Under the pieces are notes generated by a model. The model worked only from the letters and a program-made list of their open reading frames with translations, ran no database searches and was not told where the DNA came from. Positions 1-64,000 of a stretch of 64,000 nucleotides of DNA are shown here, in pieces; position 1 is the first letter of the stretch, and each line of letters begins with the position of its first letter. Source of the stretch: Microbulbifer sp. 2304DJ12-6 (GTDB taxonomy: Bacteria > Pseudomonadota > Gammaproteobacteria > Pseudomonadales > Cellvibrionaceae); contig NZ_JBLBUB010000028.1 in assembly GCF_047289955.1 (NCBI RefSeq), forward strand, positions 1,851 to 65,850. The letters are read 5' to 3'. A program made the position numbers and the translations under genes.

Positions 1-180
1 GTTGCGATCGAAAAAAGGAATCATCGAAGGCTCTGAATTTTGCTGTTTTTGTGGATTTATAGAGGTGTCCTTAAGATATGCACTTACAGGTTGAATCTGG
101 GACTAATAATAAATTATTATAAAATTTTATAGTTTTTATTTATGAACAGCGGGCCGTTTGGCCCGCTATTTAATGCTAAA

Positions 181-666
181 CTAAGATAGACAGGATATAA
201 AGCGCTTTACAGATTCGTTTTTTGGTTCTCTTCTAAAAAATATTGGGAGAAACCAAAAGTCAAAGGCAGAATACCTGCCTTTAGGAATCCAGGCTTTTAC
301 ACTGTCGTTTACTTCAATTAAACAAAAGGTAAAATTTAATACTCTAAATTCACATAGATATTTAATATTATTTTCCTGTTTGTGGTCTAGTAAAATAACA
401 TCAGTGCTATCTATTTCAACAGATACTAAATTTTTAAACAACCAAATGTCTATAATTAGATTGGCAGTCATAATAGCTAAAAGTACATATATGGCAGGGT
501 TTTCAAAAAGGTCAACTATTATTTCGACTTGGTGACCTATGGCTAAATTAAATAAATATATTGCAAGCATAATATATAAAATTAATAAAGCGCCCCCGAC
601 AGCTATATAAGCTATAAACTTATACAATAGTTCAGTCATTTTGCAAGATAACACGCTATTATTCAC
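181..666 (-). CDS. Small AT-rich membrane protein, putative immunity protein for the C-terminal toxin of the upstream Rhs protein
   Basis: 161-aa ORF 4 nt downstream of the Rhs stop on the same strand. Start is GTG at 666, with an alternative ATG near 640. Two or three predicted TM helices (LLYKFIAYIAVGGALLILYIMLAIYLF; IYVLLAIMTANLIIDIWLF). GC about 33% against about 55% for the Rhs body. Position and composition are typical of Rhs immunity genes. Confidence 0.45.
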   Translation of the reverse strand: MNNSVLSCKMTELLYKFIAYIAVGGALLILYIMLAIYLFNLAIGHQVEIIVDLFENPAIYVLLAIMTANLIIDIWLFKNLVSVEIDSTDVILLDHKQENNIKYLCEFRVLNFTFCLIEVNDSVKAWIPKGRYSAFDFWFLPIFFRREPKNESVKRFISCLS

Positions 667-670
667 GTTA

Positions 671-3600
671 TCACCATTTGGTTGTGGTTATATCCGCGTA
701 ATGTAAGCCAATCGGTAAACCGCCGCCTAAACCAGTAGTAACAATATGATCTGTAGGAGCAACTAAAAACCCGGGTTGAGTATTTGAAATAGTCACGTCA
801 AACACTTTATAGTTTCCGCCTATTTCCTGACTGTTACCAAAAAAAGATTCCGGGTTAAAAAAATTGGCTCCTTCGATTTGAATACCAAAATCAAGCCCGG
901 CAACACTTTCCGACCCATACGAGTAAAAACCGCTTTCATCAGTTATACCGTCACCGTCATAATCAATTTTATAGTACCCAATACCGCCAGCTTTTCCCCA
1001 AATACCAAATATAGCATCAAACCCAATACCAATAGCTATTCCATGGCCAGGACGCGCCCATGGATTGCGCGCCCCTGGAGTCCCCCAGGGCTGCCACCAT
1101 TTACGCTTGCTATTACCGCCGCAAGTGCCGCCGGCCGCTTGTATTTGTTGGCAATTAGCAGTTACTACGACTTCTTCTAGCTCCTGCCCCTGGTCATTAA
1201 GCTTATCCTTTGCTTCCTCAGTATCTTTATGTTTTTGAGCGCTCAGTGGGTTGCTAATACTGAGGCCTTCCCAACCAATACCACCCCAGTTATAGTCGCC
1301 ACCATTTCCGCCGAAAATGGAATTAGTCCATAACCACGAAAAATCCGGCTCAATATAATAGCCAGTAACCGATACCTCATCCATTATAAACCCGGTGGGG
1401 TCATTAGCGCTTAAGGGGTTGTTCATCACATAGCTATAACGGTTCCAGCTTTGGCTTAACGCCGGCGCCTGCACAATGGGATCAGGGCTCAAGAAACGCC
1501 CTAAAACGGGGTCATATATGCGCCCGTTCATGTGTATAAGGCCAGTTCTGTCTAACTGTTCATGGTTTGTAAAACCCCGGTTAGTACTAAGCCCCTGGGC
1601 GGCTAACAAGGCTTTTAAATCGGCGTTGCTAATCTCCCCGGACCAATCGCCGCTTTTGCGGCTGCCGTAGGGGTCATAGGCCAGTGCGCCTAATAATATA
1701 TTCCCGTCAGCGTCGGTTACTTTTTCAACAGAACCCAAGTGGTCTAAGTGCAAGTATTCAACCGTATTAACAGTTAACCCCGCATTGTCAGTAATGCTAA
1801 ATAGCAATATATCACCGTTCACCCTGGTTTTTTGTATACGTCTGTAATCTGGATCATTACCCGGTAAGAAGTCCTCATACCCGCCAACAATAAAGGTTTT
1901 GTCGGTCACTAATTGCTGTGCGCTTTCATCCCAATAGCTGCTTTCTCTGTAAAAGCGCTGGCCATCTGGGCCATAGTGGAAACGGTCGCGCGCTGTCGGA
2001 TTTTGCGTGGACTGGCTACTGCCTACAGTTATTTCTGTTGGCAGCTGCCGCGCGTTCCAGGTAATCCACTTATCATCACCGGTTGCCGCGTCATAGCGTA
2101 TAACCGCGCCGTTTTGGTTGTAGTGGAAGGTATAGCTAGTCCCGTCAATCGTGGCTGAGGTGGCCGCGTGGGTGCCTGCGTTGGTGTTTTGGCCGTACTG
2201 ATAGCCTGTTACCTGGGTATCACCGGCAACACTGCTGGTTTTACTTTGGATATTGCCCAACCTATCAAAAAGTGTTGTCAAAGTACGCCGGCTAGTGTTG
2301 TCTAACCATGTCTGCGCCGTTTCCAGCCGGTTGAGACCGTCATAGCTGAATTCCTCACGCTTGACCGTAGAACCGGCCCCGGATACCGTACGGCTTTCTA
2401 AAGTGCCGTTACTGCGCCAGCTATAGACGTTATTTTGCACTACCTGAGCGCCAGTAGAGGCGATACTTTCTAACCGCCCTGTATTGGGGTTATAGGCTCT
2501 GGTTGTGGCTATGCCGTTGCCGTAGCTTTCGCTTTGGGCTTGTCCTAGCGCGTTCATGCTATCGAAAGTCTTTAGCGTGTTGGCACCGTCTGTAAGCTTC
2601 TGGAGGTACCCCCGGCCGTTGTACTGGTAATGCACCGCCGCACCGTCAGGGCTTGTCACAGAAGCCAACCGGCCCCGGCTATCGTAGCTATACTCTTGTT
2701 GATAGGTGCGCACCAATCCGCCAGCCCGCAGCGTTGTATCAATGCTATCTAATTGGGCATCGGCGTTATAGCTGTTGACCTCTTTGAAAACTTCGTTACC
2801 GCCCCTGGTATAAATGCGGCTGCCCAACAGGCCTGCGCCGTTTATCGGGTCATAGGTCCATTCTGCTATTCCTTGGTCATCTTCCTTGAACCTCAAACGG
2901 CCTAATTTATCATAGCTATTGACTACAATTTGCCCGCTATTATTAGTAGAACTAATCAACTCGCCTAAAGCATTGTACATAGTGGAAATTAACCCGGTAT
3001 CCGGGGCTGTCATTGCACTTTGATAGCCGGCGGGGTCATAGTTCAAAATGGTTTTTGTTGAATTGTCGTTATCTACCACGGTAGAAGTTAATAAACCTGA
3101 GCCGTTGTAAGTGTATTTAGTGGCCACCCGTTCGGCTGTTCCTACACCTTCAATCGTTAGCGCTAGATCACCAAGGAAAGTTAAAGTATTTATTTTTATT
3201 TGTGTTTCTTGAAGCGCCCCTGCGCTGTTCAAAATGTCCTCCTCAATTCTAACCGTATAACTTCCATTGTTAGCGGGTGTATAGCTGGTGCGAACCTGGG
3301 AGCCATCCGGGCGGTCTAATTGGGTGATTCTATTTCTAATATCGAATTGATAAGTTGTTAGCGGTTTTTGATTGCCGACAAAATAAGGGGTAGTCTCTAA
3401 ATATTTGCGCCCCAGTGAATCATAATTAATCTCCTTTCTAATTGTATCCACCCCATCAAAGGCTTGTGTATCCTGTTGGATAGCCCGGCCTAAAATATCG
3501 TAATAAGTGGTACTGCTGGGGGTTATCGGTGAATCTAAAGTAACTTGATAGGCAGCCAGCTGGCCTCCATAAACAGGGCAAGAATCGGCTGTACAGAATT

Positions 3601-6600
3601 CCCGCGTTGTGCTGAATCCAACACCATTAGGATTGATGCGTTTTTTCTCTCTTCCAAAATTATCAAAATGTATTCTTGTGGTTTGCCCGTTTGCAGTGAT
3701 CGCTTTGACTTGATTGAAACGCTTATCATATTCAAGCGCTGTAATTTGTCCTAAAGCATTGGTTAAAGTGGTTGGAAAGCGTTTATCGATGTAATTATCT
3801 ATTGTCGATGTGCGCTCTTCTATGCCAGCGCCGGTAATGGTTTCTGACAAAATATTACCGCTATCATCATAACTATATTTTGTTGTTAACTCGTATTTTG
3901 CATTTTCTGGAAAGCGTGTGGATGTGGCTATTTTCATTGAATTTTGATAAGGGGTATACACCACATTTTGAACAATATCAGCCGCTTTACTTAGCGGACC
4001 GTTATGGTAGCTAACCTGTTCTGCCTCTTTAAAACTGAGCAACCAGTCAGCTGGCCTATTGTTATAGGTTATTATGTTCTCTATGCTGCGCCGTATTCCG
4101 GTAACAGAAACAGGTTGTACGTCACCCCAAAAATTCTGACCTGTCGGCGCGTTAGCGCTTAAAGCATAGCGGTCTGCTTTTACTAGATTTTGTATTAATT
4201 CTCCATCATTTCCATAGGCGGCTTTTTGCGGCGTATTTGTAGAAAACTTATAGCCTAGTGTTTGCCCGTTTTCTAAAATCCATTCTAAACTTTGTTTAAT
4301 ATAAACATATTTAGTAGAGTTTACTCCAATTGATAAATCTAAATTTCCGTAGCGTAATTGGCGCTTTGCCAGCATTTCACTACTAGCGGGGTAAAGCCCA
4401 ACGTATTGCATTTCACGCGCAACCCGCCCAATGAAGGGGTAATCTAAACGAAATTGGCGATAGGTAACAATATTAGCGCTACGGTCATGGATTCTTTGTG
4501 CTGAATAGCCCAAAAATCCACGTCTGTTTTTACTGACGTAACCGTTGCCTTGATAGGCATAGTTAGTTTTATGCCACCCGTCAACATTGCCATCAGAACG
4601 CCAAACCTCAGTAATTACAGTTTTGTAATTTCCATTAACGGCAGCCAGAGGGATTCCATTGCCTGGCGTTACGCTTTGGCCAAAAGGTTCTTCTGAAAAG
4701 AAGCCATCATTAGAATTAGCCCTCAGCATAGTATGAAAAAATTTGGTCTGTTCTCCTAATGAATCAGTGACCTTGGCAACCCCGGTGCTAAAATTAATTG
4801 GGTTGGCTTCTTCTGGTACGTGCCAGTCAAATGACATAGGGTTTAAGCATTGCTCATTAATTCCGTTTGCGTCAAATGCGCATTTTTGAACGTGCTTCAA
4901 CCTTCTATAGTCTTCTATTTCTCCTTCATCTTCAGAGATAAGTTTATATTTTCTAACTGGCTTATCGTCATACAGTACTTTTATATGATGCAGTAAAACC
5001 AATTGCTCTTGCTGTATTTCTTCAGAGTCTAGCGGCTGCGGTGGTGCATCGCTGCGCGTTCCATATTCAAACACTATGCGCGAATCTGAATTATTGCCAT
5101 AGGTAATTTCTAGTGGGTAATTTATCCCCTCTACCGTATCGCGATGATATTTGTATTCAATAATGTTACCAAAAGTATCCGTTTCTTTGTTTAAAGTCCA
5201 GCCGAAATACACAGATTTACCAACTCTTAACCGGCTATCATTGGTTTTGCCATATTCTTGTATTGTGCCGTCTGGTGTTTCAACTTGAAACCATAAACCG
5301 CGATCATATTTTATAGTTATTTTGTGAAAACTATCCTTAGCGGTTCGGTAAGTACTGCCACTTGCCCATTGATCACCATTAACCAAAATAAGAGGCTCGC
5401 CATTTAGACAAATAGAATCGTCAAGGGTCAATTCTATTTTGTCTGTATTAGGCCGGCCTACCACACAACGACGTATAGAGCCAAAACCACCGATTTTCCA
5501 ACCATAGCCTAAATAATCCTCCGGCAAAGATTCATTTTTTCGTTTCCTAAAGCGTGCTCCGGAATAGGTAATATTTACAGCTGGGGTAAAATCATTAACC
5601 CCTGGTGCGACTTCTACAGGTATTTTTATAACCGCGTCGCCGGTCCTGGTGACGTTGGTTGTATATGCCATTTTTCCGGGAATGGTAGCGGTAGCTAGAC
5701 TTACCGCTGGCGCTATGCCGTCCAGGTTATGCACTTTAACCCAGTCGCTAGTTTTCCAGCCCGTGCAGGAACCGTCGTTACAGGCTTTCACCCGGTACTT
5801 GTATTTGTCGGCAAGATGGCCGCGCGCTTCATAGGTTTTAGCGGTCGCATTGTTTAACTGCACAGTGTGCCAGCCGTCATCGCCGCAGGCTTCGACGCCG
5901 GTTTTACAGTAGCGCTGTAACTCGTAAGCGGTAACACCGCCTGAAGCATTCCAACTTATATCATAGTCGCCAAACTCGCTAGATTCTGGCGTACTTATGG
6001 TAACGCCACTTGGAGTAGGTAGCGGGATATTGACAGAAACGGTTTTATAGTTTGCTGCAGGCGTCCAAGGCCCCCAGCCTGCGGCATTTTCAGCTCGAGC
6101 CCTAAACTTGAAAGTACCAGAGGTGCCCAAGGGCAAGCTAACTGGGTGGGTGGTTGTTGTGCCTGTATTGTCATCGCCACAATTATTGAACGTAAAGCCA
6201 GCGCCGTCTTTGTCGCACTGAATTTGATATTTGGTGATTGGATCAAAAACGCCAGGGGGTGCGCTCCAAGCTACTTGAAAATCACTGCTTTGCGTGCCAC
6301 CGCTAGGCTGTGTAAAATTTGTGATAGCGTCGGGTTTGCGGTTTACGTTAATATAGCTACTGTATTGCCAGTCACTATATTTAAAGTGGCTTTTTACTTT
6401 GATATAAGATCTTACCCTATACCTATATTTCCCGTTAGAAATGGTCCCAGAATCGGGCACGCGGATAGTTCTTTTATTTCTATCTGCCGCAGAGTAGATT
6501 TGCGACCATGAACCCGAAGTACTGGTGCAGGTTCCGGCGCATTGTTGGACTTGATACCCCGTGAAATTCGGTGTTGCTTGAGAAGCGCCCCAGCTTAAGC

Positions 6601-7063
6601 TAAACACCCCATTTCTGTCTGTGCCGCCTTCAATGTTACTAAAGCTGGTTGCGCCGGTTTTATTGGGTTTGCGCAATACTATTAATTCATTGGAATAAAC
6701 CCAGTTATAGCTGCTGTGGCCGCTACCGGCGTAATAATGTTGAACTCTATATTTATAAGCCGCAGACGCAGCATTGCTAATATTTATAGTATTGCTGCCG
6801 GGCAAACCGTTTGTATAATAAACATAGTTTGAGCCGTTGGTGCTAACCTGCACGTCTATTTCACTGCAAGCCGTGTAATAAATGTTGTTCAGAAAAAATT
6901 TTAAGGCGTAGTTTCCGTCTGAATCATTAGTTGGAAGTTCAACACTGCTAATTTTAGGTGCATTTCCTGTGCAGTTTGGTTCCGGGTCTTTTGGTCGTGC
7001 GTGGGCGGTACTCGTTATAAAACTGATAAGCAGTATTAATAAAATCAAAAATCTATTAAACAT
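671..7063 (-). CDS. Rhs/YD-repeat family toxin, 2130 aa. Sec signal peptide, FN3-like array, SpvB/TcdB-type domain, RHS shell, conserved core, variable C-terminal toxin domain
   Basis: N-terminal signal peptide MFNRFLILLILLISFITSTAHA. Repeated approximately 90-aa beta-sandwich modules with conserved W/Y-Y-R-V patterns (FN3-like). An SpvB-like motif YLGYGWKIGGFGSIRRCV...ICLNGEPLILV. Many YD repeats (YDxxGR..). An Rhs core IYDPVLGRFLSPDP...NRYSYVMNNPLSANDPTGF, encoded at about nt 1390-1520. Beyond it lies an unrelated Gly-rich C-terminal domain of about 239 aa (nt 671-1387) that ends the ORF. Confidence 0.9.
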   Translation of the reverse strand: MFNRFLILLILLISFITSTAHARPKDPEPNCTGNAPKISSVELPTNDSDGNYALKFFLNNIYYTACSEIDVQVSTNGSNYVYYTNGLPGSNTINISNAASAAYKYRVQHYYAGSGHSSYNWVYSNELIVLRKPNKTGATSFSNIEGGTDRNGVFSLSWGASQATPNFTGYQVQQCAGTCTSTSGSWSQIYSAADRNKRTIRVPDSGTISNGKYRYRVRSYIKVKSHFKYSDWQYSSYINVNRKPDAITNFTQPSGGTQSSDFQVAWSAPPGVFDPITKYQIQCDKDGAGFTFNNCGDDNTGTTTTHPVSLPLGTSGTFKFRARAENAAGWGPWTPAANYKTVSVNIPLPTPSGVTISTPESSEFGDYDISWNASGGVTAYELQRYCKTGVEACGDDGWHTVQLNNATAKTYEARGHLADKYKYRVKACNDGSCTGWKTSDWVKVHNLDGIAPAVSLATATIPGKMAYTTNVTRTGDAVIKIPVEVAPGVNDFTPAVNITYSGARFRKRKNESLPEDYLGYGWKIGGFGSIRRCVVGRPNTDKIELTLDDSICLNGEPLILVNGDQWASGSTYRTAKDSFHKITIKYDRGLWFQVETPDGTIQEYGKTNDSRLRVGKSVYFGWTLNKETDTFGNIIEYKYHRDTVEGINYPLEITYGNNSDSRIVFEYGTRSDAPPQPLDSEEIQQEQLVLLHHIKVLYDDKPVRKYKLISEDEGEIEDYRRLKHVQKCAFDANGINEQCLNPMSFDWHVPEEANPINFSTGVAKVTDSLGEQTKFFHTMLRANSNDGFFSEEPFGQSVTPGNGIPLAAVNGNYKTVITEVWRSDGNVDGWHKTNYAYQGNGYVSKNRRGFLGYSAQRIHDRSANIVTYRQFRLDYPFIGRVAREMQYVGLYPASSEMLAKRQLRYGNLDLSIGVNSTKYVYIKQSLEWILENGQTLGYKFSTNTPQKAAYGNDGELIQNLVKADRYALSANAPTGQNFWGDVQPVSVTGIRRSIENIITYNNRPADWLLSFKEAEQVSYHNGPLSKAADIVQNVVYTPYQNSMKIATSTRFPENAKYELTTKYSYDDSGNILSETITGAGIEERTSTIDNYIDKRFPTTLTNALGQITALEYDKRFNQVKAITANGQTTRIHFDNFGREKKRINPNGVGFSTTREFCTADSCPVYGGQLAAYQVTLDSPITPSSTTYYDILGRAIQQDTQAFDGVDTIRKEINYDSLGRKYLETTPYFVGNQKPLTTYQFDIRNRITQLDRPDGSQVRTSYTPANNGSYTVRIEEDILNSAGALQETQIKINTLTFLGDLALTIEGVGTAERVATKYTYNGSGLLTSTVVDNDNSTKTILNYDPAGYQSAMTAPDTGLISTMYNALGELISSTNNSGQIVVNSYDKLGRLRFKEDDQGIAEWTYDPINGAGLLGSRIYTRGGNEVFKEVNSYNADAQLDSIDTTLRAGGLVRTYQQEYSYDSRGRLASVTSPDGAAVHYQYNGRGYLQKLTDGANTLKTFDSMNALGQAQSESYGNGIATTRAYNPNTGRLESIASTGAQVVQNNVYSWRSNGTLESRTVSGAGSTVKREEFSYDGLNRLETAQTWLDNTSRRTLTTLFDRLGNIQSKTSSVAGDTQVTGYQYGQNTNAGTHAATSATIDGTSYTFHYNQNGAVIRYDAATGDDKWITWNARQLPTEITVGSSQSTQNPTARDRFHYGPDGQRFYRESSYWDESAQQLVTDKTFIVGGYEDFLPGNDPDYRRIQKTRVNGDILLFSITDNAGLTVNTVEYLHLDHLGSVEKVTDADGNILLGALAYDPYGSRKSGDWSGEISNADLKALLAAQGLSTNRGFTNHEQLDRTGLIHMNGRIYDPVLGRFLSPDPIVQAPALSQSWNRYSYVMNNPLSANDPTGFIMDEVSVTGYYIEPDFSWLWTNSIFGGNGGDYNWGGIGWEGLSISNPLSAQKHKDTEEAKDKLNDQGQELEEVVVTANCQQIQAAGGTCGGNSKRKWWQPWGTPGARNPWARPGHGIAIGIGFDAIFGIWGKAGGIGYYKIDYDGDGITDESGFYSYGSESVAGLDFGIQIEGANFFNPESFFGNSQEIGGNYKVFDVTISNTQPGFLVAPTDHIVTTGLGGGLPIGLHYADITTTKW

Positions 7064-7553
7064 TATTTTAAATCCATTGTTATAAAATTAAAGAAAGAAA
7101 TATTTATCTATATAATATCCCTCATTTTTTGTTTTCCGTAAGTGTCAATCTGAATTTTTATGCACACATTTGGATTCTGTCCTGCACCTTTGGGGATGGA
7201 AAATCTGCAAATATAGCATCTATAAAAAACCAGTTCCGAGCTGAATTGACATGCTTTAATGTGCGCGCAAGCATAGAAAATATAACTTTATAATTTGTTT
7301 TTAGTGTCCTGCGATTATGAATCAGCAAAGGTTAGTCAAAAGCGTCTAACTTGACGGTAAAAGTTACAATAAGTTTTCTTTTGTTCTTCTTGTTTCGATT
7401 CAATTAAACTATATTCTGATAGATATCCTTTAAATAATATCTGTGTAGAAATAGTTTTCTGTATTTTCCCGGCCACTAGGAGACTGGAAACTATAAACAA
7501 CAAAATTATGTTTTTGTAAAGTAGAATTCTCAAATACTATAGATATATTTCCC

Positions 7554-10500
7554 TCAAGCCACGGCATTGACATTCAATATTCTTTGTCTTTCTTTGAGCC
7601 TGAGAGTGCTCCGACTAAGATTAAATACCGGAAGCGACAACAAGGCTGACATAAAGCTCAGCACCAGCAGAGCGGCAAACACCATACCGCCGGTAATCAC
7701 GGTTGCAAGACCACGGTAGATGGCTGCGCTGTCACCGGGGCTCAGGACGAGAGGTAAGTTACCGAATATACACGTCATGGTAGTCAGCATTATCGGGCGA
7801 ATACGCAAATTAACTGCATTCTTAATCGCATCGAACTGGTTTGCCCCCCCGTTCATGGCTGCCTGAAATTGACTTACTAAAAGAATCGAATTGTTTACCA
7901 CAAGCCCCATCAGGATAACAAATCCAATCATCGTAATTACATCCAGGTTCTGCGGTACAAAAAAGTTGAGTAAATTAAGGCTTAGCATGCCCCCGAGGAA
8001 AGACAATGGTATTGCTAGCAGTACAGCTACTGCTAACTTAATTGACCCCAAAGTGAAAGACAGGAGCATCGCCAGAATCACCAGGGCTGCAAGAAATATA
8101 TACAAAAATTCCTGGAGAAATAGCTTGAGCTCATTGGCACTGCCTCGGAACTGTACGTGCAGGTCGCTGTATTCACCTTCTTTCATAAATCTATCGACGC
8201 TTTGGCTGACGCTATCCACGAAATCTTTCATAGCAATATCTGGAGGGGGCGTCAGATTTAGGGAGGCGCTGACATCCCGATCAATGCGGAGTATGGTGTC
8301 TGGCGTCAGAGTAATTCTCACATCGGTCAATTGTCGCAGAGGAACGAGACCGTGCCCGTTTATCATTATCTCCGAATCAAGAAGTTGTTCCAGATCCACG
8401 GGATCTTTAGATTTTAAATAGAATGGAAGCGTGTTGGTGCCCGTATAGAAGTTTCCCAAATAAATCCCGTCAGTTAGTGCAACAAGATGATGATTGAATT
8501 CGGAAAGGCTCATTCCGAAAAATATTAACTGCTCCTGATCAGGTTGAAATTCAATTCGCACTCCACGGTCACTCAAGGCCGTACCCTCCAGAATCTGGGC
8601 CTTTGGGAACTCAGATCGGAGTTGGTAGAGTAATTCGCGTCCCGCGGATTGAAGGATCGGAAGTTCTGACCCTTTGATATCGAGCTGGCTTATGCGGCTG
8701 TTGGGCATTGCAAATTGCAGCAATCGGCCTTGACTGGTGAATATTCTAGTTCCGGCGAAGCCATGCACGATGTCCTTTTCGATCCAGTTTTTGAAATCAT
8801 TAAAATTCCAATCCTCATGAGTGTAAAAGTAGAGATTGCACATCATTGGGTAGCACATGATTCCATAGGTGTAAAACTGTAAATTATGGGTATCCTTCTT
8901 GCGTTCGATCCGATCCAAAATCACCCTGGCGACCTCTTCTTCGACGACATCCATGGCCATGGGCGTTTCAAAATTAATAGACGTGGAAATCATGGCTTGC
9001 TTGGGCTCCGGCAATACGTCGATAGGTGGCGCAGCAAGGTAAGTAACGAAAAGGGCGACTGGTAAACCGAGAGCTAGCGTTATGCATGCCCACCGGGAGC
9101 GAGTTGCTGGTAATACCGACAACCTGGCTACTTGGGATAGGATTCGATTAGAATTTCCACCTGTGATCTGCAATTTCATCGGCGATATTTCTTTTAAAAA
9201 ATACCTGGCCATTGCGGGGAGGAGAACCAAGGAGAAAACCAATGAAGCTAAGAGCGCACTAGAGATTGTGTAGGCGAGATCCTTAAATAGTTGCCCCGTC
9301 GGCGATTGCATGGCAAGGATTGGAAGAAATACGATAACACTGGAGATAGTCGAGGAGATCAATGCGGTGGTGACCTCCTGTGTACCCCGACGAATACTCA
9401 AGGAGAGCCCTAGTCCCTCTCCGTGAAGGCGCCGAATGTTTTCGATCACGATGATGGCTGCATCAACCAACAAGCCGATCGACAACGCTATTCCGGCCAG
9501 CGAGATTACGTTCATGCTTCTCTCGCCCGCATACATTCCAAGGACAACAAGTGCGATACAGACTGGCATACTCACAAAAATCAAGGCTAACACCCGCAAG
9601 TCACGCAAGAACCAGTAAAGGACAATGCAAGCGAGGAGAGCACCCATCACCAGACTTCCATACACAAGGTTAAGAGAGTCCAAGATGCTCTTCGAGTCGT
9701 CGCGGCTAATGGAAATTTCCATCCCCAACTTTGACAAGTCGTCATCATTCAGGTCCGTGATCACCTGTTTGATGCTGTCGATGGTGTTTAGAACGTTGAT
9801 GTTTTCGGTTGGCTGTAAATAGAAATAGAATGAACGGTTGCCCTCGAGTGCAAAGAAACTCCAATCGGAGACGACTCGGGTATGCACAGATGCAATGTCG
9901 CCCAAATGGATTATATGCGGACCACTGGTGGCGATAGGTAAGTCATTCATTTGCTCAAGCGGAACCTGTCCTTTGAAGTGCAAACCGTATTCTCTTGACC
10001 CGATTGTTAGAGTGCCACCGGAGCGATCCATAAGATCCTGAAGGCGGGCTTGCACGTCATCGATGGTCAGTGAATGGCTGGCGAGCTTGCTGGGATCGAA
10101 TTCGATATCGACACGTTGTTCCATGGGTGTACCGGCGACCACAACCGAGGCCACACCGGGAATTTTACTGAATGCAGGGTGAACATGAGTCCGAAACGCC
10201 TGGATGAGTTCAGCTTTGCTGGCCGAAGTCTTCGAGTAGAGAAAAAAGCTAGCGAGTGTAGCTCCGGCACCGTTGCTATAGTTAAAAACGCGAGGCAGCG
10301 GAACCTGGGGCGGCCAATTTGGAACCTGATTGATACGGGAGAGTGTATCAATGTACATCTTCTCCATGTTGGCATTGGGGTGGAAGGTCAATGTGGTCCA
10401 TGCGAAACCGTTATTAACATTTGTCTGTACTTCTTTCAGATAGCCGAGTGTGGACAGTTCCTGTTCCAGAGGGGCAACTAACGCTTGCTCTATTTCGGTT

Positions 10501-10658
10501 GCTGTCTTGCTAGGCCATGAGGTTGCGAGGGAAATTTGTGGGCGATCAATGACCGGCAACAAGGAGTTGGGTAGTTTTAGGCCAGCGATAACACCCAGGA
10601 CGACCAACAAGAAGCCGCAGCTTATAATTGCCGAACTGTAGTTCTCTATGAATTTCAT
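7554..10658 (-). CDS. RND family efflux transporter, inner-membrane permease (AcrB/HAE1-like)
   Basis: 1034-aa ORF with the 12-TM pseudo-repeat architecture. Conserved segments include GIALSIGLLVDAAIIVIENIRR and ALVILAMLLSFTLGS. Overlaps the upstream adaptor gene by 4 nt. Confidence 0.9.
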   Translation of the reverse strand: MKFIENYSSAIISCGFLLVVLGVIAGLKLPNSLLPVIDRPQISLATSWPSKTATEIEQALVAPLEQELSTLGYLKEVQTNVNNGFAWTTLTFHPNANMEKMYIDTLSRINQVPNWPPQVPLPRVFNYSNGAGATLASFFLYSKTSASKAELIQAFRTHVHPAFSKIPGVASVVVAGTPMEQRVDIEFDPSKLASHSLTIDDVQARLQDLMDRSGGTLTIGSREYGLHFKGQVPLEQMNDLPIATSGPHIIHLGDIASVHTRVVSDWSFFALEGNRSFYFYLQPTENINVLNTIDSIKQVITDLNDDDLSKLGMEISISRDDSKSILDSLNLVYGSLVMGALLACIVLYWFLRDLRVLALIFVSMPVCIALVVLGMYAGERSMNVISLAGIALSIGLLVDAAIIVIENIRRLHGEGLGLSLSIRRGTQEVTTALISSTISSVIVFLPILAMQSPTGQLFKDLAYTISSALLASLVFSLVLLPAMARYFLKEISPMKLQITGGNSNRILSQVARLSVLPATRSRWACITLALGLPVALFVTYLAAPPIDVLPEPKQAMISTSINFETPMAMDVVEEEVARVILDRIERKKDTHNLQFYTYGIMCYPMMCNLYFYTHEDWNFNDFKNWIEKDIVHGFAGTRIFTSQGRLLQFAMPNSRISQLDIKGSELPILQSAGRELLYQLRSEFPKAQILEGTALSDRGVRIEFQPDQEQLIFFGMSLSEFNHHLVALTDGIYLGNFYTGTNTLPFYLKSKDPVDLEQLLDSEIMINGHGLVPLRQLTDVRITLTPDTILRIDRDVSASLNLTPPPDIAMKDFVDSVSQSVDRFMKEGEYSDLHVQFRGSANELKLFLQEFLYIFLAALVILAMLLSFTLGSIKLAVAVLLAIPLSFLGGMLSLNLLNFFVPQNLDVITMIGFVILMGLVVNNSILLVSQFQAAMNGGANQFDAIKNAVNLRIRPIMLTTMTCIFGNLPLVLSPGDSAAIYRGLATVITGGMVFAALLVLSFMSALLSLPVFNLSRSTLRLKERQRILNVNAVA

Positions 10659-11734
10659 GACTTGCCCTTGTTCAAAGGTACTACCTCCTGATCTTCCTGT
10701 AACCCTTCGTGTCCAACCATAACAAGCAAATCCCCCGGTTTGATTTCAGATTGGACAACGAAATGGGTTGCCAAGGTATCGAGTATTCGCACTGGGAGTT
10801 TATGCACTGTGTTATTCCCATCTACAGCCCAGACTTGATATGTACTGCCTTCCAGTTTGACGGCGTCTGAGGGTACCCGGGTAATACTCTCGGTTTTTTG
10901 GATACTCTCTAGCCGTTTCAGCATGGAAAGCCGGAATCGTTGCCCCACCAACAGGGCTTTGTATCTTTCACCATTGCCATCAAAATACAACGTCAGGTTT
11001 TGAGTGTCGGTATCCACTGTTCTACCGATATCCCGGAGTGGAATGAGCTCACCCCTGATCCGAAACTCAAAATTGTCCAGTGATGTTGCTTTCGGCGCGT
11101 GCTCTTGGGGAATCTTGCACTCCAGTTGTTTTTTTTCCAGTGGCAGCAGTTGCGCTATTCTCTGGCCTGCATTTAACCGCTCTCCAGGACTTGCATCTAC
11201 TTGCAACACTTGGCCGCTAAACGGGGCATAGTGTTTAAGATGTTCGAAGCGGTACTTGTTAGTTTGTAACTGTTGTTTCAATCGCTGCCTATTGAGCCGG
11301 TGCATATTGACGCTGAGCATAAGTTCATTCAACTGGGACTTGGAGACCAGCTCACTTTTCCTAAGGGTCTTGAGCCTGACAAGCTCTTCCTCAGCGTGCT
11401 TGAGCTGTGTTTCGGCGAGTTCGAGATCGGTGCGGATGACTGCCAGCTCACTGGCAAGGTAATACCCATCCTGCTCTGCCACCAATTCACCGGCCTTGAC
11501 GGTCGAGCCGGTCGGTAGCACATCGGTCAGTTCAGCTTGAGTATGACTGGAAATTTGGTGGACAAAGGGTGCATTGACCGAGCAATAGAGAGTTGTCTCT
11601 TCGATCTGTTGCCACTCCTGTGCCTTTTCAACTATGACGTGGACATTGACTGCCGCTTGCACAATCGAGCTGAGTGTCAACGTTATCAGCACATAACCGG
11701 CCATGATTGGCTTGACCAGTTCTTTTTTTAGCAT
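10655..11734 (-). CDS. RND efflux periplasmic adaptor subunit (membrane fusion protein, HlyD-like)
   Basis: 359 aa. N-terminal signal/anchor, a long coiled-coil segment (LELAETQLKHAEEELVRLKTLRKSELVSKSQLNELML), and beta-barrel/lipoyl-like flanks. Start overlaps the RND permease stop, giving an operon. Confidence 0.85.
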   Translation of the reverse strand: MLKKELVKPIMAGYVLITLTLSSIVQAAVNVHVIVEKAQEWQQIEETTLYCSVNAPFVHQISSHTQAELTDVLPTGSTVKAGELVAEQDGYYLASELAVIRTDLELAETQLKHAEEELVRLKTLRKSELVSKSQLNELMLSVNMHRLNRQRLKQQLQTNKYRFEHLKHYAPFSGQVLQVDASPGERLNAGQRIAQLLPLEKKQLECKIPQEHAPKATSLDNFEFRIRGELIPLRDIGRTVDTDTQNLTLYFDGNGERYKALLVGQRFRLSMLKRLESIQKTESITRVPSDAVKLEGSTYQVWAVDGNNTVHKLPVRILDTLATHFVVQSEIKPGDLLVMVGHEGLQEDQEVVPLNKGKS

Positions 11735-11939
11735 TTTTATCTCCTGCTTAGCTATTAGGTTAGTGGAACTGATGCCCTAAAGCGAAGCCACTTCGGAAAT
11801 TAGAAAATTCGCAGCGATGGCCTCTGTGTGATTGAGAAAAAAATGAGAGCTGCCGGTTCTCGCCCCGATCACAAAACGGTTTGGAGCGCTCATCCACCTC
11901 TGGAGAGTATCGTTAAAATTAACTAACTTTTGATATAAT

Positions 11940-13000
11940 ACTAACATCCAGGAAAAATCCAAGGTCATAGCGTAATGCAACCCAGCTTTTTTGATCTCGA
12001 AGACCGTCATCACAAGCTGAATGAACGCGATCCTCTCGTCGAGCTAAACAGATTGGTTCATTGAGGGGGACTTTCGTACTACTTAGAGCGAAAGTCGCAC
12101 AAAGTACTGTAAGAATAATGTTGGCAGAAAACCATTCGATGCGTTGATGATGTTTAAAGTTCTGTATAATTTGCCGGACGACGAGTTGGAGTTTCAAATC
12201 CGGGATCGTTATAGTTTCTGCTGTTTCCTCGAAGTAACTTCCGAGGGCAAGACACGGATGCAAAAACCATTTGGGTATTCCGGGGGCAATTGGTCGCTGC
12301 AGACTTGGGAGGCCTTGTTTCTAGACTTTGACCTGCAATTGGATGCCAGAGGATACAAGGCCAGGAAGGGGCAAACCGTTGATGTCAGCTGTGTTGAGGC
12401 TCCATGATAGCGTAATACACGTGAAGAAAATAAGGAGATCAAGGAAGGCAAGGTGCCGCAAGGGTTTCAGGATACCCCAAACGTTCTGCGATCAAAGGAT
12501 CTGGGTGTCCACTGGGCTAAGAAAAATAACGAAACGCACTACGGCTATCAGAATCACGCCTGCGTAGACAACCGGCACAAACTGATACGCGGCTATACAG
12601 TGACTACGGTTGCAGTCCACGACTCCAATGTATTCCATGAGTTGCTGATTGAGAACAGCTCTCAGAATGTTTGGGCAGATAGTGACTACTACAGCGAAAA
12701 CAGTGCAATCATTTTGAATGCCATGGGTTACTGAAACCATGGTTACAAGAAAATTTGTCGCCACAGGCCGCTGAGTGAACGGGAGAAGGGAGCAAACTGA
12801 AAAAAACCTAGGGTCCGGGCGCGTATTGAGCACGGCTTGGTTCTATGAAAAACGAACAAGGAGGTATGTTTTTGATAGTCATTGCATTTGTGAGAGTGAC
12901 CTTCAAAGTTGGTATGATGAACTTGGCGTACAATATACGGCGGTTTGTCAGCCTTCACTGGCTAAGAGTGTCCACATCATAAGGAATGTAGGGCAATAAA
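11940..13000 (+). mobile_element. Degraded IS5-family insertion sequence remnant; boundaries approximate
   Basis: Transposase fragments are split over at least four frames. 11975-12062 encodes MQPSFFDLEDRHHKLNERDPLVELNRLVH then a stop. 12144-12407 encodes MFKVLYNLPDDELEFQIRDRYSFCCFLE. 12453-12734 encodes HYGYQNHACVDNRHKLIRGYTVTTVAVHDSNV...DSDYYS (DDE region). Around 12810-12960 encodes RARIEHGLV.MKNEQGGMFLIVIAFVRVTFKVGMMNLAYNIRRFVSLH (C-terminus). All are characteristic of IS5-family transposases. Confidence 0.6.
11975..12960 (+). pseudogene. IS5-family DDE transposase, multiply frameshifted or stop-interrupted
   Basis: See the mobile element entry. Conserved N-terminal, DDE and C-terminal blocks are all present but in different frames with premature stops. 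Confidence 0.6.
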
Positions 13001-13950
13001 ACCTGTGTGAACGAAATTTATTTGGATTTCAGGAAAACTTTAATTTTTTGACCGTGATGAACTGCAGATGCTGTAAGTGGGGGGGCAGGTACCGCAACAG
13101 CCTTGTGAGGCCGTGGGCGCAATAGGGGCGAGCGCCTCCACTGCAGGTATCCGTGCAGGCTCGCCTCCTGGGTAGTCTGTGTTTTCGGGATACAACGCAT
13201 GGCCTGTTGCTCGACCTGCGTCAGCATACCGATAATCCCCTCACCACCACACTGGATCACTGCGGCGGAGCTGATCAGACTCAGAAATTTCTCTGGTGGT
13301 CTTTGACAGGATCAAGGTGTCCCGTGTGAGATCCGATACGGATCGGCATAATTGCTTATTCTTTTTTTTGCGGTCGCTTGCGTCCGCTGTATGGCTCGGT
13401 GCTTATTTCGCTGTATTGTTATCGCCAGTGCTGGAGTGCCTGCTCCGTTCTCTGCCTCTGTGGTATCGCATCCACGCACAGCATTTTCTGACTGCGCAGC
13501 ACTTCAGCATCCCTTCCCAGGCTGGCCCTTTACAGAAGCAATACAAACAATGCTGCAAACTGTTGCGGCTTCTTAGGAGTAACAATATTTATACTCTGTT
13601 ATGCGAGGGATCATAAAATTTGGCGCTTATTTCATTTCCTTGATATCTGTATAGCAAGTAAAATGAAAAAAATCTGATAAGTTTGCGTTTGCTGAATTGA
13701 AATATCTGATTGCCAGGGGTTCTGCTGTTTCGGTAATTGAAGGGCCTGTAAAGCGTACGCTTGTACCACTTCACTTTTCCTGTTGCGGGAATTTCCGGGT
13801 ATTCAATTCATAAAGCCAAAAATTCTAGAGATGGTTCCCAAATGGTGATTTGGGAAGCTCAAAATTACAGCGCGGTTCACTCCAAACAGGCTGATTTTAA
13901 CCACCCTGCTGGATTGGGTACGTAAAAAATAACAGCTTGAAAGCTTTGGA

Positions 13951-16900
13951 GTGGGTAAGGTGTTTGTAGTACGATCTATTGTGATATTGGCCCTTGGGCT
14001 GATATCTGGCACAGTGTTGGCTGATGTAAGCGGACCTGCCAGTAACACCACCGGCCAGTTTACAATCCATTACTCTGTAAATCCTTCCGCCACCCCGGTT
14101 GCTGCTGAACTCCGGCTTTTTCGCAATGGCAGTTTAAAGTCAACCCATACCGCGAGCACAAGAGGGGGCAGTTTTACTTTTTCAGTTTCCAATTCCGCCA
14201 GTTACAAAGTGGAATTTTACTACAAGAATTGGTACGACCCGTGCCCAACCTGCCTGCTTTCTTCTATTCCTGGGAGTGACAATAAAATTGGTGCAAATGT
14301 ACCACTGGCTCCGCAGAGGCTGAACCCAGAACCGCAGGGCACATTCAATAATCCGGGAGGTTCCTGGATATTGAGTGGTCGCCATACGGTCAAGGTCAGT
14401 ATCCCAAAGCCCGGCGGGATCACGCTTGCTGCCAACAATAAAACCGGTGCATTTACTATCGGTTGGGGCGCTGCCCCTGGAAATCCGGGTAAGTACCAAC
14501 TGAGAGAGCGAAAAAACGCAGGGAGTTGGGCTACGGTTTATAGTGGTTCCGGCAGACAAACCTCGGTTTCCGGCCGCCTTTCCGGCGTGTACGAATATCA
14601 AGTCAGAGCCTGTTATGTGGCTTGTAGTGGTTATACGGCAAGCAAGGCGATCACCGTTGTCAGAACCCCAGGCGCCATTAACCTGCCCGGGTCTTCAACC
14701 AGCGGCAGCTTCACAGTTTCCTGGAATGCCGTATCCGGGCGCGACAGCTATATATTGCGGGAGCAGAGAAACGGTGGCAGTTGGTCTACGGTTTACACCG
14801 GCTCCTCAACCAGTAAGACCCTGTCTGGACGCTCAACCGGCACCTATCGGTATCGGGTTGCTGCGGTTAAAAACGGTGTAACCGGGAATTATAAAACCTC
14901 CGATAACCTGATTGTTTCCAAGGCACCCGGGGTCCCTGGCGGTTTCACTGTACCCTCGTCATCCGCAGATGGCATTTATGCGATTCGCTGGAATGCCGTT
15001 AGCGGAGATGGCGATATAACCTACCGAGTCGAGGAAACCGGTGAAACTTCCGCAAGCTGGACTCAAAGTGGGACATCCAGGTCATATACCAAAACGAAAA
15101 GCGGAACCTATTCCTACAGGGTCCGCGCATGCAGTACTTATTCGGGGGTACGGTCCTGTGGAAACTTTACTGGCTTCAAGCAGGTAAATACGGATTTTCC
15201 TGATTTCTTTATACAATCTCACCAGGGCGCAAAGGTGACACTGGTGTGGGATGCCGAATGGGCGGGAGGACAATATCTCGTGCTGTCCCGCAACAGCGAG
15301 CAATTGTTTCGGGCCGCCGGAGTGGAAAACGGCGTTTATATCGATACAGTGCCTGCCAGTGGTACCTATCACTATCGCCTGGAAAGTTATCGATGCCCCA
15401 GTAGTGAATGTATCGATTTAGGGCGTGCAAGCGATTCAATTACTATCGTGCTGGCACCGGGCAAGCCGACAGTCTCTGCTCAGCACACCGTTTCCTATGA
15501 TGGCAATACTGTTATTACCTCCAACAGCTCCGGGCCCATCAACACGGTGCGCTGGCAAAAACGCCAGAGTGGTAGCTGGCCAGGGGAGGGTAATTACTCC
15601 ACCGCGGCAAGCCATTCTTTCGAAGTAACCGGGCTGGGGGATGGAACATGGGAATTTCGCACCAAGAACTGTAACAGTGCCGGCTGTAGCAGCAGCTGGA
15701 GCAATCCGGTATCCCTTGAGGTGTGGAATCAGGTTATACCCACCAAACCGGCGATAGAGTCACTGCCCAACGATGATGACGGCGTTATTTCCCTGCGGTG
15801 GACGGATTTAAAAAACCAAGACGTCTATCAATACGAAATCTATCAGAACGGGCAATTAGCAAAAACCCTGGCCAGTGACCCGCAAACACCCAATGCGCCG
15901 CATACTTACACCCTTCCCAAGCGCAGTGATGGTAACTATACCTATACGGTCAAAGCTTTCAATTTACGTTGCTCACGTGAGAACAACTGCCCTACCAGCA
16001 GTGCCGTCAGTGTGATTGTTGCCGAGCGTCCAAGCCCTCCGGGAGAAGTCAAGCCATCGGCCACTTTTACCCGTACCGGTTTCATCAATCTCAACTGGGG
16101 GGCTGCCGGCGGCAATGTAAAATACTACGAAGTGATCCCCGGTAGCGCAAATGCATCTGATGGTCCCATCACCTGGCATGAAGGCGACAAGCGTGCCCAT
16201 ACGGATTTACAGAGCTTATCCCGGGACTATACCCTTAACGATGGTTTCCATGCCTTCAAAGTACGCGCCTGTAATCAGGTTTCCGCCTATGCCCCCTGTT
16301 CCGGAGACACCGTCTCCGACATTGTGGAGGTCGCAATATCCGAGCCGCCGGTGGCTATTGAAGTACCGCCACACAGGGAGACCGCACTGCCCAATACCGC
16401 TACTGGGGTATTGGCATCGGATCGGGTAGGCATCGTTGGCGGTGAGTTCCGGGTCACCGAATCCGGAGCGGCCAACTACACCGTTCCCATAATAACCGGC
16501 CCCGCCTCCGGCGGCGCCGTACCCTCGGTAGCACTGTCTTACAACAGTGAAAGGGGCAATGGCCTTCTGGGTATGGGGTGGAGCATCAGTGGTCTCTCCG
16601 CAATCACTGCCTGTCGCCGCACGCAGGAAGAGGACAATGTCAACGGCAGTGCCTTTGATCGGTATTGCCTGGATGGTCATCGCCTCAAACTGATCAGCGG
16701 TACTTTGGGTAGCGTAGGCTCGCTGTATCGACCCTCGCTGGATTCCTTTATACGTGTGAAACTGGTTTCCACCAATGTGGGCACTGGCAAAGGCTTCGAG
16801 GTTTATCGCAAGGATGGTTCCATCTCCTACTACGGCTTGAGCGAAGACGCCTATACCGCCAATGTCTGGCATTTGAATCGGCAAGAGGACAGCGCGGGTA

Positions 16901-19900
16901 ACTATATTCAATATCGTTACCTGAAGGATGCGGATACTGGCGAACATGTGATTGACACTATTTATTATGCAGCCAATGCCAGTGATGCCCCACTCAACGA
17001 GATCCGGTTTGTTTATGACAGCAGCCGCAGTGACAAACTTTATGGCTATGCTTTTGGCGAAAGTAAATCCCTGACACGCCGTCTCACCTCCGTCACTTCT
17101 AAAGCCAATGGCACCGAGCTGCGCCGTTATGTACCCACCTATGAGACCGGTGCCACTGGCCGCCTGCGCATGGCGGCCATCGAGGAATGTGTTGGTGACA
17201 ATTGTCGGCCATCGACCAGTTTTAAGTACACCGAGCTGACCGCAATGGGAGTTGGCGACGATGCACCCAATACGAGTTTGCTCTCCCGTAACTTTATAGG
17301 CGGTAAGGCTGGTGATATCAACGGTGACGGCATACAGGACCTGGTATGGATTAAATTATCGCCGGGAGATCCATGGACCAATGATGATGACCGCTATTAT
17401 TTTCGTATTGCCCTGGGTGATGGCAATGGGGGCCTGAACCCACAGAATACGCAGATCCGCGCGCGCTCCAATGTCCACAAAGAATGGCATCTGGTGGACT
17501 ACAACGATGATGGCAAAAGTGATCTGCTACACGTACCGGCAGGCAGTGGTAGCGCCTGGAAAGTGAATCTATCACTGGGTAGTGCCTTCTCCGGCACCGA
17601 ACTCACCACCGCAATTCCCTATGAGCCCGATCAAAAAGGCAATATGTATGATTTTAATGGGGATGGACTGCCGGATTATTTAAAAATTCAGGCCGATGAC
17701 GGGATGTACGGTGATGAAGCAGAAGTGGCCGCCGTTGTCCGGCTCACGGAGCGGAAACCGGGTGGAGGTCTCCAGTTTGCCTCTGCAGAGACGACCCGGG
17801 AAATACTGAACCTGCCTGAGATTCCCTATCCCCCCGGTTATGACCGGCAGAGAGTTGCCATCTCAATTAGGGACAATGATATTGTCTCTGATTTGAACAA
17901 TGACGGCATTGCGGATTTCAGTGCAATTGTAACCACCAAATGGATATGTGATCCCCCCCACTTTGAATGCCCAAACAATACGCCGGTTTTGATCTGGAAC
18001 CATTTCGCCATTCTTATCTCATCCGGAACAGGCAGCCACAGTGTCATCTTCCAGCAGCAAGAGCACTGGCAGGCTTTTAAATCAGAACAGCGTTTTGCAG
18101 ATATTAACGGGGATGGCCTGGTAGATATGCTGTATCGCTCAGATGATGAATCCCAATGGGCTTTATATCATTTTACGGGTGATAATTTTGTTCGTGCCGG
18201 AACGCTGGCCTCCCAGGTCGATGAAGACCCTCTACTCTATGACTGGAATGACGATGGCCTTACAGATATCCTGTATCCAAAAGATGTCAGCGGCAGCTTT
18301 GGCACCCTGCATGTTCTTCTCAACACGCCCACCGGTTTTGGTACTTCCTTGAATACCGGCTTTGCCTGGGGTGTGCACGAGACCGACATCTTTCATTACA
18401 CCTTGGACCTGGATGGGGATGGCCGTGGGGAAATTCTGGAAATCTGCTCGGAACTTGAGGACGTTACCTCGGGTAATCCCTGCGACAACCGGGTGCCGTT
18501 TGCAGAGAAGTACCTGCGCATTCTCAAGCCCAAGCACAAAAACAAGCCAATAGATGTATTGAGCCGTATTACCGATGGTTTCGGGGTGAAAACCGAGATC
18601 CGGTATGCCCGCCTGAATGACGCTTCCAGCAATGTTTACACCCGCACCACGGGCGCTTCCGGGTTGGAATACGGTAATGGTTCGCCGGTATTCGATCTCT
18701 ACTCCCCCATGTATGTGGTACAGAAGGCTACCTCGGATGCTCCGGCAGCCAACAATGACGCCAACACGGTAGAAGTGCACTATCACTACGCCAAGGGTCG
18801 CATGCAGGGCGGGGGCCGCGGCTTTTTGGGCTTCGAGCAGGTCACCAGTTACGATCCGCAGAACCAGGTCAAGACCACCACTTACTACCGCCAGGACTAC
18901 CCTTATATCGGCATGCCAGAGGAAACGGCCAAGGTCATCGAACCGAGCCTGGGCAATATTGCCGTTCCTGCTGCCTGTAGCGATACCAGCCAAATTTTGA
19001 TCAGTTGCTCAGTGAACGAACTGGATGCGTTTGCGCCAACCGGTAAAACGGTTTTCCCCTATATTAGTAAGGCCATCGATAAATTGTACGAGCTTGATGG
19101 CACTTACCTCGGCAATAAAGCCACCCAGACCATTTACGACCGTGCCAAAACGGCCGACCTGCTGTATGGCAATGTCTCCGAGGTGATCGTTGAAAACTTC
19201 GATGCAGCAGGCAACCGCTTGCAAAACCAGACCACCAAGAACAACTATAACAATGTGGTGGACAGCAACCGTTGGCACACGGGGCGCTTAATCAAAAGCA
19301 CGGTCACCACCGAGCGATTCGGCAGGCTGGCAGCGCCCGCCATTACCCGCCAGGCAGACTTCGGCTACGATCCGATCACCGGATTGCTCACCGATGAATG
19401 GGTAGCAAAGGGCACCGGGCTCGAACTGCATACCCAATATCAACACGACCGTTTCGGCAATCGAACCTCTGTCAAAGTCACGGATGCCGTTGGCAACAGC
19501 CGCATGACCCGGACGCTTTACGATGGCTATGGCCGCTACGCGACCACCCGGATCAACGCCCTGAACCAGACCACCGCACAGCTACAGGACTTCAATGCCT
19601 TCGGTGCAGCAGGGAAAGCACTGGATATCAGTGGCGTGGCCACCAGCCGCGCTTATTCACAATATGGCGATGCCTATTTTGAATATGTTGAAACCGGCAG
19701 CCACAGCACCACCCTGAAAACACTGTGCAGTGCGACCGTGACTTGTCCCACGGTGGCCGGTGTTCCTGCCCATTACAAATCTACCACGACCGGTATCGAC
19801 CAGACCCGGGTTATCACCTATCACGACCGCCTGGGGCGGGAGGTTCGCAAACAGACACAGGGCTTCAACGGCAACCCGATCTATGTGGATACCCAATACG

Positions 19901-22900
19901 ATGCGCAGTCGCGGGTCAAGGCGGTGTCGGAACCCCACACCGGCAGCAATCCGCGCTGGTCTTTCTACCACTATGATTTACTCGGCCGTACCACCCTGGT
20001 GGATGCACCGGACGGCCAGTGCGATGTTGCCACGGTTTACAATGAGCTTTCGATCACAGTGACCAATTGTGGCCAGAGTAAAACCACGCAAAACAATCTC
20101 CTCGGTGAGGCGGTTGAAATCACGGACGCTATCGGTGGCAAGCTGCAATACAGCTACTACGCTGACGGCAAGCTGAAAAACGTCAAGGTACTCGACAGCA
20201 GCGGCCTGCAGACGGCACTCACCAGTATCGAATACGACCAGTTGGGCCGCAAAGACAAAATGATCGACCCGGACAAGGGTACCTGGACCTACGGCTACAC
20301 CGGTTTTGGCGAACTGCACTGGCAGAGGGATGCCAAGGCTCAGGGTACCGCCATGACCTACGACGCCCTGGGGCGTATGATCACCCGTGCGGATTACAAA
20401 AACTTCGACTCGCTCAGCCAAAACGGTGACCTGCAGCAGTTCGCCCGCTGGTACTACGATCAAGACCCGGGCTGCGATTCCCTCTACCGGTTCGATGGCA
20501 AACTGGTGGCCGTCGCCCAGGCGCCGGTGGCCATTCAAGGTGGCTGCAGCCCCAACCTGGAAGATCTCGGTCACCTCAAGTTACTGCATTACGACCAGTA
20601 CGGTCGCCTGGGGGAAACCACCACTTCCCTGGGGTTGATCGGCGGTGACGGTGACTTCTTCGAAAAAGTCACCTACGACAAGTACAGCCGTGCTGTAAAA
20701 AACTTCGACGCCAGCAACCAGCAGGTGGGCCAACAGGGCGACTACCTCTATGGTGTGGAGACCGTTTACAACGCCTATGGCTACAAACAGGGCGTGCGCG
20801 ACTTGCGGGCCCCGGTCGGAAGCGGTTTTTATTACACTGTGGAAGCTATGACCACCCATGGCCAGGTGAGGGAGGTCAGGCTGGGTAACGGTCTCACCAC
20901 AACCTATCAGTACGATCCCCGGAGCCATCGTCTTACCGATATTCTCACCGATATTGCCCCCGGCATCGGTCAGATACAGAACCTGCACTATGATTGGTAC
21001 ACCATTGGCAACCTGATGTCGAAAACCGATCAGAGCGGCGATGGCAGCTACCAAAAAAGTCTGGAAGAAGTCTATCAGTACGACGATCTCAACCGCCTGC
21101 GCTACGCCTACCTCTATAACAGCGGAAGCCAGGCAGATGTACAGGAGGTCCGGTACGATAGCGGCGGTAACATCACCTTCAAGACCGGTGTGGGCAACTA
21201 CAGCTACAACGGCCCACAGCCCCACGCCGTCACCGGCACCAGCATCGGCAGCATCAGTTACCAGTACGACAACAATGGCAACCTGGTGGGTGACGGCAGC
21301 GGTCGCATCCTGCAATACAGCGTTTTCGACAAGCCCACCCTGATTGAAAAGGGCAGCCACAGTACCCGCCTTCTCTACGGCCCGGACCGCAACCGCTACA
21401 AGCGGGTGGATGACAACGGCAATGGCAGCGTCACCACCTTACAGCTCGGCGGTGTTGAAAAAGTCATTGAGCGGACCCGAAATGGCAGCTTTGTCAAAGC
21501 CTATTACCGCAGAAGCCTTGCCGGAGTGGCAATGGAAACTGTGGATCTGGATCAATCGGATCAGGTTACCGGCAGAGAGACCCGCTACCTGCTCAAGGAC
21601 CTGCAAGGCAGCCTGGATGTGATTACCACCGAAGCCGGCCAGGTGGCAAAAGACCACTTGGGCAATAAGCTGGTCTATAGTTTTGACCCCTGGGGCAAGC
21701 GCAGGGCCCCGTTCTCCTGGGAACAGCTCGGCACACCGGAAAATATCATCGCCACACTTGGGGTGGGCAGCTTCAATCACCTCACCAGTAACCGGGGCTA
21801 TACCGGCCACGAAATGCTCGACGCCGTGGGCCTGATACACATGAATGGTCGGGTTTACGACCCAACACTCTCAAGGTTTGTCTCCGCCGATCCCGTGATT
21901 GATGATGTGGCCAGTGTGCAGGGCTACAACCGCTACGCCTACGTGCACAATAACCCCCTCAGTTACACCGACCCCAGCGGCTACAGCAAGTGGACGCGTT
22001 TTCGGGACCGCTGGCTGAATGGCCGGGCCATACACTATAAGCTGTCACAGAACCCTACACTGAACGCTGTAGTCCAGGTGGGCGTTTGTATAATGGCACA
22101 GGCCGCCTGCCCGGCGGTATTGGCTGGTTACAATGCCGTGCAGACCTACCAGGTTACCGGTAGCTGGGCGTTAGCTTTCAAAAACGGGGTCCTCGGGGGC
22201 ATCTCCGCGGGCGCATTCGCGGGTATGCCGGGCGGCTGGAGTCCAACCGCATTTGCGTTGCGGGGCACGTTTGGCGGTGTACTGTCTGTGATTGGAGGCG
22301 GGAAGTTCGGGCACGGATTTGTATCGGCCGGTGTCGGCGGCGGGTTTGGCAAAGATACCCAACTGGCGACAAGGATGCTGGTGTCGGGGTCTATATCGAA
22401 GGCAACCGGGGGCAAATTTGCCAATGGGGCAGCGACCGCGGCCTTTGCAATGGCAATGGGTTCGATAGCTCGATCAGGAACACCGCCCACCGAAAAACCC
22501 AATATTACTGGGAGCGATAAAGTGGCGTTTGTGGGCGGTGCAGGGGATGGGAGCGGGTTGAGCGACCCTGTTGTCCAGGATAAGTACAAAGCATACATTG
22601 AAGAATATGGCGAAGAGAGTGCTAAGTATTTTGAATGGACTGACTCCGATGCTCTTTCAACCTATATTTCAGATCACAAAGGCAGGGTTACAGTTGTAGC
22701 TCATAGCTATGGTGCTGATACAGCTTCGCATATAGTTGCGGGTGGTTCACAAGTATACAAGTTGGTTACCGTTGATCCAGTTGGGTGGACTAGGCCCAGT
22801 ATGCAGGCGATAGCAAACAATGCAGTGATTTGGAATAACTATGATTCAACTGGCGGTATGTGGTCACACCAGAGTAATTTCATAGCCACCGTTGGTGGTG

Positions 22901-22992
22901 CATGGAATTCTCGCCCTGATGGATATGCAACCAACCACACGGCTAGCTCTCTAAATCATATGTCCATCTGTATTAAATATTGCAGGCCATGA
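13951..22992 (+). CDS. Giant Tc-toxin-like Rhs protein, 3013 aa. Signal peptide, FN3-like array, SpvB domain, FG-GAP beta-propeller, RHS/YD shell, DPxGY core, glycine-rich hydrophobic segment, alpha/beta-hydrolase-like C-terminal toxin
   Basis: GTG start at 13951, or GTG at 13960 with GGAG 10 nt upstream. Signal peptide VRSIVILALGLISGTVLA. About 8 FN3-like modules (e.g. YEYQVRACYVACSGY, YRYRVAAVKNG). SpvB motif VGIVGGEFRVTESGAANYTVPI...GMGWSISGLSAITACRR...YCLDGHRLKLISG. FG-GAP/VCBS repeats DINGDGIQDLVW, DYNDDGKSDLL, DFNGDGLPDYL, DLNNDGIADF, DINGDGLVDMLY, DWNDDGLTDILY, LDLDGDGRGEILE. Dozens of YD repeats. Core HMNGRVYDPTLSRFVSADP...NRYAYVHNNPLSYTDPSGY at about nt 21840-21975. C-terminal domain (nt about 21975-22989) has the hydrophobic Gly-rich run GGISAGAFAGMPGG...GGGKFGHGF, then VAFVGGAGDGSG and a nucleophile-elbow-like VVAHSYGAD. 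Confidence 0.9.
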   Translation: MGKVFVVRSIVILALGLISGTVLADVSGPASNTTGQFTIHYSVNPSATPVAAELRLFRNGSLKSTHTASTRGGSFTFSVSNSASYKVEFYYKNWYDPCPTCLLSSIPGSDNKIGANVPLAPQRLNPEPQGTFNNPGGSWILSGRHTVKVSIPKPGGITLAANNKTGAFTIGWGAAPGNPGKYQLRERKNAGSWATVYSGSGRQTSVSGRLSGVYEYQVRACYVACSGYTASKAITVVRTPGAINLPGSSTSGSFTVSWNAVSGRDSYILREQRNGGSWSTVYTGSSTSKTLSGRSTGTYRYRVAAVKNGVTGNYKTSDNLIVSKAPGVPGGFTVPSSSADGIYAIRWNAVSGDGDITYRVEETGETSASWTQSGTSRSYTKTKSGTYSYRVRACSTYSGVRSCGNFTGFKQVNTDFPDFFIQSHQGAKVTLVWDAEWAGGQYLVLSRNSEQLFRAAGVENGVYIDTVPASGTYHYRLESYRCPSSECIDLGRASDSITIVLAPGKPTVSAQHTVSYDGNTVITSNSSGPINTVRWQKRQSGSWPGEGNYSTAASHSFEVTGLGDGTWEFRTKNCNSAGCSSSWSNPVSLEVWNQVIPTKPAIESLPNDDDGVISLRWTDLKNQDVYQYEIYQNGQLAKTLASDPQTPNAPHTYTLPKRSDGNYTYTVKAFNLRCSRENNCPTSSAVSVIVAERPSPPGEVKPSATFTRTGFINLNWGAAGGNVKYYEVIPGSANASDGPITWHEGDKRAHTDLQSLSRDYTLNDGFHAFKVRACNQVSAYAPCSGDTVSDIVEVAISEPPVAIEVPPHRETALPNTATGVLASDRVGIVGGEFRVTESGAANYTVPIITGPASGGAVPSVALSYNSERGNGLLGMGWSISGLSAITACRRTQEEDNVNGSAFDRYCLDGHRLKLISGTLGSVGSLYRPSLDSFIRVKLVSTNVGTGKGFEVYRKDGSISYYGLSEDAYTANVWHLNRQEDSAGNYIQYRYLKDADTGEHVIDTIYYAANASDAPLNEIRFVYDSSRSDKLYGYAFGESKSLTRRLTSVTSKANGTELRRYVPTYETGATGRLRMAAIEECVGDNCRPSTSFKYTELTAMGVGDDAPNTSLLSRNFIGGKAGDINGDGIQDLVWIKLSPGDPWTNDDDRYYFRIALGDGNGGLNPQNTQIRARSNVHKEWHLVDYNDDGKSDLLHVPAGSGSAWKVNLSLGSAFSGTELTTAIPYEPDQKGNMYDFNGDGLPDYLKIQADDGMYGDEAEVAAVVRLTERKPGGGLQFASAETTREILNLPEIPYPPGYDRQRVAISIRDNDIVSDLNNDGIADFSAIVTTKWICDPPHFECPNNTPVLIWNHFAILISSGTGSHSVIFQQQEHWQAFKSEQRFADINGDGLVDMLYRSDDESQWALYHFTGDNFVRAGTLASQVDEDPLLYDWNDDGLTDILYPKDVSGSFGTLHVLLNTPTGFGTSLNTGFAWGVHETDIFHYTLDLDGDGRGEILEICSELEDVTSGNPCDNRVPFAEKYLRILKPKHKNKPIDVLSRITDGFGVKTEIRYARLNDASSNVYTRTTGASGLEYGNGSPVFDLYSPMYVVQKATSDAPAANNDANTVEVHYHYAKGRMQGGGRGFLGFEQVTSYDPQNQVKTTTYYRQDYPYIGMPEETAKVIEPSLGNIAVPAACSDTSQILISCSVNELDAFAPTGKTVFPYISKAIDKLYELDGTYLGNKATQTIYDRAKTADLLYGNVSEVIVENFDAAGNRLQNQTTKNNYNNVVDSNRWHTGRLIKSTVTTERFGRLAAPAITRQADFGYDPITGLLTDEWVAKGTGLELHTQYQHDRFGNRTSVKVTDAVGNSRMTRTLYDGYGRYATTRINALNQTTAQLQDFNAFGAAGKALDISGVATSRAYSQYGDAYFEYVETGSHSTTLKTLCSATVTCPTVAGVPAHYKSTTTGIDQTRVITYHDRLGREVRKQTQGFNGNPIYVDTQYDAQSRVKAVSEPHTGSNPRWSFYHYDLLGRTTLVDAPDGQCDVATVYNELSITVTNCGQSKTTQNNLLGEAVEITDAIGGKLQYSYYADGKLKNVKVLDSSGLQTALTSIEYDQLGRKDKMIDPDKGTWTYGYTGFGELHWQRDAKAQGTAMTYDALGRMITRADYKNFDSLSQNGDLQQFARWYYDQDPGCDSLYRFDGKLVAVAQAPVAIQGGCSPNLEDLGHLKLLHYDQYGRLGETTTSLGLIGGDGDFFEKVTYDKYSRAVKNFDASNQQVGQQGDYLYGVETVYNAYGYKQGVRDLRAPVGSGFYYTVEAMTTHGQVREVRLGNGLTTTYQYDPRSHRLTDILTDIAPGIGQIQNLHYDWYTIGNLMSKTDQSGDGSYQKSLEEVYQYDDLNRLRYAYLYNSGSQADVQEVRYDSGGNITFKTGVGNYSYNGPQPHAVTGTSIGSISYQYDNNGNLVGDGSGRILQYSVFDKPTLIEKGSHSTRLLYGPDRNRYKRVDDNGNGSVTTLQLGGVEKVIERTRNGSFVKAYYRRSLAGVAMETVDLDQSDQVTGRETRYLLKDLQGSLDVITTEAGQVAKDHLGNKLVYSFDPWGKRRAPFSWEQLGTPENIIATLGVGSFNHLTSNRGYTGHEMLDAVGLIHMNGRVYDPTLSRFVSADPVIDDVASVQGYNRYAYVHNNPLSYTDPSGYSKWTRFRDRWLNGRAIHYKLSQNPTLNAVVQVGVCIMAQAACPAVLAGYNAVQTYQVTGSWALAFKNGVLGGISAGAFAGMPGGWSPTAFALRGTFGGVLSVIGGGKFGHGFVSAGVGGGFGKDTQLATRMLVSGSISKATGGKFANGAATAAFAMAMGSIARSGTPPTEKPNITGSDKVAFVGGAGDGSGLSDPVVQDKYKAYIEEYGEESAKYFEWTDSDALSTYISDHKGRVTVVAHSYGADTASHIVAGGSQVYKLVTVDPVGWTRPSMQAIANNAVIWNNYDSTGGMWSHQSNFIATVGGAWNSRPDGYATNHTASSLNHMSICIKYCRP

Positions 22993-23609
22993 TTATGACC
23001 AGAGTCCTATTTAGAATTCCTGCTCTAATTTTGCTGTCGTTCGGTCTTCTGGGTTGTATATCGACGATGCCCGGTGACCTTCGTTTTTCTGGGGTGGAGC
23101 TTATTGAGGTTCCTGAAGTAACTGGAAAAGAAATAGATCGTGGGCAATATACCTTGAGAAGTGGTTATATCCCGAGACTTATGGTGAAGCTGGCTTCTAA
23201 GGAAAATATTTTTTCTTTTGCCAAAAAAAAGGGGGTTCGTGTAAGCGCTAATGTTTATTTCTGTGAAAATCCGAATGAGGAAGTTTTATTGAAAAGAGGG
23301 GGTGTTTTTATAGGCGATAAATCGTTGGATGATCTTTTGCTGAGCAATGCACCAATAGATAGCCTGAACACTAATAGGTCTGGGGACTACATTTATATAA
23401 TAAAAATTGGACTGTACTCCCCGGAAATTGACGGTGGCAGCATTACGCTAGAGGCTTTTGACCTTGTTAAAAATCCGCGAGATATATGTCTCTTTTTGGA
23501 GTTAAAGTCTATGCTTGGTGGCTACGAGTCTAAAACAGTAAAAATACCAAAAAAAGAAATTAAAAAGGCCATTTCTCCAATCTTGTACCATGAAGAGGTC
23601 AAGTCTTGA
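22989..23609 (+). CDS. Lipoprotein, putative immunity protein to the hydrolase-type C-terminal toxin of the upstream Rhs protein
   Basis: ATG at 22989 overlaps the Rhs TGA at 22990-22992 (ATGA translational coupling). The ORF track lists an alternative start at 22980. Lipobox ALILLSFGLLGC. GC about 40%, lower than surroundings. Periplasmic lipoprotein immunity proteins are typical for lipase/esterase-type effectors. Confidence 0.55.
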   Translation: MIMTRVLFRIPALILLSFGLLGCISTMPGDLRFSGVELIEVPEVTGKEIDRGQYTLRSGYIPRLMVKLASKENIFSFAKKKGVRVSANVYFCENPNEEVLLKRGGVFIGDKSLDDLLLSNAPIDSLNTNRSGDYIYIIKIGLYSPEIDGGSITLEAFDLVKNPRDICLFLELKSMLGGYESKTVKIPKKEIKKAISPILYHEEVKS

Positions 23610-23696
23610 CATTACACATTGAAGAGCCCCTAAAGCTGTTTCTATACAGCCACCAGTAAGAGACTTCCTGAGCCAACCGGTCTAAAAGTGGCGCCA

Positions 23697-23740
23697 AAGC
23701 CCCGGCAGTGACAACTTGCCGGGGTTTGTTGTTTTACAAA
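23697..23740 (+). terminator. Rho-independent terminator after the Rhs/immunity pair
   Basis: Perfect 8-bp stem CCCCGGCA / TGCCGGGG with a 9-nt loop, followed by TTTGTTGTTTT. Confidence 0.6.
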
Positions 23741-23987
23741 CCTTTTCAGCGGCCAACAGCAAACACCCCACCCGCACCCTAACACGCGGCCCGGGTTGCG
23801 GGGCCAATTTGAATTCCAATATAATCGACTATTGGAATCCGGGTCTTGTGATCTTCTTAATCTCGCCTGTTTCCAGGCAAGCTCCCAAACACTGTGGATA
23901 AAGACTGCGTCATCATTCGCGGCCAGGAACCCCTGTATTCGCATCCGCACCCGATGGGTGGTGTAGAACAAAAATTAACCAGAAAAA

Positions 23988-26900
23988 GTGTTGCTCACCG
24001 TGAGCACCGCAGGACCGGCAATGTCGTTTACCAAATTTCTTTTCGTCACTTTGGCCACCCTGATCAGCACGATGCTGGCCGGCTGTGATTCCGAGCAGTG
24101 GAATCGCCCCGCGGTCACGCTGGAGTCCATCCAGGTATTGACTGCCGAGGGCGCCACCGACATCGGGGCCGAGGTGTCTTTGACCGTGGGCGACAGCCAG
24201 GCACTGATTGCCCTGGGTCGCTACAGTGACGGCAGCAGCGCCGATCTCACCAGCAGCGTCAACTGGCACAGTGACAACACGGCGATAGTGGCTGCGGATG
24301 CCGATGGCAATGTTGCCGCGATCCGTGCGGGCCGTACACAGATTACGGCCAGTTTAGGCAGTATTGTCAGCAATGCTGTAACCATTATCGTCACCGACCC
24401 GGTCTTGACCAGTATCCAGGTGACACCGGCGGTGGTGGAGCTGCCCAGGGGCAACAGCCAGCAATTCACCGCCCTGGGCCGCTATAACGATGGCAGCACC
24501 GCCGATCTCACCAACAGCGTCAATTGGGCCAGTGACGATACCGATATCGCCTCCGTGGATACCCTGGGCGAACTCAGGGCCGTGGCGATCGGCAGCACCA
24601 CCGTCACGGCCAGCCTGGGCGATATTGTCAGCAATCGTGTGGCGGTCACCGTCACCAATGCCGTCCTGACCGCCATTCAGGTGACACCGCCAAGCGCCAG
24701 CCTGCCCAAGGGCAACCGCCAACAACTCACCGCGCTGGGTACCTTTAGTGACGGCAGCACACTGGATCTTACCGACAGCGTCAGTTGGAGCAGCGACAGT
24801 ACCGCCATTGCCACCGTGGACACCCTGGGTGAGCTCACCGCAGTGGACCTGGGTAATACCACCATTTCTGCCAGCCGGGACGATGTTGTCAGTAATCGCG
24901 TGGCCATCACGGTGACCAGTGCCATTTTAACCGGCATTCAGGTCACACCGCCCACCGCCAGCCTGCCCAAAGGCAACGTCCAACCGCTTGCCGCCCTGGG
25001 CACCTATAGCGATGGCACCACTGCGGATCTGACCAATAGCGTCGCCTGGACCAGTAGCGATACGGCGATTGCTGCCGTGGATAGCCAGGGTGCGCTGATT
25101 GCTGTCGACGAAGGCAATGCGACCATTTCTGCCAGCCAGGACGCTATCTTCAGTAATACGGTGACAGTGACCGTGTCCAGTGCCGTATTGACCGGCATTC
25201 AGGTGACCCCGGCCGTGGTCAGTCTGCCCAAGGGCAACGCCCAGCAACTCACCGCCCTGGGCACCTATAGCGACGGCACCCGTGTCGATCTCACCGACAG
25301 TGTGGACTGGCATATTGGCGATACCGCCATTGCCACCCTGGATATGTTGGGTGAACTCGCGGCGGTGGCCGAAGGCAGCACCACGGCCTTTGCCAGTTCG
25401 GCGGGTATGGTGAGTAATACCGTGACGATCACGGTCACCGGCGCCGAGTTAACCAGTATTCAGGTGACGCCGGCCAGCGTCGACCTGGCCAAAGGCAATA
25501 CCCAACAGCTCACCGCCCTGGGCCGCTACACCGACGGCAGCAGCGCCGATATCACCGACAGCGTCGACTGGCACAGCGACAATACCGCCGTCGCCACCCT
25601 GGACAGATCGGGGGAACTCACGGCAGTGGAGGAAGGCAGTACCACGGCCTCTGCCAGTTGGGGTGACATTGTCAGCAATACCGTGACCGTCACCGTGAGC
25701 GGTGCCGTGTTAACTGCGATTCAAGTGACACCGCCCGCACCCAGCCTGGCCAAGGGCAACCGCCAGCAACTCACCGCCATGGGTACTTATAGCGACGGCA
25801 GCACCGATGATGTGACCAATGCAGTTGCCTGGAACAGTGGCGATACCGCGATTGCTACTGTGGATAGCCAGGGTGAGCTGACCGCGGTGGACGAAGGTGC
25901 TACGACCATTTCTGCCAGTTGGGAGGGTATTGTCAGCAATACCGTGACAGTCACCGTGAGCGGTGCCGTGTTAACTGCGATTCAAGTGACACCGCCCGCA
26001 CCCAGCCTGGCCAAGGGCAACCGCCAGCAGCTTACCGCCATGGGCACCTTCAGTGATGGCACGACGGCTGATCTCACTACTAGTGTTGCCTGGACCAGTA
26101 GCGATACCCATATTGCGACAGTCGATAGCAGTGGCCAACTGACGGCGGTAGACGAAGGCACCGCCACCGTGTCTGCCAGCAAGGAGGGGGTTGTTAGCAA
26201 TACCGTAACAGTTATCGTCACCCCCGCCGTATTGACCGCGATTCAAGTAACGCCTGCCACCGTCGACCTGGCCAAAGGCAATGCCCAACAGCTCACCGCC
26301 CTGGGCCGCTACAGCGATGGCACTATCGTCACGCTCACCAGTGTCAACTGGCACAGTGGCGATACCGCTGTCGCCACTGTAGATATGGAGGGGCAACTCA
26401 CAGCGGTGGAAGAGGGTAACACCACGGCCTATGCCCGTTTGGGCGGTATTGTCAGCAATACCGTGACGGTCAATGTCACCGGCGCCATGTTAACCAGTAT
26501 TCAGGTGACACCACCTGCGCCCAGCCTGGCCAAGGGCAATACGCAGCAATTGACCGCCCAGGGTACTTTTAGTGATGGCACTACCGCTGATTTAACCAGT
26601 AGTGTTGCCTGGATCAGTAGTGATACCGATATTGTTACGGTGGATAGCAGTGGCCAACTGACGGCGGTAGACGAAGGCACCGCCACCGTGTCTGCCAGCC
26701 AGGAAGGGATTGTTAGCAATACCGCCACAGTCACCATCACCGGTGCGGTATTAACCGCGATTCAGGTCACGCCGGCCAGCAATAGTCTGGCCAAAGGTAA
26801 TACGCGGCAACTAACGGCCCAGGGCACGTTTAGTGATGGCACCACGGCTGATTTAACCAGTAGCGTTGCCTGGACCAGTAACGATACCCATATTGCTACG

Positions 26901-29900
26901 GTGGATAGCAGTGGTGAATTGACGGCAGTGAATGAAGGCGATGCCACCGTGTCCGCCAGTCAGGATGGGATTGTTAGCAACACCGCCACAGTGACCGTCA
27001 CCGGTGCCGTATTAACCGCGATTCAGGTAACCCCGGCCAGCAATAGCTTGCCCAAGGGCACCACGCAACAACTCACCGCCCAGGGCACTTTTAGTGATGG
27101 CACTACGGCGGATTTGACTGATAGCGTTGCCTGGACCAGTAGCGATACGGTGATTGCCACGGTGGATAGTAGTGGCGAACTGACGGCGGTAGATGAAGGC
27201 AACGCGACTGTCTCTGCCAGTCAGGAGGGAATTGTTAGCAATACCGCAACAGTCACTATCACCAATGCGGTATTAACCGCGATTCAGGTCACACCACCCA
27301 GTGCCAGCCTGGCCAAGGGTAATCGCCAACAATTAACCGCCCAGGGCACTTTTAGCGATGGCACCACTAGCGATCTGACGAATAGTGTTGCCTGGAGTAG
27401 TAGCGATACCAATATTGTTACGGTCGATAGCCTGGGTGAACTGACGGCAGTCAGTGAAGGCAATACGACTGTCTCTGCCAGCCAGGATGGGATTTTTAGC
27501 AATACCGCCATAGTCACTGTTACCAGTGCGGTATTGACCGCGATTCAGGTCACGCCGGTCAGCAACACTCTGGCCAAGGGCACCACGCAACAACTAACGG
27601 CCCAGGGCACTTTTAGTGATGGCACCACTAGCGATCTGACGAATAGTGTTGCCTGGAGCAGTAGCGATACCCATATTGCCACGGTGGATAGCAGTGGTGA
27701 ACTGACAGCGGTCAATGAGGGCAATGCGACTGTCTCTGCCAGCCAGGCGGGGATTGATAGCAACACCGCCACAGTCACTGTCACCGGTGCGGTATTAACC
27801 GCGATTCAGGTCACGCCGGCGAGCAATAGTCTGGCCAAGGGCACCACGCAACAGCTCACCGCCCAGGGTACCTTTAGTGATGGCACTACGGCGGATTTGA
27901 CTGATAGCGTTGCCTGGACCAGTAGCGATACCCATATTGTTACGGTGGATAGCGGGGGCCAACTGACGGCGGTCAATGAAGGCAGCGCGACCGTGTCCAC
28001 CAGTCAGGATGGGGTTGCCGGCAATGCGGTGGCAGTTACGGTTACCCCCGCGGCGTTAACCAGTCTCCAAGTGATACCGGCGAGCGCCAGCCTGGCCCTG
28101 GGCAGCAGCGAGCCGCTCTTCGCCGAGGGCACTTTTAGCGATGGCACTACGGCTAATGTGACCGACAGTGTGAGCTGGAGCAGTGACGATACGGCGATTG
28201 CCCGCGTAGACACTCAGGGCAAACTGATAGCAACGGGTCTGGGCAATACGACGGTGTCTGCCAGCCAGGATGGCATTGTCAGTAATACTGTGGCGGTCAC
28301 AGTCACCGCTGCCGTATTAACCGCCATCCAGGTGACACCGTCCACGGTCAGCCTGGCCAGGGGCAACCGCTTGCAATTAAGCGCCCAGGGTACCCTTAGT
28401 GATGGCAGTACCGCCGATCTCACCAGTAGTGCCAACTGGAATAGCGATGACCACGCCATCGCCACCGTAGATAGCCAGGGTGAAGTCACTGCTGTGGGCG
28501 TGGGTGGCACGACGGTGTCCGCCAGTCAGGAGGGGATTGTCAGCAATACGGTGACGCTCACTGTGCCTTCCCTGGAAAAGGTACAGGATGTCACGCTGAA
28601 TTTTGAGGCCGTCAAGCGTTTTCGTTTTGACTGGACCGAGGTTGCCGGCGCTAGCCATTACCGGCTATTGGAAAACCCCGATGGTATTTCCGGCTTTAGC
28701 CCGGTTGGCGAAGAGGTGACAACGGGTACCCTGGCACTGGAAGTGCCCCTCTACGCCCGTACCAATGCGCAATATATCCTGCAAGCTTGTGCCGGCCGGG
28801 GTGCTGGGGAGCTGTGTATCGACTCGGATCCCATCTCGGTCAGCGGCACCCTGGTGGGCAGTATCGGCTACTTTAAGGCCAGCAATACGGACAGGCGTGA
28901 TGGTTTTGGTTTCTCTGTGAGCCTGAGTGCCGACGGCCATACCTTGGCCGTGGGGGCTCCCGGTGAAAGCAGCAATGCTGTGGGTATCAACCCGGCTGGT
29001 CAGAGCAACAACGCTGCCGTTAATGCCGGCGCTGTGTATCTATTTGTTCAACAGGACGGCAGCTGGATCCAGGAAGCCTATATAAAGGCCAGCAATACGG
29101 ATACAGGCGATAGCTTTGGTGGGGCTGTGAGCCTAAGTGCCGATGGCAATACCCTGGCGGTGGGGGCATTGGGTGAAGAGAGCAATGCCACTGGAGTCAA
29201 CGGCACTGGCCAGGAGATTAACCCGTTTCCAGCTGCCGGTGCCGTCTATACCTTTACCCGCGATCAAGATGGCTGGGTTCAGCAGGCCTATATCAAGCCC
29301 AGTAATACGGATGCCGGCATGAGTTTTGGTGGTTCCCTGAGTCTGAGCGCCGATGGCAATACCCTGGCGGTGGGGGCAGGGCGTGAAGACAATCAGGCCA
29401 CTGGGATCAGCAGCCAGGGGCCGCGCAATGGCGGTGCCCGCGACTCTGGTGCTGTGTATGTGTTTGCCCAAAATAACGGTATCTGGGCCGAGCAGGCCTA
29501 TATCAAGGCCAGCAATAGCGAGGCAAACGATCTATTTGGTCAAGCTGTGAGTCTGAGCGCCGATGGTAATACCCTGGCGGTGGGGGCCACCGGTGAAGAC
29601 AGCCCCGCCACCGGGGTGAATGGCAACCAAGGCAATGATTTTCGCCAAACGCAAACGAGCGGCGCTGTCTATCTATTTAGCCGCGATGCTGTGATTGGCT
29701 GGGGTCAGGAGGCCTATATCAAGGCCAGCAATACCGGTGAAGCGGACTTTTTTGGCACGAGCGTCAGTCTGAGCGCCGATGGCAACACCCTGGCGGTGGG
29801 GGCAGAGGGTGAAGACAGTAATGCCACCGGAATCGATGCAGACCAACAAAATAATAATGCCTTCAGATCCGGTGCTGTCTATGTGTTTAGTCGCGATGCC

Positions 29901-30320
29901 GGTACTGGCTGGGATCAGAAGTTCTATATCAAGGCCAGCAATACGGATACAGACGATGGCTTTGGTGCGGCTGTTAGCCTAAGCGCCGATGGTAACACCC
30001 TGGCGGTGCGGGCAATCAAGGAAGACAGCCGCACCACCGGAGTCAATGCTAATTCACTAAATAATGCTGCCTCCAGGTCCGGTGCTGTCTATGTGTTTCG
30101 TCACAACGCGGGCAGCTGGTTCGAGCAGGCCTATGTCAAGGCCAGCAATACGGACATCGGCGACGAATTCGGTAGTTCGGTGAGTTTAAGTGGAGACGGC
30201 AATACCCTGGCCGTGGGTGCACCCGATGAAGACAGCGATGCCACCGGAATCGGTAATGATCAGAGCAATAATGCTGATGATCCTTTTAATTACAATGCTG
30301 GCGCCGTCTATGTGTACTGA
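23988..30320 (+). CDS. Giant surface lipoprotein or adhesin, 2110 aa: 17 tandem Big_2 (bacterial Ig-like group 2) domains, a linker domain, and 7 FG-GAP repeats (integrin-alpha-like beta-propeller)
   Basis: Likely start at ATG about 24020 (MSFTKFLFVTLATLISTMLAGC, lipobox LAGC). Seventeen repeats of about 88 aa, each matching VLTAIQVTP..SLAKGN.QQLTA.GTFSDGTT.DLT.SVAW.SSDT.IATVDS.GELTAV.EGNATVSAS. Seven C-terminal repeats match YIKASNTD.GD.FG.AVSLSADGNTLAVGA.GEDS.ATG......SGAVYVF (FG-GAP). Confidence 0.85.
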   Translation: MLLTVSTAGPAMSFTKFLFVTLATLISTMLAGCDSEQWNRPAVTLESIQVLTAEGATDIGAEVSLTVGDSQALIALGRYSDGSSADLTSSVNWHSDNTAIVAADADGNVAAIRAGRTQITASLGSIVSNAVTIIVTDPVLTSIQVTPAVVELPRGNSQQFTALGRYNDGSTADLTNSVNWASDDTDIASVDTLGELRAVAIGSTTVTASLGDIVSNRVAVTVTNAVLTAIQVTPPSASLPKGNRQQLTALGTFSDGSTLDLTDSVSWSSDSTAIATVDTLGELTAVDLGNTTISASRDDVVSNRVAITVTSAILTGIQVTPPTASLPKGNVQPLAALGTYSDGTTADLTNSVAWTSSDTAIAAVDSQGALIAVDEGNATISASQDAIFSNTVTVTVSSAVLTGIQVTPAVVSLPKGNAQQLTALGTYSDGTRVDLTDSVDWHIGDTAIATLDMLGELAAVAEGSTTAFASSAGMVSNTVTITVTGAELTSIQVTPASVDLAKGNTQQLTALGRYTDGSSADITDSVDWHSDNTAVATLDRSGELTAVEEGSTTASASWGDIVSNTVTVTVSGAVLTAIQVTPPAPSLAKGNRQQLTAMGTYSDGSTDDVTNAVAWNSGDTAIATVDSQGELTAVDEGATTISASWEGIVSNTVTVTVSGAVLTAIQVTPPAPSLAKGNRQQLTAMGTFSDGTTADLTTSVAWTSSDTHIATVDSSGQLTAVDEGTATVSASKEGVVSNTVTVIVTPAVLTAIQVTPATVDLAKGNAQQLTALGRYSDGTIVTLTSVNWHSGDTAVATVDMEGQLTAVEEGNTTAYARLGGIVSNTVTVNVTGAMLTSIQVTPPAPSLAKGNTQQLTAQGTFSDGTTADLTSSVAWISSDTDIVTVDSSGQLTAVDEGTATVSASQEGIVSNTATVTITGAVLTAIQVTPASNSLAKGNTRQLTAQGTFSDGTTADLTSSVAWTSNDTHIATVDSSGELTAVNEGDATVSASQDGIVSNTATVTVTGAVLTAIQVTPASNSLPKGTTQQLTAQGTFSDGTTADLTDSVAWTSSDTVIATVDSSGELTAVDEGNATVSASQEGIVSNTATVTITNAVLTAIQVTPPSASLAKGNRQQLTAQGTFSDGTTSDLTNSVAWSSSDTNIVTVDSLGELTAVSEGNTTVSASQDGIFSNTAIVTVTSAVLTAIQVTPVSNTLAKGTTQQLTAQGTFSDGTTSDLTNSVAWSSSDTHIATVDSSGELTAVNEGNATVSASQAGIDSNTATVTVTGAVLTAIQVTPASNSLAKGTTQQLTAQGTFSDGTTADLTDSVAWTSSDTHIVTVDSGGQLTAVNEGSATVSTSQDGVAGNAVAVTVTPAALTSLQVIPASASLALGSSEPLFAEGTFSDGTTANVTDSVSWSSDDTAIARVDTQGKLIATGLGNTTVSASQDGIVSNTVAVTVTAAVLTAIQVTPSTVSLARGNRLQLSAQGTLSDGSTADLTSSANWNSDDHAIATVDSQGEVTAVGVGGTTVSASQEGIVSNTVTLTVPSLEKVQDVTLNFEAVKRFRFDWTEVAGASHYRLLENPDGISGFSPVGEEVTTGTLALEVPLYARTNAQYILQACAGRGAGELCIDSDPISVSGTLVGSIGYFKASNTDRRDGFGFSVSLSADGHTLAVGAPGESSNAVGINPAGQSNNAAVNAGAVYLFVQQDGSWIQEAYIKASNTDTGDSFGGAVSLSADGNTLAVGALGEESNATGVNGTGQEINPFPAAGAVYTFTRDQDGWVQQAYIKPSNTDAGMSFGGSLSLSADGNTLAVGAGREDNQATGISSQGPRNGGARDSGAVYVFAQNNGIWAEQAYIKASNSEANDLFGQAVSLSADGNTLAVGATGEDSPATGVNGNQGNDFRQTQTSGAVYLFSRDAVIGWGQEAYIKASNTGEADFFGTSVSLSADGNTLAVGAEGEDSNATGIDADQQNNNAFRSGAVYVFSRDAGTGWDQKFYIKASNTDTDDGFGAAVSLSADGNTLAVRAIKEDSRTTGVNANSLNNAASRSGAVYVFRHNAGSWFEQAYVKASNTDIGDEFGSSVSLSGDGNTLAVGAPDEDSDATGIGNDQSNNADDPFNYNAGAVYVY
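24390..28560. repeat. Tandem coding repeats of about 264 nt (16-17 copies) encoding Big_2 domains; some copies are nearly identical at the DNA level
   Basis: For example, about 100 nt around 25680-25780 are repeated verbatim around 25940-26040 (ccgtgaccgtcaccgtgagcggtgccgtgttaactgcgattcaagtgacaccgcccgcacccagcctggccaagggcaaccgccagca). The period of about 264 nt is visible throughout. Confidence 0.85.
28850..30300. repeat. Seven tandem coding repeats of about 190-200 nt encoding FG-GAP blades
   Basis: Recurrent gccagcaatacgga...ctgagtgccgatggcaataccctggcggtgggggc units. Confidence 0.7.
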
Positions 30321-31013
30321 GTCTGGAGGCTTACCAGTGCAAGGGGCAGGGAGTGTCAAAACACCGATCCGGGCGGCGGGCAACCGCCCGGATTGCCCGG
30401 CCATCACCCAGGTGCGCGGGTCGAATAACACGGACTTATGCCGCGTCTACCACGCCTGCCAGACCTGCAACCCAAATTTCAATAACTCTTGTTAGACGCT
30501 CACCGCCGGAATCATCGTCCGCAGGCAGGTTGCCGCGGAAATTCCTGCACCCAGCAATAGTGTATGCGCTCTCTATATCGATCCTTGCAGATAAATACCG
30601 TTGTGAGCCGCCAAAAACGGCTCCGCACACCACAGGCAAGTGGAGATCATTGACACCGCACAGACTGCGCCCTCCACGGAAAAGGAGTGGCCATGGGAAT
30701 TACAAACGATTACAGCCACAAACTCTGCTATGGCCCAAATGATAGACTCAGGAAACACCTTTGAACGGGTAAGTGGAACCTAGGCCATGCCAATTGCCGG
30801 GGTATCGCCATAGCGCACCGGCAGGGGAGGCTTCTACCAGGCGATTCAACAGGCCCTGGGTATTTCATAAACAAAGTAACACTTTAGGCTAGAGGAGCGC
30901 CGGGTAACCAAAATAGCATTGACAAAATATCCAATCTTGCCTTGTGGTTGCACCAGGCAGAAATGCGCGAGCAACAAGAACAAAAGAAGAGAAGACAGTA
31001 GTAAGAGAACAAG

Positions 31014-32564
31014 ATGATGAGCGGTTCAAGATATTTTCAAAATAAATTCAGCATGCTATGGCTTGCTGTTTTTTTTGCAGTAGTGACAGCAGGTTGTGAG
31101 AAAAGGGATCAGCAAGACTCAAACGCCGGGCAGGGCTTGATCGATAAGCAACTGAATTCTGAAGTGCGCGAATTGGTTACCTCCATGGGTTTGAGTGGTG
31201 ACCCCGCAGCAGGGCGCAACCTCCCGGTTGTTGACGACCCTGTTGTCCAATTGGGGATGAAGTTGTTTTTCTCCAAAGCATTAGGCGGGGATATGGATGT
31301 GGCCTGTGTCAGCTGCCATCATCCTGTACTGGGTGGTGGTGATAATTTGTCGCTGCCCGTTGGGGTGGATGCTGAGATTGAGGATCTTTTGGGTCCGGGC
31401 CGATTTCACAGCATGGCCGGAGAACACTTTGATGGTGGCCCAACCGTCCCCAGAAACGCACCGTCCACCTTTAATATTGGTTTGTGGGACCAGGTGTTGT
31501 TTCACGATGGCCGGGTTGAAAGCCTGGGGAAAACGCCAGGCGTTAACGGTGATGACAATAGGGGCATCCGCACACCGGATGTGCGTTTTGGTGAAGCAGA
31601 CCCCAAGGCGGGGGACAATCTCACGGTTGCACAAGCGCGATTCCCGGTGACTTCGCCAGAAGAAATGAAAGACTTTGGCCTGATGGCCGGCACCACCAAT
31701 GCCGAAGTGCGCGCGTTTCTGGCGCAGCGTATTGGCGGCTATGGCACACCACCGGGCGGGGCCTTGTTGCCAAACGAATGGCTGTTTGAATTTCAAACGG
31801 CCTTCAACGCTGTCGGGGGCAGCGCAGAAGAACTCATCACCTTTGAAAATATCACCAAAGCCATAGCCGCTTATGAGCAATCCCAGGTATTTGTAGAGAC
31901 ACCCTGGAAGGCCTATGTGCAAGGTGACAGCTCAGCCATCAGCAATAGTGCCAAACGCGGTGCATTGGTTTTCTTTCGCAGTGTCGACGAGGGTGGGGCC
32001 GATTGCGCTTCATGCCACTCGGGCGATTTCTTTACCGATGAGCAGTTCCATGTGGTGGCTATGCCGCAGATAGGTCGCGGTAAAGGGGATGGCGTGTATG
32101 GCGATGAGGATTTTGGCCGCTTCAGGGAAACCGGGGATGAGCAGGACAGATATGCCTTCCGCACACCGACACTGCTCAACACCACGGCGACCGGCCCCTG
32201 GGGGCATGCCGGGGCATATACAACGTTGGAAAACGCGGTGCGCCACCATTTGAATCCGCAGGCGGCATTGGACGGATATGATTGGACACAGCTGGATGCA
32301 ACGATTCAGGCAGCCAATATGCTGGAAAAAACCCAACTGGCAATCAACACGCTTCTGCAGAATCGTGCCGAGGGTCTCCCAAGTCTGCAAGATGTGGATT
32401 TGAATAATCAGCAATTTGACGACTTGATGGCGTTTTTAGCGACTTTGACAGATCCCTGTATTGCGGACCGCGCATGTATTGGCCAGTGGATTCCGGATGC
32501 GGGCGATACCAACCCGGATGGGTTGCGTGTAGAGGCCATCGATGAGAACAGCAACCCCCTGTAA
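31014..32564 (+). CDS. Di-haem cytochrome c peroxidase (CCP/MauG family), lipoprotein or periplasmic
   Basis: Two CxxCH haem-binding motifs (CVSCHHP and CASCHSG). N-terminal signal peptide with AVVTAGC. Conserved CCP blocks (PRNAPSTFN, FHDGRVESL, FRTPTLLNTTATGPWGHAG). Confidence 0.85.
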   Translation: MMSGSRYFQNKFSMLWLAVFFAVVTAGCEKRDQQDSNAGQGLIDKQLNSEVRELVTSMGLSGDPAAGRNLPVVDDPVVQLGMKLFFSKALGGDMDVACVSCHHPVLGGGDNLSLPVGVDAEIEDLLGPGRFHSMAGEHFDGGPTVPRNAPSTFNIGLWDQVLFHDGRVESLGKTPGVNGDDNRGIRTPDVRFGEADPKAGDNLTVAQARFPVTSPEEMKDFGLMAGTTNAEVRAFLAQRIGGYGTPPGGALLPNEWLFEFQTAFNAVGGSAEELITFENITKAIAAYEQSQVFVETPWKAYVQGDSSAISNSAKRGALVFFRSVDEGGADCASCHSGDFFTDEQFHVVAMPQIGRGKGDGVYGDEDFGRFRETGDEQDRYAFRTPTLLNTTATGPWGHAGAYTTLENAVRHHLNPQAALDGYDWTQLDATIQAANMLEKTQLAINTLLQNRAEGLPSLQDVDLNNQQFDDLMAFLATLTDPCIADRACIGQWIPDAGDTNPDGLRVEAIDENSNPL

Positions 32565-32821
32565 TCTCCAATGCTGTACCGGTCACCCAGGGTGCGGGGG
32601 AATGACCATCCGCACGCCATCAAGAGCGGCTGGTGACCTCCTGCAGAGTACCGAGCATCAGCAGTTGCATATTGGTATTGCCAGTTTCTCCAAGTGTTGA
32701 AAAACCCGGCAGAGAAACTGTTTTTGGCGATCTGATCATTTGCTGTAATCTTGTTTTGTCTCTGGCTGGCCGGTGGCCGGAGTGTCGCATTCATTACTTT
32801 GCTGAAGGATTGCCATAAACA

Positions 32822-33373
32822 ATGATTCATACAATGCGGTCATTCACCTGGGTTATGCCATTTCTACTGCTTGGCTGGGCCCAGGCCGTCGCGGAGGAGC
32901 CAAAGTACCTGAGATTGATGGACAGGCTTGATCGCGCAAATGATGGGTACTGTTTCGATGTGCAGGGGGTTAGGGGCCATTTTCGGGCAGACAAGCCGCT
33001 TGTTGCACATAACTGCAAGGAAGGAGCCGCACCCGATGGGCTGGTGAAACATAATAAAGACAACATGTTGTTCTTCCCGGCTTTCAACCAATGCGTCACC
33101 GCTATGGGAACCGGAACTACGGTATTGCCTGGTACCAGCTTGATGCTGAAACCCTGTGTAGAACACGGGGTATTCGCCAGCCCTTCCATGCAAAAGCAAT
33201 TTACATTTAATCACAATAAACAACTGGAACTTGGTGACTCCAATCTTTGTGTGGTTGTTGGCAACCGGTCGGCTCAAACGTTGAGCAGCCGGGACCGGTG
33301 GAGAACCCTGTTTTTGGATGATTGCGACAAGATTTCACTGGAGCGATCACAGTGGGAACTCATTGCGCCGTGA
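32822..33373 (+). CDS. Secreted hypothetical protein, possibly a ricin-B-like beta-trefoil (lectin) fold
   Basis: Signal peptide FLLLGWAQAVA. Paired Cys patterns (CFDVQG..., NLCVVVG) reminiscent of beta-trefoil repeats. No catalytic motifs recognised. Confidence 0.45.
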   Translation: MIHTMRSFTWVMPFLLLGWAQAVAEEPKYLRLMDRLDRANDGYCFDVQGVRGHFRADKPLVAHNCKEGAAPDGLVKHNKDNMLFFPAFNQCVTAMGTGTTVLPGTSLMLKPCVEHGVFASPSMQKQFTFNHNKQLELGDSNLCVVVGNRSAQTLSSRDRWRTLFLDDCDKISLERSQWELIAP

Positions 33374-33520
33374 CACAGCTGAGAGAGTGGTTCAGGCAGG
33401 CCGTTGCGATCAGTTCGGCCCGCCCCTGTGTACTCTATATCGGTCTCACACCTTGTGGCGGAAGCCAGAGGGCCACACCGGGCGCTTCAGGGCTCGCGCG
33501 CCGGGATCAGCGCTTAACGC

Positions 33521-34780
33521 TCAAATGGGCCGGCAAAACCTGACCGAAACCTGAAAATAGGCGTCTGACTTGACAATATCCACCTCCCAGTCGTATTGAG
33601 CCGAAATCTTTTCAACCAGCCTGAGCCCAAGGCCAAATCCGGAATTATGCCCGCTGGCTACGGCGTGATGCCTGTTTACTATTCGAATGGAATCGGCCTC
33701 TTGATGGATCACTATGGTTCCTTCGTATACGTGCTGAAAAGCATTGCCAACCAGGTTTCTCAACAGGATAAGACACGGCATTAGGGGGAGTGAGGTTTCA
33801 TAGGGGCTGGTGTTGATTTGTATCGATACCGGCTTTCCCCTGGTCAGGTACTGCATTTCGGAGGCCACCTGGGTAACCAGTGCCTCAAGGTCAATGATCT
33901 CCGGGGCAATGGGCTGGTTGTCGCCACGGCTCAGCCAGAGAAAAGTGTCCACCAGGCGTGACATGGTGGTAGTGGCAAAATCCAGGCGGCTGAGTGCAAT
34001 ATCCAGCTTGTCTGGATAATGGAGGTCGAGCTTCTTTAACAAGTCAACATTGCTCTTCATAACAGCCAATGGAGATCGCAGCTCATGGCTTGAGAACTCA
34101 AGAAATTCCTTTTCCCTGTCGATACTCTCCTGCCTTCTGGCCAGGCTGTCAGTGATAATTTCAGCGATATCTGAAATTTCCTTATAGCGAAATTTTGGGT
34201 AGGATGTCTTTTTATCCCTAATACTTTTAGCAGAAATTTCCTGGGCCCAGGCTTTAAGGGATTCCAGCGGCGACACGATGGTTCTCAGGATAAATAGCAG
34301 GAAAACAGCAAAAATTGCCGAGAAGAATATACTGAGTAATAACAGTCTCCAGTAGACATAGACACTGAGGTTGCCGACCGTGATTTCGGTTTTGTGCCAG
34401 TCAACCCGCTTGCCAACATAGACTTTATCCCCTGATTTATTCCGTGTGAGTAGTACATAATAAAGTTTGTCGGGAACATGAAGTAATGGTGTATCAGCCT
34501 TGAACTTGATCATATCGCCTTCTGCCGATGGGAGCTTTCCCGCATGTTGCTTGAAGTCTTCCGGGAAATGATTCCAATCTTTGCGGATATAAATCTCGAA
34601 CTGGGTTGTATGCCCGGATACGTCTTGACTGGCAGCATCCTCAAGAAAGGTTTTGGTGGCGGTTGCAGTACCCTCTTTGTAATAATCGAACATCAATACA
34701 AAGAATATCCGCGACATAACCAGGCAGGCGAGAATACAGGTAACCGTAAAAACGACATTGAGGCGGGTCCTAATTTTCAT
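33521..34780 (-). CDS. Two-component sensor histidine kinase (BaeS/CusS-like architecture)
   Basis: Two TM segments flanking a periplasmic domain, a HAMP-like linker, an H-box SHELRSPLAVMKSNVDLL, and N/G-box-like LRNLVGNAFQH...GFGLGLRLV. Overlaps the response regulator by 11 nt. Confidence 0.85.
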   Translation of the reverse strand: MKIRTRLNVVFTVTCILACLVMSRIFFVLMFDYYKEGTATATKTFLEDAASQDVSGHTTQFEIYIRKDWNHFPEDFKQHAGKLPSAEGDMIKFKADTPLLHVPDKLYYVLLTRNKSGDKVYVGKRVDWHKTEITVGNLSVYVYWRLLLLSIFFSAIFAVFLLFILRTIVSPLESLKAWAQEISAKSIRDKKTSYPKFRYKEISDIAEIITDSLARRQESIDREKEFLEFSSHELRSPLAVMKSNVDLLKKLDLHYPDKLDIALSRLDFATTTMSRLVDTFLWLSRGDNQPIAPEIIDLEALVTQVASEMQYLTRGKPVSIQINTSPYETSLPLMPCLILLRNLVGNAFQHVYEGTIVIHQEADSIRIVNRHHAVASGHNSGFGLGLRLVEKISAQYDWEVDIVKSDAYFQVSVRFCRPI

Positions 34781-35501
34781 AGGCGGGCTTCACGGCATAA
34801 CCTGAGGGCTTGATTGTGTGGACCAGCGGAACTTGCTCCGGCTGGTCGACCTGCTTTCGTATATGATGGATATGGACTTTCAGGTTATTGACCTCTGTGT
34901 CATTGTCCCCCCAAACGGAGTGGATCAAGACTTGTTTACTGACCACCCTGGGGCTTGCCCGCATGAGTATTTCGAGCAGTTTAAAAGCGGTTGGGGAAAG
35001 TTTTAGGACACGCTCCCCGCGGCTGGCGATATTCTGGTCCAGATCCAGGGTGAGGTCCCCCACGGATATCTTTGTGGTTTGTCCGCTCACTCTGCCGCTC
35101 AAGGCACGAATTCGTGCAACCAGTTCATCCATGGCAAAGGGTTTGACCAGGTAATCATCCGTTCCCGCTCGAAAACCGTTCAATTTGTCATCCAGCTTGT
35201 CTTTCGCGGTGAGCATAATGATCGGGGTGGTATTGCCGCTGGCGCGCAGTTGTTTGCAAACATGCAAACCATCTATACGGGGCAGGTTGATATCCAGAAC
35301 GATGACCTGATAGCTGTTCGCGCGAATCAGATCAAGGGCATTGACACCATCGCTGGCGTAGTCGCAGACAATATTTTCGATTTCCAGATAATCGATGATG
35401 GTACTTGCCAAAGCACGGTCATCTTCAACCACAATCACTGTCATGTGTGAACTCCTGTGCAATAGCGATTTGCCAGATACGATTTCAATGGTTTTACCCA
35501 C
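34770..35501 (-). CDS. OmpR-family response regulator (receiver plus winged-helix)
   Basis: Receiver motifs VIVLDINLPRIDGL and TAKD. C-terminal trans_reg_C signature (LTPTAFKLLEILMRASPRVVSKQVLIHSVWG). Confidence 0.9.
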   Translation of the reverse strand: MGKTIEIVSGKSLLHRSSHMTVIVVEDDRALASTIIDYLEIENIVCDYASDGVNALDLIRANSYQVIVLDINLPRIDGLHVCKQLRASGNTTPIIMLTAKDKLDDKLNGFRAGTDDYLVKPFAMDELVARIRALSGRVSGQTTKISVGDLTLDLDQNIASRGERVLKLSPTAFKLLEILMRASPRVVSKQVLIHSVWGDNDTEVNNLKVHIHHIRKQVDQPEQVPLVHTIKPSGYAVKPAYEN

Positions 35502-36181
35502 AATTTTCTCACAGTCTGTTGCGAATATATCTTTCGGTGCTATCTACCTGGACATGCCCTGCCCAAAGCGCTACTGACTGTTGCTTCCATAAACCCATTG
35601 CCTTAATCGGAAAATCCACGGTCACTCGGCACAGATACCCGGATTCATTCCCGGAGGACAGTTACAGTTACCAATCGCCAGGCTATCTGCTGATAGATGT
35701 CCATAAGACCATATTTTTTCACAATAATTTTCCGGCAGCAGGGATAGGGCCTATCAGTGCTGGAACCATTTGGCCTAAAATTTCTCAGAGCTTTGCCAAA
35801 CAGAGAGTAAAACCACTTGTTCCAGGGAATGGGGTTCTCGAAATGGGATTTTGCAGAAACCTGTTCCCGAACTCATACCACGCACGTATCCGCTGATTAG
35901 GTCCTGGTATCCCGTCGCCGGAGAATTTGACCAAATCCGGGCTTACCCCGGCAGCCGTGCGCAGCCCGAGAGAGCATGTTCCAGACCAATACCGGCTTGT
36001 TGGTTCAGTGCCCCCACTGGGGGCATTCACAAGAGCCCTATCGTCTATCCCAGCAGAAAAACCTGGTTTTTTTTCCTTTTCAAGGTCTAACCACGTTCAT
36101 CGATACACAGAGACGCACCGAAAGGCGCCTTCGCCAGGGAAGGTTCCATCCAATCCAGATAAAGCGAGGGATTTTGTGCAG

Positions 36182-37357
36182 CTATAGGGTAAAAGTCGAT
36201 TTTATTTCTTTCATCATCCCCTCAAAATAGGGATTGAATGTCAGGCGCGCATGGATCTTGCCCGGTTCGTTATAGCCCCATGCGCTGTACCAAACTTCGC
36301 CACCGCTGCGACAATCATTGCCGGCCCCCTCAGCCTCTTGCCCATTGTGGCAAATACGCTCGCTGCCATGGATTCCGTAGTAGGGGTTATCCGGGGAAAA
36401 GAGCATACCCATGTGGGACATATTGCTGATCCGCAGGGCGGGAACCCTGCTGTCAATAAAAAGGGTGCGCGCATCTGCCAAGCCCGGCGGGGAGGTACCA
36501 AACCACATAAACCGGCTTTGCGGATGGGTAAAATGCTCAACAAACAGTCTGTGTATTTCTGCACTGTGCAGGACACTGTCGTGTTCGCTCAGCGCCATAA
36601 ACACCGGCCGCCGGAACTTTTCCCTGCTGAGGCTGGATAATGTTTTGGCACTGGTTTTATAGTACTGGGAAAACCCGTTGGTGGGCATACTGGCGTAACG
36701 GGTATAGTTTGTGAGCCTTTCGGGGTCCGGCACAATCAGCCAGGGCTTGAAGCGGCTGAGCAGCGGTGTCAACCTTGCCAGCGGCTGGCCGGATTGAAAT
36801 CCCGGTGAAAACAGTATCAGGCCCTTGATCACCGGATCTGCAGCCGCTTCAAGATACGCCAGATTGCCACCGGTCGAAAATCCTCCCAGATACACTTCCT
36901 CAACATCGGCCTTTAGCAGCGCAACCTGTCGGCGGACCTCCTGTTGCCAGCTATCGTGATCGGCAATAAGCAAATCTGCGGGCCGGGTTCCGTGGCCGGA
37001 TAGCAACAGGGTGCGCACCAGGAAGCCCTGCCGGCTCAATGACCCGGCAATATCCACAAAGGACCAGGGCGAATCCCCGAGCCCGTGGACCAGCAGTACA
37101 CCGCGTGTCGGTTGCAGGGGCTGGTCCGGGAAGCGTTCGAAGGGTAGGTTGGCGGTGATCTCCGCCTGCACATCCCCGGTGAGGAAGTACCGGTGCCTTG
37201 CCAGTAGTTGTTCAGTTTGTGCGATGTATTGCTCGAAGGAACTGTAGTCGGTGACGGGACTTGCCTCCGACGGGGTCAATAGCGGGTGTGTGGGGACGCC
37301 ACGGCAGCTCACCAGAAAGGGGATCAGACAGAATCCAAGGATGTATAGTCGCATCAC
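36182..37357 (-). CDS. Alpha/beta-fold hydrolase lipoprotein, encoded last in an RND efflux operon
   Basis: Lipoprotein signal GFCLIPFLVSCRG. LLVHGLGDSPWSF (oxyanion-hole region). GGFSTGG nucleophile elbow (GxSxG with Ser). Starts 4 nt after the RND permease stop. Confidence 0.6.
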   Translation of the reverse strand: MMRLYILGFCLIPFLVSCRGVPTHPLLTPSEASPVTDYSSFEQYIAQTEQLLARHRYFLTGDVQAEITANLPFERFPDQPLQPTRGVLLVHGLGDSPWSFVDIAGSLSRQGFLVRTLLLSGHGTRPADLLIADHDSWQQEVRRQVALLKADVEEVYLGGFSTGGNLAYLEAAADPVIKGLILFSPGFQSGQPLARLTPLLSRFKPWLIVPDPERLTNYTRYASMPTNGFSQYYKTSAKTLSSLSREKFRRPVFMALSEHDSVLHSAEIHRLFVEHFTHPQSRFMWFGTSPPGLADARTLFIDSRVPALRISNMSHMGMLFSPDNPYYGIHGSERICHNGQEAEGAGNDCRSGGEVWYSAWGYNEPGKIHARLTFNPYFEGMMKEIKSTFTL

Positions 37358-37360
37358 CTT

Positions 37361-40300
37361 TTACCCCTGTTGCAACACCGCGGGTGATTCGGCTTCGGCG
37401 ATGGCGCGGGAGATGGCGCCTGGCGAGCCGGTTCCACGGGCGATGAACTGATAGGCAACCGGGACGATAAACAGGGTAAACACCGTTGCCATCAGTACAC
37501 CCGCCAGCACGACAGTGCCAATGGCGATCCGGGTTTCCGCGCCGGCGCCGCTGGTGAGGACCAGCGGTATGGTGCCGGCAATGGTCGTCAACCCGGTCAT
37601 CAGGATAGGCCGGAAACGGGTGGATGAGGCTTCCATCAGGGCCGCGTCGAACGACATGCCCCGATCGCGCAACTGGTTGGCAAATTCCACGATCAGGATG
37701 CTGTTTTTGGCCGCCAGCCCCACCAGCATAATCAGGCCGATCTGCGAGTAAATATTCAGCGAATTGTTGGTGAAATAGAGCCCCAGCAATCCGCCCGCCA
37801 AGGCTAAGGGCACGGTCACCATCACCACCAGGGGATGGATATAGCTCTCGAACTGAGCGGCCAGGACCAAATAGACCACCAACAATCCCAGTAAAAAGAC
37901 AAATAAAATCGAGCTGCCTGACTCAATAAAATCCCGGCTCTGCCCTTTGTAGTCGATCATAGCCTCGGGCGGCAAATGGGTGCGAACCAGCTGTTGCAGG
38001 TAACTCAGGGCTTCCCCCAGGCTGTAACCTTCGCTCAGGTTTGCCTCCAGGGTAATGGAGCGAATGCGATTGAAGCGGGGCAGGGTTTCGGCCGCGCCAT
38101 ACTCCTGGATATCCACCAGGTTGGAGAGGGGGATCAGTTGCGGGGAGCGGCTTGAACGCACATAGATATTGCTGACGTCGGTCAGGGAGCGCTGGTTATC
38201 CCGCATGCCCTCAACAATCACATCGTATTCTTCGCCATTATTGAGGTAGGTGGTGATCCTGCGCCCCCCCATCATGGTTTCCAGGGTGCGCCCCACTTCG
38301 GTAATGCTCACCCCCAGGTCTGCCGCCCGGTCGTAGTCAACGGTGAAGTCCAATTGTGGGCGGACATCCTTGTAGTCGGTATCGACGCCGCTCAGTCCAG
38401 GATTACTGGTGTTTATTTGTTCTTGCAGTATCTGCACCCATTCGGCCAGTGCATCATAATTACTGCCTCCAAGAACAAACTGTACCGGTTTGCTGACGCC
38501 GCCACCCAGCCCCTGTCGCATCACCGGGAAAGCGCGAACCCCGGGAAGATCTGCCAGGGCAGCACTTACATCGGCCATAATCGCGTTGGCGGGGCGGCGC
38601 TCGGACCAGTCATTTAATACCGCGATAGCAAAACCGGAATTGAAATTTTCGATATTGCCGAAAGAGCGGGGGGTACGGACCAGCAACCGATTGATTTCCC
38701 CATTGTCAACAAAGGGTATCAAGCGGTGTTCAATCTCATCCATATACTCTTCCATAAAGGCATAGCTGGCGCCCTCGGGGCCATTTACAATCAGGAAAAA
38801 TGCCCCCCGGTCTTCATAGGGCGTGAATTCCTGGGCTATACGCGGGTAGGCCAGAATGCTCACCCCGGCCACAAGGGCGACCACCAGGGACACAATCAAT
38901 GGTCGTCGCAATGCCAGCTTCAACAGGCGGATATAACGATCGCGCAATCGGGTTGAGGCCGAGTCCACCCACCTGACCAGGCGGCCGGGTTGGGCGTCAT
39001 TGTGGCTGGATTTCAGGAGTTTGGAAGCCAGCATGGGACAGAGTGTCAGGGCCACCAGTGACGACAGGCTGACAGCGGCGGCGATGGTCAGCGCAAACTG
39101 GGTGAACAGCCGGCCGATATCTCCTTCGAGAAACGTGATAGGCACAAAGACTGCAATCAGCACCACCGTTGTGGAGATCACCACAACCCCCACCTGCTTG
39201 GCGCCGCGGTAGGCGGCAATCAATGGCGGCTCGCCATATTCCTGCATGCGCCTGACAATATTTTCCAGCATCACAATGGCATCATCGACCACCAGGCCGA
39301 TGGCCAACACCAGTGCCAGAAGGGTGAGTAAATTCAGGGAAAAACCAAACGCATACATGGCAATAAAGGTTGCCACCAGCGAAACCGGTACCGTTACCGC
39401 GGGGATTAACATGGCGCGGACCCGGCCGAGAAACAGGTAGATAACCAGGACCACACAGGCGATGGCAACCAGGAGCGTGAAATACACTTCGTGAATGGAT
39501 GCCTCGATAAACACCGCCGCGTTATAGCTTTCCTCGATCGACATGCCTTCGGGAAGACTCTGGTTGAGACGTTCGGTCAATTCCAGTACGCCGTCGACCA
39601 CCTCGATAGTATTCGCGGTGGACTGGCGAATAATCCCGATGCCCACCATGGGCACGCCATTACCGCGGAAAAAGGTTCTGTCCTCCACCACACCCAGTTC
39701 AACTTCAGCGATATCGCCCAGGCGAACCAGGTAATTATCTCCACCCCGGCCAACCACCAGGGAGGCAAAATCCTCCGGCTCAATAAACTGGCGGTTAACC
39801 CGGGCGCGAAAGATTCGCGTTTCAGATTCCAGTCTGCCCGCCGGCAACTCCACATTCTCGGCGCGTAGTGCAGCCTCGATGTCGCCAACACTTAAATTGC
39901 GGGCCGCCATTGCCTCCCGGTCCAGCCAGATGCGCATGGCGGTATCCTGGCCACCACCGATACGCACCCGGGCAACGCCATCCACAGTGGAATACTGATC
40001 AACCAGAAAGCGCTGTGCGTAATCGGTCAGCTCCTGTACGGTCATGCTGTCACTGGTTAAATTCCGCCAGATGATCACGTCGTCATTACTGTCGACTTTC
40101 TGTACCTCCGGGGGATCGGCATCCACCGGCAGGTCATCGGCAATACCGGAGATCTGGTCCCGTATATCATTGGCCGCCGCATCGATATCGCGGTTGATGG
40201 AAAATTCCAGGGTGATGCGGGACCGGCCATCCTGGGAAGAGGATTCAATAAACCGCACACCTTCTATACCCGCTATGCGTTCCTCCACCACCTCGGTGAT

Positions 40301-40486
40301 GCGGGTCTCGACAATATTGGCTGGTGCACCCGGATAATTAACCTCGATGGTGACAACCGGCGGATCAATATGCGGATATTCACGCAGGGACAAACGCTCA
40401 AACGCGACCCACCCGAATGCCACCAGTAAAATCGACAGCACGCTGGCAAAAACGGGCCGCTTGACAGAGATATCAGACAAAATCAC
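37361..40486 (-). CDS. RND family efflux transporter permease (HAE1-like)
   Basis: 1041 aa. 12-TM RND architecture. Conserved AIGLVVDDAIVMLENIVRR and GAGAETRIAIGTVVLAGVLMATVFTLFIVP. Confidence 0.9.
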   Translation of the reverse strand: MILSDISVKRPVFASVLSILLVAFGWVAFERLSLREYPHIDPPVVTIEVNYPGAPANIVETRITEVVEERIAGIEGVRFIESSSQDGRSRITLEFSINRDIDAAANDIRDQISGIADDLPVDADPPEVQKVDSNDDVIIWRNLTSDSMTVQELTDYAQRFLVDQYSTVDGVARVRIGGGQDTAMRIWLDREAMAARNLSVGDIEAALRAENVELPAGRLESETRIFRARVNRQFIEPEDFASLVVGRGGDNYLVRLGDIAEVELGVVEDRTFFRGNGVPMVGIGIIRQSTANTIEVVDGVLELTERLNQSLPEGMSIEESYNAAVFIEASIHEVYFTLLVAIACVVLVIYLFLGRVRAMLIPAVTVPVSLVATFIAMYAFGFSLNLLTLLALVLAIGLVVDDAIVMLENIVRRMQEYGEPPLIAAYRGAKQVGVVVISTTVVLIAVFVPITFLEGDIGRLFTQFALTIAAAVSLSSLVALTLCPMLASKLLKSSHNDAQPGRLVRWVDSASTRLRDRYIRLLKLALRRPLIVSLVVALVAGVSILAYPRIAQEFTPYEDRGAFFLIVNGPEGASYAFMEEYMDEIEHRLIPFVDNGEINRLLVRTPRSFGNIENFNSGFAIAVLNDWSERRPANAIMADVSAALADLPGVRAFPVMRQGLGGGVSKPVQFVLGGSNYDALAEWVQILQEQINTSNPGLSGVDTDYKDVRPQLDFTVDYDRAADLGVSITEVGRTLETMMGGRRITTYLNNGEEYDVIVEGMRDNQRSLTDVSNIYVRSSRSPQLIPLSNLVDIQEYGAAETLPRFNRIRSITLEANLSEGYSLGEALSYLQQLVRTHLPPEAMIDYKGQSRDFIESGSSILFVFLLGLLVVYLVLAAQFESYIHPLVVMVTVPLALAGGLLGLYFTNNSLNIYSQIGLIMLVGLAAKNSILIVEFANQLRDRGMSFDAALMEASSTRFRPILMTGLTTIAGTIPLVLTSGAGAETRIAIGTVVLAGVLMATVFTLFIVPVAYQFIARGTGSPGAISRAIAEAESPAVLQQG

Positions 40487-41562
40487 GGTGCCAGCTCCCC
40501 AGAGTGCGGCTGTGCCAGCAGGTCCACCAATTGGTTGTCATCTGTCTGTACAGCTTTCACTTCGACTGCAACTCCGGGCCTGAGGCGGATATTGCCGTGA
40601 GTTACTACCTGGTCCCCCTCTGCGAGGCCCGCCAGAATCTCCACGCCGCCCTGGCGACGGGTGCCAATGGTCACTGCAACTTGTGTGGCCACTGTGCGCT
40701 TGTCTTTAGTGGTGATACGCCTGACAAACTCCTGCCTGCCGCGACTCATCAGCGCTTCCTCCGGAATCACCAGCGCCGACCTGGGCGGTGGCAGCAGGCG
40801 CACCCGCATCAGCTGGCCCGGGCGCAGCTTGTGGTCGGGGTTTGGCAGTATCGCGCGGACGGAGATGGAGCGGGTGACCGGGTCAATTCGGCTGTTAACA
40901 CTACTCAGGCTGCCACGGAATACTTCGTTCGGCCAAGCGGCGGTGGTTCCCGTTACCTCAGAATGGGGTGTCAGGAGCGACAGAAAACGCGCCGGCACTG
41001 AAAAGTCCAGCTTCATGGTCAGGTCGTCATCGATGGTGGTAACCACAGTTCCCGGTTGCACCAGTGCCCCAACGCTGATATTGCGTTGACCAATAATCCC
41101 GTCGAAAGGAGCCAGGATTCGCCGCTGGCGTATCTGCGCCTGGATGGCCTCCATGCGTGCCTGGGCAGTCTGCTTCTTGAGTAACTGCTCATCCAGTGCC
41201 GATTCCGAAGCGCTGCCCTTGGCAATCAGCGGGTTGAGTCGCCTGATCTGCAGCTCCGCTTCACTCAGTCGAGACCGCTCCTCGGACAGCAGTGCTTGTT
41301 CTTCTGAAGCATCCATTTCAAGCAGCAGATCGCCGGTGGTTACCCGGTCGCCGTCTTCAAAATTGATCCGGGTTACCTTTTCCGTGACCGTCGAGGTGAT
41401 AAGCACATTTTCATTGGCTTGCAGGGTTCCCAAAGCTTCGATTGGCTCAACCCATTCGACACGTTTCACCTCCGCGACAAAGACCGGAGTGGGGGACGGC
41501 TGGGAGAGCACCTGCCCCGATGTCAGTAATATCATCGTGAGTATCAGTGGGCGATAGATCAT
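40483..41562 (-). CDS. RND efflux periplasmic adaptor subunit
   Basis: 359 aa. Signal/anchor MIYRPLILTMILLTSGQVLS. Coiled-coil hairpin. 4-nt overlap with the downstream RND permease. Confidence 0.85.
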   Translation of the reverse strand: MIYRPLILTMILLTSGQVLSQPSPTPVFVAEVKRVEWVEPIEALGTLQANENVLITSTVTEKVTRINFEDGDRVTTGDLLLEMDASEEQALLSEERSRLSEAELQIRRLNPLIAKGSASESALDEQLLKKQTAQARMEAIQAQIRQRRILAPFDGIIGQRNISVGALVQPGTVVTTIDDDLTMKLDFSVPARFLSLLTPHSEVTGTTAAWPNEVFRGSLSSVNSRIDPVTRSISVRAILPNPDHKLRPGQLMRVRLLPPPRSALVIPEEALMSRGRQEFVRRITTKDKRTVATQVAVTIGTRRQGGVEILAGLAEGDQVVTHGNIRLRPGVAVEVKAVQTDDNQLVDLLAQPHSGELAP

Positions 41563-42531
41563 AGTTCGAGACTCCTGAAACAGGGGCCTAGCCTACCGTC
41601 GCAGTGGTTAAGGAGGAGTTAATAAAGGAGAATTTCACCCAGGGCTATCCACCCTTGTGTTTGTGCCTAAATCTCAGTGCAATCTGGTTGGCATGGTCTA
41701 GGAAAGGGTAGTGGAAGTGGCTAATCGCTTTTCAGTGACCAGCAGACAGTTCTGGACAGCGCGAAACTGAAATATGAAGTGTGAGTGTTATCGCCAGCCT
41801 GCATAACCGATTTCTCTCAGTTTCCGGTTGCGCAGGGAAGCTAAAACTCGGTTTTTGCGCCACTCCAGAGATAGTGCTGCCCTGCTTGGTAGTAACACCA
41901 CAAACCAAGGTGACAATGCTGCTCTGTTACTGTCGAAGGATTCAGGTTTGATAATGGCAGGCCCTTCATTCCGCCTGAGCAGTGGGTCTGAGCGCTATTG
42001 ATGATCGTATTCTACGAGGTCATCAACAGCCAGGCTGACGCTAAGAGATTGATGTTACGTGACCACAGTTGCTGAATCCAGGCTATAAGATAAGGTCAGG
42101 TATGAATGGTTCCTGGCACCAATTTAGAGTTATTTAACAGGCTCCACAACAAATCAAGCACTTACTACCGGGTCGGAAGGAAAGAATACCCCTCCCCCAG
42201 GACATGCTGTGAATACATCCTTGTACGCTCGTAATCGGCATCCATGCCTCATACGATCCTGAGAGAGGGGTATTCTTCCCTCCTGCTTTACTAGTAACTA
42301 CTTGATTTGCAGTCCGAATATCCCTCTTCGGGTTAGTAGACGGCGAAAAATAGTTTTTCAACAACCTGTTAAAGGGTTTTGTCCAGAAAACCGCCAAATG
42401 TTACTCATGCGGTTATTGGCCAGAGATGCTGGGGGCATGATGAAGGGGTGATATTTAACCAAGAGTTCCTCTACATCAACAGAATTGTACGTGCCGAAGC
42501 ACGGCGGCACACACAGTTTTGTTGACAAACA

Positions 42532-44097
42532 TTGTACCTAGAACTACTGGTGAAAATCATGTTGAATTTCAGGTCTGGGTTTCGAAGCAGAACAAGGAGA
42601 GGCTCTACACCCAAGGTTTACCGCAGCTATATACTTATCATTTTTGCAACGCTGTCCGCTTGTATGGTCGGTCCTGACTTCACGAGACCAGAGCTTTCTC
42701 CCGCAGCCAAATTTACCCGTAATGATCCAGAGGCAACGGTCTCCTCGAACGTGCAGGGCGGTGCATCACAATCCTTTTCCAGCAGTCGAGATGTCCCTGG
42801 CGATTGGTGGGAACTGTTCCGCTCAGAGCCCTTGAACATTTATGTTCGTATTGCTGTCGCGAACAGCCCAACGCTTGCGCAGTCAGAAGCTACCCTTGTT
42901 CAAGCGCAAGAAACCGCAAATGCCGCGGGTGGTGCCCTATATCCCACTATCATTGGTTCAACGAGTTTTACTCGTCAGAAATTTGCTTTGGAAGGTGGTG
43001 CAGCAAGCCAGGTTATTGCAGACATTAGTCCGATTTTCAGTGTGTACAGCGCGTCGTTGAGCTTATCGTACACCTTAGATATTTGGGGTGGTATTAGACG
43101 CAATATTGAATCGCAAGTCGCTAATGTTCAGTACGCACAATTCCAAGTAGAGGCAGCCCATCTAGCACTCGTGTCAAATCTCCTCAATGCCGTTATCATG
43201 GAGGCATCAATCAAAGGGCAGATTCGTGCAACCAAAGAAATTATCAATGTGCAGGAGCAACAACTCTTTATCCTTCGCACACAATTCAGATTGGGTGGTG
43301 TAGATGAAAGTCAGGTCTTACAGCAGCTGGCTACACTGGAGCAAACCAAAGCCACACTCCCTCCCTTAGAGCAGAGTTTGGTCGTTCAGAAAAATTTGAT
43401 CATTGCTCTGGGTGGCTTCTATCCAACCGAAAAGGTCGTTCAGGAGTTTGAGCTATCTGACCTGAGCCTGCCAAGAGAGCTTCCTCTCAGCCTGCCATCT
43501 GAACTTGTCATACAGCGTCCAGATATCCGTTCTGCAGAAGCTCAATTATGGGCAGCCAGTGCCAATATTGGCGTGGCATTGGCGAACCAGCTGCCCAACA
43601 TCATGATCATGGCGGATGTGGGCACCGAATCTGAAGAGTTTTCTCGAATGTTTTCGTCGGGTACTGGCGTATGGTCCATCACAACCTCTTTGAGCCAAAC
43701 GATTTTTGATGGCGGAACACTGAACAGCGAGCGTAAAGCCGCTATTGCAGCCTTCCATGCCGCCGCTGCGAACTATCGTGAAGTGGTTGTTTCTGCATTT
43801 AGTGATGTCGCCAATGCCATTAGTGCAGTGCAAAAGGATGCCTTAACGCTTAAAGCAAGCCTTTCTGCAGAGCGCTCAGCACTGCGCAGCCTTACACTTA
43901 CGCAGCAGCAATACACTCTTGGTGCAATTGATCTCACTACGCTGTTGCTTGCCGTTCAAACGTATCAGCAGGCCAAGATCAATCTCGTTCAGGCACAAGC
44001 GGCTCGCTTTTCAGATACGGTCGCGCTGTTTTTCGCGCTGGGCGGAGGGTGGTGGAACAGGCCACTGTCAGCACCAAACCGGATACAAGGGCCTTAA
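42532..44097 (+). CDS. RND efflux outer-membrane factor lipoprotein (NodT/OprM/TolC family)
   Basis: Lipobox LSAC. Duplicated alpha-helical/beta-barrel OEP repeats. WWELFRSEPLN and LALGGGWW C-terminal motifs are typical of NodT-family OMFs. The true start may be an internal ATG near 42559. Confidence 0.85.
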   Translation: MYLELLVKIMLNFRSGFRSRTRRGSTPKVYRSYILIIFATLSACMVGPDFTRPELSPAAKFTRNDPEATVSSNVQGGASQSFSSSRDVPGDWWELFRSEPLNIYVRIAVANSPTLAQSEATLVQAQETANAAGGALYPTIIGSTSFTRQKFALEGGAASQVIADISPIFSVYSASLSLSYTLDIWGGIRRNIESQVANVQYAQFQVEAAHLALVSNLLNAVIMEASIKGQIRATKEIINVQEQQLFILRTQFRLGGVDESQVLQQLATLEQTKATLPPLEQSLVVQKNLIIALGGFYPTEKVVQEFELSDLSLPRELPLSLPSELVIQRPDIRSAEAQLWAASANIGVALANQLPNIMIMADVGTESEEFSRMFSSGTGVWSITTSLSQTIFDGGTLNSERKAAIAAFHAAAANYREVVVSAFSDVANAISAVQKDALTLKASLSAERSALRSLTLTQQQYTLGAIDLTTLLLAVQTYQQAKINLVQAQAARFSDTVALFFALGGGWWNRPLSAPNRIQGP

Positions 44098-44205
44098 ACA
44101 GTAATTTCTCCCCTACGCTCATACAGGGGAGTAGCCATCGTTAGTATTACATACTGATTTATTTAACTGAAAATAAATTTACATAGTCGACCAGCTATAA
44201 GTACC

Positions 44206-45351
44206 GTGAAGAAACCTTTAAAAAAACTAAATATGACGATTATGCTGGTCTGCGTCGGTATTGTCTTTGGCGGCCTTTATGCTTTTCAGCAATACAAGTC
44301 TTTGGTCGCTGGCAGGGCCGTCACAGAAATACAGAACAAGATTGAGGTTGTTTCCACATACACAGCCAGCAAGCAACGCTGGACTGAAAAAATTACCGCC
44401 ATCGGCAACCTTGTTGCCATAAAAGGAGCAGACCTATCGCCTCAGGTTGCTGGTAATGTCACCCGCATCAATTTCTCCTCGGGCCAAGACGTGCTGCAAG
44501 GCACCGTCCTTATTGAGCAGGATACTACACAAGAAATCGCGCAACTCCTATCTCTGGAAGCACAGGAAGAGTACGCACGTCAGACGCTGGAGCGTGATTT
44601 GGAGCAATACAAAGTCAATGCAGTCAGCAAGCAGCAGATTGATTTGGATTGGTCAAACCTGAAGAATCTTGAAGGTGAGGTACAAAATCAGCTCGCTTTG
44701 ATTGCCAAAATGAACATTAAAGCTCCATTCGATGGGCGATTGGGTATCCGTCTTGTTAGTGTAGGGCAATACCTCAATGTAGGCACACCCTATGTGTCTC
44801 TGCAGCAACTGGATGAACTCTTCGTTGATTTTTATATACCGCAGCGCTTTTTGGGCACTGTGCAGGCAGAACAGGAGATAGAGATAACTGTAGACACCTA
44901 TCCCGGAAAAGTCATTAAGGGCAAACTGATAGCCATCAACTCCGAAGTTGATATCAACAACGGGAATGCGCTCATTCGGGGGCGTTTCAAAAATCCTGAT
45001 AAAAAACTGCTTCCCGGTATGTTTGTTGATGTCAACCTTGTGATATCAGCCCCCAAAGAAGAGATAACGTTGCCTCAAACAGCCGTCACTTACCATTCTT
45101 ATGGGGTGACAGTGTATGTGCTCAAGAAGACTGCGAGAAAAACCAACGGTAAAATTGTATATCTGGCTGAAGAACGTTTTATCCAAACCGGAGCAAAGCG
45201 CGGAGATCAGGTTGTTGTCATCAAAGGAGTTGAGGAGAATGCGTTAGTTGTCAGCGCTGGGCAGATCAAATTGCACAATGGTTCTGCTGTCACTATAGAT
45301 AATTCGGTATTGCCAAAGAACGACCCTGATCCAAAGCCGGTTGAGCATTAG
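44206..45351 (+). CDS. RND efflux periplasmic adaptor subunit
   Basis: 381 aa. N-terminal TM anchor. Coiled-coil (LLSLEAQEEYARQTLERDLEQYKVNAVSKQQIDL). Beta-barrel domains. Confidence 0.85.
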   Translation: MKKPLKKLNMTIMLVCVGIVFGGLYAFQQYKSLVAGRAVTEIQNKIEVVSTYTASKQRWTEKITAIGNLVAIKGADLSPQVAGNVTRINFSSGQDVLQGTVLIEQDTTQEIAQLLSLEAQEEYARQTLERDLEQYKVNAVSKQQIDLDWSNLKNLEGEVQNQLALIAKMNIKAPFDGRLGIRLVSVGQYLNVGTPYVSLQQLDELFVDFYIPQRFLGTVQAEQEIEITVDTYPGKVIKGKLIAINSEVDINNGNALIRGRFKNPDKKLLPGMFVDVNLVISAPKEEITLPQTAVTYHSYGVTVYVLKKTARKTNGKIVYLAEERFIQTGAKRGDQVVVIKGVEENALVVSAGQIKLHNGSAVTIDNSVLPKNDPDPKPVEH

Positions 45352-45357
45352 AGAGAG

Positions 45358-48300
45358 ATGAGCAATTTTACTGAAATATTCGTTCGCCGTCCTGTCTTGG
45401 CATCAACCATCAGTCTGATGATTCTGGCACTTGGTTTGCGCGCAATTTTTCAATTGCCTGTGCTTGAATATCCTAAAACCGAAAATGCTGTTATTACTGT
45501 TTCCACCACCTACTATGGGGCTAGCGCTGAAACCATCGCAGGTTTTATTACCACTCCCTTAGAGGAGGCAATCGCGCAGGCTGAGGGTATAGATTATATG
45601 ACCTCGACTAGCGCCAGTACAGTTAGCACAATTACCATCAACCTGGAACTCAATTATGATGTAGACAAGGCTCTAACGGAAATTTCAGCTCAGATCAGCT
45701 CCGTCATAGATCAGTTGCCTCAGCAGACGCAAAACCCCGTTTTTAGCATTGAAATTGGTGAAACGATTGATGCTATGTATATTGGTTTCACCGCTGAGGT
45801 TATCGATCCAAACCAATTGACGGACTATATTATTCGCGTTGTCCAGCCTCAGGTGCAGGCAATTGCAGGCGTGCAGACAGCTGAACTCATAGGAGAAAAA
45901 CGCTATGCAATCCGAGCGTGGATAAACCCGTATAAGCTGGCTGCCTACGGATTAACAGGCACAGATATCGCTAATGCACTGGCTGATAATGATTTTATTT
46001 CCGGGGTTGGCAATTCCAAAGGCCAGATGGTGCAGGTTGAATTAACTGCTAATACCAATTTGACGGATGTTGAGCAGTTTCGTCAACTCGTAGTGAAACA
46101 GGTCGACGGCGCCATTGTTCGCATGCGTGATGTCGGTACAGTGGTTCTTGGATCAGAAGATTATGATAACGCCGTTCTCTTCGATGGCAAGCAGGCGGTT
46201 TACATCGGTGTAAAAGCATCTCCAGCGGCAAATGTATTGTCTATGTTAGAAGAGGTTCGAAATCTCATTCCAGTTGTACAAAAAACTATGCCGCCGGGCC
46301 TGGAAGCGCGCATCGTCTATGATTCGGGTCTCTTCATTAACGCTGCTATTGATGAAGTGATCCGCGCATTAGTTGAAGCGGTGCTGATTGTAACCCTTGT
46401 GGTGTTCCTGTTTATAGGCTCCACACGCACCGTTGCCATTCCAATTGTCGCAATCCCACTTTCCCTGATTGGTACCTTCTTTTTTATGTTGATGCTGGGC
46501 TATTCCATCAACTTGCTCACGCTGCTCGCTTTGGTGTTGGCTATTGGTTTGGTGGTGGATGATGCGATTATCGTCGTTGAAGATGTGGAACGCCACATCA
46601 GTGAAGGAAGCACGCCAATGCGAGCGGCCATTCAGGCAGGGCAGGATTTGGGGCGACCGATTATTGCAATGACGGTGGTACTTGTTGCTGTGTACGCACC
46701 TATCGGTTTTCAAGGTGGGTTGACCGGTGCGCTTTTTACGGAATTCGCGTTCACAGTTGTTGGCGCAGTGAGTGTTTCGGCCATAGTTGCGCTAACACTT
46801 ACCCCAATGATGAGCTCAAAAATATTAAAGCCCAGATCTCAGGAACCTTCTGGCTGGGATTCTATGATGGTGCGCAGAGTGGATGGTGTCTATGATCAAT
46901 TTAGACAATTCTATCTGCGTTTATTGGATAAATCGCTGGATAATCGGCCTGTCGTTTTGACCTTCGCTTTCATCATACTGGCTAGCATTCCTTTCCTATA
47001 CGATACTTCAAAAAAAGAACTGTCTCCACAGGAAGATCAGGGTATTGTTCTGGTTCAATCAACCCCCGCGTCATCAGCCACCTTGGAGCAAAAACTTCTT
47101 TACTCTCAACAGATTTATGACATCGCGTCCAAATATCCTGAAACAGAGGGGATGTTTCAGCTTATTCTGGCGAGTAGCGCCCTTTCAGGCGTTCAGTTGA
47201 CCTCATGGGATCAGCGCGATAAAACGGCGACAGAGCTTCAATATACAATGCAAGTGCCTATGGAGGGTATTGCTGGCTTCAAAAATGTGATGTTCCAAAA
47301 CCCACCCTTACCCGGTAGTAGTGGGTTGCCAGTCCAGTTTGTCATCAAAACCACCCTGCCAGTCGATCAGCTAAATCTGGTGGGTTCCGACTTTCTGGAA
47401 AAGGCCAGGGCTAGCGGAAAATTTATTTACATTGATAAGGATCTCAAGATTGACAAGCCGCAAGGGCAGATCATCATTGATCGTGATTTGACTGCAGAAT
47501 TGGGCCTCACTCTTGCAGATGTGGGCTCTTCTCTGACTAATCTTATGAGTGGAGGGTACATAAATTATTTCGACCTGGATGGAAGATCTTATAAGGTCAT
47601 TCCGCAAATCATTCAGTATGATCGCCTTAATCCCGAGCAGCTCCTCAATACCTACATCCGCACAGATAATGATTCTTTTGTGCCACTTTCAACAATTGCC
47701 ACCCTGGAAACTGCAGTAACGCCGGAGTTTATTCCACATTTCCAGCAGCAGAATTCTATGACACTTTCAGGTGTACCAAACCTTGGTGTGCAGTTGGAAG
47801 AGGCCCTCTCAACCCTCCAGCAGCTTGCCAAGGCTGAATTACCAGAAGGTTATACGATTGATTATGCGCAACAATCCCGCCAGTATGAGCAAGAATCCAA
47901 CACCTTTGCAATAACCTTCGCCTTTTCTTTTCTCGTTATCTTTCTTACGCTTGCCGCCTTGTTTGAAAGTTTCAGAGATCCGATTATCATTCTGATCTCT
48001 GTTCCAATGTCCATTGCAGGTGCATTATTCTTCATCAACATCGGAGTAGGTGGAGCAAGTATCAATATTTATACTCAGGTCGGCATCATCACTTTGATGG
48101 GTTTGATTTCCAAGCACGGCATCCTCATCGTGGAGGTCGCTACCGAACTGCAGCAAAATAAGGGGGTTGGCAAGAGGGAGGCAATAATTGGCGCCTTAAA
48201 AATTCGTCTTCGCGCAATCCTGATGACAACCGCTGCAATGGTCCTGGGTGTGATTCCACTGGTGCTTGCTTCTGGAGCTGGTGCCGCCTCCCGCTTCAAT

Positions 48301-48420
48301 ATGGGGCTTGTCATTGCCACAGGGCTTTCCATCGGAACCCTGTTTACCCTGTTTGTAGTGCCCAACGTCTATATGCTCATCGCAATTGATCGCTCAAAAA
48401 TAGTTCAAGCCGATGTATAG
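45358..48420 (+). CDS. RND family efflux transporter permease
   Basis: 1020 aa. Conserved LAIGLVVDDAIIVVEDVERH and LASGAGAASRFNMGLVIATGLSIGTLFTLFVVP. Follows the adaptor by 6 nt. Confidence 0.9.
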   Translation: MSNFTEIFVRRPVLASTISLMILALGLRAIFQLPVLEYPKTENAVITVSTTYYGASAETIAGFITTPLEEAIAQAEGIDYMTSTSASTVSTITINLELNYDVDKALTEISAQISSVIDQLPQQTQNPVFSIEIGETIDAMYIGFTAEVIDPNQLTDYIIRVVQPQVQAIAGVQTAELIGEKRYAIRAWINPYKLAAYGLTGTDIANALADNDFISGVGNSKGQMVQVELTANTNLTDVEQFRQLVVKQVDGAIVRMRDVGTVVLGSEDYDNAVLFDGKQAVYIGVKASPAANVLSMLEEVRNLIPVVQKTMPPGLEARIVYDSGLFINAAIDEVIRALVEAVLIVTLVVFLFIGSTRTVAIPIVAIPLSLIGTFFFMLMLGYSINLLTLLALVLAIGLVVDDAIIVVEDVERHISEGSTPMRAAIQAGQDLGRPIIAMTVVLVAVYAPIGFQGGLTGALFTEFAFTVVGAVSVSAIVALTLTPMMSSKILKPRSQEPSGWDSMMVRRVDGVYDQFRQFYLRLLDKSLDNRPVVLTFAFIILASIPFLYDTSKKELSPQEDQGIVLVQSTPASSATLEQKLLYSQQIYDIASKYPETEGMFQLILASSALSGVQLTSWDQRDKTATELQYTMQVPMEGIAGFKNVMFQNPPLPGSSGLPVQFVIKTTLPVDQLNLVGSDFLEKARASGKFIYIDKDLKIDKPQGQIIIDRDLTAELGLTLADVGSSLTNLMSGGYINYFDLDGRSYKVIPQIIQYDRLNPEQLLNTYIRTDNDSFVPLSTIATLETAVTPEFIPHFQQQNSMTLSGVPNLGVQLEEALSTLQQLAKAELPEGYTIDYAQQSRQYEQESNTFAITFAFSFLVIFLTLAALFESFRDPIIILISVPMSIAGALFFINIGVGGASINIYTQVGIITLMGLISKHGILIVEVATELQQNKGVGKREAIIGALKIRLRAILMTTAAMVLGVIPLVLASGAGAASRFNMGLVIATGLSIGTLFTLFVVPNVYMLIAIDRSKIVQADV

Positions 48421-48604
48421 TGGCCAAGTATTTATCCAATTACCACCCTCGCTACGTCATATCTGTAAAATACTGGGGATAGTGGCCATAAAATGTCGGA
48501 TTGCGACCTCTTATCGTTACATTCACAGCGAACATTGTTCAATAGCCTACTACCAAGTTGCATATTTGGGGGGTTGGGTAGCCCGCCCCCATTCGGTTAA
48601 AATA

Positions 48605-50212
48605 TTAGTGTTTCAGGATCGTTTTGATATCCTCAAACCGTACTCCGTGTTTAGCCAGTAGTTGCTTCACCCGGTGGGAGTCATTACTGGATTTCTTGGT
48701 TTTCCTGCTTACATTGAACAGTGTTCTTCCTGCCTCTGCCATGGAGTTGGAGTTACGACATATCTCTATAAGGCTGGCGAGTTTCAATTGATCGTAGTAA
48801 TCAATCTCTTTGGTGCAGCCAGGCCCCAATACCTGCACAATCAGCGCTCCGGGGTCCAGATCTGAGCTGGGGGCAGATTGCCACTTCCGTCTCAGCCGGT
48901 TTATCTCCTCTTCGGCCACGGCAGCGGTAATGCGGCCACCGTCAGCGAGGGTGCCCATACGGGTGATACTGGCATTGAGGTCGCGGAAGTTGGCTGACCA
49001 AGTAGCATCGGGTGAACGGCTGAAGGTCAGGTATTTTTCACGGGCCACTTTGTTGAAGTTCACCAGGTAGCCAGACTTGCTGGAAAAGGCCTCCAGTTCA
49101 AAATCGATATTGGGTTCTAGATCCTCTATCCGCTCCTTTAGGGAGGGGAGCTGATAGGTCCACAGGTCTATTCGGGCAAGCAGGTCTTCACGAAACAGCC
49201 CCTCGCGGGATTGCTGAGTGAGGTCACGGTTGGTGCCAGCGATCAGCTGAAAGTCGCTGTTGACCTCTTTGTCTGAGCCAAAGGGCATGAAGCGCTTGTC
49301 CTCGATTGCTCTCAGTAGCATCGCTTGCTCGTCCAGTCCTAACTCGCCGACCTCATCCAGAAACAGCAACCCTTTATTGGCCTCCATCAGTAACCCTGGT
49401 CGGTCAGCGGCGGCGCCGGTGAATGCGCCTTTTTTATGGCCAAACAGCGCGGACATGGCATTTTCACCCCGCAGCGTCGCACAGTTTACGGCAACTAGGC
49501 GGCCATCAAGCTTGCCACGTTGTTTCCTGAGCTCATACACCCGCTGGGCAAGCTGGGATTTGCCGGCGCCTGTGGGGCCGGTGATCAGGATGGGCTCATT
49601 AGAGCGGATAGAGACTTGCTCCAGTTGCTCAATCATCTTGTTGAAGGCGGCGTTATTGGTCTCAATGCCTCCTTTCAGGTAGGTCGTGCCTTCCTGGTGT
49701 TCCTTTTGAAAGCGCGAGGCGATCTGGTCGTACTTCGATAAGTCGAGGTCGATGATCTGGTATTGGCCCGGCAGGTTGCTATCGCGCTTGGCGGGAGAGG
49801 TTTGTAGCAGTTGGCCGGGCAGGTAGCCCGCTTCGGTGAGTAGGTATAGGCATATCTGGGCAACGTGGGTGCCCGTGGTGATATGCGTGAGGTACTTCTC
49901 TTTGCTGGGCTTGAAGTCGTAGCCGCGGGCAAAGTCGAGCAGGTCGCTATAGACCGTTTCGAAGTCCCAGGGGTCGTTGAAGTTGACGCGGTGGTGCACG
50001 ACCTCGGTCTCGGGTGAGACGCGCGCGATATCCTCTGTCACCTGCTTGGCAAGGTTATCGGAGTGGTTATCAAAGAGCAGCTCGAGACGATCAATTAGCA
50101 AGTCGTCGTGCTGGCACATTGAAATAGTGGGTCGCCACTTATCCCAGCGCTTTTCGCCTTTGCCGCGCCGGTCCATGGTGGTGCCGAGAATACTGATAGC
50201 TACTGTTTTCAT
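48605..50212 (-). CDS. rtcR: RtcR, sigma54-dependent transcriptional activator of rtcBA with an N-terminal CARF domain
   Basis: Strong collinearity with E. coli RtcR as recalled from memory: KTVAISILGT..WDKWRPT, Walker A GPTGAGKS, GAFTGA, ESELFGH-like region. Divergent from rtcB. Confidence 0.9.
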   Translation of the reverse strand: MKTVAISILGTTMDRRGKGEKRWDKWRPTISMCQHDDLLIDRLELLFDNHSDNLAKQVTEDIARVSPETEVVHHRVNFNDPWDFETVYSDLLDFARGYDFKPSKEKYLTHITTGTHVAQICLYLLTEAGYLPGQLLQTSPAKRDSNLPGQYQIIDLDLSKYDQIASRFQKEHQEGTTYLKGGIETNNAAFNKMIEQLEQVSIRSNEPILITGPTGAGKSQLAQRVYELRKQRGKLDGRLVAVNCATLRGENAMSALFGHKKGAFTGAAADRPGLLMEANKGLLFLDEVGELGLDEQAMLLRAIEDKRFMPFGSDKEVNSDFQLIAGTNRDLTQQSREGLFREDLLARIDLWTYQLPSLKERIEDLEPNIDFELEAFSSKSGYLVNFNKVAREKYLTFSRSPDATWSANFRDLNASITRMGTLADGGRITAAVAEEEINRLRRKWQSAPSSDLDPGALIVQVLGPGCTKEIDYYDQLKLASLIEICRNSNSMAEAGRTLFNVSRKTKKSSNDSHRVKQLLAKHGVRFEDIKTILKH

Positions 50213-50360
50213 ACTATCTAATATAATAACAATCTATCTTTAAAGATAGTTATATGATGTTTGTGGTAGCAGACCATTAGGTCAATAATAGCGCTAAAGA
50301 AAAATAAAACTTGTTTTAAAACAATAAGATAGGAGGTGTTTCAGGGCTGTATGTAAAAGT

Positions 50361-50376
50361 TGGCACTCTTTTCGCT
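50361..50376 (+). promoter_or_regulatory. Sigma54 (-24/-12) promoter candidate for rtcBA
   Basis: TGGCAC-N5-TCGCT (50361-50376) conserves the GG and GC dinucleotides at the correct spacing. About 50 nt upstream of the likely rtcB start. A perfect 16-bp palindrome CTATCTTTAAAGATAG at 50234-50249 is a candidate activator or IHF site. Confidence 0.5.
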
Positions 50377-50424
50377 GTGCCTATAGTAAGAAAAATGAGA
50401 GCAGAGAATGAAGGGAATAGAACC

Positions 50425-51654
50425 ATGACTCAGCAATCTTACGAAGTAATGCAGGACGGCGGCGTGCCAATCAAATCCTGGACGGTAGGTGTGCCTTTTG
50501 AGGCTGAGGCGAAAGAGCAGCTGAAGAATATTTCACGGATGCCCTTTATTCATCGGTGGGTGGCTGCAATGCCCGATGTACATCTGGGTAAAGGCGCAAC
50601 TATTGGTAGTGTGGTACCGACGCTGGGGGCAGTGATCCCTGCGGCAGTTGGTGTGGATATTGGCTGCGGAATGATGGCGGTGCGAACCAGCCTGAAAGCC
50701 GGCCAGCTGCCGGATAACCTCGCGGGTGTGCGTAATGCTATAGAGCGTGTTGTGCCTCATGGTCGTACCAGTGGTCGACGGGGCAAGGGTCGAGATAAGG
50801 GGGCCTGGGCTAATTTGCCTGATGATGTGATGGCTGCATGGGCGCCACTGTCAGCCCAGTTTGATGTGTTGAAAGAGAAGCACGGTGTGCTGAAGAATAC
50901 GAATAACATCAATCATTTGGGGACACTGGGAACGGGCAACCATTTTATCGAGATGTGTTTGGATGAGCACGAAAACGTGTGGTTGATGCTGCATAGTGGA
51001 TCCCGTGGTGTGGGAAACCGAATCGGTACGCATTTTATTGAAATGGCGAAGAAGGATATGGAGCGTTGGCATATTCGTCTGCCTGATTCGGATCTGGCCT
51101 ATCTGCCAGAAGGCTCGAATCACTTTGATGAGTATGTTGAAGCGGTCGAATGGGCTCAGAACTTTGCGCGTATTAATCGTGAGGTGATGATGGCTCGGGT
51201 TATCAAGGCAGTGAAGGATTCACTGGGGATGGACTTTGAAGCACGTATGGAAGCGGTCAATTGCCACCATAACTATATCTCCCGCGAACATCACTACGGG
51301 GAAAATGTGCTGGTAACTCGAAAAGGTGCCGTTCGTGCCCGCGCTGGAGAGATGGGTATTATCCCGGGAAGCATGGGCGCACGTTCATTCATTGTACGAG
51401 GCTTGGGTAACGAAGAGAGCTTTTGTAGCTGTAGCCATGGTGCGGGGCGAGTGATGTCACGCACCAAGGCGAAAAAGTTGGTCTCGCTGGAAACGCATCG
51501 TCAGGCAACTGCAGGGGTAGAGTGCAGAAAGGATGCAGGTGTGATTGATGAAACGCCTTCAGCCTATAAGTCAATTGAAAAGGTGATGGAGGCTCAAAAG
51601 GATCTTGTTGAAGTTGTATACACCCTAAAGCAAGTGGTGTGTGTGAAAGGGTAA
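50425..51654 (+). CDS. rtcB: RtcB RNA 3'-phosphate/2',3'-cyclic phosphate ligase
   Basis: Near-collinear with E. coli RtcB as recalled from memory: MPFIHRWVAAMPDVHLGKG, GTLGTGNHFIE, NCHHNY, SCSHGAGR. The ORF track opens at 50377, but alignment favours ATG 50425 (MTQQSYEV...). Confidence 0.9.
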   Translation: MTQQSYEVMQDGGVPIKSWTVGVPFEAEAKEQLKNISRMPFIHRWVAAMPDVHLGKGATIGSVVPTLGAVIPAAVGVDIGCGMMAVRTSLKAGQLPDNLAGVRNAIERVVPHGRTSGRRGKGRDKGAWANLPDDVMAAWAPLSAQFDVLKEKHGVLKNTNNINHLGTLGTGNHFIEMCLDEHENVWLMLHSGSRGVGNRIGTHFIEMAKKDMERWHIRLPDSDLAYLPEGSNHFDEYVEAVEWAQNFARINREVMMARVIKAVKDSLGMDFEARMEAVNCHHNYISREHHYGENVLVTRKGAVRARAGEMGIIPGSMGARSFIVRGLGNEESFCSCSHGAGRVMSRTKAKKLVSLETHRQATAGVECRKDAGVIDETPSAYKSIEKVMEAQKDLVEVVYTLKQVVCVKG

Positions 51655-51852
51655 AGGAATACTGAGTTTGCCAGGGGATGGCGAACGCTAAAAAGCGTTG
51701 CAGAGATTATAGGGCGTGCTGATGTGGGGGGAGTGTCACCACCTAAAATGATTGACATGCAGGTGGCCAGGTAAAACGGGTGACAACGCAATCAGCGCTT
51801 GGCGTAGGGTTGAGGATGCAGGCTCGATGCTCTGACGCGGGTGTCAGCTGGC

Positions 51853-51934
51853 GGGCGTTTCCAAGTCTATTGCAGGCCGGAAGTAATACTCCAGTTGTTG
51901 TTATCCACGGGTTCGAATCCCGTCACGTCCACCA
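51853..51934 (+). ncRNA. tRNA-like element (tRNA 3' half: T-arm, acceptor 3' strand, CCA) in the rtcB-rtcA spacer
   Basis: 51907-51923 is ACGGG-TTCGAAT-CCCGT, a canonical T-stem-loop. It is followed by CACGTCC-A-CCA ending at 51934, 8 nt before the rtcA start. A possible 5' acceptor partner GGGCGTT at 51853-51859 gives 6 of 7 pairs. D and anticodon arms could not be folded by eye. Confidence 0.35.
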
Positions 51935-51942
51935 GATAAATA

Positions 51943-52986
51943 TTGAAGGAAGATAAAGTGATTGTAATTGATGGTTCACAAGGGGAAGGTGGCGGACAAA
52001 TTTTCAGAACAACACTGACCCTGGCGATGTGTTTAGGTAAGCCGGTTCGGATTAAAAATATCCGCGCGGGAAGAAATCGCCCTGGACTATTGCGACAGCA
52101 TCTTGCCTGCTTGCGCGCAGCAAAAGAAATTAGCGGTGCAGCAGTGACAGGTGATGAGCTTGGCTCTTCGGTTGTGACTTTCGAGCCCGGTAAGGTTAAG
52201 CCAGGGGAATACCGGTTTGCGATTGGCTCTGCCGGGAGCACCACCTTGGTGTTTCAGACAGTTCTGATGCCGTTGCTGTTGGCGGGCGGTATGAGTGAGT
52301 TGTATCTGGAAGGTGGGACACATAATGGTATGGCGCCGAGCTTCGATTTCATTGAGCAATGTTTTTTGCCGGTGTTGTCAGGAATTGGATGCCGCGTAGA
52401 GGTTGATCTCGAACGATATGGGTTTTATCCAGCTGGCGGAGGCGCTTGGTGTGTGAGGATTCATCCTGCGAATAAAATTCAGCCCCTGACCCTAGTGGAG
52501 CGTGGCGAAGTGATCAGTATGGAGGCGGTAGCGCTGTCGGCTCGTATCCCTTCGCATGTTACTGAACGGGAGTTAAGCCAAGTAAAGAAAAAGTGCTATT
52601 GGCCTGAGTCTTCGTTGAATCAAAGGCTCGTCAGCTCAGCGGGGCCGGGGAATATGGTCTCTCTTCGAGTGAATGTTGGAGAGGTTACTGAGGTATTTGA
52701 GTCTGTGGGGGAGCGTAACGTCAGCGCAGAGCGGGTGGCGGGTCGTGCGATCAGAGAGTTGAAGCGCTATCTGGAGGCAGGTGTTCCAGTGGGGGAGCAT
52801 TTGGCCGATCAGCTAGTGTTGCCGATGGCACTGGGAGGTGGTGGGTGCGTTCAAACACTGAAGCCTAGTCAGCACCTTCTGACCAATATTGAGGTTATCA
52901 AGGCTATTGCTGATGTGAAAATAGTTCTCACTGAGAATGGTGATGATGACTGGGATGTTATAGTCAGTCAGAAAATTGAGGGTTAA
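51943..52986 (+). CDS. rtcA: RtcA RNA 3'-terminal phosphate cyclase
   Basis: TTG start. Conserved IDGSQGEGGGQIFRT..LAMCLGKPVRI..NIRAGR and C-terminal blocks. Confidence 0.9.
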   Translation: MKEDKVIVIDGSQGEGGGQIFRTTLTLAMCLGKPVRIKNIRAGRNRPGLLRQHLACLRAAKEISGAAVTGDELGSSVVTFEPGKVKPGEYRFAIGSAGSTTLVFQTVLMPLLLAGGMSELYLEGGTHNGMAPSFDFIEQCFLPVLSGIGCRVEVDLERYGFYPAGGGAWCVRIHPANKIQPLTLVERGEVISMEAVALSARIPSHVTERELSQVKKKCYWPESSLNQRLVSSAGPGNMVSLRVNVGEVTEVFESVGERNVSAERVAGRAIRELKRYLEAGVPVGEHLADQLVLPMALGGGGCVQTLKPSQHLLTNIEVIKAIADVKIVLTENGDDDWDVIVSQKIEG

Positions 52987-53064
52987 AAAGCACTAGGTGG
53001 AAGTTGGATTATTAAATTTCGTTTGTGAATTTTAAAAGGAAATAAAGTTTTTGTTAAAAATAGG

Positions 53065-53092
53065 TTGACATTTTTTTTGTGAAGCCTAACAT
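53065..53092 (+). promoter_or_regulatory. Sigma70-like promoter candidate (TTGACA-N16-TAACAT)
   Basis: Exact -35 hexamer TTGACA, 16-nt spacer, -10 TAACAT, in an AT-rich tract downstream of rtcA. Confidence 0.4.
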
Positions 53093-53198
53093 TGCGATCC
53101 AACAAATGATTGGTTTTTAAATTTCTGGAATTAAAGATAATAATTTTTGGAACTGTAAATTAATCAACAGAGCTGCTTTAAAAACAGTTGAGAGCGCA

Positions 53199-53312
53199 AT
53201 GAAACAGGCCACTACAAAAGTACAGCAACAACCGATGACGCACCATAGCGTGTGTTCGGAACGTTGTGCGTTTCCCATGCATGGGCAGGGATTGGGCAAC
53301 AATACATAGTCG
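53199..53312 (+). CDS. Small Cys/His-containing 37-aa ORF (MKQATTKVQQQPMTHHSVCSERCAFPMHGQGLGNNT), hypothetical
   Basis: Lies between the promoter candidate and a strong terminator. Weak SD (GAGAG). Coding status is uncertain and it could be part of an sRNA. Confidence 0.25.
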
Positions 53313-53382
53313 CGTCTTTCTTTGTGGAAGGCGTAACGGCCTTCTGAGAATTTAAGAGTTAATAGTAAACTCTTTTAAACCC

Positions 53383-53427
53383 GGTAGGCCATCTCACCAG
53401 TAGAGATAAACTACCGGGTTTTTTTAT
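53383..53427 (+). terminator. Rho-independent terminator
   Basis: 8-bp stem CCCGGTAG / CTACCGGG, then TTTTTTT. Confidence 0.55.
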
Positions 53428-53858
53428 GCCTGAGAAAAGGTGTTTAAGGTATGAGGTTTTAGATTGGTGCGAACGAGCAGCTGTATTCTGGTGAGTAACT
53501 ATATGCAAATAAATAGGCATGTAACAAAACAACAATGCCCGAATTTGTTTTTACAAAATCGTGGACAGGGGGAGCGTGCATTTAATGTAAATACACTTTC
53601 AGTTCTTGATCAGGCAGAGCATCGTTGTAATCAACAAATACAAGTCATGGATAAATTAAGTATGTAGTCCTTCGGAAATCCCGGAAGGCTGCGGCCAGTC
53701 GGGATAATTAGAAAAGAAATTTTCGAAAACCCCGTCTAGCAATCCTGGTCGGGGTTTTTGTTTGCAGGAAGCAAAGTAAGCCGCGACTGTATGGATACCC
53801 AAAACACTTCGCGGGGCAGGCTCTGCAGAAGAGAAGCAGTTTTTAATAGATAAATTTT

Positions 53859-53933
53859 TGGTCTGTAGCTGAGTGGTAAAGCGTCCGGCTGTTAACCGGA
53901 AGATCGTAGGTTCAATCCCTACCAGACCAGCCA
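53859..53933 (+). tRNA. tRNA-Asn (anticodon GUU)
   Basis: Acceptor TGGTCTG/CAGACCA. D-arm GCTGAGTGGTAAAGC. Anticodon arm TCCGG-CTGTTAA-CCGGA. T-arm GTAGG-TTCAATC-CCTAC. Discriminator G and encoded CCA. Confidence 0.85.
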
Positions 53934-53955
53934 GTTCCTTGATGGGAAGAGTAAT

Positions 53956-54029
53956 GGTGATGTTAGCTCAGTGGTAGAGCGCCTGGCTGTGGACCAGGAG
54001 ATCAGGGTTCGATTCCCGGCATCACCCCA
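53956..54029 (+). tRNA. tRNA-His (anticodon GUG) with G-1
   Basis: Extra 5' G pairing with discriminator C. Acceptor GTGATGT/GCATCAC. D-arm GCTCAGTGGTAGAGC. Anticodon arm CCTGG-CTGTGGA-CCAGG. TTCGATT T-loop. CCA encoded. Confidence 0.8.
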
Positions 54030-54065
54030 ATAATTTGAAAGCAGTAGAAAGAGGTAAAGAAGTTT

Positions 54066-54141
54066 AGCAGGTGTAGCTCAATAGGTAGAGCAGGTGCCTT
54101 CCAAACACCGGGTTGAGGGTTCGAGATCCTTGGCCCTCTCC
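54066..54141 (+). tRNA. tRNA-like gene with an aberrant acceptor stem (possible pseudo or chimeric tRNA; anticodon loop reads CUUCCAA/UUCCAAA, Gly-UCC or Trp-CCA)
   Basis: Good D-arm (TA-GCTC-AATAGGTA-GAGC) and T-loop (TTCGAGA), with 3' CCA. The 5' strand GCAGGTG is not complementary to the 3' strand GGCCCTC. The anticodon stem has a C:A mismatch. Confidence 0.4.
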
Positions 54142-54267
54142 AGGATCAATGAATGCATGTGGGATAGCTTCATCCAGTCCGAGGGCTCCAGAAAAAATTC
54201 CGCGAAAGTGCGAGGAGTGGAAAATAACAAGGTGTGGATGACGCCTGATAAAAAAGAGAGAAAGGAA

Positions 54268-54831
54268 ATGACAAGTCTAGTTCGAATTCTTAGATTGAAT
54301 AAAGCTGGACTGCCTCAGGCATGGGTAAGTCGCGAAGAGGCGGCAACTTTATATGTTAAAGATCAGGTGTTGTGGAGCTTGGGAAGTGAGTCATTTCGTT
54401 TGAATGGTGGCTATAACCAAATCGGTGAGCGTTCCCATTTAAAGCTAGCTCCAATTATCGCTTGCACGGGCAAAACAGGGAAAAAGAGTTTTACTCCGGC
54501 ACTAAGCAACCGAATGTTGTTTAGGCGTGATGGACATCGATGTATGTACTGTGGGTTTGAGTTTGACGACCGTAGTCTGACACGAGACCACATTATTCCT
54601 AGAGTTCAGGGTGGCCCTGATAGCTGGAAAAATGTTGTGGCCGCTTGCGTCAGGTGCAATGGGCATAAAGGGGGGCGTACTCCTGAACAAGCAGGTATGG
54701 AATTAATGGCCATTCCGTTTGTGCCAAATGTATTTGAATTTATGTACTTGGCTAATCGCCTGATTCGAGGTGATCAGATGGAGTACTTACAGTCCCGGTT
54801 TACCGGGCAAAGATGTTGGGAAGCGGCGTAG
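54268..54831 (+). CDS. HNH endonuclease, about 187 aa
   Basis: ATG 54268 with an AGGA SD. C-terminal HNH motif RRDGHRCMYCGFEFDDRSLTRDHIIPRVQGG...NVVAACVRCNGHKGG. The ORF track's longer version (from 54094) runs into the tRNA-like gene and is unlikely. Confidence 0.8.
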   Translation: MTSLVRILRLNKAGLPQAWVSREEAATLYVKDQVLWSLGSESFRLNGGYNQIGERSHLKLAPIIACTGKTGKKSFTPALSNRMLFRRDGHRCMYCGFEFDDRSLTRDHIIPRVQGGPDSWKNVVAACVRCNGHKGGRTPEQAGMELMAIPFVPNVFEFMYLANRLIRGDQMEYLQSRFTGQRCWEAA

Positions 54832-54951
54832 CCGTCCTCTCACAAAAGAGTTTGGGAAGTTTTATCAAGTTAGCGGAGCCGGTTCTGACAGCCTGCACGG
54901 CACAAGCATCTCTGATGTGTTGTGTACCAAGTTGATAAAAGCCTAAACACC

Positions 54952-55025
54952 TACTTTGTAGCTCAGTTGGGTAGAGCAGTCGACTAATAATCGATCGGGC
55001 GCAGGTTCAATTCCTGCCAAAGTAT
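54952..55025 (+). tRNA. tRNA with an unusual anticodon AAU (would read Ile AUU); well-formed cloverleaf, CCA not encoded
   Basis: Acceptor TACTTTG/CAAAGTA (7/7). U8. D-arm GCTC-AGTTGGGTA-GAGC. Anticodon arm GTCGA-CTAATAA-TCGAT (U33, A37). Variable loop CGGGC. T-arm GCAGG-TTCAATT-CCTGC. Discriminator T. Confidence 0.7.
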
Positions 55026-55059
55026 CCGTCGTCTAAAAAACGACTCATTGGTAAAGGCG

Positions 55060-55106
55060 AGAGCCAGGGGTTCAAATCCCCACAGGACTATCATCCCTGA
55101 TTGAAA
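55060..55106 (+). other. Orphan tRNA 3'-half-like fragment (T-arm GGGG-TTCAAAT-CCCC plus ACAGGAC-T), with no 5' partner
   Basis: GCCAGGGGTTCAAATCCCCACAGGACTA lies immediately after the AAU tRNA. The complementary 5' acceptor strand is absent, suggesting an att-site-like remnant of an integration or recombination event. Confidence 0.4.
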
Positions 55107-55419
55107 TCTACTAGAGGTCCATGACTCTGGGTTATTAATCGATGGCAAGTGGTTGCAAAACCGATTGCCCGGATCTTTGACATAGGGCGCCGGTATTGTT
55201 GCCGTTGGTGGTGGGTTTGTTGAGTGCGATGTCACTACATGTTTTCAAGATGTTATTACATGAGCCAAGTAAGTTCTCAGGAAGAGAGCCTCATAGAATA
55301 ACCAAGAAAACCTCTGTATTGACATCCCGTTTAGCACAAGCAATCAACCGCAGCTTTGCTGGGTGGACCTCGCTCTTTATATAAGGGTATTGAGAAAAGG
55401 AAATCTGAACGCGGTAAGA

Positions 55420-56595
55420 ATGATGAAATCACTATTTAAAATGTGGAACACCTTGGATATTGCGGATAACGAGCGAGCATTGTTATTCCGCCGGAATCGA
55501 TTTGAGTTGGTTCTAAAGCCGGGTCGTCACCGGGTACAGGTGATGACTGGTGGTGTGCGAATTGAAACATACGATGTGACCGATGTGGTCTTCACGGCGG
55601 CCAAGGCAAAATTTTTGCTAAATACTCACTCAAGTATACTGAGAGAGTATCTGGAGTCCTATGAACTGACTGATTATCAAGTAGGTTTGTTCTACCGGGA
55701 TGGCCACTTGGTCGATATTATCCCACCTGGGTCATTCCGTGCTGTATGGAAAGATGTTGAGGATGTTCGGCTGGATATTATCGATATCAGTGAGGCGTAT
55801 GCTATCGATGAAAAGCTACTCGGCTTGCTCGGTCGTGGGGCAAAGGTCGGTCAGTGTAAAACAGCTGTGCAAGCCATTAGCTACACTGAGGTGCCCGATG
55901 AGCATGTGGGTTTGCTGTTGGTTAACGGCAAGTTCGAGAAGTTACTGCAGCCTGGCAGCTATGGTTACTGGAAATATAATCGTTCCGTCACTGTTAAACT
56001 GTTAGATCTTCGCCTGCAAGCCATTGAGGTGAGTGGCCAGGAGATCCTGACTAAGGATCGGGTCAGTTTACGTGTTAACCTGACCGGCAGTTATAGAGTG
56101 ACAGATCCTCAGGTTGTTGCGTTGAAACTGAACGACTACAGCGGGTTTATCTACCGAGAATTACAGCTGCGACTGCGTGAGGCGGTTGGAACTCAAGCCC
56201 TGGATAGCCTGCTTGAAGATAAAGACAGTCTCAATCTTGTGATTGCCGATGGTATTCGTGAAAGACTGGCAGAATATGGCATTGAGATGATCAGTGTTGG
56301 CGTAAAGGATATTATCCTGCCTGGTGATATGAAGGTGATCTTGAATCAAGTGGTTGAGGCTCAAAAAGAGTCAGAGGCTAACCTGATTAAACGCCGTGAG
56401 GAAACTCAAGCGATGCGATCACTGCATAACACCGCCAAGATGATGGATAACAATCCAACGCTACTGCGCTTGAAAGAGCTGGAGGCGCTGGAACGCATCA
56501 CAGGGCGTATCGATAAGATCTCTGTTTACGGCGGTCTTGATGGTGTGCTGAATGACTTGGTCAAGCTGGCACCCAGGGCTAAGTCTGACGGATAA
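55420..56595 (+). CDS. SPFH/band-7 domain protein (stomatin/prohibitin-like); the ORF track's alternative start is GTG 55363
   Basis: SPFH signature across ILTKDRVSLRVNLTGSYRVTDPQVV...VGVKDIILPGDMKVILNQVVEAQKESEANLIKRREETQAM, plus a C-terminal coiled-coil. A TATATAAG -10-like box at about 55389 favours ATG 55420. Confidence 0.75.
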   Translation: MMKSLFKMWNTLDIADNERALLFRRNRFELVLKPGRHRVQVMTGGVRIETYDVTDVVFTAAKAKFLLNTHSSILREYLESYELTDYQVGLFYRDGHLVDIIPPGSFRAVWKDVEDVRLDIIDISEAYAIDEKLLGLLGRGAKVGQCKTAVQAISYTEVPDEHVGLLLVNGKFEKLLQPGSYGYWKYNRSVTVKLLDLRLQAIEVSGQEILTKDRVSLRVNLTGSYRVTDPQVVALKLNDYSGFIYRELQLRLREAVGTQALDSLLEDKDSLNLVIADGIRERLAEYGIEMISVGVKDIILPGDMKVILNQVVEAQKESEANLIKRREETQAMRSLHNTAKMMDNNPTLLRLKELEALERITGRIDKISVYGGLDGVLNDLVKLAPRAKSDG

Positions 56596-56694
56596 GTCAC
56601 CGGTTAATACCGGTGGTTGCTCCCTATACATGGATAAAGCAAGATGCGAGTCGAAATGATATTTTGTGCTGGCCGTTCATGTCAAAAATAAAGA

Positions 56695-56922
56695 GTGAAA
56701 ATGAAACAAGATAATTTATTGCAGACAATTTATAACAATCATGAATCCCTTTATGAGCAGGTGAAAGTTCATCTTGAGCAGGGTGCTGACTTTAATCGGG
56801 TTACATCCTATGGTGAGTCTGCACTAAGAGTGGCGTCGAATAATGGTCGTGTTGATGTTATTAAGCTTCTTCTTGAACATGGTGCTGATGAAGGTCAGCT
56901 GGAAGAAGGCGTTTGGGTTTAG
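56695..56922 (+). CDS. Small ankyrin-repeat protein, 75 aa; may continue by frameshift into the 56913-57107 ORF
   Basis: GESALRVASNNGRVDVIKLLLEHGAD is a canonical ankyrin repeat. An overlapping downstream ORF in the +1 frame suggests a frameshift or two short genes. Confidence 0.55.
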   Translation: MKMKQDNLLQTIYNNHESLYEQVKVHLEQGADFNRVTSYGESALRVASNNGRVDVIKLLLEHGADEGQLEEGVWV

Positions 56923-57163
56923 AGAATAGAGGGTATCCTCAGGCTGAGTTGTTGCTGGCGTGCGGTGTTGCGGCGAAGGGTGCAAATATCAGGCCGTTAC
57001 TGGATGATGGTTATGAAGGGTTAAAACTGGCGGAGCAGATCCGCCGCCTGCGAATCACATCCATTGCCCGGTTTATGGCGCAGTGGCATGAACTCCCCGG
57101 TCAATAATTTTTAGCAGTAATACCAAGGGGGGAATCCCTTGTTTATACAAGGTTAGTAGGACA

Positions 57164-58090
57164 ATGAGCAGTAAAACACAGTATCTCATTAAGCAGGGGT
57201 TGCTTACATCGCCCCCCAAGTTCCTTGAGACGGGGGTGCAGTATGAGGTCGTCATGGGGTCCATCGCCTATGGGGTTGCCGAAGATCATTCGGATATGGA
57301 TGTCTATGGATTCGCCATTCCCCCAAGAGATTGGGTGTTTCCGCATCTTAGAGGCGAGATACCTGGCTTTGATGAAGCGGGCCCTCAGTTTGAGCAGATC
57401 CAGCAGCATCATATGATCGATAAGTCTGGGATGGGCGGTAAGGGGCGCGAGTACGACCTCACCCTATATTCGATAGTGAAGTACTTTCGTTTACTAATGG
57501 AAAACAACCCAAATATTATCGACTCTCTGTTTGTGCCCCGAAACTGTGTCCTATATAGCACAGCTGTTGGTGAGCTGGTGCGGGAGCGCAGACAGCTATT
57601 CCTGCATAAGGGGTGCTGGGCACGATTTAAAGGCTATGCCTATGCTCAGGTGCATAAGATGCGTACCAAAGTTCCTGAGGGTGGCCGGAAAGAGATCATC
57701 GAAAAGTTTGGTTACGATGTGAAATTTGCCTACCACGTGGTACGCCTTCTCAATGAGGTAGAACAAATTCTGGTTGAAGAAGATCTAGATCTCGCTAGAA
57801 ACAAGGAACAGCTGAAAGCGATACGTCGTGGAGAATGGTCTCAGCAGGCAGTGGAAGACTACTTCTCAGATAAAGAAAATCAGCTGGAGAAACTGTATCT
57901 GGAAAGTAAGCTCCCAGCAGTGCCTGAGTCGGCTTCTATTAAAGAACTATTAATGCAGTGTCTTGAGCAGCATTATGGCTCACTTGAGCAGTGTGTTGTT
58001 CGAGAGGATGAAGCATTGATTGCATTGCGAGAAATTGAATCGATCACTGTTCGCGTGAGAACAGGCAAGATGAGTATTGAGAGAAAGTAA
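57164..58090 (+). CDS. Pol-beta-superfamily nucleotidyltransferase, 308 aa, unknown specificity
   Basis: N-terminal minimal NTase motif GSIAYGVAEDHSDMDVYGF (GS-x9-DhD), then an approximately 230-aa helical domain. Sits 520 nt upstream of rtcB2-prfH. Confidence 0.6.
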   Translation: MSSKTQYLIKQGLLTSPPKFLETGVQYEVVMGSIAYGVAEDHSDMDVYGFAIPPRDWVFPHLRGEIPGFDEAGPQFEQIQQHHMIDKSGMGGKGREYDLTLYSIVKYFRLLMENNPNIIDSLFVPRNCVLYSTAVGELVRERRQLFLHKGCWARFKGYAYAQVHKMRTKVPEGGRKEIIEKFGYDVKFAYHVVRLLNEVEQILVEEDLDLARNKEQLKAIRRGEWSQQAVEDYFSDKENQLEKLYLESKLPAVPESASIKELLMQCLEQHYGSLEQCVVREDEALIALREIESITVRVRTGKMSIERK

Positions 58091-58614
58091 ATATTTCTGC
58101 AAATTCAAAATAAGTGCTTGCGACCATGCTTAGAACCGACTATAGTTCGCACAACTCTTATCCCGGTACGTTTTCTAGTTAAGACGTACACTCTAAACAG
58201 GAGGCTTAATATGATTAACACAAAAATTATTTACACAATGTTGGGCTTCGCTGCCAAGACTTATTTTAGCTAAGTCTATTTATTTCCCTCTACGGGAGAA
58301 GTTCTACAACATTAGCTTGTTTTAAGATCGGTTCTAAATCGATAGTGACTGCCTCGAAGTTTAAATAGCTTTGAGGCTATGCTTTCGTGTGTCTAATCGG
58401 TCTAGGCTTTGATGTTCCCAATATTTTTCTTTGGCTTTTCTGCGCCTGCACTAGATCACTTTTTAATGGTGTTTGTCTCTGCAAGTCGCGTCTGCTAGTT
58501 GTAAGAAATGCCAGAGATCTCTCTACGTTATTAATACGTTTGAAAATAACAATTTTCGAGCGAGAGACGGTTTTGCCTAAAAAAAGTATAACTTTCTGGA
58601 TCACGGTTAGAACA

Positions 58615-59862
58615 ATGGATACTTTTTCAAAAAAGTTAGCTGATAAATCTTATTATAGGAAAGCCGATGTTGTAAAAACTTTGCAGACATCGTCACAGGC
58701 TGCAGTTAGGCTGGTGATTTCTGACAAAAATTGGTTGGAGACTTTAGCGGTAGACCAGCTGAAGAAAACGACCGAGTTGCCGGGCATGTGTTGTGGAGTA
58801 GGAATGCCGGACTTGCACCCAGGCAAAGGTCAGCCAATAGGTGCTGCGTTTATCACGCGCGATCAGGTTTACCCGCATCTGGTGGGTAGCGACATTGGTT
58901 GTGGCATGGGCTTTTGGAAACTGAATGTTACAAGGCGACAGGTAAAGCTGGATAAATGGGAGAAGCGACTCGTTGATTTGGATGACCCTTGGCAGGGTGG
59001 AGACACCGACCAGTGGTTGAGTGATTCAGGCGTTAAAACTAATGATGACTCTTTGAAAGAGGCGAATCTCAAACTGGGCACTATTGGTGGGGGGAACCAC
59101 TTTGCGGAAATTCAGCAAGTGAATGAGATTTTCGCACATGAAGTGTTATCCGGATTGGGCTTGGATAAACAATCGGTTGTGTTTCTAGCTCACTCAGGTT
59201 CCCGCGGCCTTGGTCAGAAAATACTTCGCAACCATGTTGATGTCTTCGGTGCTCAAAGCTTAACGAATGATCCTATGGCCCGGTACCTTGAGCGGCATGA
59301 TTATGCGGTTCAGTGGGCGGTGGCCAATCGCGGCCTCATTGCGAAGCGGTTTTGTGAACGTTTAGGTGTGAATCGAGATGCTTTGCTGGATGTTTCGCAC
59401 AATACAGTGACTGCAATGGATCAGCAATCTATTGATGCATTGGGGTTGGAGTACACAAGTGAAAGTCGTTATTGGATTCATCGTAAAGGCGCCAGCCCCA
59501 CTGATCAGGGGTTAGTCATGATTCCGGGTTCGAGAGGGAGCTTGAGCTATCTGGTGAAACCCAGAGCCTCTGAGGCATATAACTTGGCGGCGGGTGGCTT
59601 TTCTCTTGCTCATGGTGCGGGGCGTAAGTGGAAGCGAAGTGAATCCCGAGGACGACTTGAAAAACGCTATAAGGTCAAAGATTTGGAAGTGACGGATCTG
59701 GGGAGTCGCGTGGTCTGTAAACAAAGAGACCTGCTCTATGAGGAGGCGCCTCAAGCCTACAAGAACATCAGCACAGTTGTGGATGATCTGGTGCAGGCGG
59801 GCATGGTCGATGTGGTTGCGAGCTTCAAGCCGCTGATCACCTACAAAACACGGAAAAAGTGA
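58615..59862 (+). CDS. rtcB2: RtcB2, paralogous RtcB-family RNA ligase of the PrfH-associated type
   Basis: RtcB motifs GMPDLHPGKGQPIGAAF, GSDIGCGMG, GTIGGGNHFAEIQ, SHNTVT, AHGAGRKW. Only distantly related to the canonical RtcB at 50425. ATG 58615 by alignment; the ORF track opens at 58387. Immediately followed (1-nt gap) by prfH. Confidence 0.85.
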   Translation: MDTFSKKLADKSYYRKADVVKTLQTSSQAAVRLVISDKNWLETLAVDQLKKTTELPGMCCGVGMPDLHPGKGQPIGAAFITRDQVYPHLVGSDIGCGMGFWKLNVTRRQVKLDKWEKRLVDLDDPWQGGDTDQWLSDSGVKTNDDSLKEANLKLGTIGGGNHFAEIQQVNEIFAHEVLSGLGLDKQSVVFLAHSGSRGLGQKILRNHVDVFGAQSLTNDPMARYLERHDYAVQWAVANRGLIAKRFCERLGVNRDALLDVSHNTVTAMDQQSIDALGLEYTSESRYWIHRKGASPTDQGLVMIPGSRGSLSYLVKPRASEAYNLAAGGFSLAHGAGRKWKRSESRGRLEKRYKVKDLEVTDLGSRVVCKQRDLLYEEAPQAYKNISTVVDDLVQAGMVDVVASFKPLITYKTRKK

Positions 59863-59863
59863 A

Positions 59864-60568
59864 GTGCTTAATTTGGATAAGAGGATGGAAAGTAAAAAAA
59901 ATGCGGTCGTCTGGCTTCAACTCAGTGCGGGCCAAGGTCCAAAGGAGTGTGGCTGGGTAGTTGCTCAATTGATAAAGCGGCTATTACACAATGCGCAAAA
60001 GCATTCGATCTCGGCTGAACTGGTAGAGAGCTTGGCTTTTGAAAAGGCAATGCGAAAGCAAAATCTTATCGAGATCGATGCATATCTATCCGGCTTAATT
60101 CGTTTGGAAGGTGCTGGAGTTGAGGCCTATGCAGAGTCTTGGGTTGGACCGATCAAGTGGCAAGGTGAAAGCCCCTATCGGCCGAAACATAAGCGCTGCA
60201 ACTGGTTTGCCGGGATTGAGATTGTCTCTGTAAACGGTGCACAAGAAGTTGATATCCGGCAGTTGGCGCGTGAAGTCGATGTGGAGGCTATGCGTTCAGG
60301 TGGCCCGGGCGGACAGCATGTAAACAAGACCAGCAGCGCGGTACGTATTACGCACAGGCCTTCTGGCGTGCAGATTCGGGTTGAGTCTGATCGGTCCCAG
60401 CATCGAAATCGTCAGCTGGCGATGGAGCGTCTACAGATGATTTTGGCTGCAGGTATCGAGGCTGAAGGTCGTGCTCAGGTGCGTGATCGATGGTTAAAAC
60501 ATTATCAGGTTAAGCGAGGCAGTCCTGTGCGAGTGTTTCAGGGGGCGGATTTTAGAGAAAAGCGATAG
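59864..60568 (+). CDS. prfH: PrfH (RF-H), peptide chain release factor homologue with a GGQ motif
   Basis: VVWLQLSAGQGPKEC aligns with the E. coli PrfH N-terminus (LLQLSSAQGPEEC, recalled from memory). GGQ motif RSGGPGGQHVNKTSSAVRITH. No codon-recognition domain of a full RF. Starts at GTG 59864 or ATG 59885. Confidence 0.85.
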   Translation: MLNLDKRMESKKNAVVWLQLSAGQGPKECGWVVAQLIKRLLHNAQKHSISAELVESLAFEKAMRKQNLIEIDAYLSGLIRLEGAGVEAYAESWVGPIKWQGESPYRPKHKRCNWFAGIEIVSVNGAQEVDIRQLAREVDVEAMRSGGPGGQHVNKTSSAVRITHRPSGVQIRVESDRSQHRNRQLAMERLQMILAAGIEAEGRAQVRDRWLKHYQVKRGSPVRVFQGADFREKR

Positions 60569-60647
60569 CGATTATTTATGGCTAAGTACTTACGGCAGAG
60601 GCCAGGTATTTGAACTCTTGAGAATAGTAACAGTGAGGAGAGTAAAA

Positions 60648-60845
60648 ATGAGTTATTTCAAAGTGCCTTTGGGTTTTGGAAATAGAAAGCGTAAAGGGAA
60701 CAAGTCGGGTGGCAGACACCGCCCGGCTCAATCATTGCTCACGGCGTTGATGGCCGGAGTGATTGGCTATGCAAAGTACAAGTTTTGGATTGCAGCAAAT
60801 GAAACGCGAACAAGTAAAAGAGGTTTTAGCGTGCTTAGACGATGA
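60648..60845 (+). CDS. Small basic protein with one predicted TM helix, 65 aa; overlaps the next gene
   Basis: Strong SD GAGGAG 8 nt upstream of ATG 60648. Sequence MSYFKVPLGFGNRKRKGNKSGGRHRPAQSLLTALMAGVIGYAKYKFWIAAN... Overlaps the downstream ORF start by about 47 nt. Confidence 0.4.
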   Translation: MSYFKVPLGFGNRKRKGNKSGGRHRPAQSLLTALMAGVIGYAKYKFWIAANETRTSKRGFSVLRR

Positions 60846-61755
60846 GCGTCGAGTTTTTCGGTATTTTCGAGACCGTTATTGTTTCGATTTGATGGAATTT
60901 GAAATGGATCGCCAGGGTTACGAAAGCATTAAAGTGGCTGAGCTGAAGGCGGGCTCACTGGGTCGGTACCTGCAGAAACCGGTGGTGGCGCAGGCACTTA
61001 AGCACTGTGCTAATGGCTTGGTGTCAAAACAGGATTTACAGACCCTATGGTCAAAAGATCTGTTGCCGTTCTATGTCAGTTTAAGCAGTTGGGGCGAGGC
61101 TGATCGTGGCTGGGATCAGACTTCTAGAAATCAGTGCAACCTGGTATTGCAGTTGAATTTTGATGGAAAGCATGATGAGCAATACCGAAAGCTGGTAAAG
61201 CCCGATGACGATTACGGGCCCTTTGAGTACTGGGGGCACCCTGTACAGAAAGGTAACCGTAAAACAATGTCATGGATACGGATGGATATTGATTTCGACA
61301 CTAATGAAGTATTGATTGAGGAGATACAGAGTGATTGGTTACGCAATGCCTCAAGCGCATTGGCATGTGTAAAGTCGCGTAGAGCCAAAAAGCCCTCTCT
61401 CAAACCGAGAGATGTGTATGGAGATATTCTCGGTGATTTCGAAGATCTGGAGAGTTACGTAGAGCAGACGCTGGCGCCCTACAGAAAGATATGGGCTGAA
61501 GCATCGATGTTAGCAGCCCTGCGATTAATTCGTGATGAACTTGGACTCTCAACGGTTTACTACCACAGCTTTGATACTGGCAAGAAGCTAAAGGATGTCT
61601 GTGGGGCCCCTCCTCGGTCAATGTACACCCAATTACCTAAGCAGTTTGGGTTTGAAGAGACGGGTGATGCACCGGATTTTTTAGTAAGCGATAAATTTGC
61701 GCGACGATGTATTAAGGCAATTCATAACCCGCGCTGGTTTCGTCGTTTTGTTTAG
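60799..61755 (+). CDS. Hypothetical protein, about 318 aa, no recognisable motifs; last gene of the rtcB2-prfH block
   Basis: Long ORF (the track gives 60763). Codon usage is similar to its neighbours. No motif recognised by eye. Confidence 0.55.
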   Translation: MKREQVKEVLACLDDERRVFRYFRDRYCFDLMEFEMDRQGYESIKVAELKAGSLGRYLQKPVVAQALKHCANGLVSKQDLQTLWSKDLLPFYVSLSSWGEADRGWDQTSRNQCNLVLQLNFDGKHDEQYRKLVKPDDDYGPFEYWGHPVQKGNRKTMSWIRMDIDFDTNEVLIEEIQSDWLRNASSALACVKSRRAKKPSLKPRDVYGDILGDFEDLESYVEQTLAPYRKIWAEASMLAALRLIRDELGLSTVYYHSFDTGKKLKDVCGAPPRSMYTQLPKQFGFEETGDAPDFLVSDKFARRCIKAIHNPRWFRRFV

Positions 61756-61882
61756 TAGTGGTGTGCGATTTAAATAGCTTGCCAAGGAAAACATTAGGCT
61801 TTGAAATACTGGAAGGTTTAATGGATAATTACTTGGCGGCACAAGCCGCATAAATGGTATGCACCCCAAGGTTGAATCCGTG

Positions 61883-62452
61883 ATGTATTATTGTTTGAGT
61901 TCAAGCTTCAATAGTCATCCCCAAGCTAGGCTTGTAGAAACGAATGATGAACAAGCACATGAAGTCGTCCGGGGAAGGAAAAGGGTCTATGATGGAGAGT
62001 TCAATGCTGACAGTTTCCTGGAAGATATTTCTATGGAGCAACTCTTAAAGTTGGATTTATTAGAAACGCATTCAGGACTATTGGTATTGTCTCGGAGAAT
62101 GGTTGATCACATAAATAATTTAAACTTACAAAAAATGGAATTCTATGACTGTGCATTGAATGCTCGCTCAAAAAAGATAATGGGCGAATTTCTTACAATA
62201 AAGAACAATTATGCATTAAATGTAATCGACAAAGATATAACGCCAAATCATTTTTGGCCGTACCTTAAGAAATTTAAATACGACAACTATGTTATTACAA
62301 CTAGGCAAGATTTTTTATTTGGTTGGGATATCGCTGAACCGACAATGCTTATATGTAGTGAACAGTTTTGTGCGATGGTGCCAGAGTCCATGTTTTTAAT
62401 TGACTATGAGGAGCTTCCTTGTTGCTTCGATAAAACTAAGCGAAGAAGATAG
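61883..62452 (+). CDS. Hypothetical AT-rich ORF, possible orphan immunity protein
   Basis: GC about 38%. Located upstream of an orphan Rhs core fragment. No motifs recognised. Confidence 0.4.
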   Translation: MYYCLSSSFNSHPQARLVETNDEQAHEVVRGRKRVYDGEFNADSFLEDISMEQLLKLDLLETHSGLLVLSRRMVDHINNLNLQKMEFYDCALNARSKKIMGEFLTIKNNYALNVIDKDITPNHFWPYLKKFKYDNYVITTRQDFLFGWDIAEPTMLICSEQFCAMVPESMFLIDYEELPCCFDKTKRRR

Positions 62453-62513
62453 AGGGTTCGCAGTCTGTCAGTATTTTCCACCGATAACCGGGGGCGTTGT
62501 TAAGTAAAGAAAG

Positions 62514-62843
62514 ATGAGTAAGTATGGAATACCTGATCCGATCAAAGAGTACACAGATGAGCATGAATTTTGGGAAAAAAGCATTGGCGATGCCGAGGTA
62601 ACAATCGAAGAAATCGAGTATCAAGGCGAGGGAAAGATCTCCTTCCAACTATCAATTTCTAATGGTCAAAACGGATTTAAGTTAGAGGAGAGCATATTGG
62701 AATATTTAGATCGTCACAATCCAAATATAAATCAATTTCTCTTATCTGATTCTGAGAGTTCAGCTTGCGTAATCTGGACATGTAATCGGGAGGCATTTGA
62801 GGAATTACTTGATGTTGCACTTGAATATCTTGAAAAATTATGA
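62514..62843 (+). CDS. Hypothetical small acidic protein, 109 aa, possible orphan immunity protein
   Basis: AT-rich. Located between the putative immunity ORF and the Rhs core fragment. Confidence 0.4.
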   Translation: MSKYGIPDPIKEYTDEHEFWEKSIGDAEVTIEEIEYQGEGKISFQLSISNGQNGFKLEESILEYLDRHNPNINQFLLSDSESSACVIWTCNREAFEELLDVALEYLEKL

Positions 62844-62944
62844 TGCTATGCACCCGTCTCGTCGACGGTAATTTTGTTTTAATAACCCAATGAGAATGAA
62901 CCAAATATACTGATGTTAAATGGCATTTTGAACCGGGCTCCTTC

Positions 62945-63256
62945 GTGCCAGTAGCCCGCCAGCAAAGTGATCAGGAGCCGTTTCAAGGGTACGATGGGAA
63001 GGGCCGTCCTGTCTATAGCACCACTGTGTTTGGCAGTTTAGTTCACGGTTCACTAGCACCCAAAGCCTCTGCCGATCCAGATCCTTACTTCTGTCTGATA
63101 AGGTTCCAGGGCCAATGGGCAGATGAGGAAACCGGGCTTTATTACAACCGCTTCCGCTACTATGACCCTCAGGCCACACAGTATATGTCGCCTGATCCGA
63201 TAGAGGTTCAGGAAGGAGGAGTAATGGGTATGTGGACGATTCAACCACTGTATTAG
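62945..63256 (+). pseudogene. Orphan Rhs core fragment (C-terminal YD repeat plus core), truncated
   Basis: Encodes GLYYNRFRYYDPQATQYMSPDPIEVQEGG, which matches the Rhs core consensus (..YYNRNRYYDP..GRFISQDPIGL..). No upstream Rhs shell, and the sequence after the core is short. Confidence 0.6.
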
Positions 63257-63942
63257 ATGTGTTGGGGCTCGCGAAAGGCCATGGACTTAATTGGCAATAG
63301 CTTTCGTAAGATGGTTTTCCAAAAAGAGCTGCTCGTGAACTTAGTGGATGGCCTGGTCCTCAATGTACTTTTCACAATACGATTCCAAATTAGTATGCAA
63401 CCCACACAGAACAAAAAATACTAAATCACCTTGGACCAAAATTCATGAAAGATGACATAATAACAATGTAGGGTTATTTGACCCCGTTTGGATCAGGTAA
63501 ATGTACACACCCAAACAGTTGTCACTAGTTTATGCAGAAATTTGCAAAGCAAAAATGTGTGGCGATCGTATATATGGTAAAAATATTCCGGTCAAATTTT
63601 TATGTATGTGTTGAGCAATCCATGAATAAGTTTTGTATAGAGAGGATGCATGTATATAGATGAAAGAAGCGGACTAAAATTTCTTTTAGTTCCGCGTGGA
63701 GCATTCGAATTTGGATACGACAAAAAACAAAAAAATTTGCTAAATATAATTTACCTAACATTTATCACTCGATTGAGGCGATGAAGAGCGTTGAGTGTCT
63801 ATGTGAAGAGTTTTTACTTTCTGCATCACCAATTTCTTTAAGGGAAATTAAGAGATCCTAGATTCAACTTGTAAGTGCATATCTCAATGGAGCTAGAAAA
63901 AGCGGCCAGTTGCCCGTAGGCTTCTCGCTTTTTCTCCGGCAA

Positions 63943-64000
63943 GAGTTATGCAATGAGACACTACAAGCAACTGACCTATGAGCAAAGATGCCAGATTGAG
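63943..64000 (+). CDS. IS30-family transposase, N-terminus only (truncated by the window end)
   Basis: MRHYKQLTYEQRCQIE matches the HTH_38 N-terminus typical of IS30-family transposases (..HYKHLTLEERYQI..). Confidence 0.45.

Follow-up and report, generated by a model that had tools for sequence, protein, structure and literature searches.

A conserved noncoding RNA apparently derived from tRNA-Ala in the rtcB–rtcA spacer of a Microbulbifer RNA-repair operon

The spacer between rtcB and rtcA in a 64,000-nt stretch of DNA from Microbulbifer sp. 2304DJ12-6 (the window) contains what its sequence identifies as a free-standing gene for a structured noncoding RNA derived from tRNA-Ala. This RNA, designated RNA X, or X, is 223 nt long, and together with its homologues it very probably forms a conserved family of tRNA-Ala-derived noncoding RNAs tied to RNA-repair loci. 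As the best overall explanation, we moderately favor a trans-acting mimic of tRNA-Ala that would be transcribed from an RtcR/sigma-54 promoter, matured in the manner of a tRNA, and probably alanylated. The preliminary description of the locus had proposed a tRNA-mimic noncoding RNA of the Rtc RNA-repair operon, and this proposal is borne out, since X is conserved, covaries, and nearly always adjoins an RNA ligase gene. We found no account of X in Rfam 15 or in the searchable literature, although an earlier description in Burroughs & Aravind 2016 is possible.

The features of the locus are given in Table 1. The gap from the rtcB stop (51654) to the TTG at 51943 is 288 nt, with the T-arm-to-CCA segment at its 3′ end; a gap shorter than 200 nt is seen in 46 of the 67 related loci in which rtcA follows rtcB. 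The start of rtcB is a probable one, chosen in view of the N terminus of the protein and the location of the promoter. The rtcA start, initially placed at the TTG 8 nt past the CCA, is more likely the GTG 23 nt past it (MIVIDGSQGEGGGQ, as in homologues), which was chosen by comparison with the loci L006 and L003. Because a sigma-54-type promoter lies upstream and no terminator-like site was found between rtcB and rtcA, the two genes and X are expected to be cotranscribed. In Eleftheria terrae (L247), X is immediately preceded by an equivalent of this promoter, TGGCACgcgtgTTGC. The same island also carries RtcB2-PrfH, a ribosome-rescue pair (PMC9304027).

Table 1. Coordinates of the Rtc operon and of the parts of RNA X in the window
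Feature	Position	Strand	Remarks
rtcR (CARF + sigma-54 activator), divergent from the operon	48605–50212	−	Pfam RtcR 4.7e-85, Sigma54_activat 4e-47
Sigma-54-type promoter TGGCAC-N5-TCGCT (GG-N10-GC)	50361–50376	+	would drive rtcB, X, and rtcA
rtcB	50425–51654	+	Pfam RtcB 7e-132; probable start ATG 50425 (Pfam-confirmed ORF 50377–51654)
Whole RNA X	51712–51934	+	full-length nhmmer and CM matches in 13 loci; covariation backs the fold
Acceptor stem, 5′ strand GGGCGUG (G1, G2, G3, C4, variable 5–7)	51712–51718	+	7/7 pairs with 51924–51930
D-arm	51721–51737	+	stem 10–13 with 23–26; loop with conserved GG/GGGAG as in tRNA-Ala
P3, 5-bp anticodon-stem analogue with 18-nt loop (NAAAAY...) instead of a 7-nt anticodon loop	51739–51766	+	
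P4 hairpin, conserved GUAAAA loop	51767–51780	+	94% of cells paired; 3/4 pairs change on both sides
P5, 5′ strand, long-range helix closing the inserted domain	51781–51787	+	pairs with 51897–51903
Central arm P6-P7-P8	51792–51876	+	most conserved motifs of X: GGUUGAGGAUGCAGG, ACGGGU, CUGGCGCGCGUUUCCAA
P7	51817–51824 with 51846–51853	+	invariant A.G mismatch
P8 hairpin	51827–51844	+	G.U-rich
P9 hairpin, loop AGUAAUR or ACUAAAAA	51877–51894	+	equivalent hairpin in individual folds of most homologues
P5, 3′ strand GUUGUUA	51897–51903	+	pairs with 51781–51787
T-arm ACGGG-UUCGAAU-CCCGU	51907–51923	+	100% paired; first pair A-U or G.U
Acceptor stem, 3′ strand CACGUCC (U70), discriminator A, encoded CCA	51924–51934	+	ACCA invariant in 13/13 sequences
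rtcA	51958–52986	+	Pfam RTC 2.5e-76; probable start GTG 51958 (ORF from TTG 51943)

The preliminary description gave the sequence of the 3′ end exactly (ACGGG-TTCGAAT-CCCGT at 51907–51923, CACGTCC at 51924–51930, A at 51931, and CCA at 51932–51934) and took it for the 3′ half of a tRNA only. This does not hold, since the 5′ acceptor strand, the D-arm, and the anticodon-stem analogue are all present. The 5′ boundary assumed at 51853 was also wrong: the partner of CACGTCC is GGGCGTG at 51712–51718, which forms seven of seven pairs and covaries across homologues, and because of this pairing X is a whole tRNA-like molecule of 223 nt. The GGGCGU at 51853, which the Rfam tmRNA alignment selects as the 5′ acceptor strand, was rejected, as 51853 is the 3′ end of helix P7. 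Both ends of X are tRNA-like, with a 7-bp acceptor stem, a discriminator A, and a genome-encoded CCA; the departures from tRNA are a 17–19-nt loop on the anticodon-stem analogue and about 135 nt of helices P4–P9 in the variable region. Across homologues, this 17–19-nt P3 loop has no conserved triplet or anticodon and is poorly conserved beyond NAAAAY. The 28-mer at the 3′ end differs, as had been stated, from the tRNAs of the window (four are called by ARAGORN), and no second copy of it occurs there even with 3 mismatches.

The fold was evaluated on 13 X sequences (the window and 12 other loci) from gamma- and betaproteobacterial genomes and metagenomes, the main structure test being made on a MAFFT alignment built without fitting to the structure. 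Standard pairs occupy 85.6% of the pair cells, compared with 71.9% in shuffled alignments and 36–50% when the partners are slid; 35 of the 62 pairs change on both sides, and none of 500 shuffles attains any of these measures. The covariance-model (CM) alignment gives the same picture. The covariation looked for in the preliminary description is thus found, X being conserved with compensatory changes in the 12 other loci.

All cells of the acceptor stem (positions 1–7 with 213–219) are paired; 5 of the 13 sequences have a both-sided change at pair 5:68, and likewise 5 at pair 6:67, with G-C, A-U, U-A, and C-G all occurring. The D-stem pair 11:25 is seen as GC, AU, and UA. Helix P3 is likewise fully paired, with both-sided changes in three of its five pairs, and P5, the top result of an unbiased column-pair scan, is paired in 91% of cells and changes on both sides in six of seven pairs. 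Pairing reaches 89% in P7/P8 (six double-sided pairs) and 92% in the inner P6; the outer P6 is poorly aligned and about 52% paired, and a P6 helix occurs at the equivalent place in the separate minimum free energy (MFE) folds of most homologues. These separate folds share the layout P5 / [P6-P7-P8] / P9, and the pairing of only 64% for P9 in the multiple alignment is due to register shifts. The MFE of X is not below that of shuffled sequences (z = 0.03), and thermodynamic stability was set aside as evidence, a z-score near zero being uninformative. The scan of all column pairs gave no pseudoknots, only nested helices and the expected contact between the D-loop and the T-loop. A pairing of the D-loop GGGAG with UUUCC was also considered and rejected, since it fails in the Psychrobacter-type group, whereas the D-stem model covaries.

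The origin of X from tRNA-Ala is indicated by several shared features. The 7-bp acceptor stem starts with GGGC and is followed by A73 and CCA, the D-arm carries the GGGAG loop, the GG and UUCGAAU elbow nucleotides of tRNA are conserved, and the T-arm GCGGG-UUCGAAU-CCCGU is identical to that of a real tRNA-Ala gene in L179. The T-arm and D-loop of X are in general close to bona fide tRNA-Ala genes (T-arm: L081, L179). Pair 4:69 is C-G, compared with G-C in E. coli tRNA-Ala, and real tRNA-Ala genes with C4:G69 exist. Ordinary tRNAs match the X model R1 end to end with scores of about 10–47 bits, and ARAGORN identifies most of the checked top scorers as tRNA-Ala. The same is true of most of the checked metagenome matches of about 76 nt that share the 3′ end of X, these having the anticodons GGC, TGC, or CGC.

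The G3:U70 wobble is invariant in 13 of 13 X sequences, while the neighboring pairs 5:68 and 6:67 vary. Eight of the 13 sequences were retrieved by a pattern fixing GTCCACCA, so the invariance of U70 and of the CCA rests on six unbiased sequences; G3:U70 is invariant in these six as well, which were found without a pattern fixing that base. The conservation suggests that the alanine identity pair in X is under selection.

X is not a decoding tRNA. It has neither a 7-nt anticodon loop nor a conserved anticodon, it has C8 instead of the near-universal U8, and about 135 nt of extra conserved helices occupy its variable region. ARAGORN called no tRNA and no tmRNA at X. The covariance-model check envisaged in the preliminary description was negative for both tRNA and YrlA, neither Rfam model matching X at E values up to 10; for the tRNA model (RF00005), this refers to listed matches, overlapping matches of the same clan being collapsed in the output. 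An intron-containing tRNA-Ala spliced by RtcB was also rejected: no anticodon is conserved, and the main insert lies in the variable region rather than in the anticodon loop. The search for a group I intron gave no Rfam intron match at X at E up to 10.

The association with RNA repair is close. Of the 11 other loci whose flanking DNA is long enough, 10 have X next to rtcB, and in the eleventh (L141) it adjoins a fusion of a kinase with a T4-Rnl ligase; in one further locus (L240), X is flanked by rtcR and rsr. The X loci share no universal protein partner. X often adjoins tRNA arrays, which may be "spare" tRNAs. BLAST searches of phage and E. coli genome collections with X gave no match, and among plasmids only the Eleftheria terrae record matched. 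Cultivable carriers of X are Psychrobacter sp. I-STPA10 and Eleftheria terrae P9846-PB.

On this basis, a course of events can be proposed. RNA damage would activate RtcR, and the sigma-54 promoter at 50361–50376 would transcribe rtcB, X, and rtcA as one RNA. RNase P would cut on the 5′ side of G51712, and endo- and exonucleases would trim the AU-rich trailer to the CCA, releasing a stable RNA; such tRNA-like maturation is likely. The enzymes of tRNA metabolism would then recognize X, and AlaRS, for which the G3:U70 acceptor helix is sufficient, would charge it with alanine; we regard alanylation as somewhat more likely than not. Least certain is the last step, in which X, much like a Y RNA, may serve as a trans-acting adaptor made of two parts: its tRNA-shaped half would engage tRNA-binding machinery, and the conserved P6–P8 arm would bind a component of the repair pathway. 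This adaptor function is tentative. Alanine identity is not obviously needed by a pure adaptor.

The preliminary description had suggested a substrate or reporter for RtcB or for the CARF domain of RtcR, and such a role is a live alternative. A decoy or sentinel substrate is another possible role, which we consider unlikely: to toxins that target tRNA, X would resemble a mature tRNA, and its oversized single-stranded loop would be easily cut. Either the 5′ fragment with its 2′,3′-cyclic phosphate would feed the CARF domain of RtcR in positive feedback, or X would compete with real tRNAs for the nuclease. This is consistent with the activation of RtcR by tRNA fragments with cyclic-phosphate ends, with the competitive-inhibitor role proposed for the tRNA-like YrlA (PMC7790460), with the position of X beside ligases of both the RtcB and the T4 Rnl type, which reseal broken tRNA loops, and with its frequent neighborhood to tRNA arrays. 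However, a conserved structured arm of 135 nt with invariant internal-loop nucleotides is left unexplained by a decoy, and the sequence of the P3 loop, which would be the part cut, is poorly conserved beyond NAAAAY. X cannot in any case be the primary sensor because it is made from the induced promoter itself.

A similar, low probability is assigned to a function related to that of tmRNA, the only Rfam family with any match to X. The tmRNA model (RF00023) matches 51853–51934 with 25 bits (E of about 5e-7 in an 8-kb search; gathering score 47), and it scores the X homologues at 18–22 bits. The likeness consists in a G3:U70/ACCA acceptor and T-arm joined to a large non-tRNA body, and in a neighborhood of ribosome and RNA rescue. 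X is nevertheless not a tmRNA. Its covarying D-stem and its anticodon-stem analogue have no counterpart in tmRNA, and X is without the pseudoknots PK1–PK4; its length is 223 nt compared with about 360 nt, and it is encoded inside rtc operons and not at ssrA. We also considered a tmRNA-like tag reading frame running from a conserved GCA to a stop in the P8 loop. It is in frame in the window (AGSML*), L006, L003, L004, L141, and L129 and out of frame in L181, L182, and L173, and it was rejected as not kept across homologues.

The proposed function is that of a tmRNA analogue without a tag. Jakobid mitochondrial tmRNAs without the mRNA-like domain show that a tRNA-like RNA can accept alanine and yet lack a tag template, although they are reduced ssrA homologues in organelles, whereas X is larger, derived from tRNA, and has a conserved arm of its own. 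By this account, Ala-X with EF-Tu would enter stalled or ribotoxin-damaged ribosomes and accept the nascent chain, which would gain an alanine; PrfH, ArfB, or peptidyl-tRNA hydrolase would then release it, and RtcB would meanwhile repair the RNA. Besides the tmRNA-model match and the acceptor and T-arm, the account fits the large arm, which leaves from the variable-region side like helix 2 in established tmRNA structures, a stop triplet in 12 of 13 P8 loops (read by eye), the RtcB2-PrfH pair of the island (PMC9304027), and the finding that tmRNA is the most frequent ligation target of RtcB in E. coli (PMC9650030). It has to contend with a score below the gathering score, the absence of an ARAGORN tmRNA call, the true D-stem and anticodon-stem analogue, the lack of a pseudoknot in the column-pair scan, and the GCA-to-stop frame that is not kept; moreover, X has no means of triggering A-site accommodation in the absence of a codon or SmpB. 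The wider proposal, that X is an alanine-charged, template-less tmRNA analogue or else a chargeable tRNA mimic delivering or sensing alanine, made only upon RNA damage detected by RtcR and working with RtcB on ribotoxin-damaged or stalled ribosomes, is similarly doubtful. If true, it would add a third tRNA-Ala-based route of rescue or quality control in bacteria to trans-translation and Ala-tailing by RqcH.

The earlier suggestion of a YrlA-type Y RNA must be abandoned. The Rfam YrlA model (RF02553) finds true YrlA at 72–79 bits in L026, L032, L049, L066, L069, and L181, and it identifies YrlA genes elsewhere in three X-containing loci (at the gathering score in L069 and L181, below it in L129), but it does not match X itself at E up to 10. 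A regular-expression scan of the 13 X sequences found neither of the Ro-binding motifs expected near the 5′ end, GNCGAAN0-1G and GGUCCGA. X and YrlA (Chen et al. 2014, PMC4201824) are alike as tRNA-mimicking noncoding RNAs of RtcR-controlled rsr/rtcBA repair operons, and both have a two-part layout of a tRNA-like module and another module. The arrangement differs, however: YrlA has its tRNA-like part in the interior and uses its two ends for the Ro-binding stem, whereas in X the 5′ and 3′ ends make up a chargeable acceptor stem that carries the encoded CCA; X also occurs mostly without rsr.

It is still less probable that X represents a Y RNA of a second kind, which Rsr (Ro60) would bind and which would tether Rsr to an effector. 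Two or more Y RNAs are typical of bacteria (PMC4201824), and the order of genes in some loci is suggestive: in L240, rtcR is followed divergently by X and then rsr with no YrlA detected, and L181 has the order rsr, YrlA, X, rtcB, with X beginning 17 nt past YrlA. However, rsr is found in only 3 of the 13 X loci (L240, L181, and L069); it is within about 4 kb and on the same strand as X only in the first two, the rsr of L069 being about 4.3 kb upstream on the same strand. The 64-kb window has none, as the preliminary description had stated and tblastn with three Rsr proteins confirms. The missing Ro-binding motifs and the acceptor stem formed by the ends of X speak against this role as well.

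Lower yet is the probability that X acts purely in cis, as a processing signal ("tRNA punctuation") by which the rtcB and rtcA mRNAs would become independent in stability or translation. X does lie within the transcript between both genes in the window, L003, L006, and L129, where cleavage by RNase P would cut the mRNA. However, it precedes rtcB in L181 and L247, follows rtcA in L004, where a terminator-like hairpin and a T run come after it (read by eye), and stands beside other genes in L141 and L240. The position of X thus varies among loci, which favors a trans-acting gene over a cis element. Punctuation would, in addition, require neither G3:U70 nor the conserved 135-nt insert.

The least tenable reading is a chance match or a remnant of a tRNA or ssrA 3′ end left by an integrating element; the preliminary description had named such an att half-site as an alternative. 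Integrating elements often insert at the 3′ ends of tRNA and tmRNA genes, and the tmRNA match does cover mainly the 3′ end. The reading can nevertheless be dismissed: the whole 5′ half is present and covaries, the 3′ half is not repeated in 64 kb, no direct repeats were found in 48000–56000, and X, at varying positions in the locus, has been kept by both beta- and gammaproteobacteria within one functional neighborhood.

The repair island of the window contains another tRNA-like gene at 54952–55027, upstream of Band-7, with orthologues in seven related loci. We take it to be the SPFH/Band-7-associated tRNA-like RNA of RNA-repair loci (Burroughs & Aravind 2016). It differs from X in being tRNA-sized (about 75 nt), with an ACUUUG/CAAAGU acceptor that has neither G3:U70 nor CCA and with a degenerate anticodon loop; it is found in X-free loci, and conversely some X loci have no detected Band-7 gene.

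The targets of the Rtc operon, and the reason why tRNA-like RNAs so often ride in it, remain to be settled (Hughes 2020; Kotta-Loizou 2022). Among the tRNA-like RNAs of such operons, X stands apart: YrlA and the Band-7-linked RNA have no chargeable end, whereas X appears to retain all that RNase P cleavage and AlaRS recognition require, with a CCA end and, in addition, a large conserved arm. As X shows, "non-canonical" rtcB–rtcA spacers can conceal an RNA gene, in this case one that Rfam 15 does not contain and ARAGORN does not call. Among the other spacers of about 500 nt inspected in related loci, those of L009 and L028 are without a long ORF, and most contain a small ORF of about 130–190 aa and not an RNA.

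The T-arm and acceptor sequence ACGGG-TTCGAAT-CCCGT-CACGTCC-A-CCA that the preliminary description had placed before rtcA was read back exactly from positions 51907–51934. Its acceptor strand pairs with GGGCGUG at 51712–51718 and not with GGGCGU at 51853, where a tRNA-like 3' half had been thought to begin, and the two strands covary across loci (GGGCGUG/CACGUCC, GGGCAUG/CAUGUCC, GGGCACG/CGUGUCC and GGGCGCG/CGCGUCC). This covarying 5' strand excludes the att half-site proposed earlier as an alternative; a chance match is likewise excluded. ARAGORN found four tRNAs in the window, all farther downstream, and made no call in the rtcB–rtcA spacer. The sole notable Rfam 15 match in the spacer was to the tmRNA model (51853–51934, 25 bits against a gathering score of 47, E ~5e-7 in an 8-kb search), in an alignment that omits the whole mRNA-like body. 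The YrlA and intron models gave nothing there at E up to 10, and a tRNA match was also absent from the Rfam output, which collapses overlapping matches of the same clan.

Comparison of the window RtcB with species-representative genomes gave 80 loci (63–89% identity), and X, the 223-nt structured RNA gene of the spacer, is carried by only 5 of these 80 nearest rtcB loci. The same T-arm and ACCA lie downstream of rtcB in Agarilytica (L003), Spongiibacteraceae (L006) and Psychrobacter (L069); conservation of the spacer is nearly complete in the first two and partial in the third. A further locus, L004, was added by nhmmer, with a T run after its terminator-like hairpin; L124, L129, L141, L173, L181, L182 and L240 by searching metagenomes and viral contigs with a sequence pattern; and the Eleftheria terrae megaplasmid (L247) by BLAST. 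This brings the X sequences to 13, their sources being gammaproteobacteria, betaproteobacteria and environmental DNA. The other ~500-nt rtcB–rtcA spacers inspected mostly hold a small ORF instead; a conserved ORF of ~130–170 aa fills this gap in L031, L062, L066, L068 and similar sphingomonad (alphaproteobacterial) loci.

Ten helices (see table) were proposed from MAFFT alignment A3, which covers all 13 sequences less four trimmed, lineage-specific insertions. Standard pairs fill 85.6% of cells against 71.9% in column shuffles, and sliding the 3' partners by 1–3 columns as a control gave 36–50%. Both-sided changes were observed in 35 of 62 pairs and none of 500 shuffles reached any pairing measure, which bears out the covariation sought across related loci. 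The poorly aligned parts are outer P6 (~52% paired) and P9 (~64%); both helices were recovered at equivalent positions by separate MFE folds of most homologues, whose sequences are quite different. Scanning every pair of columns brought out the same helices and the expected D-loop/T-loop contact, with no pseudoknot, and a CM-fitted alignment agrees with the MAFFT picture. The folding stability of X is not distinctive (z about 0). Insertions are tolerated at four sites (L003 8323–8620, L004 7357–7867, L069 8252–8526, L124 3136–3432), their kinds being 75 nt with three hairpins in the P8 region, ~290 nt after P7, ~45 nt, AT-rich, after P5, and ~60 nt in the D-loop region.

Genes, proposed helices of X (counted from 51712), orthologues of the Band-7-linked gene and gene order around X
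Feature	Position	Remark
RtcR	48605–50212	minus, divergent; Pfam
RtcB	50377–51654	Pfam E = 7e-132
RtcA	51943–52986	Pfam E = 2.5e-76
SPFH/Band-7	55363–56595	
RlaP nucleotidyltransferase	57164–58090	
Second RtcB	58387–59862	
RF-1-domain protein	59864–60568	probably PrfH
P1	1–7/213–219	acceptor stem
D-stem	10–13/23–26	
P3	28–32/51–55	anticodon-stem analogue
P4	56–59/66–69	GUAAAA loop
P5	70–76/186–192	long-range
P6	81–91/155–165	
P7	106–113/135–142	A.G mismatch conserved
P8	116–121/128–133	
P9	166–170/179–183	
T-stem	196–200/208–212	
Band-7-linked orthologue, L003	9876–9948	
same, L006	11768–11843	
same, L001	9425–9500	
same, L002	9448–9520	
same, L005	9662–9734	
same, L007	9509–9582	
same, L016	9606–9677	
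Order, window, L003, L006		rtcR (divergent), then rtcB - X - rtcA
Order, L004		rtcB - rtcA - X - terminator-like hairpin
Order, L129		two sub-threshold YrlA-like matches - rtcB - X - PIN - rtcA
Order, L069		rsr - YrlA - orf - rtcB - X ... rtcA
Order, L173, L124		rtcB ... X ... rtcA
Order, L181		rsr - YrlA - X - rtcB
Order, L247		sigma-54 promoter - X - rtcB
Order, L141		X - kinase/T4-Rnl-type ligase fusion
Order, L240		rtcR, then divergently X - rsr
Order, L182		X - eight tRNAs

Real tRNA-Ala genes have T-arms close to that of X and similar D-loops, and several of them share the GGGC with which the acceptor of X opens. Ordinary tRNAs align full length to the covariance model built from X homologues, with the P4–P9 region deleted (~10–47 bits); the best-scoring ones, where checked with ARAGORN, are mostly tRNA-Ala, as are the checked ~76-nt metagenome matches with the same 3' end (anticodons GGC, TGC and CGC). 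Judged by sequence, these likenesses and matches identify X as a derivative of tRNA-Ala, from which it differs in that a 17–19-nt loop (NAAAAY...) replaces the anticodon loop and the variable region holds ~135 nt of conserved helices. A G3:U70 pair in an acceptor helix is enough for AlaRS. In X, G1-C72, G2-C71, G3.U70, A73 and CCA never vary, whereas repeated flips have occurred at pairs 5:68 and 6:67, and this persistence of the wobble beside freely covarying neighbours suggests selection for it; because eight sequences were retrieved by a pattern fixing GTCCACCA, unbiased support for G3.U70/CCA invariance comes from six of six sequences (window, L003, L004, L006, L069, L247).

The genomic link of X is to RNA repair, with an RNA ligase as its most constant partner. 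A position that changes from locus to locus suggests a gene that acts in trans and not a cis element. Three loci contain X together with YrlA or YrlA-like matches, so X forms a class of its own. It did not qualify as tRNA, tmRNA or YrlA when tested for membership; of the earlier proposal of a Y-RNA-like or tRNA-mimic RNA, the mimicry stands and the YrlA kinship does not. Full-text literature searches found no description of X, which we place among the tRNA-mimicking ncRNAs of RNA-repair operons, where its apparent alanine-acceptor identity sets it apart. In L141, a fusion of a P-loop kinase (AAA_33) and a T4 RNA ligase 1-type domain (956–2434) downstream of X replaces RtcB.

A sigma-54-type promoter, TGGCACtctttTCGCT (GG-N10-GC), lies at 50361–50376 and no terminator-like site was found between rtcB and rtcA; X is for these reasons most likely excised from an RtcR-dependent polycistronic RNA. 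RNase P would cleave at G51712, the 7-bp acceptor and T-arm that it needs being present, and the AU-rich trailer, found 3' of X in most members, would be trimmed to the encoded CCA. The promoter position leads to two revised gene starts, rtcB probably at ATG 50425 and rtcA probably at GTG 51958, which is more probable than the TTG at 51943 noted before. In L181, YrlA (1685–1817, 76.7 bits) and X (1834–2065) are separated by 17 nt, so an RNase P cut that frees the 5' end of X might fix the YrlA 3' end as well. A small hairpin, GCC-AGGGGAU-GGC (51670–51682), directly 3' of the rtcB stop codon, is kept in L006, L003 and the rtcB–rtcA spacer of L004; it appears separate from X, which in L004 sits after rtcA, and may stabilise the rtcB mRNA at its 3' end or mark a place where that mRNA is processed.

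X joins a top half of faithful tRNA-Ala form, predicted to be chargeable, to a conserved foreign arm. As to function, we tentatively favour a trans-acting adaptor, because this anatomy is reminiscent of the way Y RNAs combine two modules. A tag-less tmRNA-like ribosome factor seems unlikely; in its favour, tmRNA is the most frequent RtcB target in E. coli (PMC9650030), and the island of X also holds RtcB2-PrfH. Just as doubtful, in our view, is that X is a substrate, serving as decoy or sentinel, that feeds RtcR; this reading is favoured by the activation of RtcR by tRNA fragments with cyclic-phosphate ends (PMC7790460).

The RNA-repair island continues downstream of rtcA with the genes from Band-7 to the probable PrfH (55363–60568). 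A second, tRNA-sized gene (54952–55027), distinct from X, has orthologues in seven related loci; in L003 and L006, as in the window, it lies just upstream of SPFH/Band-7, and in the other loci it is found at an equivalent distance from rtcB. ARAGORN calls the window gene tRNA-Ile(AAT), although its anticodon loop is degenerate and it lacks CCA. An ACUUUG/CAAAGU acceptor is common to the orthologues, as are the D and T arms; unlike X, they lack CCA, and their anticodon loops are different or degenerate (CAT, AAA, 'ac', 'cc', 'ca'). In 2016, Burroughs and Aravind reportedly linked a 'novel tRNA-like molecule' to Band-7, and the window gene is probably this molecule. Just after it, a T-arm-like AGGGG-TTCAAAT-CCCC (~55065–55085) has no ARAGORN or Rfam call.

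A tRNA array (Asn-GTT, His-GTG, Gly-TCC) occupies 53859–54141, and arrays of 7 to 22 tRNAs lie in or beside other rtcB/rtcA loci (L006 10271–11000, L182 236–1378, L012 12036–14651, L076 3680–7011); such arrays may serve as spare tRNAs when the cell responds to tRNA damage. An HNH endonuclease ORF (54094–54831) begins within the low-scoring tRNA-Gly(TCC) (54066–54141, 32.8 bits), and its L006 orthologue (11072–11638) lies between the array and the Band-7-linked gene. Between rtcA and the window array are a near-consensus sigma-70 promoter (53065–53092), two terminator-like hairpins (53330–53430 and 53727–53765) and a possible small RNA, marked by a weak Rfam Pseudomon-1/ErsA match (53336–53435; 22.9 bits, gathering score 50).

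Follow-up and report, generated by a model that had tools for sequence, protein, structure and literature searches.

The region described here belongs to a 64,000-nucleotide stretch (the window) of the genome of the marine Microbulbifer sp. 2304DJ12-6, where the canonical rtcR-rtcB-rtcA genes are followed 2.4 kb downstream by an SPFH gene and a same-strand block of repair genes. The ORF listing of the window places every block ORF named in the first-pass annotation on the forward strand, with coordinates that are as given there or off by a few codons, and the proposed general theme of repair and translation damage also stands. The description of the block as AT-richer than its flanks holds for the left flank (GC 0.469 in the block and 0.508 in the flank) but not for the right one (0.399). 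To the right of the block there is immunity-like and Rhs-like debris; the Rhs fragment gave no match in Pfam and was recognised by eye only.

The gene rtcR (48605-50212, reverse strand), whose product is the sigma-54 activator for the canonical Rtc operon, is seen again in 57 of 81 related loci, oriented divergently to rtcB and with 54-92% identity. These 81 loci are centred on SPFH homologues of 45-94% identity and form the context set used below. A sigma-54 promoter-like site, TGGCACTCTTTTCGCT, with one mismatch to TGGCAC-N5-TTGCW, is located 5' of rtcB (50361-50376, forward strand) and is the best-placed match of its kind in the island; a scan of the island with this pattern found no site of similar quality before SPFH or rtcB2. 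Window-wide, matches at the same stringency are not enriched (51 found and 44 expected). The canonical rtcB (50422-51654, forward strand) encodes a protein, here called RtcB1, that is 26% identical to RtcB2, and RtcB1 orthologues of at least 64% identity adjoin SPFH in 60 of the 81 loci. The RNA 3'-phosphate cyclase gene rtcA (51943-52986, forward strand) has orthologues in 41 of the 81 loci by tblastn, and Pfam RTC is present in the orthologue of locus L007.

Three tRNA genes (Asn-GTT, His-GTG and Gly-TCC; 53859-54141, forward strand) were called by ARAGORN, with Rfam tRNA scores of 74, 55 and 33 bits, and are followed by an HNH endonuclease gene (54268-54831, forward strand; Pfam HNH_5, E 2e-16). 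Both had been treated as neutral flank, but they recur in related loci and are conserved parts of the system. Relatives hold 4 to 27 tRNAs at the matching position, and the three genes of the window are a remnant of a supernumerary tRNA array of known kind. At least three extra tRNAs were found in 15 of the 81 loci, 13 of which also contain HNH, and HNH, with homologues in 24 of the 81, travels with the array. The association of tRNA array, HNH and rtcB is already published for cyanobacteria; in Anabaena the three are linked and co-induced under translational stress, and the TrcR regulon also includes slipin and GNAT genes.

The gene called tRNA-Ile(AAT) by ARAGORN (54952-55027, forward strand; Rfam tRNA 68 bits) was rejected as an ordinary flanking tRNA and is predicted to be a b7a-tRNA, a band-7-associated tRNA-like gene. 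A homologue lies upstream of SPFH in 79 of the 81 loci, at a median distance of 369 nt. The body of this RNA is conserved and its anticodon loop varies freely, including loops that would give a 2- or 4-nt anticodon. Its structured 3' extension (55028-55150, forward strand) contains three hairpins, one of them T-arm-like (GGGGTTCAAATCCCC), followed by a conserved AGAGGYCCATGG box. RNAalifold assigned 16 pairs to this extension across 14 loci, seven of them with compensatory double changes. A b7a-tRNA/Band-7/RtcB system has been published as a prediction.

The Band-7/SPFH ("slipin") protein (55363 or 55423 to 56595, forward strand; Pfam Band_7, E 9e-29) has more than 5,700 homologues. A membrane role had been suggested for it but is not supported, as no transmembrane-grade stretch was found (19-residue Kyte-Doolittle maximum 1.26). 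Canonical-type RtcB occurs in 60 and RtcR in 57 of the 81 loci, and the SPFH gene is, judging by this synteny, part of the neighbouring rtcR-rtcBA operon. The literature already places SPFH and RlaP in a predicted Band-7/b7a-tRNA/RlaP/RtcB repair system, and the P. aeruginosa rtc locus has a Band-7 gene (PaFlo8), with RlaP between rtcB and rtcA.

Downstream of SPFH are two damaged genes and an intact one. The small ankyrin-repeat ORF (73 aa; 56701-56922, forward strand; Pfam Ank_4, 35.6 bits) has only two homologues, of 117-118 aa, among 5.8 billion proteins, one of which is directly 3' of rtcA. The window copy diverges from them past about residue 66, which indicates a C-terminal truncation, and this remnant gives no support to the earlier view of the ankyrin protein as a component of the system. 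It abuts the remains of a deleted CCA-adding enzyme gene, the final 64 codons (56913-57107, forward strand; weak match to the NF008137 C-terminus, E 3e-4). In the closest relative, L009, positions 13961-18920 align with 56900-61754 of the window by blastn; blastn and Pfam show that L009 has a 559-aa HEAT-repeat ORF and a full-length Cca of 414 aa, to which only 338 nt correspond in the window. The intact gene (57164-58090, forward strand) had been described as a minimal Pol-beta-type nucleotidyltransferase, and Pfam agrees with this and assigns it to the RNA-ligase-associated RlaP family (PF10127, 66.4 bits with a cut-off of 23). Its GS-x11-DxD motif is intact. Members of the RlaP family add 1-2 nucleotides to damaged RNA 3' ends, and the Cca-RlaP pair was found to recur after SPFH in L009, L016, L021, L028, L036 and L092.

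RlaP is separated from rtcB2 by an AT-rich spacer of 524 nt (GC 0.38) which holds a leader ORF and a terminator-like hairpin. The leader ORF MINTKIIYTMLGFAAKTYFS (58211-58273, forward strand), preceded by the strong Shine-Dalgarno (SD) sequence caggaggcttaat, has 20 codons and not the 19 residues first assigned to it, and it is real and conserved. Of 20 rtcB2-prfH loci, 18 have exactly one such ORF, whereas their 20 reverse complements gave none and shuffled sequences a mean of 0.3. Peptide and SD are conserved in 12 related loci with the motif T[LM]LGF[AT]A...FS-stop. In minimum-free-energy folds the SD and start codon are paired with codons 10-15 (58198-58253, forward strand). RNAalifold gave a consensus of 15 pairs for this putative SD-sequestering hairpin, with one-sided changes only and no compensatory pair, and conservation of the leader nucleotides may be due to the peptide, to the RNA or to both. 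The terminator-like hairpin (11 bp; 58351-58377, forward strand) was obtained from a consensus scan and a minimum-free-energy fold; counts of such motifs, as those of sigma-54-like ones, do not exceed shuffled controls. This spacer, and the restriction of the sigma-54-like site to rtcB1, suggest at the level of motifs a putative boundary of operon and module between RlaP and rtcB2. In position, the leader resembles Pseudomonas PA5471.1, reportedly a sensor of stalled ribosomes that governs armZ, an RtcB-like gene adjoining prfH. The P. aeruginosa order PA5471.1-armZ-PA5470 is the positional counterpart of leader-rtcB2-prfH, and the comparison of the two leaders is by position and not by sequence.

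RtcB2, the PrfH-linked RNA ligase (58615-59862, forward strand), scored 433.8 bits with TIGR03073 "release_rtcB" (cut-off 271.8) and 498.6 with NF007153 (cut-off 407). A possible alternative TTG start is present at 58573, together with a conserved TTGCCTAAA element. The release-factor homologue PrfH (59864-60568, forward strand; TIGR03072, 208 bits with a cut-off of 166.65) begins 1 nt past the RtcB2 stop; this spacing and both identities, which pass the NCBI curated cut-offs, agree with the first-pass annotation. Its GGQ motif is formed by residues 149-151; the C-terminal tail is lacking, and domain 1 is absent, the prfB match spanning only model positions 115-314. The function of the RtcB2-PrfH pair has been described (PMC9304027, PMC9223846). 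A small bridging ORF of 65 aa (60648-60845, forward strand) connects prfH to the gene for U318, an uncharacterised RtcB-associated protein (60799-61755, forward strand), whose start it overlaps by 47 nt. Among 80 U318 loci scanned, it is present at 13 junctions of PrfH with U318 and absent from all the others whose upstream sequence was usable. Its N-terminus, M[SN]YF.VPLG, is conserved and its middle is variable in sequence and length. This supports a real conserved feature, but not the membrane character once given to it, as the 19-residue Kyte-Doolittle maximum is 1.15 and no membrane-grade stretch was found.

Instead of one expanded RtcB2-PrfH system, the block comprises at least two modules side by side. 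It is probably a composite island that deals with damaged translation machinery, and its modules are also found independently elsewhere. Our analysis shows the gene identities, their synteny and co-occurrence counts, that the small ORFs and the tRNA-like RNA are conserved, and how U318 folds; the activities and regulatory steps that follow are all ones that we infer. The first module would be the RtcR/sigma-54-controlled rtcB-rtcA operon, extended downstream by the decayed tRNA array with its HNH endonuclease, then by the b7a-tRNA with its 3' extension and an SPFH protein with no predicted membrane anchor, then by a helical-repeat protein and Cca, cut here to the ankyrin ORF and the Cca stub, and finally by RlaP. 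Judging by the protein families, RtcA and RtcB would reseal tRNAs cut by ribotoxins, RlaP (formerly also Cca) would restore lost 3' nucleotides, SPFH and the tRNA-like RNA might serve as scaffold or cofactor, and the spare tRNAs could replenish the pool. The second module would comprise the leader, the terminator-like hairpin, rtcB2, prfH, the bridging ORF and U318. If the two proteins act as their E. coli homologues do, PrfH would free the peptide from ribosomes whose 16S rRNA has been cut at the decoding centre and RtcB2 would religate the cut rRNA. Positional analogy with PA5471.1-armZ-PA5470 suggests that ribosome stalling on the leader may relieve termination and switch the cassette on.

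The first-pass annotation had proposed a single expanded anti-ribotoxin system, in which SPFH, ankyrin, nucleotidyltransferase and the 318-aa protein would be dedicated subunits acting on cleaved ribosomes. All the genes do lie on one strand, and the order (SPFH)-Cca-RlaP-...-RtcB2-PrfH-U318 is shared by no fewer than four further loci (L009, L028, L036 and L092); U318 comes after PrfH in 12 informative loci. Burroughs and Aravind (2019) also reported the accretion around RFH-RtcB of accessory genes, among them those for a scaffold-repeat protein and a Pol-beta nucleotidyltransferase. Against this, SPFH and the tRNA-like gene go with rtcR-rtcBA in about 60 of the 81 loci, and 70 of the 81 are without any RtcB2-PrfH. 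RtcB2-PrfH was found within 10 kb of SPFH in 11 of the 81, a frequency far above chance; in only four of the 11 is it downstream on the same strand. All loci come from scans centred on SPFH or on U318, so that the frequencies given here are no unbiased census of rtcB2-prfH operons. RlaP occurs in eight of the 81 loci, with PrfH alongside in three of these eight. Because of these two counts, conserved co-occurrence with rtcB2-prfH is essentially absent for SPFH and the nucleotidyltransferase, and their proposed role as its accessories is not supported. Furthermore, the truncated ankyrin ORF has no homologue in 80 SPFH-centred loci, the leader, hairpin and AT-rich spacer part RlaP from rtcB2, and both Ralstonia and another Microbulbifer have two-gene rtcB2-prfH operons that lack the island neighbours. 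We consider a single system unlikely. In view of the shared gene order and the proximity in 11 of the 81 loci, the two modules may be functionally integrated to some degree in this clade.

An anti-phage defence island, in which tRNAs, HNH, nucleotidyltransferase and SPFH would act in abortive infection or counter-defence and RtcB2-PrfH would reverse self-inflicted RNA damage, is highly improbable: phages do use tRNA arrays and RNA ligases against anticodon nucleases, the right side carries the debris noted above and HNH weakly matches PtuB-type models of PADLOC (E 5e-8), but this match is limited to the generic HNH motif with the partner ATPase absent, no PADLOC anti-phage model matches SPFH, RlaP, RtcB2, PrfH or U318, the region showed no phage genes, and the neighbourhood is on the chromosome and keeps its synteny with the housekeeping-type rtcR-rtcBA operon in different genera.

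It could also be argued that in the right half of the block only RtcB2-PrfH functions, U318 and the two small ORFs being passengers or artefacts of annotation. U318 gave no match in Pfam, NCBIfam or PADLOC, so that its description as having no recognisable motif is borne out at the profile level; several homologues are solitary, with 8-10 kb around them free of repair genes, and the L009 copy is split into two ORFs. We give this reading very little credence, as the family, which has no database name, comprises 856 clusters whose length is constant and which share more than 30 invariant residues, structure prediction returned a high-confidence model with a divergent GNAT-like core, U318 often adjoins an RtcB-family gene, the leader ORF is present in 18 of 20 loci with 0.3 expected, and the bridging ORF is restricted to PrfH-U318 junctions. 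Within the composite island, the remaining modules are already described and U318 is the new lead, an uncharacterised family that is usually beside RNA ligase genes and is possibly a ligase-associated cofactor or modifying enzyme. In 23 of the 37 informative loci (copies with enough flank), U318 is next to a gene of the RtcB family, and the gap between them is often 7-8 nt. In agreement with the first-pass grouping, it follows RtcB2-PrfH in 12 of the 37, but it abuts a third, different RtcB clade in 11.

The island was found to be a mosaic of known modules, in which an rtcR-rtcBA operon with a b7a-tRNA (a predicted band-7-associated tRNA-like gene), an SPFH (Band_7) protein, Cca and the Pol-beta nucleotidyltransferase (NTase) RlaP is combined with the remnant of a tRNA-array/HNH unit and with a probably leader-controlled rtcB2-prfH cassette. 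The new material consists of an RtcB-linked GNAT-like family, represented here by the 318-aa protein U318, and the generality of the leader ORF. The genes listed for this block by the first-pass annotation are all present, with RtcB2 and PrfH scoring above the NCBI curated cut-offs and with the GGQ motif and the GS...DxD motif of the NTase both found. The block was also described as AT-richer than its flanks, and this holds on the left side (GC 0.469 against 0.508) and fails on the right, where the flank has a GC of 0.399.

The left part of the island is formed by rtcR (48605-50212, minus strand), a sigma-54-like site (50361-50376), the canonical rtcB gene RtcB1 (50422-51654) and rtcA (51943-52986). 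A second sigma-54 promoter was considered and rejected, as neither SPFH nor rtcB2 is preceded by a site of comparable quality and the overall number of matches at this stringency shows no enrichment. The SPFH gene (55423-56595; PF01145, E 9e-29) lies 2.4 kb downstream of rtcBA with only tRNA genes and the HNH gene in between. Its neighbourhood was followed in one genome per GTDB species by an alignment of SPFH homologues, from which 80 loci (45-94% identity) were kept and mapped by tblastn and ARAGORN. A tRNA-like gene was observed on the same strand upstream of SPFH in 79 of 81 non-redundant loci, at a median distance of 369 nt, and the corresponding gene of the window (54952-55027) is found 396 nt 5' of SPFH. 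Canonical-type RtcB occurs within 10 kb in 60 of these loci, RtcR in 57 and RtcA in 41. RtcB2-PrfH was found within 10 kb in 11, being downstream on the same strand in 4. Because of these counts, SPFH and its RNA belong to the rtcBA operon and not to rtcB2-prfH. A role for SPFH as a membrane scaffold or sensor, which had been suggested earlier, was dropped since the protein has no transmembrane-grade hydrophobic stretch.

The acceptor stem, D arm and T arm of the tRNA-like genes upstream of SPFH are nearly invariant, whereas their anticodon loops vary freely (CAT, AAT, AAA, ATT, AGT and TAT) and some are read by ARAGORN as an 'anticodon' of 2 or 4 nt. Such drift would be intolerable in a decoding tRNA, and the window gene called tRNA-Ile(AAT) by ARAGORN is therefore predicted to be a b7a-tRNA. 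It is followed by a 3' extension of about 120 nt (55028-55150) consisting of three hairpins, one of them T-arm-like, and then a AGAGGYCCATGG box; an extension occupies the same position in related loci (L007-L042; L-numbers denote loci from our SPFH-centred, U318-centred and metagenome scans), and compensatory changes were seen in 7 of the 16 pairs predicted for it. In place of the extension, loci of Cellvibrio, Colwellia and Paraglaciecola have two or three complete tRNA-like genes in tandem. A search of Rfam (E up to 1) matched only the four tRNAs and gave nothing on the extension. In the abstract of their 2016 article, Burroughs and Aravind are said to name SPFH/Band-7 modules and a novel tRNA-like molecule as possible scaffolding cofactors. 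A Band-7/b7a-tRNA/RlaP/RtcB repair system was predicted by the same authors, as quoted in a Y-RNA preprint (Burroughs and Aravind 2016; bioRxiv 10.1101/312249), and a 2026 paper describes a P. aeruginosa SPFH gene (PaFlo8) embedded in the rtc locus. The window resembles both in that a Band_7 gene is preceded by a tRNA-like gene with rtcB adjoining and RlaP near. It differs from the predicted system, as far as this is quoted, in the conserved structured 3' extension of its b7a-tRNA and in the array remnant and HNH gene inserted between rtcA and b7a-tRNA.

This insertion comprises tRNA-Asn, tRNA-His and tRNA-Gly (53859-54141) and the HNH endonuclease gene (54268-54831; HNH_5, E 2e-16), which had been regarded as a mere flank. 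Relatives were found to carry 4 to 27 tRNA genes together with an HNH gene at the same position, and 13 of the 15 array-bearing loci have HNH, so that the tRNA cluster and HNH are part of the system. With only three array tRNAs left, the window does not have the long same-strand supernumerary array of its relatives (11 to 27 tRNAs) and its cluster is best read as a remnant of one. In relatives, a third clade of RtcB is often present there as well, along with a small ORF that weakly matches a 'cyclic-phosphate processing receiver' domain. This clade shares about 55% identity with canonical RtcB and 28% with RtcB2 (L006 5752-6948; L016 15675; L103-L164) and is found together with tRNA arrays, HNH and U318, in most cases in the absence of rtcR and rtcA. 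The small ORF, of about 98 aa, lies just 5' of HNH and gave a weak match to Pfam cREC_REC (E 7e-4; L006 7364-7660); homologues were noticed in L008, L018, L019, L021, L022, L034, L035 and L039, and there is no copy in the window.

Long tRNA arrays with an HNH endonuclease and a nearby rtcB have been described in cyanobacteria (Santamaria-Gomez 2021). The Anabaena array has no adjacent rtcB, and array, HNH gene and rtcB are co-induced there by translational stress; the TrcR regulon of Anabaena also holds a slipin and GNAT acetyltransferases. As in the cyanobacterial arrays, supernumerary tRNA genes in the window adjoin an HNH gene and an RtcB gene. The differences are that the window keeps three array tRNAs where relatives have up to 27, that its genes are physically clustered whereas those of Anabaena are dispersed, and that its regulator would be RtcR/sigma-54 and not TrcR. 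In several marine gammaproteobacteria, an RtcB gene on one side and HNH/b7a-tRNA/SPFH on the other were also seen to enclose arrays in which 12 to 27 tRNA genes serve most amino acids (L008 5049-9623; L034, L021, L022, L056 and L066; metagenome loci L123, L126, L128 and L139). These arrays extend the cyanobacterial link between tRNA array, HNH and rtcB to this group.

Three ORFs lie between SPFH and the cassette, namely an ankyrin ORF of 73 aa (56701-56922), a 64-codon ORF with a weak match to the C-terminus of CCA-adding enzymes (56913-57107) and the NTase (57164-58090). The NTase scores 66.4 bits with PF10127 (gathering score 23), its GSIAYGVAEDHSDMD catalytic motif is intact (hG[GS]...DxD) and it is accordingly assigned to the RlaP (RNA-ligase-associated) family; it gave no sequence match in the PDB. 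According to a 2025 preprint, two Pseudomonas RlaPs, those of P. fluorescens and P. aeruginosa, extend damaged RNA 3' ends by one or two nucleotides; their genes lie between rtcB and rtcA, and the activity is known for these enzymes only. The first two ORFs can be compared with the closest relative of the island, the Cellvibrionaceae MAG locus L009, which aligns with 54172-56561 and 56900-61754. Between these two stretches L009 has 2.8 kb, with the genes of a HEAT-repeat protein of 559 aa and of a complete CCA-adding enzyme, against 338 nt in the window, which keeps only the last 64 Cca codons. A HEAT-repeat protein of about 560 aa is found 3' of SPFH, in the slot of the ankyrin ORF, in L009 (11207-12886), L057, L058, L068 and L074. 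The ankyrin ORF itself has only two homologues in a collection of 5.8 billion proteins and, by tblastn, no counterpart in the 80 SPFH-centred loci. Both homologues are 117-118 aa long and the window copy diverges from them after about residue 66, which makes it a broken, C-terminally truncated gene and not the functional component that was first supposed. One homologue lies directly 3' of rtcA, which would make small ankyrin proteins possible, if rare, occupants of the 'helical-repeat' slot. In the passages on accessory genes of RFH-RtcB pairs, Burroughs and Aravind (2019, PMC6514570) list TPR, ZnR and charged helical proteins as well as a Pol-beta NTase. The window shares with this set a Pol-beta NTase near RFH-RtcB and, as an ankyrin remnant, a helical-repeat protein, which in L009 is of the HEAT type. 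In the same passages, however, the NTase is stated not to be specifically related to RlaP, unlike that of the window, and the main-text passages mention no SPFH or GNAT-like protein.

The block was first explained as a single expanded RtcB2-PrfH system with SPFH, the ankyrin protein, the NTase and the 318-aa protein as accessories. The order Cca-RlaP-RtcB2-PrfH-U318 does recur in at least four other loci and, together with the presence of rtcB2-prfH in some SPFH neighbourhoods, makes it possible that the rtc/SPFH and rtcB2-prfH modules are to some extent integrated. As an explanation of the whole block it fits less well than the mosaic, since RtcB2-PrfH is the minority neighbour of SPFH, and RlaP, found in 8 of the 81 SPFH loci, is accompanied by PrfH in 3 of these. 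The view that the island is an anti-phage system also fits less well; the HNH and ankyrin genes gave generic matches in PADLOC-DB 2.0, but SPFH, RlaP, RtcB2, PrfH, the small ORF and U318 gave none. That the additional genes are passengers likewise fits less well. If the island is the mosaic described here, most of the ORFs once considered unplaceable already have a place and there is no case for a new system. The island is in addition a natural and compact grouping of genes for tRNA repair, of spare tRNAs and of genes for ribosome rescue.

RtcB2 (58615-59862) scores 433.8 bits with TIGR03073 (cut-off 271.8) and 498.6 bits with NF007153 (cut-off 407), and is only 26% identical to the neighbouring canonical RtcB. 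PrfH (59864-60568) scores 208 bits with TIGR03072 (cut-off 166.65), has its GGQ at residues 149-151 and lacks release-factor domain 1, as its match to the prfB model spans positions 115-314 only. The RtcB2 stop codon (59860-59862) is followed on the same strand by the PrfH start at 59864, and this 1-nt gap, identical in L009, suggests that translation of prfH is coupled to that of rtcB2. RtcB2 may start at a TTG at 58573, 14 codons 5' of the ATG; the region 58573-58614 contains a TTGCCTAAA(A/G) element preceded by a purine-rich stretch, and both are kept in eight related loci. The E. coli proteins, the only ones for which this is known, rescue ribosomes cut at 16S A1493/G1494 and religate the rRNA (PMC9304027, PMC9223846), and their operon is described as a two-gene unit (Baranov 2006, PMC1586002; Tian 2022, PMC9304027; PMC9223846). 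The window resembles it in having an RtcB of the PrfH-linked subfamily directly followed by a GGQ release-factor homologue without domain 1. It differs in that the pair has a conserved leader ORF on its 5' side and a bridging small ORF and the U318 gene on its 3' side. Neither the island nor rtcB2-prfH showed DNA similarity to 5,426 complete E. coli genomes in megablast and blastn searches. In Kangiellaceae, Paraglaciecola, Colwellia and Psychrobium, rtcB2-prfH was noticed on the opposite strand, 4-9 kb downstream of rtcR-rtcBA-SPFH, with U318 absent (L052, L053, L058, L061, L078, L081 and L083); the two repair modules cluster repeatedly in differing arrangements.

RlaP and rtcB2 are separated by a spacer of 524 nt (GC 0.38) that contains a 20-codon ORF (58211-58273) and a terminator-like hairpin (58351-58377). 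This leader ORF has an AGGAGG Shine-Dalgarno sequence (SD) and lies 341 nt 5' of rtcB2. When leaders were defined as ATG ORFs of 13-34 codons with a strong SD at most 450 nt upstream of rtcB2, exactly one was found in 18 of 20 non-redundant rtcB2-prfH loci, compared with 0 of 20 for the reverse complement and a mean of 0.3 for shuffles. The loci with a leader include Kangiellaceae, Paraglaciecola, Psychrobium and a Ralstonia megaplasmid, and several gamma- and betaproteobacterial lineages are represented. The peptides of relatives are MINTETIYTMLGFAAKTYFS (L009), MFYTNTTFTMLGFTAETYFS (L089) and MFVTIKSFTLLGLTTKTLFS (L102), each preceded by an AGGAGG-type SD. The leader region folds better than shuffles (z -3.3), the terminator-like hairpin being the one such structure in it, and gave no Rfam match (E up to 1). 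In the predicted fold the leader SD pairs with leader codons 10-15; the alignment of related loci has one-sided and no compensatory changes there, and the SD-sequestering hairpin is for this reason kept as a prediction. No conserved antiterminator was demonstrated in the spacer.

In P. aeruginosa, the leader peptide PA5471.1 is encoded upstream of the RtcB-like gene armZ (PA5471), which adjoins prfH/PA5470. Antibiotics or tRNAs without CCA are reported to stall ribosomes on this leader, whereby the mRNA is refolded and armZ induced. We found no account of rtcB2-prfH regulation outside Pseudomonas in the literature, and a 2025 review considered leader-peptide control of this anti-repressor to be apparently unique to MexXY. 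The window shares with PA5471.1-armZ-PA5470 a very short ORF with its own SD a few hundred nt 5' of an RtcB-like gene with prfH on its 3' side, and a terminator-like structure between leader and RtcB-like gene; this likeness is positional and known from the layout, not from a comparison of sequences. The likely meaning of the leader is taken from the PA5471.1 literature. Unlike the MexXY-only view, its occurrence before most rtcB2-prfH loci suggests, by this analogy, that leader-peptide control is widespread in these operons. The conserved leader ORF would then link ribosome or tRNA damage to the induction of a repair cassette.

U318 (60799-61755, plus strand) matches a hypothetical protein of Microbulbifer sp. 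2304DJ12-6 at 100% identity. Its family has 269 word-indexed homologues and, when clustered at 50% identity, 856 clusters; the members are all about 310-330 aa long and share more than 30 invariant residues. It was described at first as a protein without a recognisable motif, and this was borne out: U318 and 8 distant members gave no match in profile libraries (Pfam and NCBIfam, with PADLOC added for the window protein) or among PDB sequences. Structure prediction, proposed earlier for the NTase and this protein, was run for U318 and gave an AlphaFold2 model with a pLDDT of 91.8, in which the core is predicted to be GNAT-like. Foldseek found no significant match to the PDB, and sequence identity with GNAT structures is 7-16%. 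U318 differs from the GNAT superfamily by an additional domain of about 90 residues at the N-terminus and by an extended C-terminus, and it matches no GNAT profile HMM; inspection of the alignment after the corresponding strand did not reveal the Q/R-x-x-G-x-G/A acetyl-CoA motif. A PD-(D/E)xK nuclease had been suspected from a D...EExQ pattern and was dropped because of the GNAT-like predicted fold.

A metagenome scan gave 80 further U318 loci, and context was counted in 37 copies with enough flank. Twelve of these follow RtcB2-PrfH and 11 abut the third RtcB clade, with gaps down to 7 nt. In the other 14, no full-length RtcB occurs within 2.5 kb; SPFH, PrfH or an RtcB fragment lies near in several of them, and U318 is truly alone in about 8 copies. 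No U318 gene accompanies rtcB2-prfH in Kangiellaceae, in Ralstonia or on a Microbulbifer plasmid. From its context in the 37 copies, U318 is therefore RtcB-associated rather than PrfH-specific. It represents a sizeable nameless family of constant length and confident fold beside ligases of two RtcB clades, and work on its chemistry could reveal a further step of bacterial RNA repair. In L009 two ORFs, of 116 and 236 aa, take the place of the single gene (17842-18921); either it is a pseudogene there or the MAG contains an assembly error.

PrfH and U318 are connected by a 65-codon bridging ORF (60648-60845) that starts with M[SN]YF.VPLG, ends inside the U318 gene and varies in the length and sequence of its middle part. 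It was observed at 13 PrfH-U318 junctions and at no other U318 locus with usable upstream sequence among the 80 scanned. It was once taken for a small membrane protein; a membrane role was rejected as its 65 aa contain no transmembrane-grade hydrophobic stretch, and it is not a conserved membrane protein. It may be translationally coupled to U318.

We tentatively combine the two new elements in one proposal, which we regard as possible but rather doubtful, where stall sensing by a leader peptide is the ancestral, general switch of rtcB2-prfH and U318 is an unrecognised GNAT-fold partner of RtcB ligases. Leader sensing would then not be a peculiarity of MexXY in Pseudomonas, and the cassette would be induced by the same ribosome or tRNA damage that it repairs. 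U318 would partner both RtcB2 and the third, tRNA-array-tied RtcB clade. During repair it would modify or pass on the damaged RNA, a tRNA in aminoacyl or peptidyl form, or a component of the ribosome, and through the bridging small ORF its synthesis would be coupled to prfH translation.

Some minor observations concern the sequence around these genes. The stretch of about 870 nt between rtcA and the first tRNA (52987-53858) has no plus-strand ORF of at least 60 aa and is nevertheless 84% identical to L009; it contains a short inverted match (53377-53423), and Rfam gave only a sub-threshold Pseudomon-1 match. Homology to L009 ends at 61754. The right flank (61859-63256) is AT-rich (GC 0.40) and includes a 197-aa ORF with a weak, sub-threshold Imm11 match, a 109-aa ORF without a match and a 103-aa ORF in which an Rhs-like ...RYYDP...DP motif is visible by eye, without a Pfam match. 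The left three quarters of the window (671-48420) contain very large ORFs (2130, 3013 and 2110 aa) alongside at least three genes for RND-type pumps, each about 1020-1040 aa long.
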